From contig JAMOPP010000161.1 in assembly GCA_027064405.1 (NCBI GenBank), positions 1 through 35,724 on the forward strand: a DNA stretch of 35,724 nucleotides. Direction: 5' to 3'. Numbering within the stretch: the stretch's first letter is position 1; each line of letters begins with the position of its first letter. Below the pieces are notes generated by a model, which was given only the letters and a program-made list of their open reading frames with translations, was not told where the DNA came from and ran no database searches. The stretch comes from Desulfurellales bacterium. GTDB taxonomy: Bacteria; Campylobacterota_A; Desulfurellia; Desulfurellales; Hippeaceae. The position numbers were made by a program, and so were the translations under genes. This document shows, piece by piece, positions 1 to 35,724 of the stretch.

Positions 1-880
1 CATACGTAATCTCAGGATTCGGATTTGCCATAGCAAAAATAATAGGATGGTCATTCATAGACTTAACCATCTCTTCGGTTAATATGTCCGCTTTTGATAC
101 TCCCAAGAATATATCTGCACCCTTTATAGCATCTTCAAGAGTTCTTGCATCCGTATCGTTTGCAAAAAACTCCTTATATTTGTTCATACCCTCTTTTCTG
201 CCTTTATATATAACGCCTTTGGAGTCAATCATATAGACATTCTCTTTTTTTATTCCAAGCGTTATGTAAAATTTTGCACAAGCAATACCTGCGGAACCGG
301 CTCCATTTACGACAAGCTTGCAATCTTCTATATTTCTACCCGTCACCTCAATAGCATTTAGCAAAGCGGCGCCACTTATTACAGCCGTTCCGTGCTGATC
401 ATCGTGGAATACTGGTATTTTCATTCTTTTTCTGAGTTCTTCCTCAATATAAAAGCACTCAGGAGCCTTTATATCTTCTAAATTAATAGCTCCGAATGTA
501 GGCTCAAGGGCTGCAACTATATCAACAATTTTATCCGGATCCGTTTCGTCAATTTCTATATCAAAAACATCAATATCGGCAAAATTCTTAAACAGATTGC
601 CTTTACCTTCCATTACAGGCTTACCGGCAAGAGCGCCTATATTACCCAAACCGAGAACGGCACTTCCGTTTGATACGACAGCAACAAGATTTCCCTTTGC
701 CGTATATCTATAGGCATCCTTAGGGTTTTTCTCCACCTCAAGACAAACATCAGCAACTCCCGGCGTATATGCCAAAGATAAATCCTTTTGAGTGTTAAAC
801 GGTTTGGTAAGATTAACCTCTATCTTACCCGGCCTTATCATAGAATGATACTCTAACGCATCCTCTTTAAGACTTGACAT
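1..880 (-). CDS. NAD(P)-dependent malic enzyme, N-terminal ~293 codons (3' end lies beyond the window start)
   Basis: Not in the ORF track because it runs off the edge. My reverse-strand translation from ATG 880 gives [27 protein letters not shown]...[19 protein letters not shown]...[12 protein letters not shown]...[15 protein letters not shown]. These are malic-enzyme hallmarks (LAYTPGVA, Rossmann GAGSAG, ANPxPEI). AGGAGG lies 7 nt upstream of the ATG. Confidence 0.85.
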
Positions 881-967
881 ATAATTCTACCTCCTAACAA
901 TATTTTACCTTCAAGCAAGAAGCGAAATCTACTTCATAAAATACAAGTCTTTTCTCACCTCTCCAAG

Positions 968-996
968 ATTGTAAAACTTTTTAAAAAATGTGTCAA
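968..996 (-). promoter_or_regulatory. sigma70-like promoter for the malic enzyme gene
   Basis: On the minus strand: TTGACA (996..991), 17 nt, TACAAT (973..968). This leaves a leader of roughly 80 nt before ATG 880. Confidence 0.45.
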
Positions 997-1022
997 GATA
1001 TTAATTTTTAGTTAACTATAAA

Positions 1023-1790
1023 TTAAAAAGTGGGTTGATCATACCTATTAAAAAAACTATGTTTAATTAAATTTAGCATTAAATAATTTGATAATGCCAC
1101 ACTTACGGCTATTGCCATAACTATAACTATCTGATAATAAACCGACTCAACGGGGTTTATTCCTGATAAAATCTGGCCCGTCATCATTCCTGGCAAAAAC
1201 ACTATACCCATACCACTTGCAGAGGATAATGAAGGTAAAAGGGATGACTTTAAGGCAGCTCGTTTCATATCAAAAAGTGCCTCATTTCTATCAGCGCCCA
1301 TACACAACATATCTTCAATATAGTCCCTGTTTTCATTAATTTGAGAATTAAATCTCTCTATTCCTATGGCCATAGAATTCATCGAATTGCCTATAACCAT
1401 CCCGGCAAGAGGTATTACATATCTCGGATTAAAACTATCTAATTTTATTATACCAAACAACAAAATAGACAATATAAAAATAGCAGATATTAAAATTGAT
1501 AAAAAAATATACACACCTGCATTTTTGATATTTACCTTCGTCCTACTTATAACAATTCTTGATGCGAAAAAAATCATAATCAGAAAAATTATCGTGGTTA
1601 CAGCGGCAGAGTCCAATTTAAAAATATAGAGCAGGACAAAACCCGACAAAAAAAGCTGAACACTCATTCTTAAAAATGTAATGATTACATCCTTTGCAAT
1701 GTTGAGTTTCTCCCTATATGACAAAATAATAATTAAAAGCAAAAATGCATACGAACCTATAAAACCATACAAAGAAATATGTTTAATCAT
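1023..1790 (-). CDS. fetB: UPF0014/FetB-type ABC exporter permease (putative iron export)
   Basis: 255 aa polytopic membrane protein. VIPLAGMVIGNSMN...LPGMMTGQILSGINPVESVYYQIV matches my recollection of E. coli YbbM/FetB (IPIAGMIAGNAM...LPGMMSGLIFAGIDPVKAIKYQI). It overlaps the upstream ATPase gene by 8 nt. Confidence 0.8.
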   Translation of the reverse strand: MIKHISLYGFIGSYAFLLLIIILSYREKLNIAKDVIITFLRMSVQLFLSGFVLLYIFKLDSAAVTTIIFLIMIFFASRIVISRTKVNIKNAGVYIFLSILISAIFILSILLFGIIKLDSFNPRYVIPLAGMVIGNSMNSMAIGIERFNSQINENRDYIEDMLCMGADRNEALFDMKRAALKSSLLPSLSSASGMGIVFLPGMMTGQILSGINPVESVYYQIVIVMAIAVSVALSNYLMLNLIKHSFFNRYDQPTF

Positions 1791-2424
1791 TTACCACTCC
1801 CTTATCCTGAATTTTAAAAACAGAATCGGCGTATCTAAAAGCACTATTAGAATGAGTAGAAACGACACATATGTGGTTTTCGGAAAGGAACTTTATATAC
1901 TCAAATACGCTATTCTGCATCGATTCATCCAAAGCGGATGTAACTTCATCAAGCAAAAACACTTGAGGTTTGAGCATTACGGCTCTTATAAACGACAATC
2001 TTTGCATCTCTCCGCCGGATATGGTGTGAGATTCTTTTTTCAATATGGACTTTTCAAGCATAAATCTATCAAGTAACTCGTATAGAAGTTTATAATCAAA
2101 CCTCTTATGCATATTGCTCTTAAAAGAAAAAGGCAGTTTTAAATTATCCTCTACTTTTTTTAAAGCAAAAACAGGTTTTTGTCTGACAAGCACGCATAAG
2201 CTTCTAATTTTGGACGGAATATATTCTATCAACGGACGATTTTTGTATAGAACCGTTCCGCTACTTGGAAGCTCCATTAAATTTAATATCTTCAAAAAAG
2301 AGCTTTTTCCACTGCCTGAAGGACCGATTATTATGTTAAAACCTCTTTCAATAACTATATTGACATCTTTAAAAATCTCAGTATTGCCAAAGGTTAAATA
2401 CAGATTGGAAAGCTTAAAACACAT
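1783..2424 (-). CDS. fetA: ABC transporter ATP-binding protein, FetA/YbbL-type
   Basis: 213 aa. Walker A GPSGSGKS, ABC signature ISGGEMQR, Walker B VFLLDEVTSALD. Its size and pairing with a FetB-like permease fit FetA. Confidence 0.8.
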   Translation of the reverse strand: MCFKLSNLYLTFGNTEIFKDVNIVIERGFNIIIGPSGSGKSSFLKILNLMELPSSGTVLYKNRPLIEYIPSKIRSLCVLVRQKPVFALKKVEDNLKLPFSFKSNMHKRFDYKLLYELLDRFMLEKSILKKESHTISGGEMQRLSFIRAVMLKPQVFLLDEVTSALDESMQNSVFEYIKFLSENHICVVSTHSNSAFRYADSVFKIQDKGVVND

Positions 2425-2465
2425 AATTTGAATTTTTAAAAGATTTCATATATATTGATTCTACA

Positions 2466-3398
2466 ATGAGAAAAATCAAACAGCACCCCTTTCTTCTTAA
2501 CAGTTATATAACCTCAATAATACATAAAAAACCGATAAAAAACCAATTTATTTTTTCTTTTTTAGAATATTCTGACAAAGGAGTTAACGATCCGCTTGAT
2601 GAGAAAAGCCACTCCCCGGTAAGAGGGCTTGTGCATCGTTATCCTGACAGGGTTGTATTGACAATAACCAACAAATGCTTTGCTTACTGCAGATTTTGTT
2701 TTAGAAAGGACAACTGGAATAATTTTGAAGGTTTTGATTTAGAAAACGCCATAAAATATATTGAAAAAAATAAAAAAATAGAAGAGGTCTTAATCTCAGG
2801 TGGCGACCCCTTTTTCCTAAACAATACAAAAATCGAGCAAATATTAAAAAGATTAACGGCAATCAAGCATATTAAATTTATAAGAATAGGCACAAGGGTT
2901 TTAAGTGCTATGCCAAGCAGAATTAACATACAAACAATAAATATACTCAAAAAATACAAACCTTTATGGATTGCCGCACACATTAATCATCCGGATGAAA
3001 TTACAGGTGAATTTATCAAGGCTGTTCACCTTTTTACAGACAACGGAATGCCTATATTATCGCAAACCGTTCTGCTAAAAAATATCAATGATGATGCAAA
3101 AATACTTAAAAATCTTTTTTGCACACTTGTTTCTTTAAATATTAAGCCATACTATCTCTTTGGATGCGATCAAGCTATAGGAAATAGCAATTTCAGGGTT
3201 TCTATTAAAAGGGCTTTAGAAATTATGAAAACCCTCCGCGGAAATATAAGCGGAATATGTATGCCGAATTTTGCTTTTGATTTGCCAAACGGTGGCGGAA
3301 AAATTATCTTGGAACCGGATAGAATCTTAAAACACGAAGACAAACATTATCTGTTTAAAAATTTTGAAAACAAGGAGTTTGGCTATGAAGACATTTGA
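2466..3398 (+). CDS. KamA-family radical SAM aminomutase-like protein (lysine 2,3-aminomutase/EpmB family)
   Basis: 310 aa with family motifs: GLVHRYPDRVVL, CxxxCxxC as CFAYCRFC, ISGGDPF, HINHPDE, PYYLFGCD, and DLPNGGGK (the PLP-lysine position in LAM). Confidence 0.85.
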   Translation: MRKIKQHPFLLNSYITSIIHKKPIKNQFIFSFLEYSDKGVNDPLDEKSHSPVRGLVHRYPDRVVLTITNKCFAYCRFCFRKDNWNNFEGFDLENAIKYIEKNKKIEEVLISGGDPFFLNNTKIEQILKRLTAIKHIKFIRIGTRVLSAMPSRINIQTINILKKYKPLWIAAHINHPDEITGEFIKAVHLFTDNGMPILSQTVLLKNINDDAKILKNLFCTLVSLNIKPYYLFGCDQAIGNSNFRVSIKRALEIMKTLRGNISGICMPNFAFDLPNGGGKIILEPDRILKHEDKHYLFKNFENKEFGYEDI

Positions 3399-3753
3399 TT
3401 GTAATAAAGCCATAAAATCGATAAAGGAAAATGCAGGCACAAATGACATTGGTATGATTCTTGTTCACAACGGAGTGGTTAGAAAAACCTCAAGAAAAGG
3501 CGACAATGAAGTTTTCGGTATGGATTTGGATTACGATGAAAACATCTTAAACAGCTTGATAGAAGACACCCTTTCATATAAAGGCGTCAAAGAGGTTAAA
3601 GTTTGGATAAATAAGGGTCAATTGGAGGTAGGCGATGACATTATGTATGTTATTGTTGCGGGAGATAGAAAAAATAACATCCTTAAACCCTTTGAAAACT
3701 TAGTATCTCAAATCAAACTACAAGTTGTCAAAGAACAAGAAAATATAAAATAA
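3385..3753 (+). CDS. MoaE-fold small protein (molybdopterin synthase catalytic subunit-like, divergent)
   Basis: ATG 3385 has AAGGAG 7 nt upstream and is preferred over the track's TTG 3364. The pattern LVHNGVVRK...GDNEVFGMDLDYDE...KGQLEVGDDIMYVIVAGDRKN...VSQIKLQVVKEQE parallels E. coli MoaE (FTGKVRN...LTLEHY...IGELWPGDEIVFVGVTSAHR...YLKTRAPFWKRE). The HR dyad reads DR here. It overlaps the KamA-like gene by 14 nt. Confidence 0.6.
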   Translation: MKTFDCNKAIKSIKENAGTNDIGMILVHNGVVRKTSRKGDNEVFGMDLDYDENILNSLIEDTLSYKGVKEVKVWINKGQLEVGDDIMYVIVAGDRKNNILKPFENLVSQIKLQVVKEQENIK

Positions 3754-3773
3754 CTTTTATGGTAGGTAAATAT

Positions 3774-5393
3774 ATGGATATAGTTTTTCAAAATGCTTTA
3801 ATACCGGATTTTGATAATTTAAAATTTATCAAAAAAAATGTAGGCATTAAAAACGGAACAATAAAGACAGTTTCAGATAAACACATTGATGCAGACAAGG
3901 TAATTGACGCTGACGGATATTATTTAACGCCGGGTATGATAGATTGCCACTGTCATATAGAAAGTTCACACCTTATACCGTCAAAATTTGGTGACAAGAT
4001 TGTAGAGCACGGCGTTTTGCATGTTGTCGCAGATTGCCATGAGATATCCAATGTAAAGGGTAGAAGGGGGCTGGAGTTTTTCATTCAGGATGCAAAAAAC
4101 AGTTTATGCAATATAAAATTTGCAGTTCCATCCTGCGTTCCCGCCACAAACTTTGCTACAAGCGGTGGAAGTTTGGATTTAAATGACATAGAGTATTTTT
4201 TAAAACAAGAAAGTGTTGTTGCACTTGGCGAGCTTATGAATGTACCTGCAATAATAAATAAAGATGAAAAATTTATGAAGATGATAAATCTTGCAAAAAA
4301 ATATAACAAAAGGGTAAACGGACATGCACCACATTTAATGAAAGAGGCGCTAAAACAGTATATATCCGCCGGCGTTGAGGATGACCATGAAAGCGAAAGC
4401 TACAAGGAACTGCTTGAAAAAATTCAAGACGGATTGATGGTTTTTATAAGGGAAGGTAGTGCTGAACATACACAAGACGATGCGTATAAAATAATTAAAG
4501 AATATCCTGATAAGGTTTCGTTTTGCACCGATGATAAAACAATAGAGGATATATCAAAAACAGGGAGCATTGACTATAATTTTAAAAAAGCCATACATCT
4601 TGGCATAGAACCGATTTTATCTTTAAAAATTGCATCATACAACGGGTTAAAATACTACAATCTTGATGAGTTTTCCGAGATTAAAGAGGGTAATAGGGCA
4701 TATTGTGTACTGTTTGATAAAAATTTTAATGTAGTAGAAACGGTATTGGACGGCAAATTATACAAAAAAGGCAAAACCTCATCAAAAATACCCAAAGATT
4801 TTCTTAATTCCATAAACATTAAATCCGATGCAAGAATTCCTCAAGTAAAATGCAAAGATATCTGCATATCTGTAACAAACGGAAGTCTGATAACAGAAAA
4901 ATTGACGATAGAGGATAAAGATAAAGATTTTGATGTTGCAAACGATATACTAAAGATAGTAAATTTTGAAAGATACGGACATAACAACTCTGCTTCTGCA
5001 AAAATTAAGGGCTTTGGTCTGAAAAAGGGAGCCATTGCATCCTCTGTCGCTCACGACTGCCACAATATACTCGCAGTTGGAACAACCGACGAATCGATAA
5101 TGAAAGTAGTTAATAAAATCATAGAGATCCAGGGTGGACTTGCACTTTATGATGAACATGAAATATTTTTTCTACCCCTTCAGATAGGGGGCATTGTAAC
5201 TGATAGTGAGCCTGAGGTTATACTTGCAACAGTTGAAAAATTAAAAGAAAAGGCTAAGAATTTAGGCAGTAGTCTTTCAAATCCGTTTGCCACGCTCTCT
5301 TTTATGGCATTAGAAGTAATACCTTATATAAAATTAACCGATAAAGGTTTGTTTGATGTTGCTGCCTTTGATTATGTAAAATGCAAACAGTAA
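3774..5393 (+). CDS. ade: adenine deaminase (amidohydrolase superfamily)
   Basis: The motif PGMIDCHCHIESSH matches the adenine deaminase metal-binding signature (GxIDxHxHIESS), and the length fits. ATG 3774 (MDIVFQNALI...) has a weak GGTAGG upstream; ATG 3759 is the alternative start. Confidence 0.8.
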   Translation: MDIVFQNALIPDFDNLKFIKKNVGIKNGTIKTVSDKHIDADKVIDADGYYLTPGMIDCHCHIESSHLIPSKFGDKIVEHGVLHVVADCHEISNVKGRRGLEFFIQDAKNSLCNIKFAVPSCVPATNFATSGGSLDLNDIEYFLKQESVVALGELMNVPAIINKDEKFMKMINLAKKYNKRVNGHAPHLMKEALKQYISAGVEDDHESESYKELLEKIQDGLMVFIREGSAEHTQDDAYKIIKEYPDKVSFCTDDKTIEDISKTGSIDYNFKKAIHLGIEPILSLKIASYNGLKYYNLDEFSEIKEGNRAYCVLFDKNFNVVETVLDGKLYKKGKTSSKIPKDFLNSINIKSDARIPQVKCKDICISVTNGSLITEKLTIEDKDKDFDVANDILKIVNFERYGHNNSASAKIKGFGLKKGAIASSVAHDCHNILAVGTTDESIMKVVNKIIEIQGGLALYDEHEIFFLPLQIGGIVTDSEPEVILATVEKLKEKAKNLGSSLSNPFATLSFMALEVIPYIKLTDKGLFDVAAFDYVKCKQ

Positions 5394-5544
5394 AACAGTA
5401 TTTTTAAACGAATATAAATCTTTTAAGATAAAAAAGTCCCGGCAAGAAAAAATATTGCATTATAGTTACATTAATGTAAAAAGGTCTTAGAATATAAAAA
5501 GCACCTTTTTGACCATATATAAAATTGTAGATTAAAAACAGAAG

Positions 5545-5565
5545 AAGGAGGGGGCGCCCCTCCTT
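5545..5565. terminator. GC-rich hairpin, probable bidirectional intrinsic terminator between convergent ade and sdhB
   Basis: AAGGAGGGG-gcg-CCCCTCCTT: a 9-bp stem with a 3-nt loop. T-rich tracts flank it on both strands (aattttaatatttt on +; cttctgttttt on -). Confidence 0.6.
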
Positions 5566-5569
5566 AATT

Positions 5570-6292
5570 TTAATATTTTCTTTTGAGTATTTCTTTTTGT
5601 AATCCTGCAATAGCTTTTGTCGGGTTAAGCTCTTTAGGACAAGCGCTGATACAGTTCAAGATTGTATGACATCTCCATACGCCGTGAATACTATTAACAG
5701 CATCAAGCCTCTCATCAGAACCTTGATCTCTCGTATCAAAAACAAATCTTGCAGCATTAAGCATAGCTGATGGTCCGAGATAGTCAGGATCAGCCCAATA
5801 TGACGGACATGAACTTGAACAACATCCGCACAAGATACACTCATACAAACCGTCCAATTTCGCTCTATCCTCAGGACTCTGAAGTCTTTCTCTTCCCGGA
5901 GGCGGATCCTTTTCGATAAGATAAGGTTTAACAACATAATACTTATTGAAGAAATCTTCAAAATCACATACTAAATCTTTTATTATAGGAAAACCCGGAA
6001 GAGGTTTAATTGTCAACACATTTGCATTGTAATCCTCTATATGAGACATACAAGATACCGTGTTTACACCGTTTATATTCATACCGTCAGAACCGCAAAC
6101 ACCTTCTCTGCAGCTTCTTCTGTAGGTTAAGGTATGATCCTGCTCCCATTTTATCTGGTTTAATCCATCCAAAACCATCATACCTGTACGGGTAATTGTT
6201 ACTTCGTAATCCTTGTAGTAGGGAGCCTTGTCTTTTTCCGGGTCGTATCTAAATATCTTAAATACTACTTTATCTCCTTCTTTTAAAGCCAT
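5570..6292 (-). CDS. sdhB: succinate dehydrogenase/fumarate reductase iron-sulfur subunit
   Basis: 240 aa with three Cys clusters: CREGVCGSDGMNINGVNTVSC (2Fe-2S), CILCGCCSSSCP (4Fe-4S), CHTILNCISACP (3Fe-4S). GGGAGG SD lies upstream. Confidence 0.9.
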   Translation of the reverse strand: MALKEGDKVVFKIFRYDPEKDKAPYYKDYEVTITRTGMMVLDGLNQIKWEQDHTLTYRRSCREGVCGSDGMNINGVNTVSCMSHIEDYNANVLTIKPLPGFPIIKDLVCDFEDFFNKYYVVKPYLIEKDPPPGRERLQSPEDRAKLDGLYECILCGCCSSSCPSYWADPDYLGPSAMLNAARFVFDTRDQGSDERLDAVNSIHGVWRCHTILNCISACPKELNPTKAIAGLQKEILKRKY

Positions 6293-6307
6293 TTCTCATC
6301 CTCCCTT

Positions 6308-8122
6308 TTAATAAACTCTCTTCTTAGGTTGGAATGTAGGAGCTGTCAGAGGTTTCGTCCTAACAGGTACATATTCAATTTCTACTTTTCCATTCTCGTC
6401 TATTTTTGTAAATGTATGCTTCATCCAGTTCTCATCATCCCTTTCAGGATAATCATCTCGTGAATGAGCTCCTCTACTTTCTTTCCTTGCCAAAGCAGCC
6501 TCAGTTTCAACTCTTGATACATACAATAGTGACTCAAGGTCAAAGATTTCAGCCAATTCAGTATTGAATGTTAAGCCCTTATCGGTTAGACCTACCTCTT
6601 TAAACTGCTTCTCATATTCATCCAATTTCTTAACTTGTGCTGCTATCTTTTCTTCTATTCTAAAGACTGACACATTCTCCTGCATTGTATCTCTTAAATC
6701 TTCCCATATGGCATCCATTGATACAGTGCCTTCTCCGCCCTCATAATATCCTTTGATTCTATCTATAATGCCTTTAGCATATTTATCAGCAATAAATTCT
6801 TCAGGAGGATTCGGGAATACAGGCTTCTCTTCTATAATCCATCTTGCACAGTTACGCCCAGCCTGCTTTCCTGTAACCACAAGGTCTAACAGTGAATTAC
6901 AACCCAGTCTATTTCCTCCGTGAACAGATGCGCAGGCACATTCTCCTGCTGCATACAATCCCGGAATTGGAACCTCTTTCTCTCCGTCCCAATCAACAAC
7001 TTCAGCATCCACATTTGTCGGTATTCCACCCATATGATAATGAGCCGTAGGCTGAACCGGAATAGGATCTTTTGTACAGTCAACACCAACAAATTTATAG
7101 GCAAGCTCCCAAATACCCGGTAATTTATCCATAATAAAATCATGACCCAAGTGATCAAGCTTCAATAGGCAGTGATCTTTCTTAGGACCAACGCCCCTAC
7201 CTTCAAGAACCTCCATAGCCATACCTCGCGAAACAACATCACGAGAAGCAAGGTCAAGTACATGAGGAGCATATGTTTTCATAAATCTTTCGCCCTTTGC
7301 ATTAAGCAGGTATCCACCTTCGCCTCTAACACCTTCCGTAATCAGGTTTCCTACGCCATAGATTCCTGTCGGATGGAACTGAATAAATTCAGGGTCTTTA
7401 ATAGCTATACCAGCCTTTAAGCACATTGTCCAACCTATACCGGTATTAACATGAGCATTTGTATTTGTTCTAAAGTTTCTTGTATTGCCACCTGTTGCAA
7501 ATATAACAGCATATGAGAAGAAAATATGTATTCCTCCGTTTACCATATCCCAAGCAACAATACCAATAGGTCTCCTTTCTTCCTTATCCATCAAAAGCTC
7601 AAGCGCATAATACTCCGAATAATAACTGACATAAGGAGCTATATCCTGATGCAGTGTTCTTTCAAATAGAGTGTGTAGCATAGCATGTCCTGACCTATCA
7701 GAACAAGCAACAGCCCTATGAGCCAAGGACTCTCCAAAGTTTCTCGTCTGTCCGCCGAAAGCTCTCTGATACGCTTTTCCGTTTTCAATTCTTGAAAAAG
7801 GCATTCCCCAATGTTCAAGCTCTATGATTGTTTTAGGTGCGTTCTTTGTAAAGAACTCCATAGCGTCCTGATCACCTATGTAATCGCCACCCTTTACGGT
7901 ATCGTACATATGCCAAATCCAATAATCCTCATCCATATTTGCCAAAGCGGCGTTGATTCCACCCTGAGCCGAAACCGTATGAGACCTTGTCGGATAGACT
8001 TCCGATACTACTGCTGTTTTTAGTTTAGATCCGCCGGTTTCAATAGCAGCGGCAAGTCCGGCTCCGCCGGCTCCAACTATAACAACATCAAATTCTTCTA
8101 TTCTTACATCTATATCTGCCAT
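6308..8122 (-). CDS. sdhA: succinate dehydrogenase/fumarate reductase flavoprotein subunit
   Basis: 604 aa. FAD fold DVVIVGAGGAGLAAA, covalent-FAD His context RSHTVSAQGG, and HPTG, HYHMGG, RGAHSR motifs. GGAGG SD is present. Confidence 0.92.
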   Translation of the reverse strand: MADIDVRIEEFDVVIVGAGGAGLAAAIETGGSKLKTAVVSEVYPTRSHTVSAQGGINAALANMDEDYWIWHMYDTVKGGDYIGDQDAMEFFTKNAPKTIIELEHWGMPFSRIENGKAYQRAFGGQTRNFGESLAHRAVACSDRSGHAMLHTLFERTLHQDIAPYVSYYSEYYALELLMDKEERRPIGIVAWDMVNGGIHIFFSYAVIFATGGNTRNFRTNTNAHVNTGIGWTMCLKAGIAIKDPEFIQFHPTGIYGVGNLITEGVRGEGGYLLNAKGERFMKTYAPHVLDLASRDVVSRGMAMEVLEGRGVGPKKDHCLLKLDHLGHDFIMDKLPGIWELAYKFVGVDCTKDPIPVQPTAHYHMGGIPTNVDAEVVDWDGEKEVPIPGLYAAGECACASVHGGNRLGCNSLLDLVVTGKQAGRNCARWIIEEKPVFPNPPEEFIADKYAKGIIDRIKGYYEGGEGTVSMDAIWEDLRDTMQENVSVFRIEEKIAAQVKKLDEYEKQFKEVGLTDKGLTFNTELAEIFDLESLLYVSRVETEAALARKESRGAHSRDDYPERDDENWMKHTFTKIDENGKVEIEYVPVRTKPLTAPTFQPKKRVY

Positions 8123-8140
8123 TACTAAAAGCCTCCTTTT

Positions 8141-8515
8141 TTAACCCTTAAACGGTAGTACCGTTATAGCTGCCAAAACCAAATAAACTATTCCGACAAC
8201 CCAGAAAAAACCCTTCCAGAATACTCTCCAACCTGAATGGACATAATCTTCTATAACCATAAAAATACCATTTATACCATGATAAAGGGCAAAAACAACA
8301 AATGTTAAATCGAATATTTTCCAGCCTAAGGAAGCAAATCTTGCAGCTACAGCCTGATATGTCAATCCGGTGTGGCCAACAAAATGTTCAACGAAAAAGT
8401 GCCCCAAAAGTAAAACAAGAAGTGCTACTCCCGACACTCTCTGAAGCAACCAATTCCATTCGCCACTCTTTGCACTTCCTTGATACCTATCTATGAATCC
8501 CCTCATGTACATCAT
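8141..8515 (-). CDS. sdhD: succinate dehydrogenase/fumarate reductase membrane anchor subunit (SdhD-like)
   Basis: 124 aa, about 3 TM helices, candidate heme-ligand His in LYHGINGI. AGGAGG SD is present. It sits between the sdhC-like and sdhA genes. Confidence 0.7.
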   Translation of the reverse strand: MMYMRGFIDRYQGSAKSGEWNWLLQRVSGVALLVLLLGHFFVEHFVGHTGLTYQAVAARFASLGWKIFDLTFVVFALYHGINGIFMVIEDYVHSGWRVFWKGFFWVVGIVYLVLAAITVLPFKG

Positions 8516-8533
8516 CTGATATTTACCTCCTTA

Positions 8534-8911
8534 TTACAGCTTCATAATCATAGGTATTGCACCAGCCACAAATACTATGGCAAAGATAACCCAAAAAATC
8601 CAAACATTACCCTTGTAATTACTTCTCTCCGCAGCCCCTGCGAAGTTAGTTAGAACTACCCTTAAACCATTAACAGCATGATACGATGCAACCAACCATA
8701 GCCCTATCTCCAATACCTTAAACACAGGATTTTCCAACACAGCTATTGCCTTAGTGAAGGACTCCGGAGTCTGAAGTGTTGTTATTGCCCATTCATGTAT
8801 GAAGAGATAAAAAATCAACAACAAGCCTGTTATACGATGAAAAAGCCAGGCAACAAAACCTTCGTGCCATTTGTACTGAATATGATGCAATCGTCCATTA
8901 TACCAATCCAT
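8534..8911 (-). CDS. sdhC: succinate dehydrogenase/fumarate reductase cytochrome b subunit (SdhC-like)
   Basis: About 3 TM helices, with FHRITG and SYHAVNG motifs. The start is ambiguous. ATG 8911 gives a 125-aa subunit that matches SdhD in size. The longest ORF starts at TTG 8956, directly abutting a GAGGAAGGAGG purine tract. Confidence 0.7.
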   Translation of the reverse strand: MDWYNGRLHHIQYKWHEGFVAWLFHRITGLLLIFYLFIHEWAITTLQTPESFTKAIAVLENPVFKVLEIGLWLVASYHAVNGLRVVLTNFAGAAERSNYKGNVWIFWVIFAIVFVAGAIPMIMKL

Positions 8912-8982
8912 AATTCTTTCGGCCACAATATAAATACATGGAAATTGTAGCCTCAACCTCCTTCCTCAAAAAATTTACTCCA

Positions 8983-9011
8983 AGATTACTAAATAATTAA
9001 ATATTTGTCAA
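8983..9011 (-). promoter_or_regulatory. candidate sigma70-like promoter for sdhCDAB
   Basis: Minus strand: TTGACA (9011..9006), 17 nt, TAATCT (8988..8983). It lies just downstream of the fumB hairpin. Confidence 0.35.
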
Positions 9012-9019
9012 GAAAATAA

Positions 9020-9051
9020 GGATTAACCCCGTATTAAAACAGAGTTAATCC
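9020..9051 (-). terminator. weak hairpin after fumB (possible terminator of mdh-fumAB)
   Basis: GGATTAAC / GTTAATCC form an 8-bp stem with a 16-nt loop, followed on the minus strand by ttattttctt. Confidence 0.3.
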
Positions 9052-9063
9052 AAATTAATTTGA

Positions 9064-9627
9064 TTATAGTCTGTTAGCCCACTCTTTTTTTGCCATTTCG
9101 TATAAATCATTTCCGTGTGAATCGTAGCATACAAAAAGAGGCATATCTTCCACCTCAAGTCTTCTTACAGCTTCAGGTCCAAGTTCAGGATATGCTATAA
9201 TTTCAGCTTTTTTAACAGCCTGTCCTACCACAGCAGCAGCTCCGCCTATTGAAGCGAAGTAGCAAGCTTTGTATTTAACACAAGCATCTTTAACTTCCTG
9301 ACTCATCTTACCTTTACCTATCATACCTTTTTGACCTTTAGCAATCAAAATAGGAGCAAAGCTATTCATTCTGTAACTTGTTGTAGGTCCTGCTGAGCCT
9401 ATTGGTTTACCGGGTCTTGCCGGTGAAGGTCCTACATAATAAATAACTTGTCCTTTAGGGTCAAACGGCAAATCTTCGCCCTTTTCCAACGATGCAACTA
9501 TTCTCATATGAGCAGCATCTCTTGCCGTATATATTACACCTGACAAAAAAACACTGTCTCCGGCTTTTAACTTTATAATATCTTCATCGCTCAACGGCGT
9601 CGTCATTTTGTACTCTGCCATATTCAC
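9064..9627 (-). CDS. fumB: class I (Fe-S) fumarate hydratase, beta/C-terminal subunit
   Basis: 187 aa. The pattern GVIYTARDAAH...GPTTSYRM...GKG is typical of two-subunit FumA/TtdB-type hydrolyases. It lies 6 nt after the alpha-subunit gene. Confidence 0.88.
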   Translation of the reverse strand: MNMAEYKMTTPLSDEDIIKLKAGDSVFLSGVIYTARDAAHMRIVASLEKGEDLPFDPKGQVIYYVGPSPARPGKPIGSAGPTTSYRMNSFAPILIAKGQKGMIGKGKMSQEVKDACVKYKACYFASIGGAAAVVGQAVKKAEIIAYPELGPEAVRRLEVEDMPLFVCYDSHGNDLYEMAKKEWANRL

Positions 9628-9633
9628 ACTCCT

Positions 9634-10482
9634 TTAAAGCTCTGTCTCTTTGTGCCTATTTACGTGACAAGCCGTGTTGATAGCCAAAGGCAATGTTGCT
9701 ATGTGGCAAGGCTCCATCTCTATATGCACAGCAAGACATGTTGTTAAACCACCCAAACCGGCAGGTCCTACACCTGAATTATTGATTTTAGTTAATATTT
9801 CCTTTTCCATATCAGCCAAATCAGGATCTGTGCTAGGTTCGCCCACTTTTCTTAGAGTTGCATGCTTAGCCATAACAGCACTTCTTTCAAAATCCGCTCC
9901 TATACCCACACCTATTATCGTGGGAGGGCAAGGATTCGGACCGGCCTCTATGACCCAATCAACGACAGTCTTAACAATTCCATCTCTGCCGTCTGCAGGT
10001 TTTAGCATCTGAACCTTACTCATAGATTCACTGCCACCGCCCTTTGCGTCAAAGACGATTTTAACCTTATCTCCAGGTACAACAAATGTGTGAATTATTG
10101 CAGGAAGATTGTTTCCATAATTTGCTCTTGTTAAAGGATGGCATGAAGACTTTCTTAGGTAACCATCTTTATATGCCCTTTCAACGCCACTATTGATGGC
10201 ATCTACTATATAGCCGTCTACAAAATGAACATCCTGCCCAACTTCCACAAACAAAATACCTAAACCGGTATCTTGACAAAGAGGAAACTCTTCTTTTGAC
10301 GATACTTCAATGTTGCTAAAAATCGTATCGAAAACCTTTTTTGCTACTTCCGATTTTTCCTTTGCGTAAGCTTCTTTTTCTGCAGCCAATACATCCTCAG
10401 GTATATGGTATGCTGCATCCAATGCCATTTTATATACTGCTTGCTCTACATCTTTTACGCTTACCTCTCTCACTTTAGCCAT
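9634..10482 (-). CDS. fumA: class I (Fe-S) fumarate hydratase, alpha/N-terminal subunit
   Basis: 282 aa. It has PLCQDTG and cluster-Cys contexts (CPPTIIGVGIG) typical of the class I fumarase/tartrate dehydratase alpha subunit. Confidence 0.88.
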   Translation of the reverse strand: MAKVREVSVKDVEQAVYKMALDAAYHIPEDVLAAEKEAYAKEKSEVAKKVFDTIFSNIEVSSKEEFPLCQDTGLGILFVEVGQDVHFVDGYIVDAINSGVERAYKDGYLRKSSCHPLTRANYGNNLPAIIHTFVVPGDKVKIVFDAKGGGSESMSKVQMLKPADGRDGIVKTVVDWVIEAGPNPCPPTIIGVGIGADFERSAVMAKHATLRKVGEPSTDPDLADMEKEILTKINNSGVGPAGLGGLTTCLAVHIEMEPCHIATLPLAINTACHVNRHKETEL

Positions 10483-10503
10483 AATAAGATTCCTCTATTT
10501 ATT

Positions 10504-11460
10504 TTATAAAAGTTTAAGATCGTCAACTCTCTTGCATATTTCTGCTACATGATCTGCTGATTTCTGTAATTCAGCTTTCTCCTGCTCTGACAAATCTATC
10601 TCTATAATTTCTTCCACTCCGCCATTTCCAAGCTTCACAGGAACGCCAACAGGAAGATCATTTATACCATACTGTCCGTGCAAGAACGCATGGCAAGGTA
10701 TAACCGCTTTTTCATCTCTCAAAATAGATTCCGTCATCCAAGATAGACCTGCAGCAGGTGCCCAATAAGCACTTCCTTTCTTTAGAAGTTTTACTATTTC
10801 TCCGCCACCCTTTCTTGCTCTATCAACGATTTCTTCCAATCTGCCAGCTTCAATTAATTTATTTACAGGAACACCGTAAATCTGAGAATAATCCCTTAAA
10901 GGCACCATATCATCACCATGACTTCCAAGAGTCATTCCCCATACATTCTTAACCGATACACCCTTCTCAGCAGCCAAGAATGACATAAACCTAGCTGAAT
11001 CCAAAGCACCTGCCTGTCCTACAAGACGATTATCAGGGAATCCTGTAACCTTTTTTGCTGCATAAATCATAGCATCCAAAGGATTGGCTACTACGAGGAA
11101 TATACTATTAGGAGCATATTTTGCCACATTTTCCGCAACCTGTCTCATAATAGGAATATTCTTACCCAACAAATCATCCCTGCTCATTCCCGGCAATCTT
11201 GGGAAACCTGCTGTCATAACAACAACATCCGAATCCTCGATAGCTGCATAAATTTCGCCCTTTGATGAGCCTTTAATTTTAGTATCAAAGCCCAAAATAG
11301 GAGCAGATTCCATCATATCAAGAGCTTTTCCTTCAGGAAGATCCTCAACGACATCTGTCATTACTATCTCATCTGCTATTCCTCTCATAGCCATGATGAA
11401 AGCAGCAGACTCACCGACATGACCTGCACCGATTATACTGACTTTACGAATACCTAACAT
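10504..11460 (-). CDS. mdh: NAD-dependent malate dehydrogenase (LDH-like family)
   Basis: 318 aa. Rossmann fold KVSIIGAGHVG, substrate loop AGFPRLPGMSRDDLL, catalytic region GSHGD. GGAGG SD lies 7 nt upstream. Confidence 0.9.
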   Translation of the reverse strand: MLGIRKVSIIGAGHVGESAAFIMAMRGIADEIVMTDVVEDLPEGKALDMMESAPILGFDTKIKGSSKGEIYAAIEDSDVVVMTAGFPRLPGMSRDDLLGKNIPIMRQVAENVAKYAPNSIFLVVANPLDAMIYAAKKVTGFPDNRLVGQAGALDSARFMSFLAAEKGVSVKNVWGMTLGSHGDDMVPLRDYSQIYGVPVNKLIEAGRLEEIVDRARKGGGEIVKLLKKGSAYWAPAAGLSWMTESILRDEKAVIPCHAFLHGQYGINDLPVGVPVKLGNGGVEEIIEIDLSEQEKAELQKSADHVAEICKRVDDLKLL

Positions 11461-11523
11461 ACTGTAACCTCCTAAAAAAATATTAATTGTTTATGTTCTC
11501 TTCGTCGTATCCCACGATAATAA

Positions 11524-11551
11524 GGTATACTCAAAATCTTCTCTATGTCAA
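11524..11551 (-). promoter_or_regulatory. candidate promoter for mdh-fumAB
   Basis: Minus strand: TTGACA (11551..11546), 16 nt, TATACC (11529..11524). Confidence 0.3.
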
Positions 11552-11637
11552 TATTTTTTTTAGTATTCTATTTAAAAATTAAATTATTAATTGTTAACAA
11601 TGAATTGACAATTTCTCTATACCTATATTCAACGGTT

Positions 11638-12261
11638 TTATACATAAGGGTTAAAATTTAATTCATGCTCTATTGTCGTAACTTTTCCATGCCCCGGATA
11701 AACAACGGTTTTTTTATCTAATGTTAATAACCTTTTAATACTCTGCAATATTTCACCTCTATCTCCTCCCCTTAAATCATACCTGCCGATTGATTCAAAA
11801 AACAGTGTATCTCCGGTAAAAACTATTTTTATCTCCTTCTCATACAAACATATTGAACCCTTTGTATGTCCCGGTGTTTCCATTACGACTAACCCGTATT
11901 CGCCAACACTTATATTATCGTTTTCCTTTAAAAGAATATCCGCTTCATAGGATTGTTCGCAGTTTATCATAAGATTTATGGCATCCTTGTGAGAATCCGG
12001 CAAATCACGGGCATCCTTGTGAGAAATTGCAATGGGGATATCGTATCTATCTTTTAATCTTGAATTTGCACCTATATGGTCAAAATGATAGTGCGTATTT
12101 ATTATCATTAACGGTTTGTAGTGCCTTGATTCAATAGACTTTTCTATAATATTGGCATAATCTCCCGGGTCTATAATAACAGCTTCTTTACTTTTATCAT
12201 CCGCAAAAATATAACAGTTCTCCTGTAACACGCCCGTTACAATAGTTTCAACTTTATACAT
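11638..12261 (-). CDS. MBL-fold metallo-hydrolase (glyoxalase II-like)
   Basis: 207 aa. The THYHFDH (HxHxDH) motif plus downstream GHTKGS and YPGHG place it in the metallo-beta-lactamase fold. Confidence 0.8.
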   Translation of the reverse strand: MYKVETIVTGVLQENCYIFADDKSKEAVIIDPGDYANIIEKSIESRHYKPLMIINTHYHFDHIGANSRLKDRYDIPIAISHKDARDLPDSHKDAINLMINCEQSYEADILLKENDNISVGEYGLVVMETPGHTKGSICLYEKEIKIVFTGDTLFFESIGRYDLRGGDRGEILQSIKRLLTLDKKTVVYPGHGKVTTIEHELNFNPYV

Positions 12262-12275
12262 ATTTCCTCCGTTTT

Positions 12276-12304
12276 TTGACTTTTACAAATATAAATTATA
12301 TAAA
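12276..12304 (+). promoter_or_regulatory. candidate promoter for coaE
   Basis: TTGACT (12276..12281), 17 nt, TATAAA (12299..12304). Confidence 0.4.
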
Positions 12305-12350
12305 AATAACAAGAAAATTGAATAAAAAAAATTGAAAAAAGGGATGTTTT

Positions 12351-12953
12351 ATGCTTTTTGTCGGACTAAGTGGCTCTATCGCAACAGGTAAAAGCACGGT
12401 GGCGAAAGAATTTGAAAAATTGGGATGCCACATTATAGATGCCGATAAACTTGCTCACAAGGTATACGAAAAAGACTCCAAAGCATATTTTAAGATAATA
12501 GACATATTCGGAAGCGACATACTTAATAAAAGCGGAATGATTAATAGGACAAAATTAAGAAACAGAGTTGTAAATAATAAAAACAAACTACGACAACTCG
12601 AATCGATTATCCATCCTGAAGTTGAGCAACTAAGAAATCAAATCATAAAAAATATTACAAAAAAAGATAAAAATGCAATCATAATATACGATGTGCCACT
12701 ACTTTTTGAAAAAAATATGCAACATTTATTTGATTACACAATTGTTGTTTACACAGATAAAAAAACCCAACTTAACAGGCTAATGCAAAGAAACGGCTTA
12801 TCAAAACAAGAAGCCGAAAAACTCATATCTTTACAAATGGACATAGACAAAAAAGTTAAAATGGCGGACTTTGTCATAAACAACTCACTTTCCATACAGA
12901 ACACCTATCAACAAATAATTGAAGTTTTCAACAATTTAAAAGAAAAATTATGA
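12351..12953 (+). CDS. coaE: dephospho-CoA kinase
   Basis: 200 aa. N-terminal P-loop VGLSGSIATGKST and the overall CoaE pattern (IIDADKLAH..., HP.V). Confidence 0.88.
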   Translation: MLFVGLSGSIATGKSTVAKEFEKLGCHIIDADKLAHKVYEKDSKAYFKIIDIFGSDILNKSGMINRTKLRNRVVNNKNKLRQLESIIHPEVEQLRNQIIKNITKKDKNAIIIYDVPLLFEKNMQHLFDYTIVVYTDKKTQLNRLMQRNGLSKQEAEKLISLQMDIDKKVKMADFVINNSLSIQNTYQQIIEVFNNLKEKL

Positions 12954-13011
12954 CAACCCTACAAAAACCACCGCACACAATGGTCTATTTATCTGTTTTG
13001 TTACTTTATTC

Positions 13012-13040
13012 TTGCAATAACAAAAACTAAATATTATAAG
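13012..13040 (+). promoter_or_regulatory. candidate promoter for the HemN-like gene
   Basis: TTGCAA (13012..13017), 17 nt, TATAAG (13035..13040). Confidence 0.35.
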
Positions 13041-13071
13041 AGTTGGTACTTTAATTCTAAGGGAGGGTCTG

Positions 13072-14355
13072 ATGTTTTTGATTGAATCGTTTTTGAATAA
13101 ATTCTACAGAACAAAAATGAGAGCGGTTATGGAGTTTGATGATGTTACAAATGTATCCATACCTGAAAAGAAATCCAATGATAAGGATGACTATCTTTTA
13201 TATATTCATATTCCGTTCTGTGAGTCGTTGTGTCCTTACTGTTCATTCCATAGATTTGTGTTGGATAAAGAACTTGCAAGAAAATATTTTAAAGCCCTAA
13301 GAAAAGAGCTTCAAATGTATAAAGATTTGAAATACGATTTCAAAGGATTGTACATCGGCGGAGGAACGCCTACGATTATGATGGACGAGTTGCTTGAAAC
13401 TTTAAGTTTTACAAAAAAGCTCTTTAGTATCAAAGAAATTTCCGTAGAAACCAATCCAAACCATGTTACCGAGGAAAATATAAAACTTTTAAAAAAAGCC
13501 GGAGTAAATAGGCTTAGCGTAGGGGTTCAGAGTTTTGACGATGAAATATTAAAACAAATAGGAAGATATGAAAAATACGGAAGCGGAAAAGAAATTATAG
13601 ACAGACTTAAAAAAGCCATCGGTCAATTTGATACCCTTAATATAGATTTGATTTTTAATATGCCTACCCAATCAAAGGAAAGTTTAAACAGGGACTTGGA
13701 TATTATAGATGAAACGCTTGCGGAACAGGTAACATTTTATCCTTTAATGAGTTCTACAAATGTGGAAAAAAGCATCAAATCCACATTAGGAAATGTAGAT
13801 TACAAACAGGAGAAAAGCTTTTATTTTACAATACTCAACAGAATGAGAAAAAATTACACAGGTTCAACAGCGTGGTGCTTTTCAAGAGGAAGCAGTATGA
13901 TTGACGAATATGTTATAATTTACAACAAGTATGTAGGCGTGGGAAGCGGGGCTTTTGGTTATTTCAACGATTCTATTTATGCAAATACATTTTCCTTAAA
14001 CGAATATATAGACAAAATCAACAACAATGAACTGCCCATAGCAAGTGTAAAAACTTTCACGGAGAAGGAAAATATGCACTACTTTCTTTTAATGAAACTG
14101 TTTGGACTATCTATGAGTAAAGAATCATTTAAGGAAAAATTCGGCATTAAACTTTACAGTGCCTTGAGAAAAGAAATGGCTTTCTTAAAATTAATCGGGG
14201 CAATAAAGGAATCAAAGGGCATAGTGGAGCTTACGGACATAGGAAGGTATTATTGGGTAATGGGAATGAGAGAATTTTTCATTGCTGTTGATAACTTAAG
14301 GGATAAATGTAGAGCAAGAGTCAAATTAGATCCCAAAGAGACATACTATAAATAA
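13072..14355 (+). CDS. coproporphyrinogen III oxidase-family radical SAM protein (HemN/HemW-like)
   Basis: 427 aa. LYIHIPFCESLCPYCSF (CxxxCxxC) and YIGGGTPT motifs. GGGAGGG SD lies 4 nt before ATG 13072. Confidence 0.8.
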   Translation: MFLIESFLNKFYRTKMRAVMEFDDVTNVSIPEKKSNDKDDYLLYIHIPFCESLCPYCSFHRFVLDKELARKYFKALRKELQMYKDLKYDFKGLYIGGGTPTIMMDELLETLSFTKKLFSIKEISVETNPNHVTEENIKLLKKAGVNRLSVGVQSFDDEILKQIGRYEKYGSGKEIIDRLKKAIGQFDTLNIDLIFNMPTQSKESLNRDLDIIDETLAEQVTFYPLMSSTNVEKSIKSTLGNVDYKQEKSFYFTILNRMRKNYTGSTAWCFSRGSSMIDEYVIIYNKYVGVGSGAFGYFNDSIYANTFSLNEYIDKINNNELPIASVKTFTEKENMHYFLLMKLFGLSMSKESFKEKFGIKLYSALRKEMAFLKLIGAIKESKGIVELTDIGRYYWVMGMREFFIAVDNLRDKCRARVKLDPKETYYK

Positions 14356-14627
14356 AGCTATGGTTTCCACTACATATTTTGTGCAAATATTAAAATCCGA
14401 TATAATGTAAGCGTAAGCTTTTTGTAACAAGATATAAAAATAAAAGGCGGTTAACAAGCACAAAGGATTTAACAACAAACAACACAGGCTTTAAAGAACT
14501 GAAAAAACTTAAAAAGAATATTTGTCTATTTTAACCGAAGGGTTTATGAAAAAATATGATAGATAAGGCTATATATAACTATCTATTTATTTTAAAACTT
14601 ACACAAAATTAAGGGTGGGCTCTACAC

Positions 14628-14651
14628 AAGGCATCTTAATTAAGATGCCTT
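14628..14651. terminator. 24-nt perfect palindrome hairpin centred on the rpsT stop codon
   Basis: AAGGCATCTTAATTAAGATGCCTT. The T tract (attttctattttttt) follows only on the + strand, so it reads as an intrinsic terminator for + strand transcription entering rpsT. Confidence 0.5.
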
Positions 14652-14909
14652 ATTTTCTATTTTTTTATATAGTCTTGAAATAAGCCTTGCCGCTTTGTTC
14701 TTGTGAATTAGACCTTTTGTTTTAATCTTCTGTATTAGTCTTTCAGCCTGCCTCACCTCTGCCACAACCGTATCCCGGTTTTCTTCCTGTTGAATCACAT
14801 TTTCTGCTTTTTTCAGTATATTCTTCAACCTTGTTCTATAAAAACGGTTTCTTGCATATCGTTTTTCGGTTTGTTTTGCCCTTTTCAATGCTGATTTGTG
14901 ATTTGCCAT
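14640..14909 (-). CDS. rpsT: 30S ribosomal protein S20
   Basis: MANHKSALKRAKQTEKRYARNR... is the canonical S20 N-terminus. ATG 14909 has GGGAGG upstream. The track's extension to 14924 reads through that SD. Confidence 0.92.
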   Translation of the reverse strand: MANHKSALKRAKQTEKRYARNRFYRTRLKNILKKAENVIQQEENRDTVVAEVRQAERLIQKIKTKGLIHKNKAARLISRLYKKIENKAS

Positions 14910-14938
14910 TAAAATACCTCCCAATTTTTACTTTGTGT

Positions 14939-14967
14939 TTACTACCATAAAATAATTTTTTAGTCAA
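14939..14967 (-). promoter_or_regulatory. candidate promoter for rpsT
   Basis: Minus strand: TTGACT (14967..14962), 17 nt, TAGTAA (14944..14939). Confidence 0.4.
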
Positions 14968-15029
14968 CTATTTTAAATTATTGTATATGTGTGCAAATAC
15001 AACTTATATCTATATATTTCAATTTATTC

Positions 15030-15059
15030 TTCTATATTTTTCTATATTCTTTTATATCT
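15030..15059. repeat. three tandem 10-bp A/T-tract units upstream of the groES promoter
   Basis: TTCTATATTT / TTCTATATTC / TTTTATATCT at 15030, 15040 and 15050. The period is one helical turn, and the run ends 4 nt before the putative -35. Confidence 0.5.
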
Positions 15060-15063
15060 CAAC

Positions 15064-15091
15064 TTGAAAAAAAGATGAAATGTAGTATTGT
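15064..15091 (+). promoter_or_regulatory. candidate groESL promoter
   Basis: TTGAAA (15064..15069), 16 nt, TATTGT (15086..15091). It overlaps the start of the CIRCE operator, as is usual. Confidence 0.3.
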
Positions 15092-15117
15092 TAGCACTCA
15101 GTTGAGGTGAGTGCTAA
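15091..15117 (+). promoter_or_regulatory. CIRCE inverted repeat (HrcA operator)
   Basis: TTAGCACTC-agttgaggt-GAGTGCTAA is an exact match to the CIRCE consensus TTAGCACTC-N9-GAGTGCTAA. It lies 31 nt upstream of groES. Confidence 0.9.
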
Positions 15118-15147
15118 CAATAAAAAATTTTTAGGAGGTTGATGCTT

Positions 15148-15408
15148 ATGAAGTTCAAACCATTAATGGACAGAGTTTTGGCTAAGTTAGAGGAAAGTGA
15201 AGAAAAAACCGTATCGGGTATTATTATTCCTGATACTGCAAAGGAAAAGCCACAGAAAGCAACTGTTGTAGAAATCGGAGATGATGTTGAATTGGTAAAA
15301 CAGGGAGATACTGTACTGTTTGAAAAATATTCAGGCAGTGAGCTTAAAATTGACGATGAAACTTACATTATCTTAAAAGAAGACGAAATACTCGGTAAAT
15401 TTGAATAG
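15148..15408 (+). CDS. groES: co-chaperonin GroES
   Basis: [13 protein letters not shown]...[13 protein letters not shown]... AGGAGG (15133..15138) lies 9 nt before ATG 15148. Confidence 0.93.
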
Positions 15409-17052
<1,644 letters not shown>

Positions 17053-17077
17053 AAAAGAACTTGTTCAATCTTTTAAA

Positions 17078-17111
17078 GCCTTTTCGCCTTTGTGGCGGGG
17101 AGGCTTTTTTT
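17078..17111 (+). terminator. intrinsic terminator after groEL
   Basis: GCCTTTTCGCC-tttgt-GGCGGGGAGGC stem (with G-U pairs) followed by TTTTTTT. Confidence 0.75.
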
Positions 17112-17148
17112 GTTTGCAAATAAAGATTTTATTATATAGACTATATGT

Positions 17149-17598
17149 GTGTTTATATTGGCTCAATTTTTTATAATAGCGGCTTTTTCTTTACTGCTTC
17201 TTGAAATTATACTCTCAACCGGCGGGCTTTTAGCCTTCAGCGGAATTATCTCGTTTATCGTTGGATTTTTGGTTTTGCTCTATTTTAAAAGTTGCATACC
17301 ATCTTATTTTTATTATGCCGTAATGCCACTTTTCATAGCATTAAGTGCATTAAGCATAGTTATAGTTATCTTAGGATATAAAGCTCAAAAAAGAAAACTT
17401 GAAATAAGCGAAAATGAAATTATAGGAAAAACAGGCGTATGTATCAGACCAATATACGGCGATAAAGCCGGTCAAATAAAAATTGACGGTGAAATATGGC
17501 AAGCTTTCTCTTGCGAAGGCGATATAAAAAAAGGGGAAAATGTTACGGTTGTAGGCCAAGATTCTTTAAAGTTAAAGGTTAAAAAAGGAGTTAAGTAA
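17149..17598 (+). CDS. NfeD-family membrane protein
   Basis: 149 aa. N-terminal TM helices plus a C-terminal OB-like segment ([10 protein letters not shown]...[14 protein letters not shown]...GENVTVVG). The stop overlaps the stomatin start by 1 nt (TAATG), the classic NfeD-SPFH pairing. The GTG start is uncertain. Confidence 0.75.
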
Positions 17599-18356
17599 TG
17601 TTTGGAGGATTTTCGTTTGTTCTACTGTTTGTTGTTTTTGTGATAGTCATAAGTTCGGTAAGGATTGTTAAGGAGTATGATCGAGGCGTCGTATTCAGAC
17701 TTGGAAGGGTTATGGGTGCAAAGGGTCCGGGTTTAATACTTTTATGGCCCGTAATAGATAAAATGACAAAAATTTCCTTAAGAGTGGTTACACTCGATGT
17801 TCCTCCTCAGGATGTTATTACAAGAGATAATGTTACAATAAAAATAAGTGCCGTTATATATTTTAAAGTAATAGATCCCGTTAAGAGTGTCGTGCAGGTC
17901 AATAATTATATGTATGCCATTGAACAACTTGCACAAACAACATTAAGAAGCATATGCGGGCAGGCTGAACTTGACAAACTCCTATCGGAAAGAGAGAAAA
18001 TAAATGCCGAGCTTCAAGATATTTTAGATACTCACACGGATACTTGGGGCGTTAAGGTAACACTTGTAGAAATGAAACAGATAGATTTGCCTCAGGATAT
18101 GCAAAGGGCAATGGCAAGACAGGCTGAAGCGGAACGAGACAGAAGGGCAAAGGTTATCAATGCGGAAGGTGAATATCAGGCGGCTGAAAAGCTAAAACAG
18201 GCTGCACAGATAATATCGGAATATCCTCAAGCTTTACAACTTAGATACCTTCAAACCTTGAACGAAATGTCATCTAAGAATAACGCAACAACAATACTTC
18301 CAATTCCTATTGACCTATTTAGGGGCGGAGGATTAGACTCTATCAAGAAAGTATAA
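17598..18356 (+). CDS. SPFH/band 7 (stomatin/slipin-like) protein
   Basis: 252 aa. N-terminal TM helix, then [14 protein letters not shown]...[16 protein letters not shown]...[18 protein letters not shown], typical of prokaryotic stomatins. Confidence 0.88.
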
Positions 18357-18362
18357 ATCGCA

Positions 18363-19205
18363 TCATTCTGTTTTTAGAGAATATAGGCTCTCTGAATGTT
18401 GTTTAATAAGTTCGGCTTTCTTTTGAGTAATATCCAACATTGACATTAATGTCTTTGTATCTATAGGAATAATATCTTTAATTAGTATTATGTTATTTTT
18501 AATGAGTTTATCGGATAGACGGGCTTTAATGCCACTTAAAATTGTGACGGGATAAAGCTTTTTATCCTCTATCATTTTTTTTAAACTATATTCTTGAGGA
18601 TAATTCCATGATATTGCCTTGAAATTCATACATGAGGCATAATTTATCGCATCTATCGTCAATCTTGTATTGGTTACAAGCCACCCTTCATAATTCGGCT
18701 TTAAGTAGCGCTTTTTTAATACATTCTCCAAATCTTTAAACCTCGAATGGACATAAAGCGCAACCTTGGCGTCAGATGCTCTCTGCGCATTGGAGTGATA
18801 TTTGCATTCCACACTCACCACAAGGTTATGCTTTGTTCCAAGCACATCTATTTCATGCCTAATACACTTCCCCTTAAGCGTTAGGTTTGTTTCCGTTTTA
18901 AAGCCATACGCCTTCATTAAATCTGCAAAATACTGCTCAAAGGTATAACCCGCCGGGCCAAGTTTAAGCATAGCCTTTTTTAAAGAGTAGAGAAAAAATG
19001 ATCTACGGTTAATGTTCCTTAGAAACTTATGAGACAAAGAATATATATAATTTGTACTAACCTTGTTTTTTATGTAAGGTGCAACAAGCTTATAAACGGC
19101 TTCCGCTTCACTGTTGCTCGCTCCTGACCTTTTTAAGGAATTTTTGAGCTTTTGAGGATCAAATTCCTCCAATTGCCCATTTGCCTTTCTTATCTTAACA
19201 CTCAT
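18363..19205 (-). CDS. ATP-cone domain protein fused to a PD-(D/E)xK (Mrr-like) nuclease fold with a possible C-terminal HhH
   Basis: 280 aa. The N-terminus VKIRKANGQLEEFDPQKLKNSLKRSGAS...AEAVYKLV fits the ATP-cone pattern. The middle region HEIDVLG...VVSVECKYH supplies D...ExK. The C-terminus SGIKARLSDKLIKNNIILIKDI...ITQKKAELI is HhH-like. The start lies 3 nt after the HyfB-like stop. Confidence 0.65.
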   Translation of the reverse strand: MSVKIRKANGQLEEFDPQKLKNSLKRSGASNSEAEAVYKLVAPYIKNKVSTNYIYSLSHKFLRNINRRSFFLYSLKKAMLKLGPAGYTFEQYFADLMKAYGFKTETNLTLKGKCIRHEIDVLGTKHNLVVSVECKYHSNAQRASDAKVALYVHSRFKDLENVLKKRYLKPNYEGWLVTNTRLTIDAINYASCMNFKAISWNYPQEYSLKKMIEDKKLYPVTILSGIKARLSDKLIKNNIILIKDIIPIDTKTLMSMLDITQKKAELIKQHSESLYSLKTE

Positions 19206-19208
19206 AAT

Positions 19209-21083
19209 CTAAGCTATAAAGAAAGTTAAAATAAAAATTACAAGTATATAAAATATATAGATATAAATTTTGCCGTTCATTAAATATCTGCTTGTTACAT
19301 TGCCCATACTAATAAATGCATTGCGAAAAAAAGAATAGAAAAATTCCATTCTATCTTCAGCTACAACGCTACATACCTGATTTTTTTTAATTTCTTTCGT
19401 ATTGTATACCTTCTTTAATATGTATTTAAGTATGTACGAGTAGGCATCCGCAGTAAAATATTCTTTTTCTTTTAATTCAAGTCCGCCGTTCCACGATGTA
19501 ACCTTTTTTACTCTTTTGTTGGTCGCAAGGTATATTAAAAACGGCACTATAAACAGAATAAGCGCAACTATAGCAAAATAGGTTGGAGCCAAAACTCCGA
19601 ATACCGGCTTGCCTGAAAGTATAAGAAACGGCTTTGAAACGGATAAAGCACCTGATAACATATAGGAATAACCGCTTAATTTAATAATAAACGGAGCACC
19701 TATGCCTGTTAAAATCACTAAAATTATAAGAAAGATTTCTGAAAATTTCATAAAAAACGAAGGTGTCTTAACGGTTTTTTTATCATGGTCGTAACCCAAC
19801 GCCGTGTATCCTATAAGTTTAACCATCGAAAAACCTGTCAATCCTATGGCAAGCGCTATCAAAAGGCCGGATACCGTTGTGAAAAATTTTTCCGCATCGT
19901 TTACAAGTTTATAGGATTGAAACACAGACTCAAGAAGCATCCACTCCCCTACATACCCTGCAAGAGGGGGAAATGCACTGAAAGATAGAGACGATATCAG
20001 CACCCCGAGTGCAGGAGTTTTTCCAACACCCTTCCAGATTCCCCTAATATCATCAATAGTGTCAGCCTTGTATGCCTTTTTAGCATGCCCTATTGATAGA
20101 AACATAAGAGTTTTTGAAAATGTGTGAGCCGCAATAAGGATTATAGCTGTAACAAAAGCAAAATGAGACAGATAGTTCAAAGAACTGTAATTTAATGTAA
20201 GAGCGGAAAGCCCGAGTATAGATAATATCATACCATTATTTTCAACCGTAGAATATGCAGGAAGCGTTTTTACACCACTTGCAGCTACAGCCTGCAAAGC
20301 ACCCCAAAATGCAGACACCGCACCAAGCGTAGTGAGCGTTATCGCCCACCATTGAGGAAAAGCACTACTTGATAAAATTATTTTAGAAATTCCATATGCG
20401 CCAAGAAGTGTCATCGGAGCACTCAATATAGCACAGGTGTTTGACGGGTCTTTTGAATAAACATCCTTCATCCAAGTATGAAAAGGCGTTACATCCATTT
20501 TTATCAAAAATCCCAAAGATGCAAAAACGGTAAAAACAGCCGTATTATTCTGGAATATTATGGTTGTATGATTTGTAAAATACGTGTATGCAAACCCGGC
20601 CATTAAACTCAATGCCGACAGTTCTCCATATGCCAAAAAGCCGTATGCTTTTCCAAAAGGCACTCTTCTTTCGATTAATATCAATAAAAATGAAAAGATG
20701 GTCATAAGTTCCCAACCTGCAAGAAAAGTTATGGAATCATTGGCTACAAAAACTATGAGCATACTTAAAAATACTATATTAAAAAACGCAGATGTCGATT
20801 TTTCGTGAGTTGCACCGTGATCTATGGAAAATAAGGATATAGCTGCCCACGATAATGATGCTACTGCCAAAAAAACAGCGCTGCTCTTATCAAGAAAAGC
20901 ATTAAGAACAATACTGTCCGTTAAATGTATGTTGTAGATAACAAGTTTTTGGCTAAATGTCGCACAAGCCGTCGCAAATGATGCAAGAGAACCAAAAAAA
21001 GCTAAAATATATCCCCATCGATTTGAAAAAGATGCAACAATGCCAAGTATAAACAGTGCTACCGCAATTATAAAAAATGTCAT
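19209..21083 (-). CDS. HyfB/NuoL/MrpA-type antiporter-like membrane subunit
   Basis: 624 aa polytopic protein with LAGWELMT (TM5 Glu) and LIKMDVTPFHTWMKD (Lys + HxW motif). It overlaps the small-subunit gene by 4 nt (ATGA). Confidence 0.8.
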   Translation of the reverse strand: MTFFIIAVALFILGIVASFSNRWGYILAFFGSLASFATACATFSQKLVIYNIHLTDSIVLNAFLDKSSAVFLAVASLSWAAISLFSIDHGATHEKSTSAFFNIVFLSMLIVFVANDSITFLAGWELMTIFSFLLILIERRVPFGKAYGFLAYGELSALSLMAGFAYTYFTNHTTIIFQNNTAVFTVFASLGFLIKMDVTPFHTWMKDVYSKDPSNTCAILSAPMTLLGAYGISKIILSSSAFPQWWAITLTTLGAVSAFWGALQAVAASGVKTLPAYSTVENNGMILSILGLSALTLNYSSLNYLSHFAFVTAIILIAAHTFSKTLMFLSIGHAKKAYKADTIDDIRGIWKGVGKTPALGVLISSLSFSAFPPLAGYVGEWMLLESVFQSYKLVNDAEKFFTTVSGLLIALAIGLTGFSMVKLIGYTALGYDHDKKTVKTPSFFMKFSEIFLIILVILTGIGAPFIIKLSGYSYMLSGALSVSKPFLILSGKPVFGVLAPTYFAIVALILFIVPFLIYLATNKRVKKVTSWNGGLELKEKEYFTADAYSYILKYILKKVYNTKEIKKNQVCSVVAEDRMEFFYSFFRNAFISMGNVTSRYLMNGKIYIYIFYILVIFILTFFIA

Positions 21084-21544
21084 TTTGCACCTCGATTTGC
21101 TACTTTTAATAAAACTGCCAAAATTTCATCCGGCGTGGGCAGAAAGTCAATTTTGCCAACTATATGTTTTTTATCTATAAAATCCGAATAATCATCGTAT
21201 TCTTTGCATCCGTTAATTATAAGAATACCAAATTGATTCGGCATCTGATTTATTGTTTCCTTCAAAGGTTCAACCATTTTACGATTCACGGGACCTGCTA
21301 TGATAAGCAAATCTGCATGTCGCGGAACTGCTGTAAAAAATATACCGAATCTGTGAGTGTTGTATTGAGGAGACTGCAAAGCCTTGAATGTAAAATTGAG
21401 GGCATTTGAATTACCAGTATCTATAACAAAAATATGAAGAGATTTTGAAAAAACCCCGCCCAAAGGTTTAATATCAATATCAGTGTCGTATCGTTTTTTC
21501 TCTGTTAAGTTTTGTTTTAAACCGTGAAATGGCCAAAATTTCAT
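21080..21544 (-). CDS. NuoB/HycG/EchC-like small subunit homolog lacking the [4Fe-4S] cysteine set
   Basis: 154 aa. The core RFGIFFTAVPRHADLLIIAGPVNRKM matches the family signature (ERFGI..ASPRHADVLLVTGPVT). The Cys motifs are replaced: GSCNGCE becomes TGNSNALN, GCPP becomes FLPTP, and only NGCK retains one Cys. Confidence 0.75.
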   Translation of the reverse strand: MKFWPFHGLKQNLTEKKRYDTDIDIKPLGGVFSKSLHIFVIDTGNSNALNFTFKALQSPQYNTHRFGIFFTAVPRHADLLIIAGPVNRKMVEPLKETINQMPNQFGILIINGCKEYDDYSDFIDKKHIVGKIDFLPTPDEILAVLLKVANRGAK

Positions 21545-21559
21545 AAAAATTTCTCCAAA

Positions 21560-22783
21560 TTATCTTGCAGCATCTGCAAAATTAACACCAAAAGATTCAA
21601 CGGTAAACACAAAATCCGTAAAAATCTGATTTACAAGAGAATCAGCAATTGCTTTAAATCCCGTAACGGACGGTGTTACCACATAAATATTTTTTATTTT
21701 CGAATTCTCAATTTCTACATAGTATGCCATAGTGCCACTCGGAGACTCTACAGCTTCCACGCAGCTTCCGTCAGATATATCCAATCTTTGAGCTTTTTCC
21801 TTTGAAGTATCAAGATTTTCCACATTCTTTTCTATGAATTTAATTGAATCAAGAATTTCATATGCCCTCACTTCCATTCTTGAAAGAGAGTCCCCCTCTT
21901 TTTTTGAAATAACTTCAAAATTCTCATAATCATTTGTCCTTAAATCCTCTGCTATACCGCTTGCACGGCAAGACGGACCGCTCAAACCTATTTCAACCGC
22001 TTTTTGAGCTGTTATTATGCCGGTATTGTGAAGTCTGTCTAAAAAGTTTCCGCTTTGAAGTGAGCCGCTGTATAAATCCTCGAACCTCGATTTTATATTT
22101 TGAAGTCTTAACAACAAATCCTTCTTTTTTTCATAAGATAAAGATATATCAAGTTTTCCTATTTGATTTATATTTGTTAGAAATCTATCTCCGGTAAAGG
22201 ATTCATTTGCCCTAAGCGATTCCTCGAAAAGATAATAAAGATGTGATGATAGAACCTTTTGCGCTGCACCATTTGCAAGCTGAGCTATAACATAAATATG
22301 GTTGTAGATTCTTTCAAGTTCAAGCAGTATCCCTCTTAGTATGCGTGTTTCGTCGTCTATTTTAATATTAGATATAGACTCAACCGCCTTTGAAAATGCT
22401 ATTGAGTGAGAAATGGCAAAATTTCCGCATATTGATTCTGCAAGTGCAACCGACTCCAACGGATTTTTACCTATCATCAGCTTTTCTATATTTCTTTTTT
22501 TGTATGTTGTATCTATATTTACAGAGAGAATTTTTTCTCCATATGTGTATATATTGTAAATTCCGGCTTCGCCTACGCCGCCTGTAACGGGTCCGTATCT
22601 AAAATTAAAAACACCATCTCCTTCAACCGCTTCTCCCCCTATTAAGCTATCCCTATTAATAAGGGTTTTATAGTTCGGAAAATCGCTACCTTTACAGGAG
22701 GCATCTATTTTTACATTCATCGATTTATCCTGCACTATACACAGTTCACTGTTGTTATTTTGTACTACTCCAAGTAACTTCAT
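21560..22783 (-). CDS. group 4 [NiFe]-hydrogenase large subunit / NuoD-like protein lacking Ni-Fe ligands
   Basis: 407 aa. Family pattern: FRYGPVTGG, TYKKRNIEK, LAESICGNFAISH (canonical RxCGxCxxxH), LLELERIYNH. The C-terminus ESFGVNFADAAR replaces the canonical DPCxxCxxR. Confidence 0.8.
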   Translation of the reverse strand: MKLLGVVQNNNSELCIVQDKSMNVKIDASCKGSDFPNYKTLINRDSLIGGEAVEGDGVFNFRYGPVTGGVGEAGIYNIYTYGEKILSVNIDTTYKKRNIEKLMIGKNPLESVALAESICGNFAISHSIAFSKAVESISNIKIDDETRILRGILLELERIYNHIYVIAQLANGAAQKVLSSHLYYLFEESLRANESFTGDRFLTNINQIGKLDISLSYEKKKDLLLRLQNIKSRFEDLYSGSLQSGNFLDRLHNTGIITAQKAVEIGLSGPSCRASGIAEDLRTNDYENFEVISKKEGDSLSRMEVRAYEILDSIKFIEKNVENLDTSKEKAQRLDISDGSCVEAVESPSGTMAYYVEIENSKIKNIYVVTPSVTGFKAIADSLVNQIFTDFVFTVESFGVNFADAAR

Positions 22784-24153
22784 TATCTTATCACTCCTGC
22801 AAGAAGCAGATTAAATTTAGGTATCAAAAAAATAGTTAAAAATGCCAAGATGATATGCATAGCGGGTATTAAATTTACAAGCATATGCCTTTCGTTACTC
22901 TCCGCCTCTTCCTTTGAAAAAATCATCTTTCCCGTGTAATAGTTAACCGATATAAAAGCCAATGAAGCAAAGAGTGCAAACACTACAACACTTATTATTC
23001 CGTAAACCTCATAAAGTTTTGACATAATCAATATCTCACCTGCAAAAGTCGCAAATGGCGGTGCTCCTGTTGCTGCCAATGATGCAAAAAATAGGCTGTA
23101 TGCAGTAAAAGGCATATGATTGAACAGGTTCTTTACTTCATCGATACGAGTTTTTTTTGTTCTTATTAAAATATTGCCACTTAAATAAAAAACAGCCGAT
23201 TTTGCAAATGCATGGGCAACTATAACAATCACCGAACCTAAAATTGCGTATCTCCCAAGAGATATACCTATTAAAGCTATTCCCATATTTTCCATAGAAG
23301 AGTAGGCATAAAGCCTCTTGTAATATTTCTGAACAGTGCTTAGGGTTGCCGCTGTTACAAGTGTTAGAAAACCGAGAATAAACATAAACTCTTTGACAAT
23401 GTGTGAAGAATACACCTCTGTCGTTCTAAATATACCAAAAAGAGCAACCGGAAGCAGAACGCCTGAAAATATTGCGCTAATCGGCGACGGAGCTTTTCCG
23501 TGAACATCAGGAAGCCAACTGTGCATAGGGAATATTCCGGCTTTTGTGCCGTAACCTACAACTGCCATCAATATTCCTAAGGTTATTATTTTATCATTTA
23601 CACCATGCATAGATGCAAGTTTCACAAAATCCAGAGTTCCTCCCGCTCCGAATATAAAAACATTTCCAAAAAGAGAAACAACAAGACCGACCGAAACTAT
23701 TATTATATATCTCCAGGTAGCCTCTATCGATTCTTTGGAATTTTCTATGGCAACCAAAAGTGCACTTGTAATTGTTGTGGCTTCTATACCGACCCATATC
23801 AGACCGAGATTTTTAACCATAACACTAAAAAGCATACTGAAAGTGAAAAGGTTTAGCCATAAAAAATAAAAATTTTGTTTTAAAAGAGGGTTATGTATAT
23901 GTTTTATGTAACTTATCGAATAGATGGTTGTTCCCATATATATGATAGATATGGTAAAAAGCATAATTTTAGACGCCCCGTCTATGTAGATAAAATAGTG
24001 TGAAAAATTTTGACTAAAGGCAATTGCAATGGAAGATACAAGCGTTAGAATAGAAAACAGAACGGATGAATATTGAGACAGCTTGTCTATTTTAATTAGG
24101 GATACAGTCGCTGCCACAAGCGTAAAAATTAAAGGCAAAGTGTAAAATATCAT
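22783..24153 (-). CDS. HyfF/HyfD/NuoN/MrpD-type antiporter-like membrane subunit
   Basis: 456 aa polytopic protein with IWVGIEATTITSALLV and GTKAGIFPMHSWLPDVHGKAPSPISA motifs. It shares 1-nt overlaps with both neighbours. Confidence 0.8.
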   Translation of the reverse strand: MIFYTLPLIFTLVAATVSLIKIDKLSQYSSVLFSILTLVSSIAIAFSQNFSHYFIYIDGASKIMLFTISIIYMGTTIYSISYIKHIHNPLLKQNFYFLWLNLFTFSMLFSVMVKNLGLIWVGIEATTITSALLVAIENSKESIEATWRYIIIVSVGLVVSLFGNVFIFGAGGTLDFVKLASMHGVNDKIITLGILMAVVGYGTKAGIFPMHSWLPDVHGKAPSPISAIFSGVLLPVALFGIFRTTEVYSSHIVKEFMFILGFLTLVTAATLSTVQKYYKRLYAYSSMENMGIALIGISLGRYAILGSVIVIVAHAFAKSAVFYLSGNILIRTKKTRIDEVKNLFNHMPFTAYSLFFASLAATGAPPFATFAGEILIMSKLYEVYGIISVVVFALFASLAFISVNYYTGKMIFSKEEAESNERHMLVNLIPAMHIILAFLTIFLIPKFNLLLAGVIR

Positions 24154-24154
24154 A

Positions 24155-24793
24155 TCAACCCTTCAGCTCTTCACTGTTTTCTAAAGAATCCGGAACAAAA
24201 TTTTCTCTCAATCTGCCTATCAAACTCGATATCATCACAACCCCTATCAAATCCAAAACAACACCGGCTTCAATAGTTAGTGAAAGACCGGGATAAAAAT
24301 ATGTGCCAAAAATAAGAATAGAATTTTCCATAATCATATAACCCACAAGCTGCGTAAATGCATTCCGTTTTGAAATCATTAAAAATACGCCCTGAAACAT
24401 CAATGAAAGCAGTACCGCTCCGCTCCTTATCTGCAAATCATCATATAAGCTTACATAGTACACAAAATATCCTACAACTGCACTCAAGATTGAGAATATT
24501 ATTGACGATGCAATTCCAAATGTAGGCTGCGTTTCCCTTGCTCTCCATTTTTCTTTCTTCAGCTTCTTAATCATAAAATAGGGTATAAAAATAACCCTCA
24601 CAAGAAGCGTTAAAAGAGCAACATATATCACCACAGGCTCTTTCGTATTCATTCCTATATACAATAAAAAGGAAGCCATAAAAAAAGAACTAATTGAAAA
24701 AGTAATTATTGTTTTTTTAATATAAACCTGCCACTGCATAAAAATAACAAGAAGAACCTCAATCGACCCGAAAAGTAAAAGCATTTTATCCAT
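24155..24793 (-). CDS. HyfE-like membrane subunit (NuoK-related)
   Basis: 212 aa. The C-terminal half ISKRNAFTQLVGYMIMENSILIFG...EAGVVLDLIGVVMI...ELKG parallels my recollection of E. coli HyfE (VSQRNILRQIFGYCLMENGSHLV...LTALKG). Confidence 0.75.
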   Translation of the reverse strand: MDKMLLLFGSIEVLLVIFMQWQVYIKKTIITFSISSFFMASFLLYIGMNTKEPVVIYVALLTLLVRVIFIPYFMIKKLKKEKWRARETQPTFGIASSIIFSILSAVVGYFVYYVSLYDDLQIRSGAVLLSLMFQGVFLMISKRNAFTQLVGYMIMENSILIFGTYFYPGLSLTIEAGVVLDLIGVVMISSLIGRLRENFVPDSLENSEELKG

Positions 24794-25746
24794 TAGAATA
24801 TCCCGTTTGCCGCATATATTGCAAGCATACCTATTAGAATAACAGAAAATGTAACAGCTATATAATCAAAAATTTTATACAATCGATACTTTGAAACAGT
24901 TTCGTTTATAAAAGCAAAAATAATAACAAGGGTAAACATTTTTAAAAGATGAATACCGGAATAGATAAATACAGCACTTAAAGATGTATATTTCATAGGA
25001 ACCCAAAACGGACATGCATAAACATTTAAAAATACACTCATAAGCAGAAACTGTTTTATATATCCGCCCCATTTATATACGGCGAGGTCACTTCCTGAAA
25101 ACTCCATCTCCATAGATTGATCTATCATACCAAATTCTCCGTGAGTTTTGGCTTCAATGGGCAGTTTTCCCGTTTCTACTATTAAGTTCATAAAAAATGT
25201 AGCCGCTATAAATATATGAACAACCGAGAAATACCAGGAGCTGGAGGTTTGGAATACATTGTTAATAACATAAGGATTGTTTGTATTTGAAATAACACCG
25301 CACAAAATAAAGAGCAAAACCGTAATAGGCTCTGAAAGTGCACCTATACTGGATGCCCTTGCAGTTCCAAGATGTGAATAGTTGTTTCTACTATCCAGCG
25401 CAACGATTTTCTTTATTATACCCGCAGCGCCAAAAATGAGACCTCCTCCAATAAAATCTGCCGTAGGACCAAAAGCCAAAGGAAATGCGGTAATAATGGG
25501 CAAGATGATAATAATCAACATATAAAGTGCAAAATTAATATATGGACCTATTCTAAATACGCCTGATGCAACCTTTGGGACTACATTTTCCTTTGTGAAG
25601 AGTTTATGTAGGTCATAGTAAGGCTGAAAAATAGTGGGACCCGCTTTGGATTCCATCTTTTCTTCCACTGTCGAGAGTATGCCTACTATTAACGGTGCAA
25701 AAAGAATTACATATACAAGTTGGATGAAACTTAAAGCGACTAACAT
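24793..25746 (-). CDS. HyfC/HycD/NuoH-like membrane subunit
   Basis: 317 aa. KMESKAGPTIFQPYYDLHKLFTKE matches the NuoH/HycD N-terminal loop signature (Q.R.GP...QP..D..KL..KE). AGGAG SD lies 4 nt upstream. Confidence 0.8.
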   Translation of the reverse strand: MLVALSFIQLVYVILFAPLIVGILSTVEEKMESKAGPTIFQPYYDLHKLFTKENVVPKVASGVFRIGPYINFALYMLIIIILPIITAFPLAFGPTADFIGGGLIFGAAGIIKKIVALDSRNNYSHLGTARASSIGALSEPITVLLFILCGVISNTNNPYVINNVFQTSSSWYFSVVHIFIAATFFMNLIVETGKLPIEAKTHGEFGMIDQSMEMEFSGSDLAVYKWGGYIKQFLLMSVFLNVYACPFWVPMKYTSLSAVFIYSGIHLLKMFTLVIIFAFINETVSKYRLYKIFDYIAVTFSVILIGMLAIYAANGIF

Positions 25747-25748
25747 CA

Positions 25749-25775
25749 GACTCCTCTGTCTTTGAGTTAGGAGTC
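25749..25775 (-). promoter_or_regulatory. leader hairpin that pairs the SD of the first operon gene
   Basis: Minus strand: GACTCCT-aactcaaagacag-AGGAGTC-tg-ATG(25746). The 3' arm is the SD itself. Confidence 0.3.
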
Positions 25776-25910
25776 ATTGGCTTAAAAAATAAGCGGTTAA
25801 AGGTGAACCCCTCCACCTTATAGTTTCACGGCTTTTAACAGATTTTCATTTATATGTCAAGTTAAAAAACAAATCTAAAATATATACAAAATCTCCTCAC
25901 ACTATTATAC

Positions 25911-27743
25911 TCAGTCCTGTTTTTCACTCATCACAGTCTTATTTCTACCTGAATTTTTTGCTTTGTAAAGAGCTAAATCCGCAAGTTTTATGGCTTTGTC
26001 AAAATTGTTATCATTACCCGAAAATTCGCTTACACCTATACTTATGGTGACATTGATAGATGTGCCGTTTATTTTTATGCTACTTGATTCAACTCTTTTC
26101 CTTATATTCTCGGCAATCTCAAAAGAATTCTTTTTATCCGCATTTATAAGGAAAATTAAAAACTCCTCTCCGCCGAAACGAACAACAACATCAGACTCTC
26201 TAACGCTTTTTGTCATAATTTTTGCTACATTTTTCAATACTTCATCCCCCACATCATGCCCGTATGTGTCGTTAACTTTCTTGAAAAAGTCAATATCGCA
26301 CATAAGTATTCCCAATTTATTACCACTTCTTCTTGCGTTTTTTATTATCAAATCCTCGGTTCTCGATACAAATCTTCTATTGTATAGACCCGTTAATTCG
26401 TCATACAACGCAATCTTCTTTAAATCGTTTTCATACCTTCTAACCCGCTTTATTAAACTGTTAAATTTGTCTATTATGTAGCTTAACTCTTTTATTGCAC
26501 ATTTTTGGCTATCTATCGATCTCGAATGTCTTAAAGATTGATCAAACTCATTGAACAATTTATCGGTATAGCTTCTCGTAACTTTTTTAAGAATAAACAA
26601 AAACAACAAAGCAACAACCATCATAAGCAAAATCAAAAATACGATTGTATGTTTTATTGCATTCAAATGCGCTATAGCTACAGAAACCCGAGTATTAATA
26701 ATGGGCTTTAAATCGTTGATATATATCCCTGTTGCAAAAATCCAGTGCCAGGGTTTATACAACCTAAAACAACTTATCTTTTTCTCCACTTTATCTGAAT
26801 TCGGCACTTTATAGTAGTATTCAACAAATGAATAACCTTTATTTCTTATATCCTTTAAAAAAATTTTTCTAAACTTAAAACCCCTTACATCTGTATATTC
26901 ATCCGACATACATTTATTCAACAAGTCAGGCCTGTTTACATTAACCAACATTTTTCCAAAGCAGTTGCCACCATTTATGTTTAGAAGTTTGATAACAAAT
27001 ATATAACCGTGATTATCCTTACCGTATCTATACAAAGAAAGTTGATTTAACCATTTTCGCTTCAACCTTCCCTCTAAATACTCAGTATCAATTCTTGTAA
27101 CAAGAACCCAGTCAAACGGTTTGTAATATTTTACAAAGGTTATACCCTTTTGCTTAATTGATGCGGGATTTAAATCGTACCAATTGGACACGAAATACTG
27201 ATTAATAAAATCCTCTTTTTTTGTTTTTGCTGTTTTTATAATGTCTCTTATTATAGAATTTCCCTTAAAATCTTTCAAATTAATAAAGTTTTTACCTTCA
27301 GCATTTATATCGTAAGGATTTACTACACAATTACCTTTTGCATCAAAAATATAATAAGAGATTGACGGATCTGAAAATGTTTTATCTTCAAGGTATCTTC
27401 TTAAAAGTAGCTTCATTTTCTTTTTTGTCGCATATTCACCATACATCATACGCATATGCTCTAAATGTTTATATATTACCCGATTCATTATAACCTCTTT
27501 TTTCATATCAGCTACATCTTGTTTTCTTTCACTGTCAATGGTTTTTATTATATTTTCTATCATTGATTTGGCATACTGTTTCGAGTTGTCCATATATACT
27601 TTCTTGATTGTCTCAATGTCATCTTTGGCAACCTTTTCACTTGTATAATACCAATAGCCTGCAAAAACAGCAGAAACTATTATGGATATAATCAAAAAGA
27701 CAGATATTATAAAGCTTATAGCAGATATATTTTTAATCTTCAC
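25911..27743 (-). CDS. membrane sensor diguanylate cyclase: two tandem Cache modules, TM, GGDEF
   Basis: Cache hallmarks (KPFDWVLVTRIDTEYL; KPWHWIFATGIYINDL). GGDEF domain with DELTGLYNRRF, DIDFFKKVNDTYGHDVGDEVL and RFGGEEF, plus an RESD I-site. GTG 27743 (GAGGGTG SD 5 nt upstream) is preferred over the track's ATG 27779. Confidence 0.85.
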   Translation of the reverse strand: MKIKNISAISFIISVFLIISIIVSAVFAGYWYYTSEKVAKDDIETIKKVYMDNSKQYAKSMIENIIKTIDSERKQDVADMKKEVIMNRVIYKHLEHMRMMYGEYATKKKMKLLLRRYLEDKTFSDPSISYYIFDAKGNCVVNPYDINAEGKNFINLKDFKGNSIIRDIIKTAKTKKEDFINQYFVSNWYDLNPASIKQKGITFVKYYKPFDWVLVTRIDTEYLEGRLKRKWLNQLSLYRYGKDNHGYIFVIKLLNINGGNCFGKMLVNVNRPDLLNKCMSDEYTDVRGFKFRKIFLKDIRNKGYSFVEYYYKVPNSDKVEKKISCFRLYKPWHWIFATGIYINDLKPIINTRVSVAIAHLNAIKHTIVFLILLMMVVALLFLFILKKVTRSYTDKLFNEFDQSLRHSRSIDSQKCAIKELSYIIDKFNSLIKRVRRYENDLKKIALYDELTGLYNRRFVSRTEDLIIKNARRSGNKLGILMCDIDFFKKVNDTYGHDVGDEVLKNVAKIMTKSVRESDVVVRFGGEEFLIFLINADKKNSFEIAENIRKRVESSSIKINGTSINVTISIGVSEFSGNDNNFDKAIKLADLALYKAKNSGRNKTVMSEKQD

Positions 27744-30153
27744 TATTGCACCCTCTTTTTGTATTAACCTTATAAACAAGCTCTTCTACTGTTTCCGCAT
27801 CATCAGGATAAATAGCATAATTTATATCAAAATCAACATAATCCACAACACTCTTACCATCCTTATCTTTCATTGTATAGAATTCACTATTAGAAAAAGC
27901 ATTCTTAAATTCATCTTTTAGCTTTTTCTTAGACCTTTTCATCATTTCAGTTTCTTTATTGATATTTCGCTCTTTTTTGAGTTCGTGTGCAATAAAAAAT
28001 ATATCAGCATAAGCCCTTGACACAAGTTGTTTTTTACATATATCCGGCTCCTCTTTGGATAAATTAAGAAGTACTTGAGCCATACTTATAATTACAGCAT
28101 CCCCTGCCTGCTCAGAAAACATATAGTTAATTCTTGAAATCTGTTTTATATTGATTCTAATAAAAACAAATCTTCTTTTTTCATCTATTAATTTCTGAAT
28201 TTCTTTTAAAAATACAGACCTTAATTCCAATCCTGTCATATAATCAACCTTAAAAATCTCATTTCTCATAATATCTACATCATAAGACATAAACCTCACT
28301 TCCGTGAAATCTTCTTGCGTATAAGACTCAATAAGCACAGATTCTACCTTCTGCAAAATTTCTTTATCAACACTCTCCTGTTTCAATATTTCCATAGCCT
28401 TACTTGGTGAAAATGCATGCCTGTATGGTCTTGTTGTTGTCAAGGCATCAAAGATATCCGCAATGGCAAGTATTTTTGCACCAATTGTAATCTCGCCACA
28501 TTTTAAACCGTCAGGATATCCGCTACCGTCACACTTTTCGTGATGTCCCCTTACGCAGTTTGCAAAAGATTTAAAATGTTCTAACTCTTTTAAAATTTCA
28601 TAAGAGAAAACAGGATGATATTTCATTATTCTATACTCATTCTCTGATAATTTTCCGGGCTTTAAGAGTATATTGTCAGGTATTCCTATTTTTCCTATGT
28701 CATGCAAAAGTCCGGCTTTGTAGATATACTCCTGCTTTTTTGTATCTAAACCCAATGTTTTAGCTATTTTTTTGGCATAGTAGGCTACCCTTTGAGAATG
28801 ACCTTTTGTGTATACATCTCTTGCTTCCATAATGTTGACAAAAGATTGTATAAATTCATCTTCGTAAATATTGTCTATTTCCGCCTTTTTATCCAACATT
28901 TTATTTGCGTTTAATGCCATTATTCTCAGCTCTTTTAATTCAATTTCTCTCAAATTAATCTTTTTATCCTTTAAGGCAGCATCTTGAAAAAACGAAGTAA
29001 AAACATTAAAGTCATTCTTTAATTTTTTATACAAACCATAATATAAAAATATAGAAAACAATATTAGTAAAAATGATATAGAAATCACCATTATAACACG
29101 ATAAAACATTTTTCTATACAGATTTTGTTTTATCAATGTTGTCATATTTTCTATCTCATCGGTATATACGCCTGCACCCACTATCCAATTCCACTCTTTT
29201 ATTCCATACACAAACGAAATTTTAGGATATTCTTTCTTTGAATTATCTATCTTAGGCCAAGAATAGTATATAAATCCTCCATCCTTCTTTAACGCTGCAA
29301 TCTTTTCTTTTTCGAATACGGTTTTTGCCTTTTCTCCAAAAGCAGACCATAGCTTTTTCCCATTTTCAATAACCCTACCGTTAGAAGATAAAATATATCC
29401 GTCAAAAGTATTAACAAATACATACCCGCCGTTTTCAAACCTTATTTTGCTTATTTCACCAATAATATATTTTTGTGTTTCATATCTTAAATCATCAACA
29501 TATACACCTGTACCTATCAACCAATTAAACGGCTTAAACTCCTTTACATAGGCTATTTTTAAAAACTTTTTACCCTCCTGATGCGGTTTAGACCAATGGT
29601 ATGAATAAACACCCTCCTGCTGTTTTTTTACTATTTCAATCATATCCTTTACGACATACTTCCCATCTACATCCCGCACAGCAAGCATATTTTTGCCCTC
29701 AAATTCAGGCTTGTCAGGAAAAAGCTCTTCGATTCCATCAAGATTTGTTGCAAAATAGTATCCATTTCCCCTTAAAAAACGCATAGGACGCAAAGCATCT
29801 TTGACCATCTTTTTAATTTCAGGCAGGCTTTTTTTGTCTTTATTTTTCCGATAGATATTTTCCGCTATAGCGCATGCTTCATATACCCTCTGCCTAACCC
29901 TTTCCGCAGCCTGTTTTCTGCTTGTCTTAATTTGGTATCCAATCATATCAACGACAGACATAACCTCTTGCTTTACAAGCTGTTTTTGGCTATCTGTATA
30001 TTCAGCTCTCATCATTGACGCTAAATAATTAAGATTTTTGTGCACAACAAATATCTGTAACGCAAGCATTAATACAGATGCAAAAATCAATGCAACCGTA
30101 GCCATTTTCATTACGCTATTTACGGATTTTACTTTTTTGCTATTTTGCCTCAA
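27733..30153 (-). CDS. membrane sensor HD-GYP phosphodiesterase: two tandem Cache modules, TM, HD-GYP, degenerate C-terminal GGDEF-like domain
   Basis: Cache hallmarks (KPFNWLIGTGVYVDDL; WNWIVGAGVYTDEI). HD-GYP motifs are complete: GHSQRVA, LLHDIGKIGIPD, HHEKCDGSGYPDGL, IADIFDAL. The C-terminus is GGDEF-fold-like, but DxD reads INIK and GGDEF reads YADIF. Confidence 0.85.
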   Translation of the reverse strand: MRQNSKKVKSVNSVMKMATVALIFASVLMLALQIFVVHKNLNYLASMMRAEYTDSQKQLVKQEVMSVVDMIGYQIKTSRKQAAERVRQRVYEACAIAENIYRKNKDKKSLPEIKKMVKDALRPMRFLRGNGYYFATNLDGIEELFPDKPEFEGKNMLAVRDVDGKYVVKDMIEIVKKQQEGVYSYHWSKPHQEGKKFLKIAYVKEFKPFNWLIGTGVYVDDLRYETQKYIIGEISKIRFENGGYVFVNTFDGYILSSNGRVIENGKKLWSAFGEKAKTVFEKEKIAALKKDGGFIYYSWPKIDNSKKEYPKISFVYGIKEWNWIVGAGVYTDEIENMTTLIKQNLYRKMFYRVIMVISISFLLILFSIFLYYGLYKKLKNDFNVFTSFFQDAALKDKKINLREIELKELRIMALNANKMLDKKAEIDNIYEDEFIQSFVNIMEARDVYTKGHSQRVAYYAKKIAKTLGLDTKKQEYIYKAGLLHDIGKIGIPDNILLKPGKLSENEYRIMKYHPVFSYEILKELEHFKSFANCVRGHHEKCDGSGYPDGLKCGEITIGAKILAIADIFDALTTTRPYRHAFSPSKAMEILKQESVDKEILQKVESVLIESYTQEDFTEVRFMSYDVDIMRNEIFKVDYMTGLELRSVFLKEIQKLIDEKRRFVFIRINIKQISRINYMFSEQAGDAVIISMAQVLLNLSKEEPDICKKQLVSRAYADIFFIAHELKKERNINKETEMMKRSKKKLKDEFKNAFSNSEFYTMKDKDGKSVVDYVDFDINYAIYPDDAETVEELVYKVNTKRGCNSED

Positions 30154-30230
30154 TTATAAAATCCCCAATCTTAATTTAAACTGCACAAATACAAAAATCT
30201 TCCATTATAAAAATACACTCTCTAATAACG

Positions 30231-30258
30231 ATTATACACTTATTTATATAATCTTCAA
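30231..30258 (-). promoter_or_regulatory. candidate promoter for the Cache/HD-GYP gene
   Basis: Minus strand: TTGAAG (30258..30253), 16 nt, TATAAT (30236..30231). It lies immediately after the ugd stop. Confidence 0.4.
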
Positions 30259-30261
30259 TAA

Positions 30262-31599
30262 TTATTTATTTCCAACACCTATCTGATAATATTCTATATC
30301 GAAAGATTCCAAAATATCTTTATTGTACTGGTTTCTGCCGTCAAATATTACAGGGCTCTTCAACCTCTGTTTGATTTCATAAAAATCCGGACTTCTAAAC
30401 TCTTTCCATTCGGTTACAAGAAGCATAGCATCCGCACTGTTTAAAGCATCATATTTATTTTCAAAATAACTTACTCCGATTTTATCCTTAAGCCAGAATT
30501 CTTTGGCATTTTTCATAGCTTTAGGGTCATATACATTTACCGTCGCACCTAAGTCTATTAAATCATTAACTATGGCAATTGAGGGCGCTTCTCTCATATC
30601 ATCTGTCTGCGGTTTAAAGGCAAGTCCCCATAAAGCAAATTTTTTACCTGTTAAATTTTTTCCGAATTTTGCGACAACCTTTTCTACAAGTTTATGCTTT
30701 TGTTTTTCATTCACACTACTGACAGCTTTTATAATTTCAGGCGTGTATCCTTTATCTTTCGCCGTTTTTTCCAACGCTTTTACATCTTTAGGAAAGCAAC
30801 TTCCGCCCCATCCTATACCGGGATAAATAAAACTGTAGCCTATCCTTTTATCGCTACCTATTCCGACTCTTACCATATTTACATCAGCGCCAACAAGCTC
30901 ACATATATTTGAAATCTCGTTTATGAATGAGATTTTTGTAGCAAGCATAGCGTTTGCGGCATACTTGGTCATTTCCGCACTTTTTATATCCATACCTATA
31001 AACCTTTCATGATTTAGCGTAAAAGGTCTGTATAGCTCCTTCATAACCTTCATTGACTCTTCGCTGTCAGCACCAACAACAACCCTATCCGGCTTCATAA
31101 AATCATTTACCGCATCACCCTCTTTTAAAAACTCAGGGTTGCTGACAACATCAAAGTGTATATTACTATCTTCAAATCTTTTTTTTATCTTACGCAAAAT
31201 CCTTTCTCTTACCATATCAGCCGTACCTACAGGCACCGTTGACTTGTCAACAACTATTAAATCGTGGTCTATATATTTCCCTATATCATCGGCAACCTTT
31301 AATATGTAGTGCAAATCGGCGCTGCCGTCTTCGTCTTGCGGTGTTCCAACAGCTATAAAAACTATATTGCTCGAGTGGATTGCTTCTTTTATATCCGTAG
31401 TAAAGTGCAGACTACCCGCCTGATAATTTTTACTTACAAGTTTGTCCAAGCCCGGTTCATAAATAGGCACTACTCCCTTTTTTAAATTATCTATTTTATT
31501 TTTATCTATATCGACACATATAACACTGTTTCCCATTTCAGCAAAACAAACCCCCGTCACAAGACCTACATATCCTGTTCCTATCACACCCAGTTTCAT
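30262..31599 (-). CDS. ugd: UDP-glucose 6-dehydrogenase
   Basis: MKLGVIGTGYVGLVTG Rossmann N-terminus and the catalytic Cys context GWGGSCFPKD. AAGGAG lies 6 nt before ATG 31599. The track's extension to 31626 reads through that SD. Confidence 0.9.
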   Translation of the reverse strand: MKLGVIGTGYVGLVTGVCFAEMGNSVICVDIDKNKIDNLKKGVVPIYEPGLDKLVSKNYQAGSLHFTTDIKEAIHSSNIVFIAVGTPQDEDGSADLHYILKVADDIGKYIDHDLIVVDKSTVPVGTADMVRERILRKIKKRFEDSNIHFDVVSNPEFLKEGDAVNDFMKPDRVVVGADSEESMKVMKELYRPFTLNHERFIGMDIKSAEMTKYAANAMLATKISFINEISNICELVGADVNMVRVGIGSDKRIGYSFIYPGIGWGGSCFPKDVKALEKTAKDKGYTPEIIKAVSSVNEKQKHKLVEKVVAKFGKNLTGKKFALWGLAFKPQTDDMREAPSIAIVNDLIDLGATVNVYDPKAMKNAKEFWLKDKIGVSYFENKYDALNSADAMLLVTEWKEFRSPDFYEIKQRLKSPVIFDGRNQYNKDILESFDIEYYQIGVGNK

Positions 31600-31637
31600 A
31601 AACAACTCCTTTGCACACAAACGCACAATACTTAATT

Positions 31638-32834
31638 TTATAGTAATATCTTTCTAACGGCTTCATAATACTCGTCTTTAGACTTTATAATTTTATCGTA
31701 ATCAAGTATTAAAGCCTCTTTTACAACTTTAGAATCAAGCAATCCGTCTTTTGCCATTTTATTCAAAACGGTATTAATCTCGTCTTTTGACAAAGCAACC
31801 CTGTAAGGTCTATCCTGAAGACAAGCCGCAAGTACGGATGATACCTGCAAGATTTTTGCTTCTTTACTAAAATTATTAACTTTGAACGGATACCCCTCTT
31901 TCAATAAATTTTCATGATGCAACGCTGCACAATCTACGATATTTTTATCAAAACCCAATCTTTCACATAAAAATTTGGTATAATAGGGATGAGATTTTAC
32001 AATATTATAATCTATATCATCAAACTCATTAAATTTATCAAAAATCTCTTTCGGTATAAAAATATTGCCTATATGAGATATTAAGGATGCCGAAATAACC
32101 AAGTTTGTATCGGCTTTAAGTTTATATGCAAGAGCCAGAGATATATTTTTCATAAGCAACGAGTAACCACCGTTAAAAATGGTAACACTATCTGACAAAT
32201 AAGCCAAAAAATAGGATATTGCCTTTTCCAATCTAACATCGGCATCCTTGTCTTCAAAAATATTCAAAATTTTCAGAAGGCTTTTGTCAAGATTTTTATC
32301 GTCAATTGAATACCAAAAACTCTCACATTTCGATAAAGACCTAAACGATTCTAAGGCATTTTTATCAAAAAATTCGCTTTTTTGAGCCACAAAATCGTAA
32401 AGCTCGTTAAATGCAAAATGGTTACTTAAACTTCTGTATGACACCTCAATATTATCCGCCAAAAAAATTATGCTACCTAAAATACTCGGATTAATTTCAG
32501 CTTTTGTATGGTGAAGCTCAATTGCACTTGATATGTCGGGGTGCAGATTAAAAAACCTTGCTATCTTCGCACTTTTTAATGCATGATTGGTTAACTGTTT
32601 AAAATTATCATCTATTATCTGCCTAAATGTCTCGATTTTTGCAGTTTCATCCAATAAACCTATATCGTGTATAAGGGCAGCCTGAAAAACCATTTCAACT
32701 ACCCGTTTATCAAATCCCATTTTTTCCGCTATATTGCAAGCTATTACGGCAACTCGCCTTTGATGCATAGTGTCATTGCCGTTTACGGTGTCTGAAATTA
32801 TCGACAAAATATATAGAGAATTATTTATTTTCAT
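31638..32834 (-). CDS. tandem HD-superfamily (HD-GYP-related) protein, both domains degenerate
   Basis: Domain 1 has HQRRVA, LIHDIGLL and LHHTK but no GYP. Domain 2 has LISHIGN (HD lost), KSHPYY, LHHENLLKEGYP and DRPYR. ATG 32834 has GGGAGG 4 nt upstream; ATG 32846 is the alternative. Confidence 0.7.
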   Translation of the reverse strand: MKINNSLYILSIISDTVNGNDTMHQRRVAVIACNIAEKMGFDKRVVEMVFQAALIHDIGLLDETAKIETFRQIIDDNFKQLTNHALKSAKIARFFNLHPDISSAIELHHTKAEINPSILGSIIFLADNIEVSYRSLSNHFAFNELYDFVAQKSEFFDKNALESFRSLSKCESFWYSIDDKNLDKSLLKILNIFEDKDADVRLEKAISYFLAYLSDSVTIFNGGYSLLMKNISLALAYKLKADTNLVISASLISHIGNIFIPKEIFDKFNEFDDIDYNIVKSHPYYTKFLCERLGFDKNIVDCAALHHENLLKEGYPFKVNNFSKEAKILQVSSVLAACLQDRPYRVALSKDEINTVLNKMAKDGLLDSKVVKEALILDYDKIIKSKDEYYEAVRKILL

Positions 32835-32860
32835 ATTGCCTCCCATCTATAAATGAAATT

Positions 32861-33862
32861 TTATCTGTTATAATTAACAATTTTTAAACGGGGATTGGCT
32901 TCTACCGAGAAATAATCGTATGTGGCTCTACTCTTTTTAAATTGAGCAATATTTGCTATCATTAAAGCGTTATCCGTTGTCATCTCTCTACGAGGCAAGA
33001 AAAGCTCAAACCCCTCTTTTTTGCACTCTGTGGCAAACATTTCCCTTAAATATGAGTTTGCGGAAACGCCACCTGATACGGCAATTTTATTTACGCCGTT
33101 TTCTCTACAAGCATCTTTTGTTTTTTCCCACAAAACATCTATGGATGACTTTTGAAAAGAGGCTGCAATATCAATTTTATCAGTTGTTGACAGGTTACTG
33201 TGGTTATTAACAAGGTTTTTGACAGCTGTTTTAGTGCCACTAAAACTGAAATTTAGGTTTTTTTTACCGCCCAAACCCTTAGGAATATTAAATCTATCGG
33301 ATTCTCCTGTTTTTGACAACTTGTCAATAATAGGACCGCCCGGATAGCCTAAATCAAGTATTCTCGCAACCTTGTCAAAAGCCTCACCAACCGCATCATC
33401 AAGCGTTTTTGCAATAATTTTATACCTTCCTATACCCTCTATCAAAAAAAGATGTGTATGACCTCCGGATACTACAAGTGCCATAAATGGAAATTCCAAC
33501 TTTTTACCAAAAAAAGGCGCAAAAATGTGCCCTTCTATATGATTAATGGGTATAATCGGCAATGAATAGGAATAAGCAAGCGCCTTTGCAAAGGAAACCC
33601 CAACAAGCAAGGAGGGCAAAAGACCAGGCCCCACAGTCGTAGCTATGTATTCTATATCGGACATTGAAGCATTTAATTTTTCTAAGGCTTCTTTTGTCAG
33701 ATATGCTATTGTCTCCGTATGACTTCTTGCCGCATATTCAGGCATAATGCCTCCGAACTTGCCGTGTATATCATTTTGAGAAGAAATCAGATTGACATAG
33801 TTTTTATTTTTCAATAATGCTACGGATGTATCGTCACACGATGTATCAAAAGCAAGAATCAT
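32861..33862 (-). CDS. tsaD: tRNA N6-adenosine threonylcarbamoyltransferase
   Basis: 333 aa. ILAFDTSCDDTSVAL, HIEGH and VVSGGHT motifs of Kae1/TsaD. ATGA overlap with the upstream gene. Confidence 0.92.
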   Translation of the reverse strand: MILAFDTSCDDTSVALLKNKNYVNLISSQNDIHGKFGGIMPEYAARSHTETIAYLTKEALEKLNASMSDIEYIATTVGPGLLPSLLVGVSFAKALAYSYSLPIIPINHIEGHIFAPFFGKKLEFPFMALVVSGGHTHLFLIEGIGRYKIIAKTLDDAVGEAFDKVARILDLGYPGGPIIDKLSKTGESDRFNIPKGLGGKKNLNFSFSGTKTAVKNLVNNHSNLSTTDKIDIAASFQKSSIDVLWEKTKDACRENGVNKIAVSGGVSANSYLREMFATECKKEGFELFLPRREMTTDNALMIANIAQFKKSRATYDYFSVEANPRLKIVNYNR

Positions 33863-34596
33863 TGCACTATATACTCAACATCTATTATGTAAGGTTTCAA
33901 GAGCTTTTTTTCTTCCCTTAAAGCCTCGTATGTAGCCTCGCTGCAGTGTCCTATAGCTACAACACTGTTGCGTTTTTTAAGCATCTTAACGGCAAGTTCA
34001 ATCTGTCCCTTTATATAGTTTACATTTTTAATATTATCCAAGAATACCCTTCGTCTTGCACACAGAATATCAAACTTTTTTGCCTCTTTACACCCCAAGC
34101 TATCTGCAATGGTTGCACTGTCTATAAAAAACAGATGTTTTGTTTTTAAAAACTCCATTATATAATCAAGATGTCTTTTATCCTGCAGTATCTTAGACCC
34201 CATATGATTGTTTAATCCCATAGCATAGTGCACATTTTCATAAGCCCTGTTCAAAAGATAGAATGTTTTCTCTCTGCTTGTTGTTGTATAGATTGCATTT
34301 TTACCGGGATTATCTTTGGGGTAGTCGATAGGCTCGGAGGGCATATGAATCATAACGGTATAACCTCTCTCTCCAAACCGGTTTGATAATTGAGTTGAAT
34401 ATGTAGCATCAGGCAAGAATGAGTAAGCAAGAGGCATATTTAAAGATAGAAACTTATATGCCAGATTTTTATCATACCCCATATCATCAATAACAATAGA
34501 GAGCTTTTTTTTCATAAGCCATGTTGATGTTGAACAGTGTCCTGCAGATATAACAAAAACTACAAATATTACAATCAGCGCTGTTTTTTTGAACAT
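33859..34596 (-). CDS. divergent polysaccharide deacetylase family protein (YibQ-like)
   Basis: 245 aa. Signal-peptide-like N-terminus, then LSIVIDDMGYD...MIHMPSEP...LNNHMGS. It sits downstream of ctp, as is typical for yibQ. Confidence 0.7.
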   Translation of the reverse strand: MFKKTALIVIFVVFVISAGHCSTSTWLMKKKLSIVIDDMGYDKNLAYKFLSLNMPLAYSFLPDATYSTQLSNRFGERGYTVMIHMPSEPIDYPKDNPGKNAIYTTTSREKTFYLLNRAYENVHYAMGLNNHMGSKILQDKRHLDYIMEFLKTKHLFFIDSATIADSLGCKEAKKFDILCARRRVFLDNIKNVNYIKGQIELAVKMLKKRNSVVAIGHCSEATYEALREEKKLLKPYIIDVEYIVQ

Positions 34597-35724
34597 ATAA
34601 TATCTTCTGCCTTTATAAGTTCAACAGCTCTTAAAAGTTGATAATCGCTCTTTAGCGTTTTTGCAATTTTCGCGGGCTCTTTCGTTCTTTCTTCTTTCTT
34701 TACAATCTTAGAACTTTTGAGATGGTGAACAAGATCATTTTCTCTAAAAGACAAACCATTTGATTCTTCTATTAGCTTAGCCTGTTTTACTACAATATCA
34801 GGCTCAATTCCCAAAGCCTGAATACTTACGCCACTCGGCGTGTAATATTTGGCAGTTGTAAGTCTTAAGGCAGAACCGTCAGATAGAGGAATTATAGATT
34901 GCACGCTACCCTTCCCAAAACTCTTAATACCCATAACTACAGCTCTTTTATCATCTTTTAAACATCCCGTAACAATTTCAGAAGCCGACGCACTACCAGC
35001 ATTAATTAATACAACCATAGGATACTGTGACTCATTTTCATCATCTTTTGCATAGAAATATTGGGCATTGGCTTTATTCTTTCCGCGAATAGAAACTATA
35101 ACACCCTTTTTAATAAAAATATCAGACACCTCAACGGCTTCTTTTAACAAACCGCCGGGGTTGTTTCTTAAATCAAGAACAAGGCCATTTATTTTTCCAA
35201 GTTTCTTTAATGCCCTTTTAACCTCTTTTGAGGTACCTTGCTGAAACTGCGAAATTCTTAAATAGCCTATATCATCAAATTTCTTATACTTTACACTTTT
35301 TACATGTATTATTGCTCTTGTTATGGTTATTTTTAAGGGTTTGTTCTGTTTCTTCCTTAAAATCGTTAAAGTAACCTTTGTATCAGGTTTTCCTCTTAAT
35401 ATTTTTACCGCATCCTGAAGACTCATACCGAGCGTGCTCTTTGAATTTATTTTGATTATTACATCCTGTGCTTTAATACCTGCCTTGTATGCCGGCGTAT
35501 CTTCTATCGGAGCAACAACTGTCAACATACCGTCTTTTAGTGTAATTTCTATGCCAAGACCGCCGAATTTGCCGGTTGTAACAATTTGCAGTTCTTTATA
35601 TTCATCCTTAGTCATATAAGAAGAGTGAGGGTCAAGAGAGCTTACCATTCCCTTTATTGCATTATCTACGAGTTTTACATCACTCACATTATCTACATAG
35701 TTGTTGTCTATTATAGCCATAAAT
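34575..35724 (-). CDS. ctp: S41 carboxy-terminal processing peptidase (PDZ-containing), 5' end beyond the window
   Basis: SSLDPHSSYM, a PDZ segment (GGLGIEI...VVAPIEDTPAYKAGIKAQDVI), the catalytic context GSASASEI, and FGKGSVQ. In relatives, NYVD...AIKGM lies about 50-80 aa into the protein, so ATG 35720 is probably internal. Confidence 0.88.
   Translation of the reverse strand, partial: FMAIIDNNYVDNVSDVKLVDNAIKGMVSSLDPHSSYMTKDEYKELQIVTTGKFGGLGIEITLKDGMLTVVAPIEDTPAYKAGIKAQDVIIKINSKSTLGMSLQDAVKILRGKPDTKVTLTILRKKQNKPLKITITRAIIHVKSVKYKKFDDIGYLRISQFQQGTSKEVKRALKKLGKINGLVLDLRNNPGGLLKEAVEVSDIFIKKGVIVSIRGKNKANAQYFYAKDDENESQYPMVVLINAGSASASEIVTGCLKDDKRAVVMGIKSFGKGSVQSIIPLSDGSALRLTTAKYYTPSGVSIQALGIEPDIVVKQAKLIEESNGLSFRENDLVHHLKSSKIVKKEERTKEPAKIAKTLKSDYQLLRAVELIKAEDIICSKKQR

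Follow-up and report, generated by a model that had tools for sequence, protein, structure and literature searches.

Six genes on the minus strand of a 35,724-nt stretch of Desulfurellales DNA (the window) very probably encode a fluoride-regulated, non-redox complex of the Ehr type. A fluoride riboswitch precedes the first gene and links a family of uncharacterised function to fluoride stress. The riboswitch bears on when the complex is made rather than on its activity. That it is some kind of ion translocator is probable; that it specifically carries out cation/proton exchange is possible, at somewhat less than even chances. Our best overall reading, a fluoride-inducible, cofactor-free, Ehr-type, PMF-coupled cation/proton exchanger, is put forward tentatively. 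The features of the locus are as follows.

25832-25860, minus strand: promoter-like site, read by eye (TTGACA 25860-25855, 17-nt spacer, TAAAAG 25837-25832)
25761-25826, minus strand: fluoride riboswitch aptamer (crcB motif, RF01734), Rfam covariance match
25749-25775, minus strand: predicted expression platform, hairpin GACUCCU/AGGAGUC, from the minimum-free-energy fold and the sequence
24793-25746, minus strand: EhrB, 317 aa, HyfC/HycD/NuoH-like membrane anchor
24155-24793, minus strand: EhrC, 212 aa, HyfE-like membrane subunit
22783-24153, minus strand: EhrD, 456 aa, HyfF/NuoN-like antiporter-like subunit
21560-22783, minus strand: EhrL, 407 aa, [NiFe] large subunit/NuoD-like, without the metal site
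21080-21544, minus strand: EhrS, 154 aa, NuoB/small-subunit-like, without cluster ligands
19209-21083, minus strand: EhrA, 624 aa, HyfB/HycC/NuoL-like antiporter-like subunit with a C-terminal ND3-like extension
18363-19205, minus strand: possible passenger ORF, 280 aa, with ATP-cone, Mrr-like nuclease and AF1548-like C-terminal domains

An earlier, sequence-only reading had described six packed ORFs from 25746 down to 19209, spaced by -4 to +15 nt. The coordinates are exact, and the junctions from EhrB to EhrA (-1, +1, -1, +15 and -4 nt) span precisely that range. Its homology assignments (HyfC/NuoH, HyfE, HyfF/NuoN, large subunit/NuoD, small subunit/NuoB and HyfB/NuoL) are borne out by Pfam and NCBIfam matches, those to NCBIfam all scoring under their curated cut-offs. 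EhrB matches PF00146 (NADHdh, 6.7e-27), and its top solved relative is HycD (7z0s_D, 1.5e-26). EhrD matches PF00361 (4.4e-57) and the HyfF model (1e-113), and EhrA matches PF00361, the HyfB model (3e-95) and HycC (7z0s_C, 2.4e-26). EhrC has a weak match, under cut-off, to the NCBIfam HyfE model NF008556 (2.5e-11), and none in Pfam or among PDB sequences. EhrL carries PF00346 and PF00374; its family profile matches MbhL at 8e-37, and the top fold match of its AlphaFold model (pLDDT 90.5) is HycE (7z0s_E, TM 0.81). For EhrS the PF01058/NuoB models match under cut-off and the family profile matches MbhJ at 3.6e-16. Among 1.8 billion representatives, only about eight 50%-identity clusters match this subunit over its full length. 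The passenger ORF begins 3 nt past the EhrA stop and may be a seventh, co-transcribed gene of a transcription unit that probably begins at the riboswitch; no such ORF lies beside any other cassette examined.

The aptamer scores 40.3 bits against RF01734 (gathering score 34, E 5.9e-8) over model positions 1-64 of 64, and is the sole Rfam match in the window. It ends 15 nt before the EhrB start codon at 25746. Its membership of this family suggests that the leader binds fluoride. GACUCCU (25775-25769), the 3' pseudoknot strand, is complementary to AGGAGUC (25755-25749), which overlaps the Shine-Dalgarno sequence GAGGAG (25756-25751), and the resulting Shine-Dalgarno-sequestering hairpin is found in the minimum-free-energy fold of the leader. 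From this fold we infer a translational ON switch. With no fluoride, the 3' strand of the aptamer (ACUCC) would pair with the Shine-Dalgarno sequence; with fluoride, the pseudoknot would absorb it and ribosomes could start to translate the operon. The TTGACA/TAAAAG site may be the promoter; a consensus promoter scan did not list it, owing to the final G of its second hexamer.

The leader recurs at related loci. With a purpose-built covariance model (at least 20 bits, 17-157 nt 5' of the first gene), the same aptamer was found 5' of the six-gene cassette in 38 of the 44 related loci with upstream sequence, in two divergent clades: 28/34 loci of the close clade and 10/10 of the distant one or, by dereplicated groups, 22/24 and 6/6. 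Rfam independently confirms it in loci L001, L004, L011, L013 and L023. Pairing in the two stems and the pseudoknot reaches 99% among homologous leaders, with compensatory changes on both sides in 7 of 13 pairs. Genes that recur in the flanks (crcB, DUF190, enolase, pyrophosphatase, MutS_V and metallophosphoesterase) belong to the known fluoride regulon, and several carry a riboswitch copy of their own. The sequence-only reading was incomplete in missing the riboswitch, which gives the complex a physiological context, as well as a possible seventh gene and a clade with NuoC, described below.

In alignments to MbhL and HycE, extended manually across the last 10 residues, the four Ni-Fe cysteine positions of EhrL are C119, F122, N401 and D404, one of four being kept. 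Position 119 is Cys or Ser in the family, with Ser in about one-fifth of relatives. The NuoD quinone ligands are also replaced, the His of the beta1-beta2 loop by T66 and the Tyr at the L1 position by G120. In EhrS, S46 and L49 occupy the places of the first two cluster cysteines, C113 at the third position is the only cysteine there and is unconserved in the family, and the region of the fourth ligand is truncated; across 51 family sequences no cysteine is conserved. Genes for NuoI/HycF, NuoC, FdhF, NuoEFG, hyp and hycI are absent from the window, and in 52 dereplicated related loci the cassette is linked neither to an Fe-S subunit nor to a donor gene.

The earlier claims that the 2x[4Fe-4S] subunit (HycF/HyfH/NuoI), NuoC, the donor module and the hyp and hycI genes are absent, and that the redox subunits are short of metal ligands, thus stand. 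So does the assignment to a non-hydrogenase of the Ehr type, as no redox centre is present in the cassette or its close family, which matches catalogued Ehr. Hippea has hypF, hypC and hypD at 3-7 kb from the cassette, the only such case among 52 locus groups. In a distant actinobacterial clade of the same family, a NuoC domain is fused and the small subunit has a ferredoxin-like N-terminus (CxxCxxC). The lack of the NuoC domain and of this N-terminus is a trait of the present clade and not of the whole family. As far as residues and gene content can tell, the complex has no Ni-Fe site, Fe-S cluster, quinone ligands or electron-input module. It is ruled out as a hydrogenase, a formate hydrogenlyase (FHL) or a quinone reductase.

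Proton-path residues were read against the FHL structure paper (bioRxiv 10.1101/2022.03.21.484881). At least 95% of relatives retain the ND1-type loop acids of EhrB (E191, E198, E204, D209 and E215), and EhrC has invariant E156, E175 and D181. Conserved in EhrD are E124 (TM5), K204 (TM7), H314/K318 (TM11) and E373 (TM12), and in EhrA E125, K195, H320/K324 and E380. The ion path is conserved and may well be a working one, which fits the earlier suggestion that the complex moves ions in step with some process that is not electron transfer. In large subunits, the FRYGP segment of the beta1-beta2 loop is among the most conserved.

How might such a complex be used? With redox chemistry absent, it would run redox-independently over the retained path of TM5 Glu, TM7 Lys, TM11 His/Lys and TM12 Glu in both antiporter-like subunits, together with the acidic NuoH-type loop, the membrane glutamates and the beta1-beta2 loop of the large subunit, parts on which purifying selection is strong. 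We propose a PMF-coupled cation/proton exchanger, Mrp-like or like deactive complex I, in which the degenerate NuoB/NuoD pair would cap or gate the NuoH-like subunit. Its benefit would come once entering HF has made the cytoplasm acidic and ATP-driven pumps are blocked by metal-fluoride complexes, when it would help to regain the balance of pH and ions. The literature lends support: Na+/H+ antiporters are the second commonest class of fluoride-riboswitch-associated genes (PMC11139923), deactive complex I has Na+/H+ antiporter activity (PMC3464577), and Mrp is a relative without redox (PMC7419157). The complex is a candidate exchanger, and its exchanged ion is a guess. Against exchange, the strongly conserved 407-aa and 154-aa cytoplasmic module has no obvious place in a plain antiporter, the central TM8 lysine is gone from both antiporter-like subunits (P234 in EhrD, L226 in EhrA), the HycD E-channel is partly altered in EhrB (by alignment, E130 to A, Y102 to L and R108 to G), and MrpB, E, F and G, thought to form the Na+ path, are absent. 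In addition, electrogenic exchange of H+ in for Na+ out would acidify the cytoplasm, seemingly the wrong direction for HF stress.

The main rival, though unlikely, is a PMF-driven exporter of fluoride or HF. Here the chamber at the NuoD/NuoB/NuoH-like interface, which formerly held the Ni-Fe site or quinone, would bind the anion, and H+ flow through both antiporter-like subunits would drive its outward release at a high H+/F- ratio, useful in acidic habitats. Fluoride is the presumed inducer, and the carriers include Hippea and soil Actinobacteria, among them acid-tolerant or acidophilic organisms. Purifying selection is strong on the coupling loops and on both the large and the small subunit, a hint that the membrane arm remains coupled to some ligand event in the chamber. 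Fluc channels bind fluoride through Phe/Asn/Ser/Thr-type side chains, and Phe, Asn, Ser and Thr stand in place of the metal ligands (e.g. CGNF, TDFxF and SFG in the large subunit, DxGNSN in the small). However, the two riboswitch-linked clades differ in their residues at the old ligand positions (where one has N121/F122 and D404, the other has V/I-A and G), and the bulky Phe and Leu may simply fill empty cofactor cavities. The conserved Glu and Asp lining the membrane path are in the style of a cation/proton translocator and unfavourable for an anion. Moreover, crcB shares an island with the cassette in three locus groups; fluoride export is therefore already supplied there.

Less probable still is a non-redox chemical step by the cytoplasmic module, coupled to the proton path, or a fluoride-sensing gate. 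In CupA of cyanobacterial NDH-1 and in DabA with DabB, CO2 hydration is coupled to PF00361 subunits. The coupling loops are conserved, and the polar residues E72, E116, H126, T389, D390 and S397 around the former active site of EhrL are invariant in both clades. Yet domain and fold searches found no catalytic motif or domain past the NuoD and NuoB folds, and D390, S397, H126 and the ELER motif are conserved superfamily-wide and may be structural.

Slightly further down the scale, and very unlikely, is a redox enzyme whose membrane module is seen here and whose electron-input partner, e.g. formate dehydrogenase, and cofactor are encoded elsewhere. FDH-Ehr complexes have been hypothesised in Margulisbacteria (PMC6349859), and the like has been suggested for Geobacter, whose Ehr subunits are more abundant on formate (PMC7894505). 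The NuoC-bearing clade and the Hippea hyp genes point the same way. Against this, electrons would have no route to the chamber, N2-type cluster ligands being missing in 51/51 small subunits and NuoI/HycF absent; the Ni-Fe cysteines and quinone His/Tyr are lost; the 52 locus groups have no recurring redox gene next to the cassette; and the predicted regulator is fluoride instead of a redox substrate.

A decaying hydrogenase remnant, as Geobacter Ehr has been held to be (PMC13194489), or a genuine FHL is scarcely credible. In favour of one or the other are the lost catalytic ligands and database names such as 'formate hydrogenlyase subunit 5' or 'Ni,Fe-hydrogenase III large subunit'. A true FHL is ruled out because the Ni-Fe and Fe-S ligands are gone and HycB, HycF and FdhF are absent. 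The complex is not a relic because purifying selection is strong on each of the six genes (median dN/dS 0.05-0.10). With ORFs intact and identically ordered in 90 loci of several phyla, 57 invariant EhrL columns and a dedicated, conserved riboswitch, the sequence evidence refutes both in practice.

The proposed exchanger resembles several known systems. The name Ehr was first given to complexes of Geobacter sulfurreducens (GSU0739-0745; Coppi 2005 and Marreiros 2013, as relayed in PMC3569383, PMC6349859 and PMC7894505), and their function is called unknown (PMC10284858, PMC10432482). Compared by published subunit set and order, both are membrane complexes akin to complex I and the group 4 hydrogenases, with a large subunit without Ni-Fe cysteines and the subunits EhrA (NuoL/HyfB-like), EhrB (HycD-like), EhrC (HyfE-like), EhrD, EhrL and EhrS. 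The gene order fits the published ehrB ... ehrA-2, and the KN400 tags (ehrB 0718, ehrA-2 0713; PMC13194489) are compatible with this six-gene order; Geobacter differs in an additional ehrA-1. E. coli FHL (Hyc, PDB 7Z0S) and hydrogenase-4/FHL-2 (Hyf) provide the nearest solved relatives of four subunits (HycE, HycD, HycC and HycG) and the top NCBIfam models (HyfB, HyfC, HyfE and HyfF), and share the ND3-like C-terminal extension of the HyfB/HycC-like subunit. Unlike them, the cassette has no Ni-Fe site, proximal cluster, HycF/HyfH, HycB/HyfA, FdhF, HyfD or maturation protease. It keeps the TM7 lysine (K195) that is Leu208 in HycC and has lost the TM8 lysine (HycC K239).

Mrp (PDB 6Z16, 7QRU) likewise has no redox chemistry, and two PF00361 antiporter-like subunits with the Glu/Lys pattern. 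The cassette is not an Mrp-family member because it has no MrpB, E, F or G, yet has NuoH-, NuoD- and NuoB-like subunits that Mrp lacks. In MBS the Ni-Fe site has been lost while coupling was kept. MBH (6CFW), MBS (6U8Y) and complex I, like the cassette, join a large subunit, a small subunit and a NuoH-like anchor to antiporter-like subunits, and MbhL and MbhJ are the top sequence matches of EhrL and EhrS; these complexes keep a [4Fe-4S] chain and a redox substrate site, whereas the cassette has neither.

The fluoride-riboswitch regulon, as PMC11139923, PMC8004769 and PMC8752731 relay it from Baker 2012, comprises crcB/Fluc, CLC-F, enolase, pyrophosphatase, Na+/H+ antiporters and 'formate hydrogen lyase'. 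The cassette resembles it in the RF01734 aptamer directly 5' and in its islands with crcB, DUF190, enolase, pyrophosphatase and MutS-like genes. That literature takes the last class as a real, fluoride-sensitive FHL, whereas the cassette proteins are without FHL redox centres. The Ehr literature searched made no mention of fluoride. The cassette is probably the riboswitch-associated 'formate hydrogen lyase', though it is unable to be one.

The six ORFs that the sequence-only reading had placed between 25746 and 19209, with spacings of -4 to +15 nt, were found at exactly these coordinates, and the homologies it proposed (HyfC/NuoH, HyfE, HyfF/NuoN, large subunit, small subunit and HyfB/NuoL) agree with the Pfam and NCBIfam assignments. 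That reading had named no regulatory leader, and a fluoride riboswitch upstream of the first gene had been missed. The features of the region are as follows.

Just upstream of the riboswitch, minus strand: promoter-like TTGACA-17 nt-TAAAAG, read by eye alone
25761-25826, minus strand: fluoride riboswitch, Rfam RF01734, 40.3 bits (gathering score 34), E 5.9e-8
24793-25746, minus strand: NuoH/HyfC-like subunit, 317 aa, PF00146
24155-24793, minus strand: HyfE-like subunit, 212 aa, a weak NCBIfam match and nothing else
22783-24153, minus strand: HyfF/NuoN-like subunit, 456 aa, PF00361
21560-22783, minus strand: NuoD/[NiFe] large subunit, 407 aa, PF00346 and PF00374
21080-21544, minus strand: NuoB-like small subunit, 154 aa, below cut-off
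19209-21083, minus strand: HyfB/NuoL-like subunit, 624 aa, PF00361

The gene junctions of this cassette are -1, +1, -1, +15 and -4 nt, and its base composition is like that of the remainder of the window. All NCBIfam matches of the six proteins lie far under the curated cut-offs, so none of them counts as orthologous to any enzyme subunit with a name; the HyfE-like profile had no match in the PDB. The rest of the window is housekeeping, including GroESL, an SPFH/NfeD pair and two Cache-domain c-di-GMP enzymes. Succinate dehydrogenase/fumarate reductase (flavoprotein, Fe-S and two membrane subunits), a two-subunit fumarase and malate dehydrogenase form a run at 5570-11460 on the minus strand, which is ordinary central metabolism and unrelated to the cassette. 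The absence from the window of a 2x[4Fe-4S] subunit, a donor module and hyp or hycI genes, as first claimed, was borne out: no NuoI/HycF, NuoC, FdhF, NuoEFG, hyp or hycI gene was found there.

A 280-aa ORF (18363-19205, minus strand) with ATP-cone, Mrr-like nuclease and AF1548-like C-terminal domains begins 3 nt past the last cassette gene and is therefore probably co-transcribed with it. It was rejected as a seventh subunit, being unique to the window and missing beside all other cassettes examined. Immediately upstream of the cassette are two dCache-domain c-di-GMP genes (25911-27779 and 27733-30153, both minus strand), a GGDEF cyclase and an HD-GYP-type protein. The cassette of Hippea maritima DSM 10411 (locus L002), which lies at CP002606 1,302,800-1,309,350, and that of locus L006 likewise have GGDEF/EAL genes beside them. 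A c-di-GMP link was rejected: GGDEF genes are next to the cassette in three loci but do not recur in the clustering of neighbours, and the adjacency is probably coincidence.

The riboswitch, the sole Rfam match in the whole window, is full-length (model positions 1-64 of 64), and 15 nt separate its end from the ATG of the first gene. The 3' strand of its pseudoknot, GACUCCU (25775-25769), has its complement in AGGAGUC (25755-25749), a stretch overlapping the Shine-Dalgarno sequence GAGGAG, and the GACUCCU/AGGAGUC hairpin occurs in the minimum-free-energy fold. This leader has the arrangement of a translational ON switch, in which fluoride-dependent pseudoknot formation would release the ribosome-binding site. 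Promoter and terminator scans were not better than shuffles.

A profile search that listed close relatives only gave approximately 200-250 relatives of the large subunit, counted as 90% clusters. Their identity is 44-58%, and the assemblies that carry them belong to Hippea, Desulfurellales, Ignavibacteria, Bacteroidota and Spirochaetota. A single-protein scan of genome contigs gave one locus. Ninety loci with related cassettes were fetched, representing 52 groups after dereplication at 85% large-subunit identity. A survey of the exact gene order, as the sequence-only reading had proposed, found it identical in every one of the 90: H-E-F-L-S-B, for the HyfC/NuoH-, HyfE-, HyfF/NuoN-, large-subunit/NuoD-, small-subunit/NuoB- and HyfB/NuoL-like genes. 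Besides the close clade, to which the window belongs, there is a much larger distant clade (L063-L090) at about 30% identity, from acidic soil and peat metagenomes, some named Streptosporangiaceae, which keeps the cassette gene order. In the distant clade a NuoC domain (PF00329) is fused to the large subunit, so the earlier statement that NuoC is missing holds within the window but not for these relatives. Their small subunit begins with a ferredoxin-like domain bearing CxxCxxC...CP (for example L069, large subunit 9205-10692 and small subunit 10713-11537), and one Fe-S cluster may survive in this clade. A distinctive C-terminal TDFPF...SFG motif of the large subunit is common to both clades.

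Some lineages carry additional genes. In Ignavibacteriaceae loci a small GIY-YIG nuclease ORF lies between the small-subunit and HyfB-like genes (L004 11943-12230; L005 5944-6321). In one sub-clade (L015, L019, L022, L024 and L050) a DUF6062 gene follows the HyfB-like gene after about 4 nt (L019 10987-11631, for example), and its product may be a lineage-specific extra component.

Is the riboswitch peculiar to this window? A loose pattern search found aptamer-like sequences 5' of the first gene in 20 loci. Fifteen of these leaders were aligned and served as the seed of a covariance model. In the alignment, pairing reaches 99% in both stems and the pseudoknot, 7 of the 13 pairs are changed on both sides, and between the clades the pseudoknot GGAGU/ACUCC is swapped for GAGGC/GCCUC; the observed covariation score was reached by none of 500 shuffles. 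Counting matches of at least 20 bits, located 17-157 nt upstream of the first gene, the model detected the aptamer in 28 of the 34 close-clade loci with upstream sequence (22 of 24 groups) and in all 10 such distant-clade loci (6 of 6 groups), with 22 of the matches coming from outside the seed alignment. The Rfam model itself scored above its gathering score before the cassettes of L001, L004, L011, L013 and L023. By this covariation and distribution, the predicted fluoride riboswitch is a property of the cassette family.

Among the few loci without a covariance-model match, one count of which gives four, L009 (6900-6975) and L036 (360-435) have leaders that look aptamer-like by eye (AGCGGAGGAACUCGCU...CAAUAGCUCCUG). 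In these AACAGUUGUG takes the place of the usual AACCGCC stem, so that they may represent a fluoride aptamer variant that has diverged. Within the distant, actinobacterial clade, two aptamer matches approximately 140-230 nt apart lie in tandem upstream of the first cassette gene (L063 6076-6340; L066 6022-6371; L067 4946-5295), which suggests tandem riboswitches.

Clustering of the flanking ORFs of all loci revealed no recurring redox partner. The families that do recur are MutS-domain-V, dynamin-like GTPase, metallophosphoesterase, MFS transporter, enolase, inorganic pyrophosphatase, DUF190 and CrcB, and several of these genes are preceded by a fluoride riboswitch of their own. L004 (1-21296) has three Rfam-confirmed fluoride riboswitches within 21 kb, to which the covariance model adds two; the copies precede crcB-DUF190, a MutS-domain-V pair, the cassette, a CMAS-type methyltransferase and a metallophosphoesterase-HEAT-dynamin-like GTPase group. 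L048 (1-21233) has five Rfam-confirmed copies within 21 kb, and enolase, pyrophosphatase and MFS genes downstream of its cassette. Because several recurring neighbours bear riboswitches of their own, the cassette is one component of fluoride-response islands.

Linkage of orthologous clusters to a NuoI/HycF-like or NuoC-like gene plus hyp genes had been named at the outset as evidence against a complex devoid of redox centres. Across the 90 loci no cassette contains a Fer4 gene, and elsewhere in the window SdhB is the only one. Genes hypF, hypC and hypD lie 3-7 kb downstream of the cassette in Hippea maritima (L002 16929-21212), with unrelated genes between, and do not recur near the cassette in the 52 locus groups. 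A hyp linkage, confined to Hippea within the flanking sequence of these groups, was judged improbable, and these genes presumably serve the genuine Hippea hydrogenases.

The claim that both remaining redox subunits had lost most of their metal ligands is upheld by alignment. Large-subunit positions were taken from alignment to MbhL, HycE and Nqo4, with the last 10 residues extended by hand on MbhL. The four Ni-Fe cysteine positions (L1 RxCGxC, L2 DPCxxC) are here C119, F122, N401 and D404, the L1 motif being CGNF where hydrogenases have CGxC, and N401 and D404 occupying the L2 cysteine positions in the hand-extended part. The one remaining cysteine, C119, is Ser in about one fifth of 37 relatives and Cys in the others, and the distant clade has none of the four, nor any N2-type ligand. 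Thiol chemistry at C119 was rejected on these grounds. The ligands by which NuoD holds quinone have gone too: T66 replaces the His of the beta1-beta2 loop (GPVT66 vs GPQH), and G120, at the L1 position, aligns with Tyr87 of Nqo4. Where MbhJ has its first two cluster cysteines, the small subunit has S46 and L49; at the third position stands the non-conserved C113 of the window, and around the fourth the protein is shorter. Among 51 family members this subunit shows no conserved cysteine, and the N2 cluster ligands are absent. With neither the His/Tyr ligands nor cluster N2, quinone reduction was rejected. The alignments show a complex predicted to have neither an electron route nor a redox substrate site.

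The AlphaFold model of the large subunit has a pLDDT of 90.5 and a pTM of 0.92, the beta1-beta2 loop (residues 65-71) and the tail at the C-terminus being the two regions of low confidence. Among known structures it resembles HycE of E. coli FHL most closely (TM 0.81, 21% identity). From this confident model and match, the predicted fold is intact despite the loss of the cofactor sites. Median dN/dS is 0.05-0.10 in all six genes, both 'dead' redox subunits included, which argues for a functional complex rather than a decaying remnant.

What, then, might the complex do? Residues conserved in at least 95% of relatives were read against the FHL structure paper (10.1101/2022.03.21.484881). Both antiporter-like subunits keep the TM5 Glu/TM7 Lys pair, the TM11 His/Lys and the TM12 Glu; the NuoH-like subunit keeps the acidic ND1-type loop (E191, E198, E204, D209, E215) and the membrane Glu139; the HyfE-like subunit keeps E156, E175 and D181; and the large subunit keeps the FRYGP beta1-beta2 loop. 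Neither antiporter-like subunit keeps the TM8 lysine (P234 and L226 stand in its place), and three HycD E-channel residues are altered in the NuoH-like subunit. From the conserved residues we infer that the membrane arm still moves protons or cations, and they fit the early suggestion of an ion-translocating machine coupled to something other than electron transfer. With no chemistry as driver, the membrane arm would have to run as a secondary transporter.

We tentatively favour a fluoride-induced cation/proton exchanger, which would aid pH and ion homeostasis under HF/F- stress. This possible function is preferred because acidic residues line the path, because Na+/H+ antiporters are the second commonest gene class linked to fluoride riboswitches (PMC11139923), because crcB in the same islands already exports fluoride, and because redox-free relatives, namely Mrp (PMC7419157) and deactive complex I (PMC3464577), behave as such exchangers. 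The main rival, which is unlikely, is a fluoride exporter driven by proton motive force and using the former active-site chamber. It would better explain the strong conservation of the cytoplasmic module and the coupling loops. On the other side, the former-ligand residues differ between the two clades, and the bulky Phe and Leu substitutions may do no more than fill empty cavities. In this reading the former Ni-Fe/quinone chamber would have become a site for fluoride (or HF or Mg-F), each F- being pumped at the cost of several H+. If such a pump did exist, fluoride exporters would have a third class beside Fluc and CLC-F, and the complex I superfamily its first member that handles an anion and does no redox chemistry. 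The assignment of a fluoride site to the particular residues N121, F122, N401 and D404 was rejected, these residues not being common to the second riboswitch-linked clade. Other readings were rated lower: that a redox partner is hidden, that the complex is coupled to some other chemistry or acts in sensing, and that it is a relic or a true FHL.

Complexes of the Ehr type (energy-converting/Ech-hydrogenase-related) have been catalogued since 2005 and occur in many phyla. Separately, three papers, all citing Baker 2012, place 'formate hydrogen lyase' among the genes most commonly linked to fluoride riboswitches, and treat it as a real, fluoride-sensitive fermentation enzyme that is up-regulated (PMC11139923, PMC8004769, PMC8752731). 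We found no paper linking Ehr complexes with the fluoride riboswitch. Database names of the present proteins include 'formate hydrogenlyase subunit 5' and 'Ni,Fe-hydrogenase III large subunit', and such names very probably gave the riboswitch-linked class its own. The window and the roughly 90 related loci indicate that the two puzzles, the function of Ehr and the riboswitch-linked 'formate hydrogen lyase', are one object, and that the genes under riboswitch control encode a cofactor-free, complex-I-like machine that cannot be a hydrogenlyase. The reading of that gene class in the fluoride literature would thereby be corrected. The Ehr clade would gain a defined inducer, fluoride, and a cluster of 'function unknown' a specific, testable physiological role, and the fluoride regulon would gain a membrane component that is large and as yet uncharacterised. 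Nature has, moreover, set up an experiment here on how complex I coupling machinery behaves once all redox chemistry is gone.

How does the cassette compare with known systems? A Group 4 [NiFe] hydrogenase or FHL has four Ni-Fe cysteines, a proximal [4Fe-4S] cluster and a HycF/NuoI-type subunit, and respiratory complex I has the NuoD His/Tyr and the NuoB cluster N2; of these the cassette keeps one Ni-Fe cysteine position alone (C119, Cys or Ser in the family). Mrp (CPA3) comprises the MrpA-G set, whereas here there are only two PF00361 subunits and the HyfE-like protein, and Pfam and NCBIfam identified no MrpB, E, F or G homologue among the window proteins. Ehr complexes were first noted in Geobacter (PMC3569383, PMC6349859, PMC7894505), where a 2026 paper regards the Geobacter copy as non-functional (PMC13194489), and the function of Ehr complexes was called unknown as late as 2023 (PMC10284858, PMC10432482). 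They are defined as complex-I/Ech-related membrane complexes with a large subunit without Ni-Fe ligands (PMC3569383, PMC6349859, PMC10284858), as is the case here. The subunits EhrA, B, C, D, L and S (PMC7894505, PMC13194489) are likewise all encoded in one operon. The ligand loss and this subunit set agree with the initial 'Ehr-type' reading, and by definition and subunit set the predicted complex is a new member of the Ehr type, a known kind that is as yet uncharacterised.

Follow-up and report, generated by a model that had tools for sequence, protein, structure and literature searches.

A six-subunit Ehr-type complex, predicted to lack redox cofactors, encoded behind a fluoride riboswitch

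The window analysed here, a 35,724-nucleotide stretch of DNA from a Desulfurellales bacterium, carries on its minus strand an operon that, as judged from its sequences, encodes a six-subunit complex of the Ehr type (energy-converting-hydrogenase-related). Alignment indicates that, in the clade to which this operon belongs (hereafter the window clade), all known redox-cofactor sites of the hydrogenase/complex I module have been removed. A fluoride riboswitch stands in front of the operon, and this changes the likeliest purpose of the complex. Our preferred reading, to which we assign a probability of roughly 0.55, is that this cofactor-free Ehr-type assembly would act as a fluoride-induced, redox-independent ion translocator. 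The earlier note on this DNA had recognised the loss of cluster ligands in the small subunit and had missed three points: the one cysteine is left over from ligand 3, the operon is of the Ehr type, and a fluoride riboswitch precedes it.

The small subunit, EhrS (154 aa; 21080..21544, minus strand), was the subject of that note. Its reading frame has a GGAGA Shine-Dalgarno sequence, and a 4-nt ATGA overlap joins its stop codon to the start of EhrA. Among PDB chains, phmmer matched it to MbhJ (6cfw_J, E = 1e-11), NDUFS7/PSST (~ 1e-8) and HycG (2e-7), and its AF2 model (pLDDT 83.3, pTM 0.78) had as top Foldseek matches 6cfw_J (MbhJ), 7z0s_G (HycG) and NDUFS7 chains, with TM scores of 0.6-0.64 and a probability of 1.00. 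The NuoB/HycG-like homology, which the note had called clear, is thus upheld by both comparisons, though the protein is divergent: these data point to a real NuoB-family homologue whose flavodoxin-like alpha/beta fold is kept whole in the prediction. The curated thresholds were not reached, since the NCBIfam NuoB subfamily model gave E = 2e-11 but only 43.5 bits against a cut-off of 116, and Pfam Oxidored_q6 (PF01058), the family with which the note had proposed a comparison, gave only 19.6 bits, short of its gathering score of 27; the expected similarity to that family was therefore recovered by phmmer and not at the curated score. Precomputed Pfam assignments were empty for all 40 EhrS orthologues. 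At the N-terminus, the NuoI/HycF-type motif M.WW...G(L/I)...T is kept, while the ferredoxin core is deleted. All strings quoted in the note are present in the protein, namely RFGIFFTAVPRHADLLIIAGPVNRKM (residues 65-90), DTGNSNALNF (42-51), INGCKEY (110-116) and FLPTP (134-138).

The positions of the four [4Fe-4S] ligands are occupied by S46 (ligand 1, 21409-21407), L49 (ligand 2, 21400-21398), C113 (ligand 3, 21208-21206) and L135 (ligand 4, the GCPP motif, 21142-21140), all on the minus strand. By alignment, three of the four ligands have been exchanged for residues unable to ligate iron, and the motif correspondence proposed in the note (Cys1 to S46, Cys2 to L49, Cys4 to L135) proved right. 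The note had also counted exactly one cysteine, which is correct, although the role of this residue escaped it: in the alignment, C113 falls at ligand 3, opposite the cysteine of igaCP in MbhJ and of GSCA in complex I, so that one of the four ligands is still there as a relic. The CxxC motif is absent from 30/30 aligned orthologues, and the ligand loss can therefore be attributed neither to chance nor to sequencing error; the third cysteine is kept in only two of the 30, and each orthologue has 0-2 cysteines, never arranged as CxxC. The loop that replaces CxxC is conserved and polar/aromatic (D42, G44, N45, S46, N47, L49, N50, F51). Within it, N47 is ancestral (the N of CNGC), L49 and F51, together with L135, look like hydrophobic residues packed into the space once taken up by the cluster, and the stretches around ligands 3 and 4 are variable among orthologues. 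These features make it less likely that a polar anion site has newly arisen where CxxC used to be. In the Ehr literature that we searched, to which the founding descriptions (Coppi 2005; Marreiros et al. 2013) did not belong, no mention of the loss of the small-subunit cluster was found.

These data raise the question of whether EhrS is a functional protein or a decaying, non-functional remnant of a hydrogenase small subunit. The absence of the classic motifs, the scores below the Pfam and NCBIfam cut-offs and the RefSeq label of the Hippea orthologue ('hypothetical protein') would all suit a pseudogene in progress. Against this reading, the frame is intact, with a Shine-Dalgarno sequence and translational coupling, the fold is predicted confidently and synteny is strict. 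Approximately 40 orthologues (identity 38-58%), all without the ligand set and sharing invariant motifs over at least five phyla, were found in Bacteroidota, Ignavibacteriota, Thermotogota, Spirochaetota and Hippea; together they make a compact family, well set apart from others (eight representatives at E <= 1e-30, followed by a gap from 158 to 98 bits). The order of the NuoH-, HyfE-, HyfF-, NuoD-, NuoB- and HyfB-like genes is identical in 17 genomes of at least five phyla, as well as in Hippea sp. KM1. In unsaturated pairs, dN/dS (NG86) was 0.05-0.19 for EhrS, which means purifying selection on the cluster-less form, and 0.04-0.14 for the other five genes. Decay is ruled out by dN/dS, synteny and conservation, and we consider it scarcely credible. 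The two checks by which the note had hoped to separate an old cluster-less form from recent decay, a survey of relatives and dN/dS, thus both favoured the former: the relatives are cysteine-poor too, no orthologue with intact motifs appeared, and the motif alignment stood. Sequence comparison indicates strong purifying selection on the fold, subunits, gene order and membrane-arm charges of the whole six-gene set. A search of plasmids returned no member of the EhrS clade, the best match being 31% identical.

The large subunit, EhrL (407 aa; 21560..22783, minus strand; Pfam Complex1_49kDa, E = 5e-28), has neither a NiFe nor a quinone site. Its best sequence match is MbhL, and its AF2 model (pLDDT 91.8) best matches HycE in Foldseek (TM 0.80). 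The L1 motif reads ESIC119GNF122AISH126, in which the first cysteine alone is kept, leaving one of the four NiFe cysteines; the C-terminus reads SFGVNFADAAR in place of DPCxxCxxR. The beta1-beta2 loop has GPVTGG in place of the His-containing GPxHP, and Gly120 stands at the position of Tyr87 of T. thermophilus complex I; as far as the aligned members of the EhrL clade indicate, the quinone-site His and Tyr are never present. The claim that no wire leads to the large-subunit site is accordingly strengthened, as EhrL itself has no NiFe or quinone site to be reached. Around the former active site, Cys119 is nearly invariant, and Glu72, His126 and Asp404 are also conserved, which suggests that the pocket may have kept some chemical or binding role. 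Could ion movement be coupled there to a non-redox reaction, such as hydration or binding, at a putative mononuclear metal site formed by Cys119, His126 and Asp404? This Cys/His/Asp/Glu constellation, the very strongly conserved beta1-beta2 loop FRYGPVT, which is the only flexible segment of the AF2 model, and a likeness to the vectorial carbonic anhydrases attached to antiporter-like subunits would fit such a coupling. However, the gene neighbourhoods point to no substrate, and fluoride control would be left unexplained, so that we hold it to be very unlikely.

The remaining four genes, all on the minus strand, encode membrane subunits. EhrB (317 aa; 24793..25746) is NuoH/HycD-like (Pfam NADHdh, E = 7e-27; HycD, 7z0s_D, E = 1.5e-26; MbhM, E = 2e-15), with conserved acidic residues E191, E198, E204 and E215 in the region of the TM5-6 loop. 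EhrC (212 aa; 24155..24793) has no Pfam match and resembles HyfE in NCBIfam (E = 2.5e-11, below the cut-off); it is syntenic in all orthologous loci and conserves E87, E156 and E175. EhrD (456 aa; 22783..24153) and EhrA (624 aa; 19209..21083) are antiporter-type subunits, HyfF/NuoN-like and HyfB/NuoL-like, respectively (Pfam Proton_antipo_M, E = 4e-57 and 1e-26; EhrA against HycC in the PDB, E = 2e-26). In alignment with MbsH, MbhH and HycC, EhrD conserves E124 (TM5), K204 (TM7), H314/K318 (TM11) and E373 (TM12) in 17 orthologues, and EhrA conserves E125, K195, H320/K324 and E380. The TM5 Glu, TM7 Lys, TM11 His/Lys and TM12 Glu are thus invariant in both subunits, whereas the TM8 Lys is replaced, by Pro or Ala in EhrD and by Leu in EhrA. 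As this residue belongs to the Lys/Glu relay, the membrane arm may not work as a standard proton channel. The coupling parts conserved in the complex comprise the beta1-beta2 loop, the NuoH TM5-6 loop and the E-channel carboxylates.

How is the operon controlled? Rfam cmscan identified a fluoride riboswitch aptamer (crcB motif, RF01734) at 25761..25826 on the minus strand (score 40.3 bits, gathering threshold 34, E ~ 1e-7); it precedes the operon's first start codon (ATG at 25746) by 14 nt and deviates from the consensus. The expression platform (25749..25775, minus strand) is formed by GACUCCU (25775-25769), the 3' pseudoknot strand of the aptamer, which is perfectly complementary to AGGAGUC (25755-25749), the segment that holds the Shine-Dalgarno sequence. 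The resulting 7-bp sequestering helix appears in both the MFE and the centroid folds of the leader. From the known behaviour of this riboswitch class, we infer fluoride-ON translational control of the operon. A promoter-like element recognised by eye (25832..25860, minus strand) consists of TTGACA (25860-25855), a 17-nt spacer and an extended -10 element, TGnTAAAAG (25840-25832), and would have transcription begin at or close to the riboswitch's first base. A scan for promoters and terminators, which applied a strict promoter rule, found no terminator and no promoter on the minus strand; the putative promoter was missed because its -10 hexamer ends in G. At least 12 orthologous loci carry RF01734 at the same position: it reached the gathering score in eight, one of which has two copies in tandem, and fell below it in four others; two more loci have variant aptamers, and three loci of Lentimicrobiaceae have degenerate copies only.

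An association of fluoride riboswitches with 'formate hydrogen lyase' (FHL) genes is on record (PMC2864571, PMC11139923), and these genes have been treated as a real formate hydrogenlyase that brings about a metabolic shift (PMC11139923). The name used in databases and in the riboswitch literature arises because the best matches are Hyc and Hyf subunits. Since the NiFe site, the [4Fe-4S] clusters and the partner subunits are missing, the complex encoded here cannot be a hydrogenlyase, with neither formate oxidation nor H2 production, and what is called FHL in the fluoride response of bacteria probably handles ions instead of acting as a hydrogenase. Formate dehydrogenase and HycF/HycB-type ferredoxin subunits were not found in the operon, the 35.7-kb window or related neighbourhoods. 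The absence of a ferredoxin-like subunit, to which the note had drawn attention, extends to every one of the 17 syntenic operons. Another important question is whether the partner could be encoded nearby. In the flanks of 17 neighbourhoods, no conserved formate dehydrogenase, NuoE/F/G or ferredoxin gene was found, and the search for a conserved redox partner near the operon was negative. These flanks contain CrcB, DUF190, pairs of MutS-domain-V genes and DUF6062; in some related loci, the crcB, DUF190 and MutS-domain-V genes stand behind fluoride riboswitches of their own.

The complex might still be an oxidoreductase or energy-converting enzyme if its partner were encoded elsewhere and its site were non-standard, relying on thiol chemistry of EhrL Cys119 or on a cofactor bound without cysteine. 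The invariance or near-invariance of Cys119, His126 and Glu72, which is the proton-transfer Glu of group 4 hydrogenases, would agree with this, as would the FDH-Ehr complexes proposed for other phyla (PMC6349859). A comparison with related Ehr groups bears on the same point. RF01734 reaches the gathering score before 7/8 loci of group II, 4/7 of group III and 4/5 of group IV, and an nhmmer scan, rather than an Rfam search, found no fluoride riboswitch before approximately 38 canonical Ehr loci (from Nitrospira, gamma- and betaproteobacteria and ammonia-oxidising archaea). In all canonical small subunits, the ligand positions read CCCC. Up to three [4Fe-4S] sites remain in groups II and III, and their full ligand sets in riboswitch-linked loci support a redox role; the ancestral fluoride function could have been redox-driven, with the window clade being different. 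In the nearest relatives, NuoB is fused to a two-cluster ferredoxin domain, which is deleted in the window clade. Ligand loss is seen in three lineages, namely group I (the window clade), group IV and a subclade of group III (L051, L071 and L078), and all of them fall within riboswitch-linked groups. Alignments thus indicate at least three independent losses of the Fe-S ligands, none of them outside such groups, a pattern which argues that the fluoride-resistance function is not electron transfer. Such repeated loss is hard to square with an essential electron path; with Ser or Leu at three of the four EhrS ligand positions, the ferredoxin domain missing and 17 neighbourhoods devoid of a conserved redox gene, an oxidoreductase appears improbable. 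In an NJ tree of 76 large subunits, the window clade was monophyletic in 40/40 bootstraps and grouped with the three other riboswitch-linked Ehr groups in 19/40. The Ehr locus of a Rhodococcus plasmid (gene order S-A-B-C-D-L) keeps all four cysteines and has no riboswitch, and for this reason we keep the Cys-less Actinomycetota group apart from the mycobacterial Rv0082-87 type.

Under the preferred reading of a redox-independent ion translocator, the Shine-Dalgarno sequence of the operon would be sequestered when fluoride is absent; a rise in cytoplasmic fluoride would allow the aptamer pseudoknot to form and the operon to be translated. The Ehr complex would then move ions without redox chemistry, most plausibly as a cation/proton exchanger of the Mrp or antiporter-module kind, with EhrS and EhrL capping or gating the NuoH-like subunit without any cofactor. 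Such an exchange would help to restore the cytoplasmic pH and the membrane potential, both of which are dissipated as HF enters and F- is exported electrogenically. Among the classes of fluoride-riboswitch genes, only exporters are more common than Na+/H+ antiporters (PMC11139923). Several observations count against this proposal. The TM8 Lys is replaced in both antiporter-like subunits, and a pure structural cap would not explain the conserved pocket residues of EhrL. Furthermore, exchange of the Mrp type normally brings H+ in and would not relieve acidification. The [4Fe-4S] sites kept by groups II and III, the off-consensus aptamer of the window and the degenerate copies in Lentimicrobiaceae also speak against it.

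Alternatively, the complex itself might handle fluoride, as F- or HF, through a cavity at the EhrL/EhrS/EhrB junction or through the antiporter-like channels, energised by a proton or sodium gradient. Riboswitch control is tight and specific, and exporters are the most common genes under it (PMC11139923); the conserved polar/aromatic loop of EhrS in place of CxxC, the conserved EhrL pocket (C119, E72, H126, D404) and the non-canonical TM8 positions, which suggest an altered ion path, could be read in the same way. However, several operons adjoin crcB under a separate riboswitch, so that the complex would add to the fluoride channel instead of replacing it. The EhrS loop is also less telling than it seems, given the ancestral N47, the cavity-filling L49, F51 and L135 and the variability around ligands 3 and 4. 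The complex I/Mrp superfamily is not known to have an anion-moving member. We therefore regard fluoride transport by the complex as unlikely.

It is possible, though we would put it forward only tentatively, that a whole complex-I/hydrogenase-type assembly, stripped of all redox cofactors, has been re-used as a fluoride-stress device. If the ion-translocator reading is true, this would be the first natural complex-I-like machine with conformational coupling minus electron transfer, in which the empty Q-module is a gate or an ion entry; if fluoride is the substrate, it would be a fluoride/HF transporter of a new type, working through what was once the NiFe/N2 pocket. Either way, the class known as 'formate hydrogen lyase' in the fluoride regulon would consist of resistance proteins, of a family not recognised before. 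The clade would also represent a natural experiment, in which the membrane arm and the NuoB/NuoD/NuoH junction have long been conserved without a cluster, NiFe or quinone site. Should the complex move ions, it would show which coupling parts work without redox chemistry, a long-standing question that is hard to approach in complex I. Annotation is affected as well: EhrS falls under the family thresholds and is 'hypothetical' in RefSeq, and EhrL is tagged 'nickel-dependent hydrogenase'.

Among known systems, the closest are the Ehr complexes (Coppi 2005; Marreiros et al. 2013; as cited in PMC6349859, PMC3569383 and PMC4378227), whose function is stated as unknown (PMC10284858, PMC12342949, PMC4378227). 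The window complex shares with them the same six kinds of subunits, a large subunit without RxCGxCxxxH and DPCxxC and a cluster without maturation genes; unlike canonical Ehr, the window clade has no Fe-S ligands, NuoI-like ferredoxin part or NuoC-like part and is riboswitch-controlled. E. coli Hyc (7z0s) and Hyf provide the best matches for four subunits (HycD, HycC, HycE and HycG) and the HyfB/E/F-type membrane subunits in NCBIfam, but the operon has no NiFe site, [4Fe-4S] clusters, HycF, HycB, FdhF, HycI or hyp genes. For Pyrococcus MBH (6cfw), MbhJ is the best match of EhrS by both sequence and fold and MbhL the best sequence match of EhrL; MBS (6u8y) is a module without NiFe chemistry that is still an ion-translocating enzyme. 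Both MBH and MBS keep three [4Fe-4S] clusters and ferredoxin input, whereas the window complex has none.

The Mrp antiporters (6z16, 7qru, 7d3u) serve as a working analogy only, being redox-independent, with two antiporter-like subunits and small NuoK-like subunits, and they share with the window complex the TM5 Glu, the TM7 Lys and the TM12 Glu/Lys. The two differ in the TM8 Lys, which is replaced in the window complex, and in composition, as Mrp lacks NuoH-, NuoD- and NuoB-like subunits and has MrpB/C/E/F/G. The Q-module of complex I (NuoB/NDUFS7, NuoD/NDUFS2) has both folds, as predicted here, and the PRHAD/RFG core, and EhrL resembles NuoD in having an acidic residue where the fourth NiFe Cys stood; unlike complex I, the window complex has no N2 cluster, quinone-ligating His/Tyr, N-module or NuoA/J/C/I. 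Finally, RF01734 lies directly upstream of the operon, as it does for members of the fluoride regulon (CrcB/Fluc, CLC-F, Na+/H+ antiporters, enolase, pyrophosphatase, MutS-like proteins and 'formate hydrogen lyase'), and, in contrast to the FHL described for that regulon, the sequences indicate a complex unable to oxidise formate or make H2.

The small subunit EhrS is encoded on the minus strand at 21544..21080 (154 aa; GGAGA upstream, and a stop codon that overlaps the next start as ATGA), and all strings quoted for this region in the earlier note were found in its translation. In a sequence search against PDB chains, EhrS matched MbhJ of the Pyrococcus membrane-bound hydrogenase (E 1e-11), NDUFS7/PSST of complex I (~1e-8) and E. 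coli HycG (2e-7). The AlphaFold2 model, for which 30 orthologues served as input, is confident (pLDDT 83, pTM 0.78); the predicted structure has the alternating strand-helix pattern of the NuoB family, and its top Foldseek matches are MbhJ, HycG and NDUFS7. The score against Pfam Oxidored_q6 is 19.6 bits (gathering score 27) and those against the NCBIfam NuoB models are far under the cut-offs, which explains the RefSeq label "hypothetical protein" given to the Hippea orthologue. In the PDB-search alignment, S46 and L49 fall on the two Cys of CxxC and C113, the sole Cys of EhrS, at the position of ligand 3, which belongs to igaCP in MbhJ and to GSCA in complex I; an alignment with the Cys-bearing related protein P0041, with which the family-wide alignment agrees, places L135 on the Cys of GCPP. 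This gives a ligand pattern of S-L-C-L; the motif correspondence proposed in the earlier note was right, but the lone Cys had not been recognized as a relic of ligand 3. At the N-terminus, the ferredoxin core is deleted and a M.WW...G(L/I)...T motif common to fusion-type Ehr small subunits and NuoI/HycF-type subunits is kept, in agreement with the published observation that fusion of NuoB with NuoI is frequent among the small subunits of Ehr (PMC6349859, supplementary note 4).

These substitutions raise a question: do they reflect the decay of ehrS or a selected state? CxxC was absent from all 40 relatives found by a word-indexed search (38-58% identity), and the third-ligand Cys is kept in only 2 of 30 aligned sequences. 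The dN/dS analysis (Nei-Gojobori, pairs with unsaturated dS) gave 0.05-0.19 for ehrS and 0.04-0.14 for its five neighbour genes; the gene is selected and conserved, and decay, one of the two outcomes considered in the earlier note, is essentially excluded. The loop that replaces CxxC is itself conserved (no variation at D42 or N47, L49 in 28/30, F51 in 24/30), and around ligands 3 and 4 the sequence varies and is frequently acidic. In Mesoaciditogaceae, Cys residues occupy ligand positions 3 and 4, and in the window's EhrS position 3 only, a distribution suggesting that an ancestral cluster site was eroded step by step within the clade. The clade is small and sharply set apart: when 1.84 billion representatives were searched exhaustively with a profile, only eight clusters reached E <= 1e-30 (249-158 bits), and the next match scored 98 bits. 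When one genome per species was scanned, 17 orthologous loci were obtained, in Bacteroidota (Lentimicrobiaceae, Paludibacter, Ginsengibacter), Ignavibacterium, Mesoaciditogaceae and Spirochaetales, to which Hippea sp. KM1 and one other genome were added.

ehrS is the fifth of six genes in a tightly packed minus-strand operon, comprising EhrB (NuoH/HycD-like, 25746-24793), EhrC (HyfE-like, 24793-24155), EhrD (HyfF-like, 24153-22783), EhrL (NuoD/HycE-like, 22783-21560), EhrS and EhrA (HyfB/NuoL-like, 21083-19209). The order is the same in 17/17 orthologous loci and, as judged from the encoded subunits, the architecture is that of Ehr complexes, related to energy-converting hydrogenases. No NuoI/HycF-like, NuoC-like, FdhF, NuoEFG or hyp gene was found in the operon, in line with the absence of a ferredoxin-like subunit gene stated previously. 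The AlphaFold2 model of the large subunit EhrL is very confident (pLDDT 91.8), with uncertainty only in the beta1-beta2 loop (residues 66-73), and its best structural match is HycE (TM 0.80), followed by NDUFS2/NuoD. The L1 motif, ESIC119GNF122AISH126, retains only the first Cys; SFGVNFADAAR stands at the C-terminus in place of DPCxxCxxR; the beta1-beta2 loop reads FRYGPVTGGVGE, with the complex-I His missing; and a Gly occupies the position of complex I's quinone-binding Tyr. Judged from sequence, then, EhrS lacks the full set of cluster ligands and the complex has no recognizable cofactor site, while being conserved and selected. The finding of the earlier note is real, and its overall reading of EhrS, a cluster-less NuoB-like subunit with no electron wire, is supported.

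Within the cofactor-less clade, C119 of EhrL (codon 22429-22427), the proton-transfer Glu E72, the L1 His H126 and D404, the Asp at the fourth NiFe Cys position, are nearly invariant. A purely structural role does not account for this conservation around the former active site; it may count against the ion-translocator model developed below, and it is here that two rival explanations have to be weighed, namely a non-redox reaction in the pocket and a cryptic redox enzyme, the latter to be set against the missing ligands of both subunits.

Most of the window's other ORFs of >=100 aa were scanned with Pfam, and the products of those scanned are Sdh/Frd, fumarase, Mdh, NfeD/Band 7 and c-di-GMP signalling proteins; GroES/GroEL were recognized among the ORF translations. 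On the minus strand at 18363-19205, a 280-aa ORF begins 3 nt past the ehrA stop codon; its domains are ATP-cone, Mrr_cat (restriction-endonuclease-like) and AF1548-like C-terminal. This ORF may be co-transcribed with the operon; it is not conserved beside the operon in other loci. Directly upstream of the riboswitch lie two dCache-domain c-di-GMP signalling proteins (25911-27779 and 27733-30153, both minus, overlapping by 47 nt as listed), one with GGDEF and the other with an HD-GYP-type HD_5 and a weak GGDEF domain; Hippea sp. KM1 has a PAS-GAF-GGDEF-EAL protein at this position (locus L081, 3147-5672). The same KM1 locus carries a Moco/tungsten riboswitch (12367-12486, 87 bits) after the Ehr operon and before two periplasmic-binding-protein genes, and hypF/C/D/E genes 3-8 kb downstream, which probably have no connection with the Ehr operon.

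Recurrent neighbours of the orthologous loci are CrcB, DUF190, pairs of MutS-domain-V proteins and DUF6062, a set that we recognized as the fluoride regulon. In the window, a fluoride riboswitch aptamer (RF01734) was identified on the coding strand at 25826..25761 (minus; Rfam 40.3 bits, gathering score 34, E ~1e-7); its end lies 14 nt upstream of the ehrB start codon. RF01734 occupies the same position at gathering score in L003, L004, L006, L007, L012, L015 and the Hippea loci L081 and L083, and below it in L001, L002, L014 and L019 (E 3.5e-5 to 0.0085); variant aptamers are recognizable in L009 and L011, and in L013 the 3' half alone is left. All seven bases of the pseudoknot 3' strand, GACUCCU (25775-25769), are complementary to AGGAGUC (25755-25749), a stretch that contains the Shine-Dalgarno sequence of the operon, and the helix between them forms in the predicted ligand-free fold of the leader. 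The operon is preceded by a fluoride riboswitch with a predicted Shine-Dalgarno-sequestering alternative, a layout compatible with translational ON control. Upstream, a promoter-like element recognized by eye, TTGACA-17-TGnTAAAAG, would start transcription at the aptamer; it was not called by a strict promoter scan. In Spirochaetales locus L007, tandem RF01734 aptamers (3404-3464 and 3684-3744; 59.5 and 62.9 bits) precede the Ehr operon. In Bacteroidota loci L012 (riboswitches at 2506-2576 and 3453-3529), L014 (2349-2419 and 3296-3372) and L019 (3028-3099, minus, and 3474-3540), a separately riboswitch-controlled crcB-DUF190 unit directly adjoins the riboswitch-controlled Ehr operon, and double-zinc-ribbon, DUF6062, MFS and paired MutS-domain-V genes recur nearby.

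Another question is how the riboswitch and the Fe-S ligands are distributed among Ehr complexes. The other 63 scan loci are also Ehr-type, with large subunits lacking L1 and L2, save L035, which retains L1, and L069, which retains both. Five groups were defined by the large-subunit C-terminus; neighbour-joining bootstraps for monophyly were 39-40/40 for each of groups I-IV and 29/40 for group V, and groups I-IV came together in the best tree with weak support (19/40). Group I, the window's clade, has none to two small-subunit ligand Cys and a riboswitch 5' of the operon in 9/16 loci at gathering score, four more below it and two further as variant aptamers. Group II (Alphaproteobacteria, Salinisphaera) has a NuoI-NuoB fusion with all Cys kept and the riboswitch in 7/8 loci by Rfam and in the eighth by nhmmer. 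In group III (Eremiobacterota, Chromatiaceae, Acidobacteriaceae and others; riboswitch in 4/7 at gathering score), four loci are CCCC, and L051, L071 and L078 read NCEC, DLEC and DCDC, with a Cys-free NuoI remnant. Group IV (Actinomycetota) has no NuoB Cys and the riboswitch in 4/5. Group V, the canonical Ehr (~38 loci, including Nitrospira, Acidithiobacillus and an ammonia-oxidising archaeon), is CCCC throughout, and nhmmer, the only scan applied to this group, found the riboswitch in 0/38 loci (E < 0.01). Gathering-score riboswitches in groups II-IV belong to L018, L021, L023, L025, L026, L028, L033, L036, L051, L071, L078, L037, L041, L053 and L064. The ligand Cys were lost independently in L051/L071/L078 and in the Actinomycetota group; from the group-wise patterns, therefore, at least three separate lineages lost Fe-S ligands, and every loss falls inside riboswitch-linked groups. 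Since homologous riboswitch-linked complexes have three, one or no cluster sites, no electron wire seems to be needed; the clusters retained in groups II and III may count against an ion translocator.

Metagenomic locus L085 (1-3322) has the L-S-A gene order of the window; its small subunit, P0051, a near relative, has four Cys and no ferredoxin domain, and its large subunit lacks the NiFe Cys. L085 may be an intermediate form, and it supports an order in which NiFe was lost first and Fe-S later. On plasmid pRZP3 of Rhodococcus sp. ZPP (L087, 2783-10071), an Ehr-like operon with the order S-A-B-C-D-L, a circular permutation of the window's, keeps four of four small-subunit Cys beside an IS110 transposase and integrases, and has no fluoride riboswitch.

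The membrane arm appears intact, the TM8 Lys apart. Conserved across orthologues are the TM5 Glu (EhrD E124, EhrA E125), TM7 Lys (K204, K195), TM11 His/Lys (H314/K318, H320/K324) and TM12 Glu (E373, E380), as well as several carboxylates in the NuoH-like and HyfE-like subunits. Throughout clade I, the central TM8 Lys of the antiporter-like subunits is replaced by Pro/Ala in the HyfF-like subunit (P235 of EhrD, codon 23451-23449) and by Leu in the HyfB-like one (L226 of EhrA, codon 20408-20406); the latter position is Lys in canonical Ehr and Asn in groups II-IV. The missing Lys may likewise count against ion translocation. We suggest that fluoride would induce translation of the operon and that the complex would be an ion translocator without electron transfer, for which a cation/proton exchanger seems most plausible to us; a fluoride/HF transporter is a rival explanation. 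Both the entry of HF and the electrogenic export of F- add to the proton load of the cell (PMC11139923), and ion translocation could help pH and membrane-potential homeostasis under these conditions.

The Ehr literature examined contains no Ehr-fluoride link and no small-subunit cluster loss; it did not extend to the founding studies of Ehr or the riboswitch paper of 2012, where priority is possible. Among riboswitch-controlled classes, Na+/H+ antiporters rank second after exporters (PMC11139923). In 2010, mutS, K+/Cl- transporter and "formate hydrogen lyase" (FHL) genes were described as lying downstream of the crcB motif (PMC2864571), and the riboswitch-linked FHL genes have been read as a shift to fermentative metabolism (PMC11139923). 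Judged from sequence, the window's complex is Ehr-type, fully cofactor-free and a member of the fluoride regulon, a reading that also reinterprets the "FHL" class of riboswitch-controlled genes.

Follow-up and report, generated by a model that had tools for sequence, protein, structure and literature searches.

A cofactor-less Ehr-type complex, possibly a redox-independent ion translocator, in an uncultured relative of Hippea

The open reading frame at 21560..22783 (minus strand) of the window, as we call the whole 35.7-kb stretch of DNA analysed here, very probably encodes EhrL, the large subunit of a complex of the Ehr type whose six genes form one translationally coupled operon in an uncultured relative of Hippea. 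The 407-aa protein is a large subunit of the [NiFe]-hydrogenase/NuoD fold without the metal site, and it belongs to a clade that arose through reductive evolution inside the group-4 hydrogenase/Ehr radiation. Judged from its sequences, the clade has lost the Ni-Fe site (three of the four cysteines as well as the canopy Arg), the [4Fe-4S] cluster in the small subunit EhrS, the NuoC-like domain and the ferredoxin (NuoI/HycF-like) module, and so can be neither a hydrogenase nor a quinone reductase. The best explanation overall, to which we assign a probability of about 45%, is that this Ehr-type complex is a redox-independent ion translocator with a cofactor-less cap.

Complexes of this kind were named earlier, in Geobacter, as "energy-converting hydrogenase-related" (Coppi 2005 and Marreiros 2013, as cited in PMC3569383, PMC10284858 and PMC12342949), and they are defined by a group-4-like large subunit without the Ni-Fe CxxC motifs (PMC3569383, PMC10284858). 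They had no assigned function as of 2025 (PMC3569383, PMC10284858, PMC12342949), and in our literature search we found neither a demonstrated function nor a structure of Ehr. EhrL is a group-4-homologous large subunit that lacks the Ni-Fe CxxC motifs, and its gene lies together with a small-subunit gene, a NuoH-like gene, a HyfE-like gene and two antiporter-like genes. The same gene set is present in Geobacter sulfurreducens EhrA-S (GSU0739-0745; NuoH-like EhrB, HyfE-like EhrC, antiporter-like EhrD and EhrA, EhrL and EhrS), and in Geobacter KN400 ehrA-2 and ehrB bracket a six-locus run, KN400_0713-0718 (PMC13194489). One trait of the Ehr relatives that we examined, the retention of Fe-S ligands in EhrS, is missing from the window.

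The operon consists of six intact, tightly coupled ORFs in the order EhrB, EhrC, EhrD, EhrL, EhrS, EhrA: the EhrC start overlaps the EhrB stop by 1 nt, the ATG of EhrL overlaps the EhrD stop as TAATG, and EhrA overlaps EhrS by 4 nt. A presumed promoter and ribosome-binding site, inferred from sequence, lie upstream of EhrB (25747..25910, minus strand), where the 164-nt gap between an upstream GGDEF gene and EhrB holds a TTGACA and a GGAG 6 nt before the ATG; consensus scans for promoters and terminators gave nothing above shuffled background. The order B-C-D-L-S-A was found in all 58 loci whose contig spans the cassette, with hosts from at least six phyla (Desulfurellales, Campylobacterota, Thermotogota, Bacteroidota, Ignavibacteria and Spirochaetota) and genomes assembled largely from hydrothermal and hot-spring samples, and it recurs in the more distant relatives L064-L068. 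The cassette is under strong purifying selection, with dN/dS values of 0.10-0.18 for EhrL, 0.03-0.20 for EhrS and 0.02-0.18 for the membrane genes, and the identical EhrL protein is present in two independent assemblies. [quoted passage not shown] We regard it as highly improbable for the window's cassette, since it is already contradicted by the intact and coupled ORFs, by a gene order unchanged in 58 genomes of at least six phyla, by dN/dS values of 0.02-0.2 in every gene, and by the 95-100% conservation of the proton-pathway residues of the membrane subunits, as mapped on E. coli Nuo, Hyf and Hyc.

The homology of EhrL to group-4 [NiFe]-hydrogenase large subunits is far beyond chance. The protein matches PF00346 (E=5e-28) and PF00374 (E=2e-13), and its family profile matches MbhL (6cfw_L, E=9e-37) and HycE (7z0s_E, E=2e-32) in the PDB. 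The AF2 model (pLDDT 89.4, pTM 0.91) has the large-subunit fold of group-4 [NiFe]-hydrogenases; its best Foldseek match is HycE (7z0s_E; E=1e-22, TM 0.83, rmsd 2.1 A), and MbhL (6cfw_L) is matched at TM 0.79. Pfam, the PDB profile comparison, AF2 and Foldseek thus agree with the first-pass annotation, made from the DNA letters, that the hydrogenase scaffold has been kept. Within the clade, 66 of the 407 residues are at least 95% conserved. A rough NJ tree without support values nests the EhrL clade within Cys-less relatives, which branch beside ~500-aa CCCC hydrogenases. Public records label members of the clade "Ni,Fe-hydrogenase III large subunit" or "NADH-ubiquinone oxidoreductase".

Mapping of the Ni-Fe ligands, by alignment of EhrL with E. 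coli HycE, HyfG and NuoCD and with Cys-containing relatives, placed C119 at HycE C241, F122 at C244, N401 at C531 and D404 at C534. One of the four Ni-Fe cysteines (C119) is therefore left and three are gone, as the first-pass annotation had read from ESICGNFAISH (aa 116-126) and TVESFGVNFADAAR (aa 394-407). The relic of the L1 motif RxCGxCxxxH, LAESICGNFAISHS (aa 114-127; 22403..22444, minus strand; aligned to HycE C241/C244), reads S117-I-C119-G-N-F122-A-I-S-H126 and lacks the pair of ligating cysteines, its Arg having become S117 and its second Cys F122, again as first described; N121, F122 and H126 are each found in 56/56 clade members and C119 in 54/56. In the relic of the L2 motif DPCxxCxxR, ESFGVNFADAAR (aa 396-407; 21563..21598, minus strand; from the clade alignment), both cysteines of DPCxxCxx(H/R) are absent and EhrL reads G399-V-N401-F-A-D404-A-A-R407. 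Position 401 varies across the clade (N, H, F, Y or S), F402 and D404 are invariant (56/56 each), and R407 is present in 40/56. The ungapped pattern SFELCYSCTDR of 4f-like relatives gives the same L2 outcome, and D404 also aligns with the Asp of SDVDR in E. coli NuoCD. The canopy Arg above the metal site, part of APRG in HycE and mostly retained by NuoC-fused Cys-less relatives, is likewise absent: the relic of the ExPRG motif is ESPSG (aa 346-350; 21734..21748, minus strand; from the clade alignment), with Ser349 in place of Arg and with S347 in 55/56, P348 in 56/56, S349 in 52/56 and G350 in 56/56 clade members.

The claims made at first pass about the C-terminus also stood. Both cysteines are missing, the terminal Arg is kept as R407, the final residue, at the position of the cleavage-site Arg of HycE (R537), and the protein ends at this mature-end Arg with no C-terminal extension; a processing protease is therefore unneeded. 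Hyp maturation and endopeptidase genes (hyp, hycI) were not found among the Pfam-scanned ORFs of the window. Selenocysteine or read-through at the C-terminus was rejected, as the gene ends in TAA and the ribosome-binding site of EhrS comes next. The first-pass annotation had raised the possibility that other cysteines, which it numbered 283 (in PSCRASG) and 361, take the ligand positions; the numbering was wrong, the cysteines of EhrL being at 15, 30, 119, 272 (in PSCRASG) and 341. In the alignment no alternative Cys was found at a Ni-Fe ligand column, C15, C30, C272 and C341 all lying elsewhere; C15 and C341 are unconserved, and the position of C341 is Gly in 45 of 56 relatives. We also considered a C119-H126-D404 catalytic triad and deemed it unlikely: several of the nearest outgroups keep GNF..SH and the acidic C4 residue but carry Ala, Gln, Asn, Ser or Val for C119, which is therefore unlikely to be a catalytic nucleophile.

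A quinone site of the NuoD type, the other alternative raised at first pass, was not borne out either, and EhrL as a NuoD with such a site was rejected: in place of the quinone pair of E. coli NuoCD, Y273 and H224, it has G120 (G, S or A in the clade) and G71. The beta1-beta2 loop, FNFRYGPVTGGVGEAGI (aa 59-75; 22559..22609, minus strand), which by alignment is equivalent to the quinone-His loop of complex I, contains no His. Its residues R62, Y63, G64, P65 and G74 occur in 55/55 aligned sequences, and its motif FRYGPVT is near-invariant in the clade. The loop may be mobile because the AF2 model has pLDDT <50 at residues 65-71. EhrL begins with a clade-specific, beta-rich N-terminal domain (aa 1-55; 22619..22783, minus strand) that AF2 models with block-mean pLDDT of 88-92, strands at 2-9, 12-18 and 24-27 and a helix at 38-42, and that is common to all clade members; a Pfam scan of this domain gave no match. 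The first-pass annotation had made this extension somewhat too long, at ~60 aa where we find ~55 aa, and had rightly called it too short for NuoC: hhalign against NuoC-like domains gave a probability of 7%, with nothing in common but the EGxGVF at the start of the core. MAFFT put the domain under the end of the NuoC domain of HycE, and a NuoC vestige was rejected on the negative profile comparison and Pfam results.

Sequence differences from the NuoC-fused Ehr type were measured on the Cys-less relative L064, Geobacter being compared by gene set. In L064 the large subunit has ~515 aa with an N-terminal NuoC-like domain, keeps the canopy Arg, and has Ser at C1 and Gly at C4, whereas the window's clade has its own 55-aa N-terminal domain, has lost the canopy Arg, keeps C1 and has Asp at C4. 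The L064 small subunit has the four Fe-S cysteines, which that of the window has lost.

EhrS (21080..21544, minus strand; 154 aa) is a NuoB/HycG-like small subunit, matching MbhJ (6cfw_J) with E=1e-11, without the [4Fe-4S] ligands: where a proximal [4Fe-4S] cluster has Cys4, its four ligand columns hold S46, L49, C113 and a deletion/Thr. An Fe-S-less Ehr small subunit was not found described in the literature, in which Coppi 2005 and Marreiros 2013 are represented by the papers citing them. Across the clade, 43 of 53 EhrS proteins lack all four ligand cysteines and 25 contain no Cys whatsoever; eight members retain two or three of the four, so some may still hold a cluster. All four Fe-S cysteines are kept in L064 and in the short sister clades L065, L066 and L068, and they are missing, as in the window, from the L069 small subunit. 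Compared with L064, L065, L066 and L068, the loss of the Fe-S ligands thus appears specific to the window's clade. The small subunits of L065 and L066 are fusions of HycF-like and NuoB-like parts, and aa 1-20 of EhrS align with the HycF/NuoI-like leader of sister-clade fusion proteins.

Cultured members of several host genera (Hippea, Mesoaciditoga) reduce sulfur. This would suit a complex that is still a redox enzyme, receiving electrons or sulfur species from a partner whose gene lies elsewhere (a formate dehydrogenase, for example, or a carrier of sulfane sulfur, in line with proposals for other Ehr complexes and MBS), with Cys119 or an unrecognised cofactor as the site of its chemistry. 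Published work presumes that ion translocation by Ehr is coupled to a redox reaction in the cytoplasm (PMC6349859; bioRxiv 10.1101/765248), and the cysteines retained in eight EhrS proteins point the same way. A redox role is nonetheless improbable for this clade. Most EhrS proteins lack the ligand cysteines, so no wire connects the pocket with the surface; the quinone Tyr and His are missing; and neither a NuoC domain nor a NuoI/HycF-like ferredoxin subunit was found in the cassette with Pfam and NCBIfam. When every flanking ORF of the 58 loci was clustered, no redox gene recurred beside the cassette. The top recurring neighbours, DUF6062 (12 loci) and MutS2-like pairs (11 loci), are not universal, and the scanned recurrent neighbour families of these loci included no recognisable redox enzyme. 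A conserved seventh gene or redox partner was likewise rejected, as no other family occurs in more than 12 of the 58 loci.

The membrane arm, in contrast to these lost cofactor sites, has kept its charged residues. EhrB, the NuoH/HycD-like product of the first operon gene (24793..25746, minus strand; 317 aa; PF00146, E=7e-27), has HycD as its best PDB match (7z0s_D, E=1.5e-26), and 96 of its 317 residues are at least 95% conserved. Its D45, K48, D97, R130, E204, E215 and K269 are identical in HycD, HyfC and NuoH, and it also keeps E198 and K286, which are Asp and Arg in those three proteins. A further set of invariant charged residues (E29, E32, K112, K113, R120, H125, H177 and D209) is clade-specific and absent from HycD, HyfC and NuoH; these charges would fit a polar rather than a quinone-type cavity. 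In the HyfE-like EhrC (24155..24793, minus strand; 212 aa), which matches the NCBIfam model "hydrogenase 4 membrane subunit" at E=2.5e-11, below the curated cut-off, the invariant E156 and E175 align with HyfE E159 and E178 and may be read as NuoK-type glutamates. EhrD (22783..24153, minus strand; 456 aa) is a HyfF-like antiporter-like subunit (PF00361, E=4e-57; NCBIfam HyfF, E=1e-113, below the curated cut-off), and EhrA, encoded by the last gene of the cassette (19209..21083, minus strand; 624 aa), is its HyfB/NuoL-like counterpart (PF00361, E=1e-26; NCBIfam HyfB, E=3e-95, below the curated cut-off). E124, K204, H314, K318 and E373 of EhrD and E125, K195, H320, K324 and E380 of EhrA are 100% conserved, and those of EhrD align with E. 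coli NuoM E144, K234, H348 and E407 and NuoL K342. The position of the TM8 Lys is Pro235 in EhrD and Leu226 in EhrA.

A charged path would thus run from the E-channel acids of EhrB through the EhrC glutamates to both antiporter-like subunits, ending at the TM5 Glu, TM7 Lys, TM11 His/Lys and TM12 Glu of EhrD and EhrA. With this membrane-arm pathway intact, we tentatively propose that the complex is an ion translocator running without electron transfer, most simply a gradient-driven cation/proton exchanger. The EhrL-EhrS pair would then serve as a cofactor-less cap that seals the cytoplasmic cavity on top of EhrB and perhaps gates it too; the former metal pocket would be taken up by the invariant Phe122 and Phe402, and the conserved His126-Asp404 pair is probably a structural relic common to NuoD. 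Mrp antiporters work through the same antiporter-like subunits with no redox chemistry involved, and the deactive form of mitochondrial complex I has been reported to behave as a Na+/H+ antiporter. The redox-independent Mrp Na+/H+ antiporter is built around a pair of antiporter-like subunits (PF00361) that share this conserved Glu/Lys set, and the TM5 Glu and TM7 Lys of the MrpA/D type are the fully conserved E124/K204 of EhrD and E125/K195 of EhrA. Unlike the window's complex, Mrp has no NuoH-, NuoB- or NuoD-like subunits and has MrpB, E, F and G, none of which was found in the cassette with Pfam and NCBIfam; the window's complex may work like Mrp but is not a member. Two observations count against an ion exchanger: MrpE/F/G-like small subunits, thought to be Na+ carriers, are absent, and the central TM8 Lys is missing from both antiporter-like subunits. 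A plain cap, for its part, would not obviously need the strict conservation of the FRYGPVT loop, N121, H126 and D404.

Conservation this strict would also be compatible with a site for ligand binding or catalysis. The relic pocket (C119, N121, H126, D404 and the beta1-beta2 loop) and the EhrB cavity might bind or convert a small polar substrate, with this non-redox chemistry or binding coupled to ion flow, on the model of the antiporter-like proteins that power CO2 hydration (DAB and cyanobacterial NDH-1/Cup). Besides the invariance of N121, F122, H126 and D404, the near-invariance of FRYGPVT and the presence of C119 in 54/56 members, such a role would draw on a loop modelled as flexible, as in complex I, where it transmits substrate-site events, and on the floor of the cavity, EhrB, which is the most conserved subunit and carries the clade-specific invariant charges. 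We consider it unlikely, given that C119 is replaced in several of the nearest outgroups, that position 401 is variable, that Phe at 122 and 402 suggests a filled pocket, that the cassette has no carbonic-anhydrase-like or other enzyme domain, and that no conserved metabolic neighbour points to a substrate.

The proposed cofactor-less translocator differs in distinct ways from its better-known relatives. E. coli hydrogenase 4 and formate hydrogenlyase (HyfB-I, HycB-G; group 4a) provide the best NCBIfam matches of the membrane subunits (HyfB, HyfE and HyfF, all below curated cut-offs), the best PDB match of EhrB and the best structural match of EhrL, but the window lacks their NiFe ligands, HycG-type cluster, HycF/HycB ferredoxins, NuoC domain and C-terminal propeptide. 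MBS has retained a [4Fe-4S] chain together with a Na+ module of the Mrp type, and uses ferredoxin to reduce polysulfide. MBS/Mbx of Pyrococcus furiosus (PDB 6u8y) is likewise a NiFe-less group-4 descendant that is no longer a hydrogenase, and its MbsL and MbsH match EhrL (E=4.5e-21) and EhrD (E=1e-29); unlike MBS, the window's complex has neither Fe-S ligands nor Mrp small subunits. With complex I the window's complex shares the fold of the Q-module (NuoD/NuoB; TM ~0.8 for EhrL), an acidic C4 residue, and the conserved NuoH E-channel acids, NuoK-type glutamates and antiporter-like Glu/Lys of the membrane arm; unlike complex I, its cassette has no quinone Tyr/His pair, no N2 ligands, no NuoA, C, E, F, G or I homologues and no separate NuoJ.

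Ehr complexes as such were already known, whereas we found no description of the loss of Fe-S ligands from EhrS in this clade and their retention in sister clades that have the cassette, of the absence of NuoC, NuoI and a conserved redox partner nearby, or of the synteny across 58 loci at dN/dS of 0.02-0.2 and with proton-pathway residues 95-100% conserved. They are widespread, being present in about half of Nitrospirales genomes as well as in Geobacter, candidate phyla and ammonia oxidisers, and they have stood in the literature without a function since 2005, a redox role usually being assumed. Because neither cap subunit can hold a cofactor, this clade would remove that option, and the question narrows to the role that a membrane arm of the complex I type plays without any oxidation or reduction. 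Genes like these should be annotated neither as hydrogenases nor as NADH dehydrogenase subunits. It is possible, if somewhat doubtful, that the clade is a naturally redox-dead machine of the complex I/hydrogenase type, with a cofactor-free NuoB/NuoD/NuoH junction, a working proton arm and a cap acting as conformational gate or sensor. The six-subunit complex is a small target for structural and transport work on coupling. If the redox-dead reading is true, this complex would be a minimal system for dissecting coupling, and in the complex I superfamily conformational coupling can function, and be selected for, with no electron transfer.

EhrL is a 407-aa protein (21560-22783 (-); ATG start, TAA stop) that two independent assemblies encode identically. 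It matches PF00346 (E=5e-28) and PF00374 (E=2e-13), and its family profile matches MbhL (6cfw_L, E=9e-37) and HycE (7z0s_E, E=2e-32). An AlphaFold2 model built from 25 relatives (pLDDT 89.4, pTM 0.91) had E. coli HycE as its closest structure (TM 0.83, rmsd 2.1 A). Residues 1-55 were modelled with confidence as a beta-rich domain, found across the whole clade of orthologues to which the window belongs, with L3 and G5 nearly invariant. Pfam gave no match for this domain, and profile comparison revealed no similarity to NuoC-like domains; our guess is that it replaces contacts made by NuoC elsewhere.

The first-pass annotation had proposed that EhrL keeps a hydrogenase scaffold but one of four Ni-Fe cysteines, and the alignments bear this out. 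We aligned E. coli HycE, HyfG and NuoCD with EhrL and with its Cys-containing and Cys-less relatives, reading columns by script. HycE C241, C244, C531 and C534 correspond to EhrL C119, F122, N401 and D404, respectively, leaving only C119 at a ligand column. The Arg of RxCGxC aligns with S117, the canopy Arg of ExPRG with S349, and HycE R537 with R407, the final residue of EhrL; HycE extends a further 32 residues, the cleaved propeptide. Ungapped comparison of the C-termini of the nearest Cys-containing relatives (SFELCYSCTDR) and EhrL (SFGVNFADAAR) gave an identical mapping, and a HMMER alignment of EhrL with MbhL agreed. No substitute cysteine was found at the ligand positions, as C15, C30, C272 and C341 fall in none of these columns (the last two had been misnumbered as 283 and 361). 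Nor does EhrL have the NuoD quinone pair, E. coli Y273 and H224 being replaced by G120 and G71.

Ehr complexes, first named in Geobacter and later found widely, contain large-subunit homologues without CxxC motifs encoded alongside the same membrane subunits, and in literature to 2025 their function is unknown, with a redox role usually presumed (PMC3569383, PMC10284858, PMC6349859, PMC7894505, PMC12342949, PMC13194489). Since Ehr was already named, the Cys-poor large subunit as originally described is a rediscovery. Within that kind, the window's clade is more extreme, and we found no description of it in the literature.

Within this clade C119 is kept in 54 of 56 EhrL proteins, N121, F122, H126, F402 and D404 are each present in all 56, and SPSG and, in the beta1-beta2 loop, FRYGPVT are near-invariant as well; as read from these columns, what was once the active site is now fixed in a different state. 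E. coli NuoCD also has an Asp in the column of D404. At the position of C119, several of the nearest outgroups have Ala, Gln, Asn, Ser or Val, yet they retain GNF..SH and an acidic residue at the D404 position; the surviving cysteine therefore appears to be a relic, not a catalytic residue. The strict conservation of loop and pocket residues would suit a complex that binds a small polar substrate, or converts it without redox chemistry, in a manner coupled to ion flow, although we consider this unlikely.

The small subunit has changed as well. Relative to MbhJ, HycG, HyfI and NuoB, the [4Fe-4S] ligand columns of EhrS (21080-21544 (-), NuoB/HycG-like) hold S46, L49, C113 and a deleted segment, and the protein is predicted to lack its cluster. 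None of the four ligand cysteines is present in 43 of 53 EhrS orthologues, 25 contain no cysteine whatsoever, and the second ligand is kept by none of the 53. Eight retain three (L011, L029 and L037, loci in other genomes, like all L numbers here) or two (L018, L033, L035, L044 and L053) ligand cysteines; these come from Mesoaciditoga-type Thermotogota, Spirochaetota and one Puia-labelled MAG (Bacteroidota), and may represent intermediate stages in losing the cluster or may still bind one. For the clade as a whole, we regard a hidden redox role as improbable.

EhrL is the fourth of six genes in a tightly coupled minus-strand run, with overlaps of 1-4 nt or gaps of 1-15 nt between neighbours. 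Preceding it are EhrB (24793-25746 (-), NuoH/HycD-like), EhrC (24155-24793 (-), HyfE-like) and EhrD (22783-24153 (-), HyfF-like); EhrL itself resembles hydrogenase large subunits and NuoD, and after EhrS the run ends with EhrA (19209-21083 (-), HyfB/NuoL-like). We placed residues of the membrane subunits by reference to E. coli Nuo, Hyf and Hyc. EhrD (E124, K204, H314, K318, E373) and EhrA (E125, K195, H320, K324, E380) show 100% conservation at the positions of the TM5 Glu, TM7 Lys, TM11 His/Lys and TM12 Glu; neither has the central TM8 Lys. Conservation is highest in EhrB, where 96 of 317 residues reach at least 95%; this subunit retains the charged residues common to HycD and NuoH (D45, K48, D97, R130, E198, E204, E215, K269, K286) together with further invariant, clade-specific charges, and EhrC retains both NuoK-type glutamates.

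Scanning species-representative genomes, we found 58 loci, mostly from hydrothermal or hot-spring metagenomes, in Desulfurellales, Campylobacterota, Thermotogota, Bacteroidota, Ignavibacteria and Spirochaetota. The six-gene order was identical wherever a contig spans the cassette, and no conserved neighbours beyond the six genes were found among the flanks. In closely related pairs, dN/dS was 0.10-0.18 for EhrL, 0.03-0.20 for EhrS and 0.02-0.18 for the membrane genes. By all available tests the complex appears still functional, and its being a dead relic is extremely improbable.

The sole non-core gene recurring across phyla encodes a DUF6062 protein with two CPxC...CxxH motifs, zinc-ribbon-like in appearance. 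It adjoins the cassette in 12 of the 58 loci, from two phyla, and is absent from the window. In L010 (12630-13265), L012, L013, L014, L018 and L027 it directly follows EhrA; the other six loci are from Bacteroidota (L022, L028, L031, L032, L034, L058). Tandem pairs of MutS2-like genes (MutS domain V, ~500-540 aa each) adjoin the cassette in 11 loci, including L010 (2873-5943), L012, L014, L022, L023, L028, L031, L042 and L048.

Outside its cassette the window carries housekeeping genes (sdh, fumarase, mdh, groES/EL, NfeD/SPFH, c-di-GMP enzymes), and no hyp genes, maturation protease or ferredoxin-type subunit were found within it. Its GroEL is 83-85% identical to those of Hippea species, and we therefore assign the host, on sequence, to an uncultured Hippea relative within Desulfurellales. 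A 280-aa ORF (18363-19205 (-)) with a C-terminal AF1548-like domain (PF22357) begins 3 nt past the EhrA stop and may be co-transcribed with the cassette; only one other locus (L036) has a homologue near its cassette. Directly upstream of the operon, two large c-di-GMP signalling proteins, a dCache-GGDEF diguanylate cyclase and an 806-aa protein with HD-GYP motifs (HDIGK ... GYP, by direct reading), are encoded at 25911-27779 (-) and 27733-30153 (-), overlapping by 47 nt. A compact TCA-branch cluster (5570-11460 (-)) encodes malate dehydrogenase, a two-subunit class I fumarase, two Sdh_cyt membrane subunits and the flavoprotein and Fe-S subunits of succinate dehydrogenase/fumarate reductase.

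Unlike the window's EhrS, the small subunits of Ehr-type relatives outside the clade keep their cluster cysteines: all four are present in L064, a NuoC-fused Cys-less relative, and in the short sister clades L065, L066 and L068, which share the B-C-D-L-S-A cassette. In L065 (7245-7868) and L066 (9348-10136), a HycF/NuoI-like ferredoxin segment (CPTxAI ... CxxCxxC) is fused to the NuoB-like domain within the small subunit; of this segment, the window's EhrS retains only the leader (FWPFHGLKQNLTEKKRY). An aldehyde:ferredoxin oxidoreductase gene lies directly upstream of the L065 cassette. L068 (GCA_054026855.1, 6001-7239; EhrL 39% identical) is the closest outgroup, and in L069, basal in the window's clade, EhrS is already Cys-less. 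In a rough NJ tree lacking support values, the short forms fall inside the NuoC-fused Cys-less radiation, which adjoins ~500-aa hydrogenases with all four cysteines. The picture is of stepwise reductive evolution, in which the Ni-Fe site would have been lost first and the NuoC domain next, with the Fe-S cluster and ferredoxin module additionally lost in the window's clade. L068 is flanked by archaeal-type genes (RIO1 kinase, KH/PNO1-like, Endo_dU, FlpD), so the distribution of the cassette seems to span both bacteria and archaea.

These data establish that the complex is not a hydrogenase, a quinone reductase or a decaying pseudogene. It is an Ehr-type complex with an intact set of ion-pathway residues that is cofactor-poor, and probably cofactor-free. 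With neither an electron site nor a conserved partner, it is most simply modelled as a redox-independent ion translocator capped by EhrL and EhrS, a reading to which we give a probability of roughly 35-40%. Such a translocator would exchange cations for protons powered by a pre-existing gradient, as in Mrp, with EhrL and EhrS forming a structural or gating cap above the EhrB cavity. A hidden redox role and a dead relic are both much less likely than this translocator or the substrate-coupled complex. The usual redox assumption for Ehr is thus disfavoured in the window's clade, which offers a compact experimental target.
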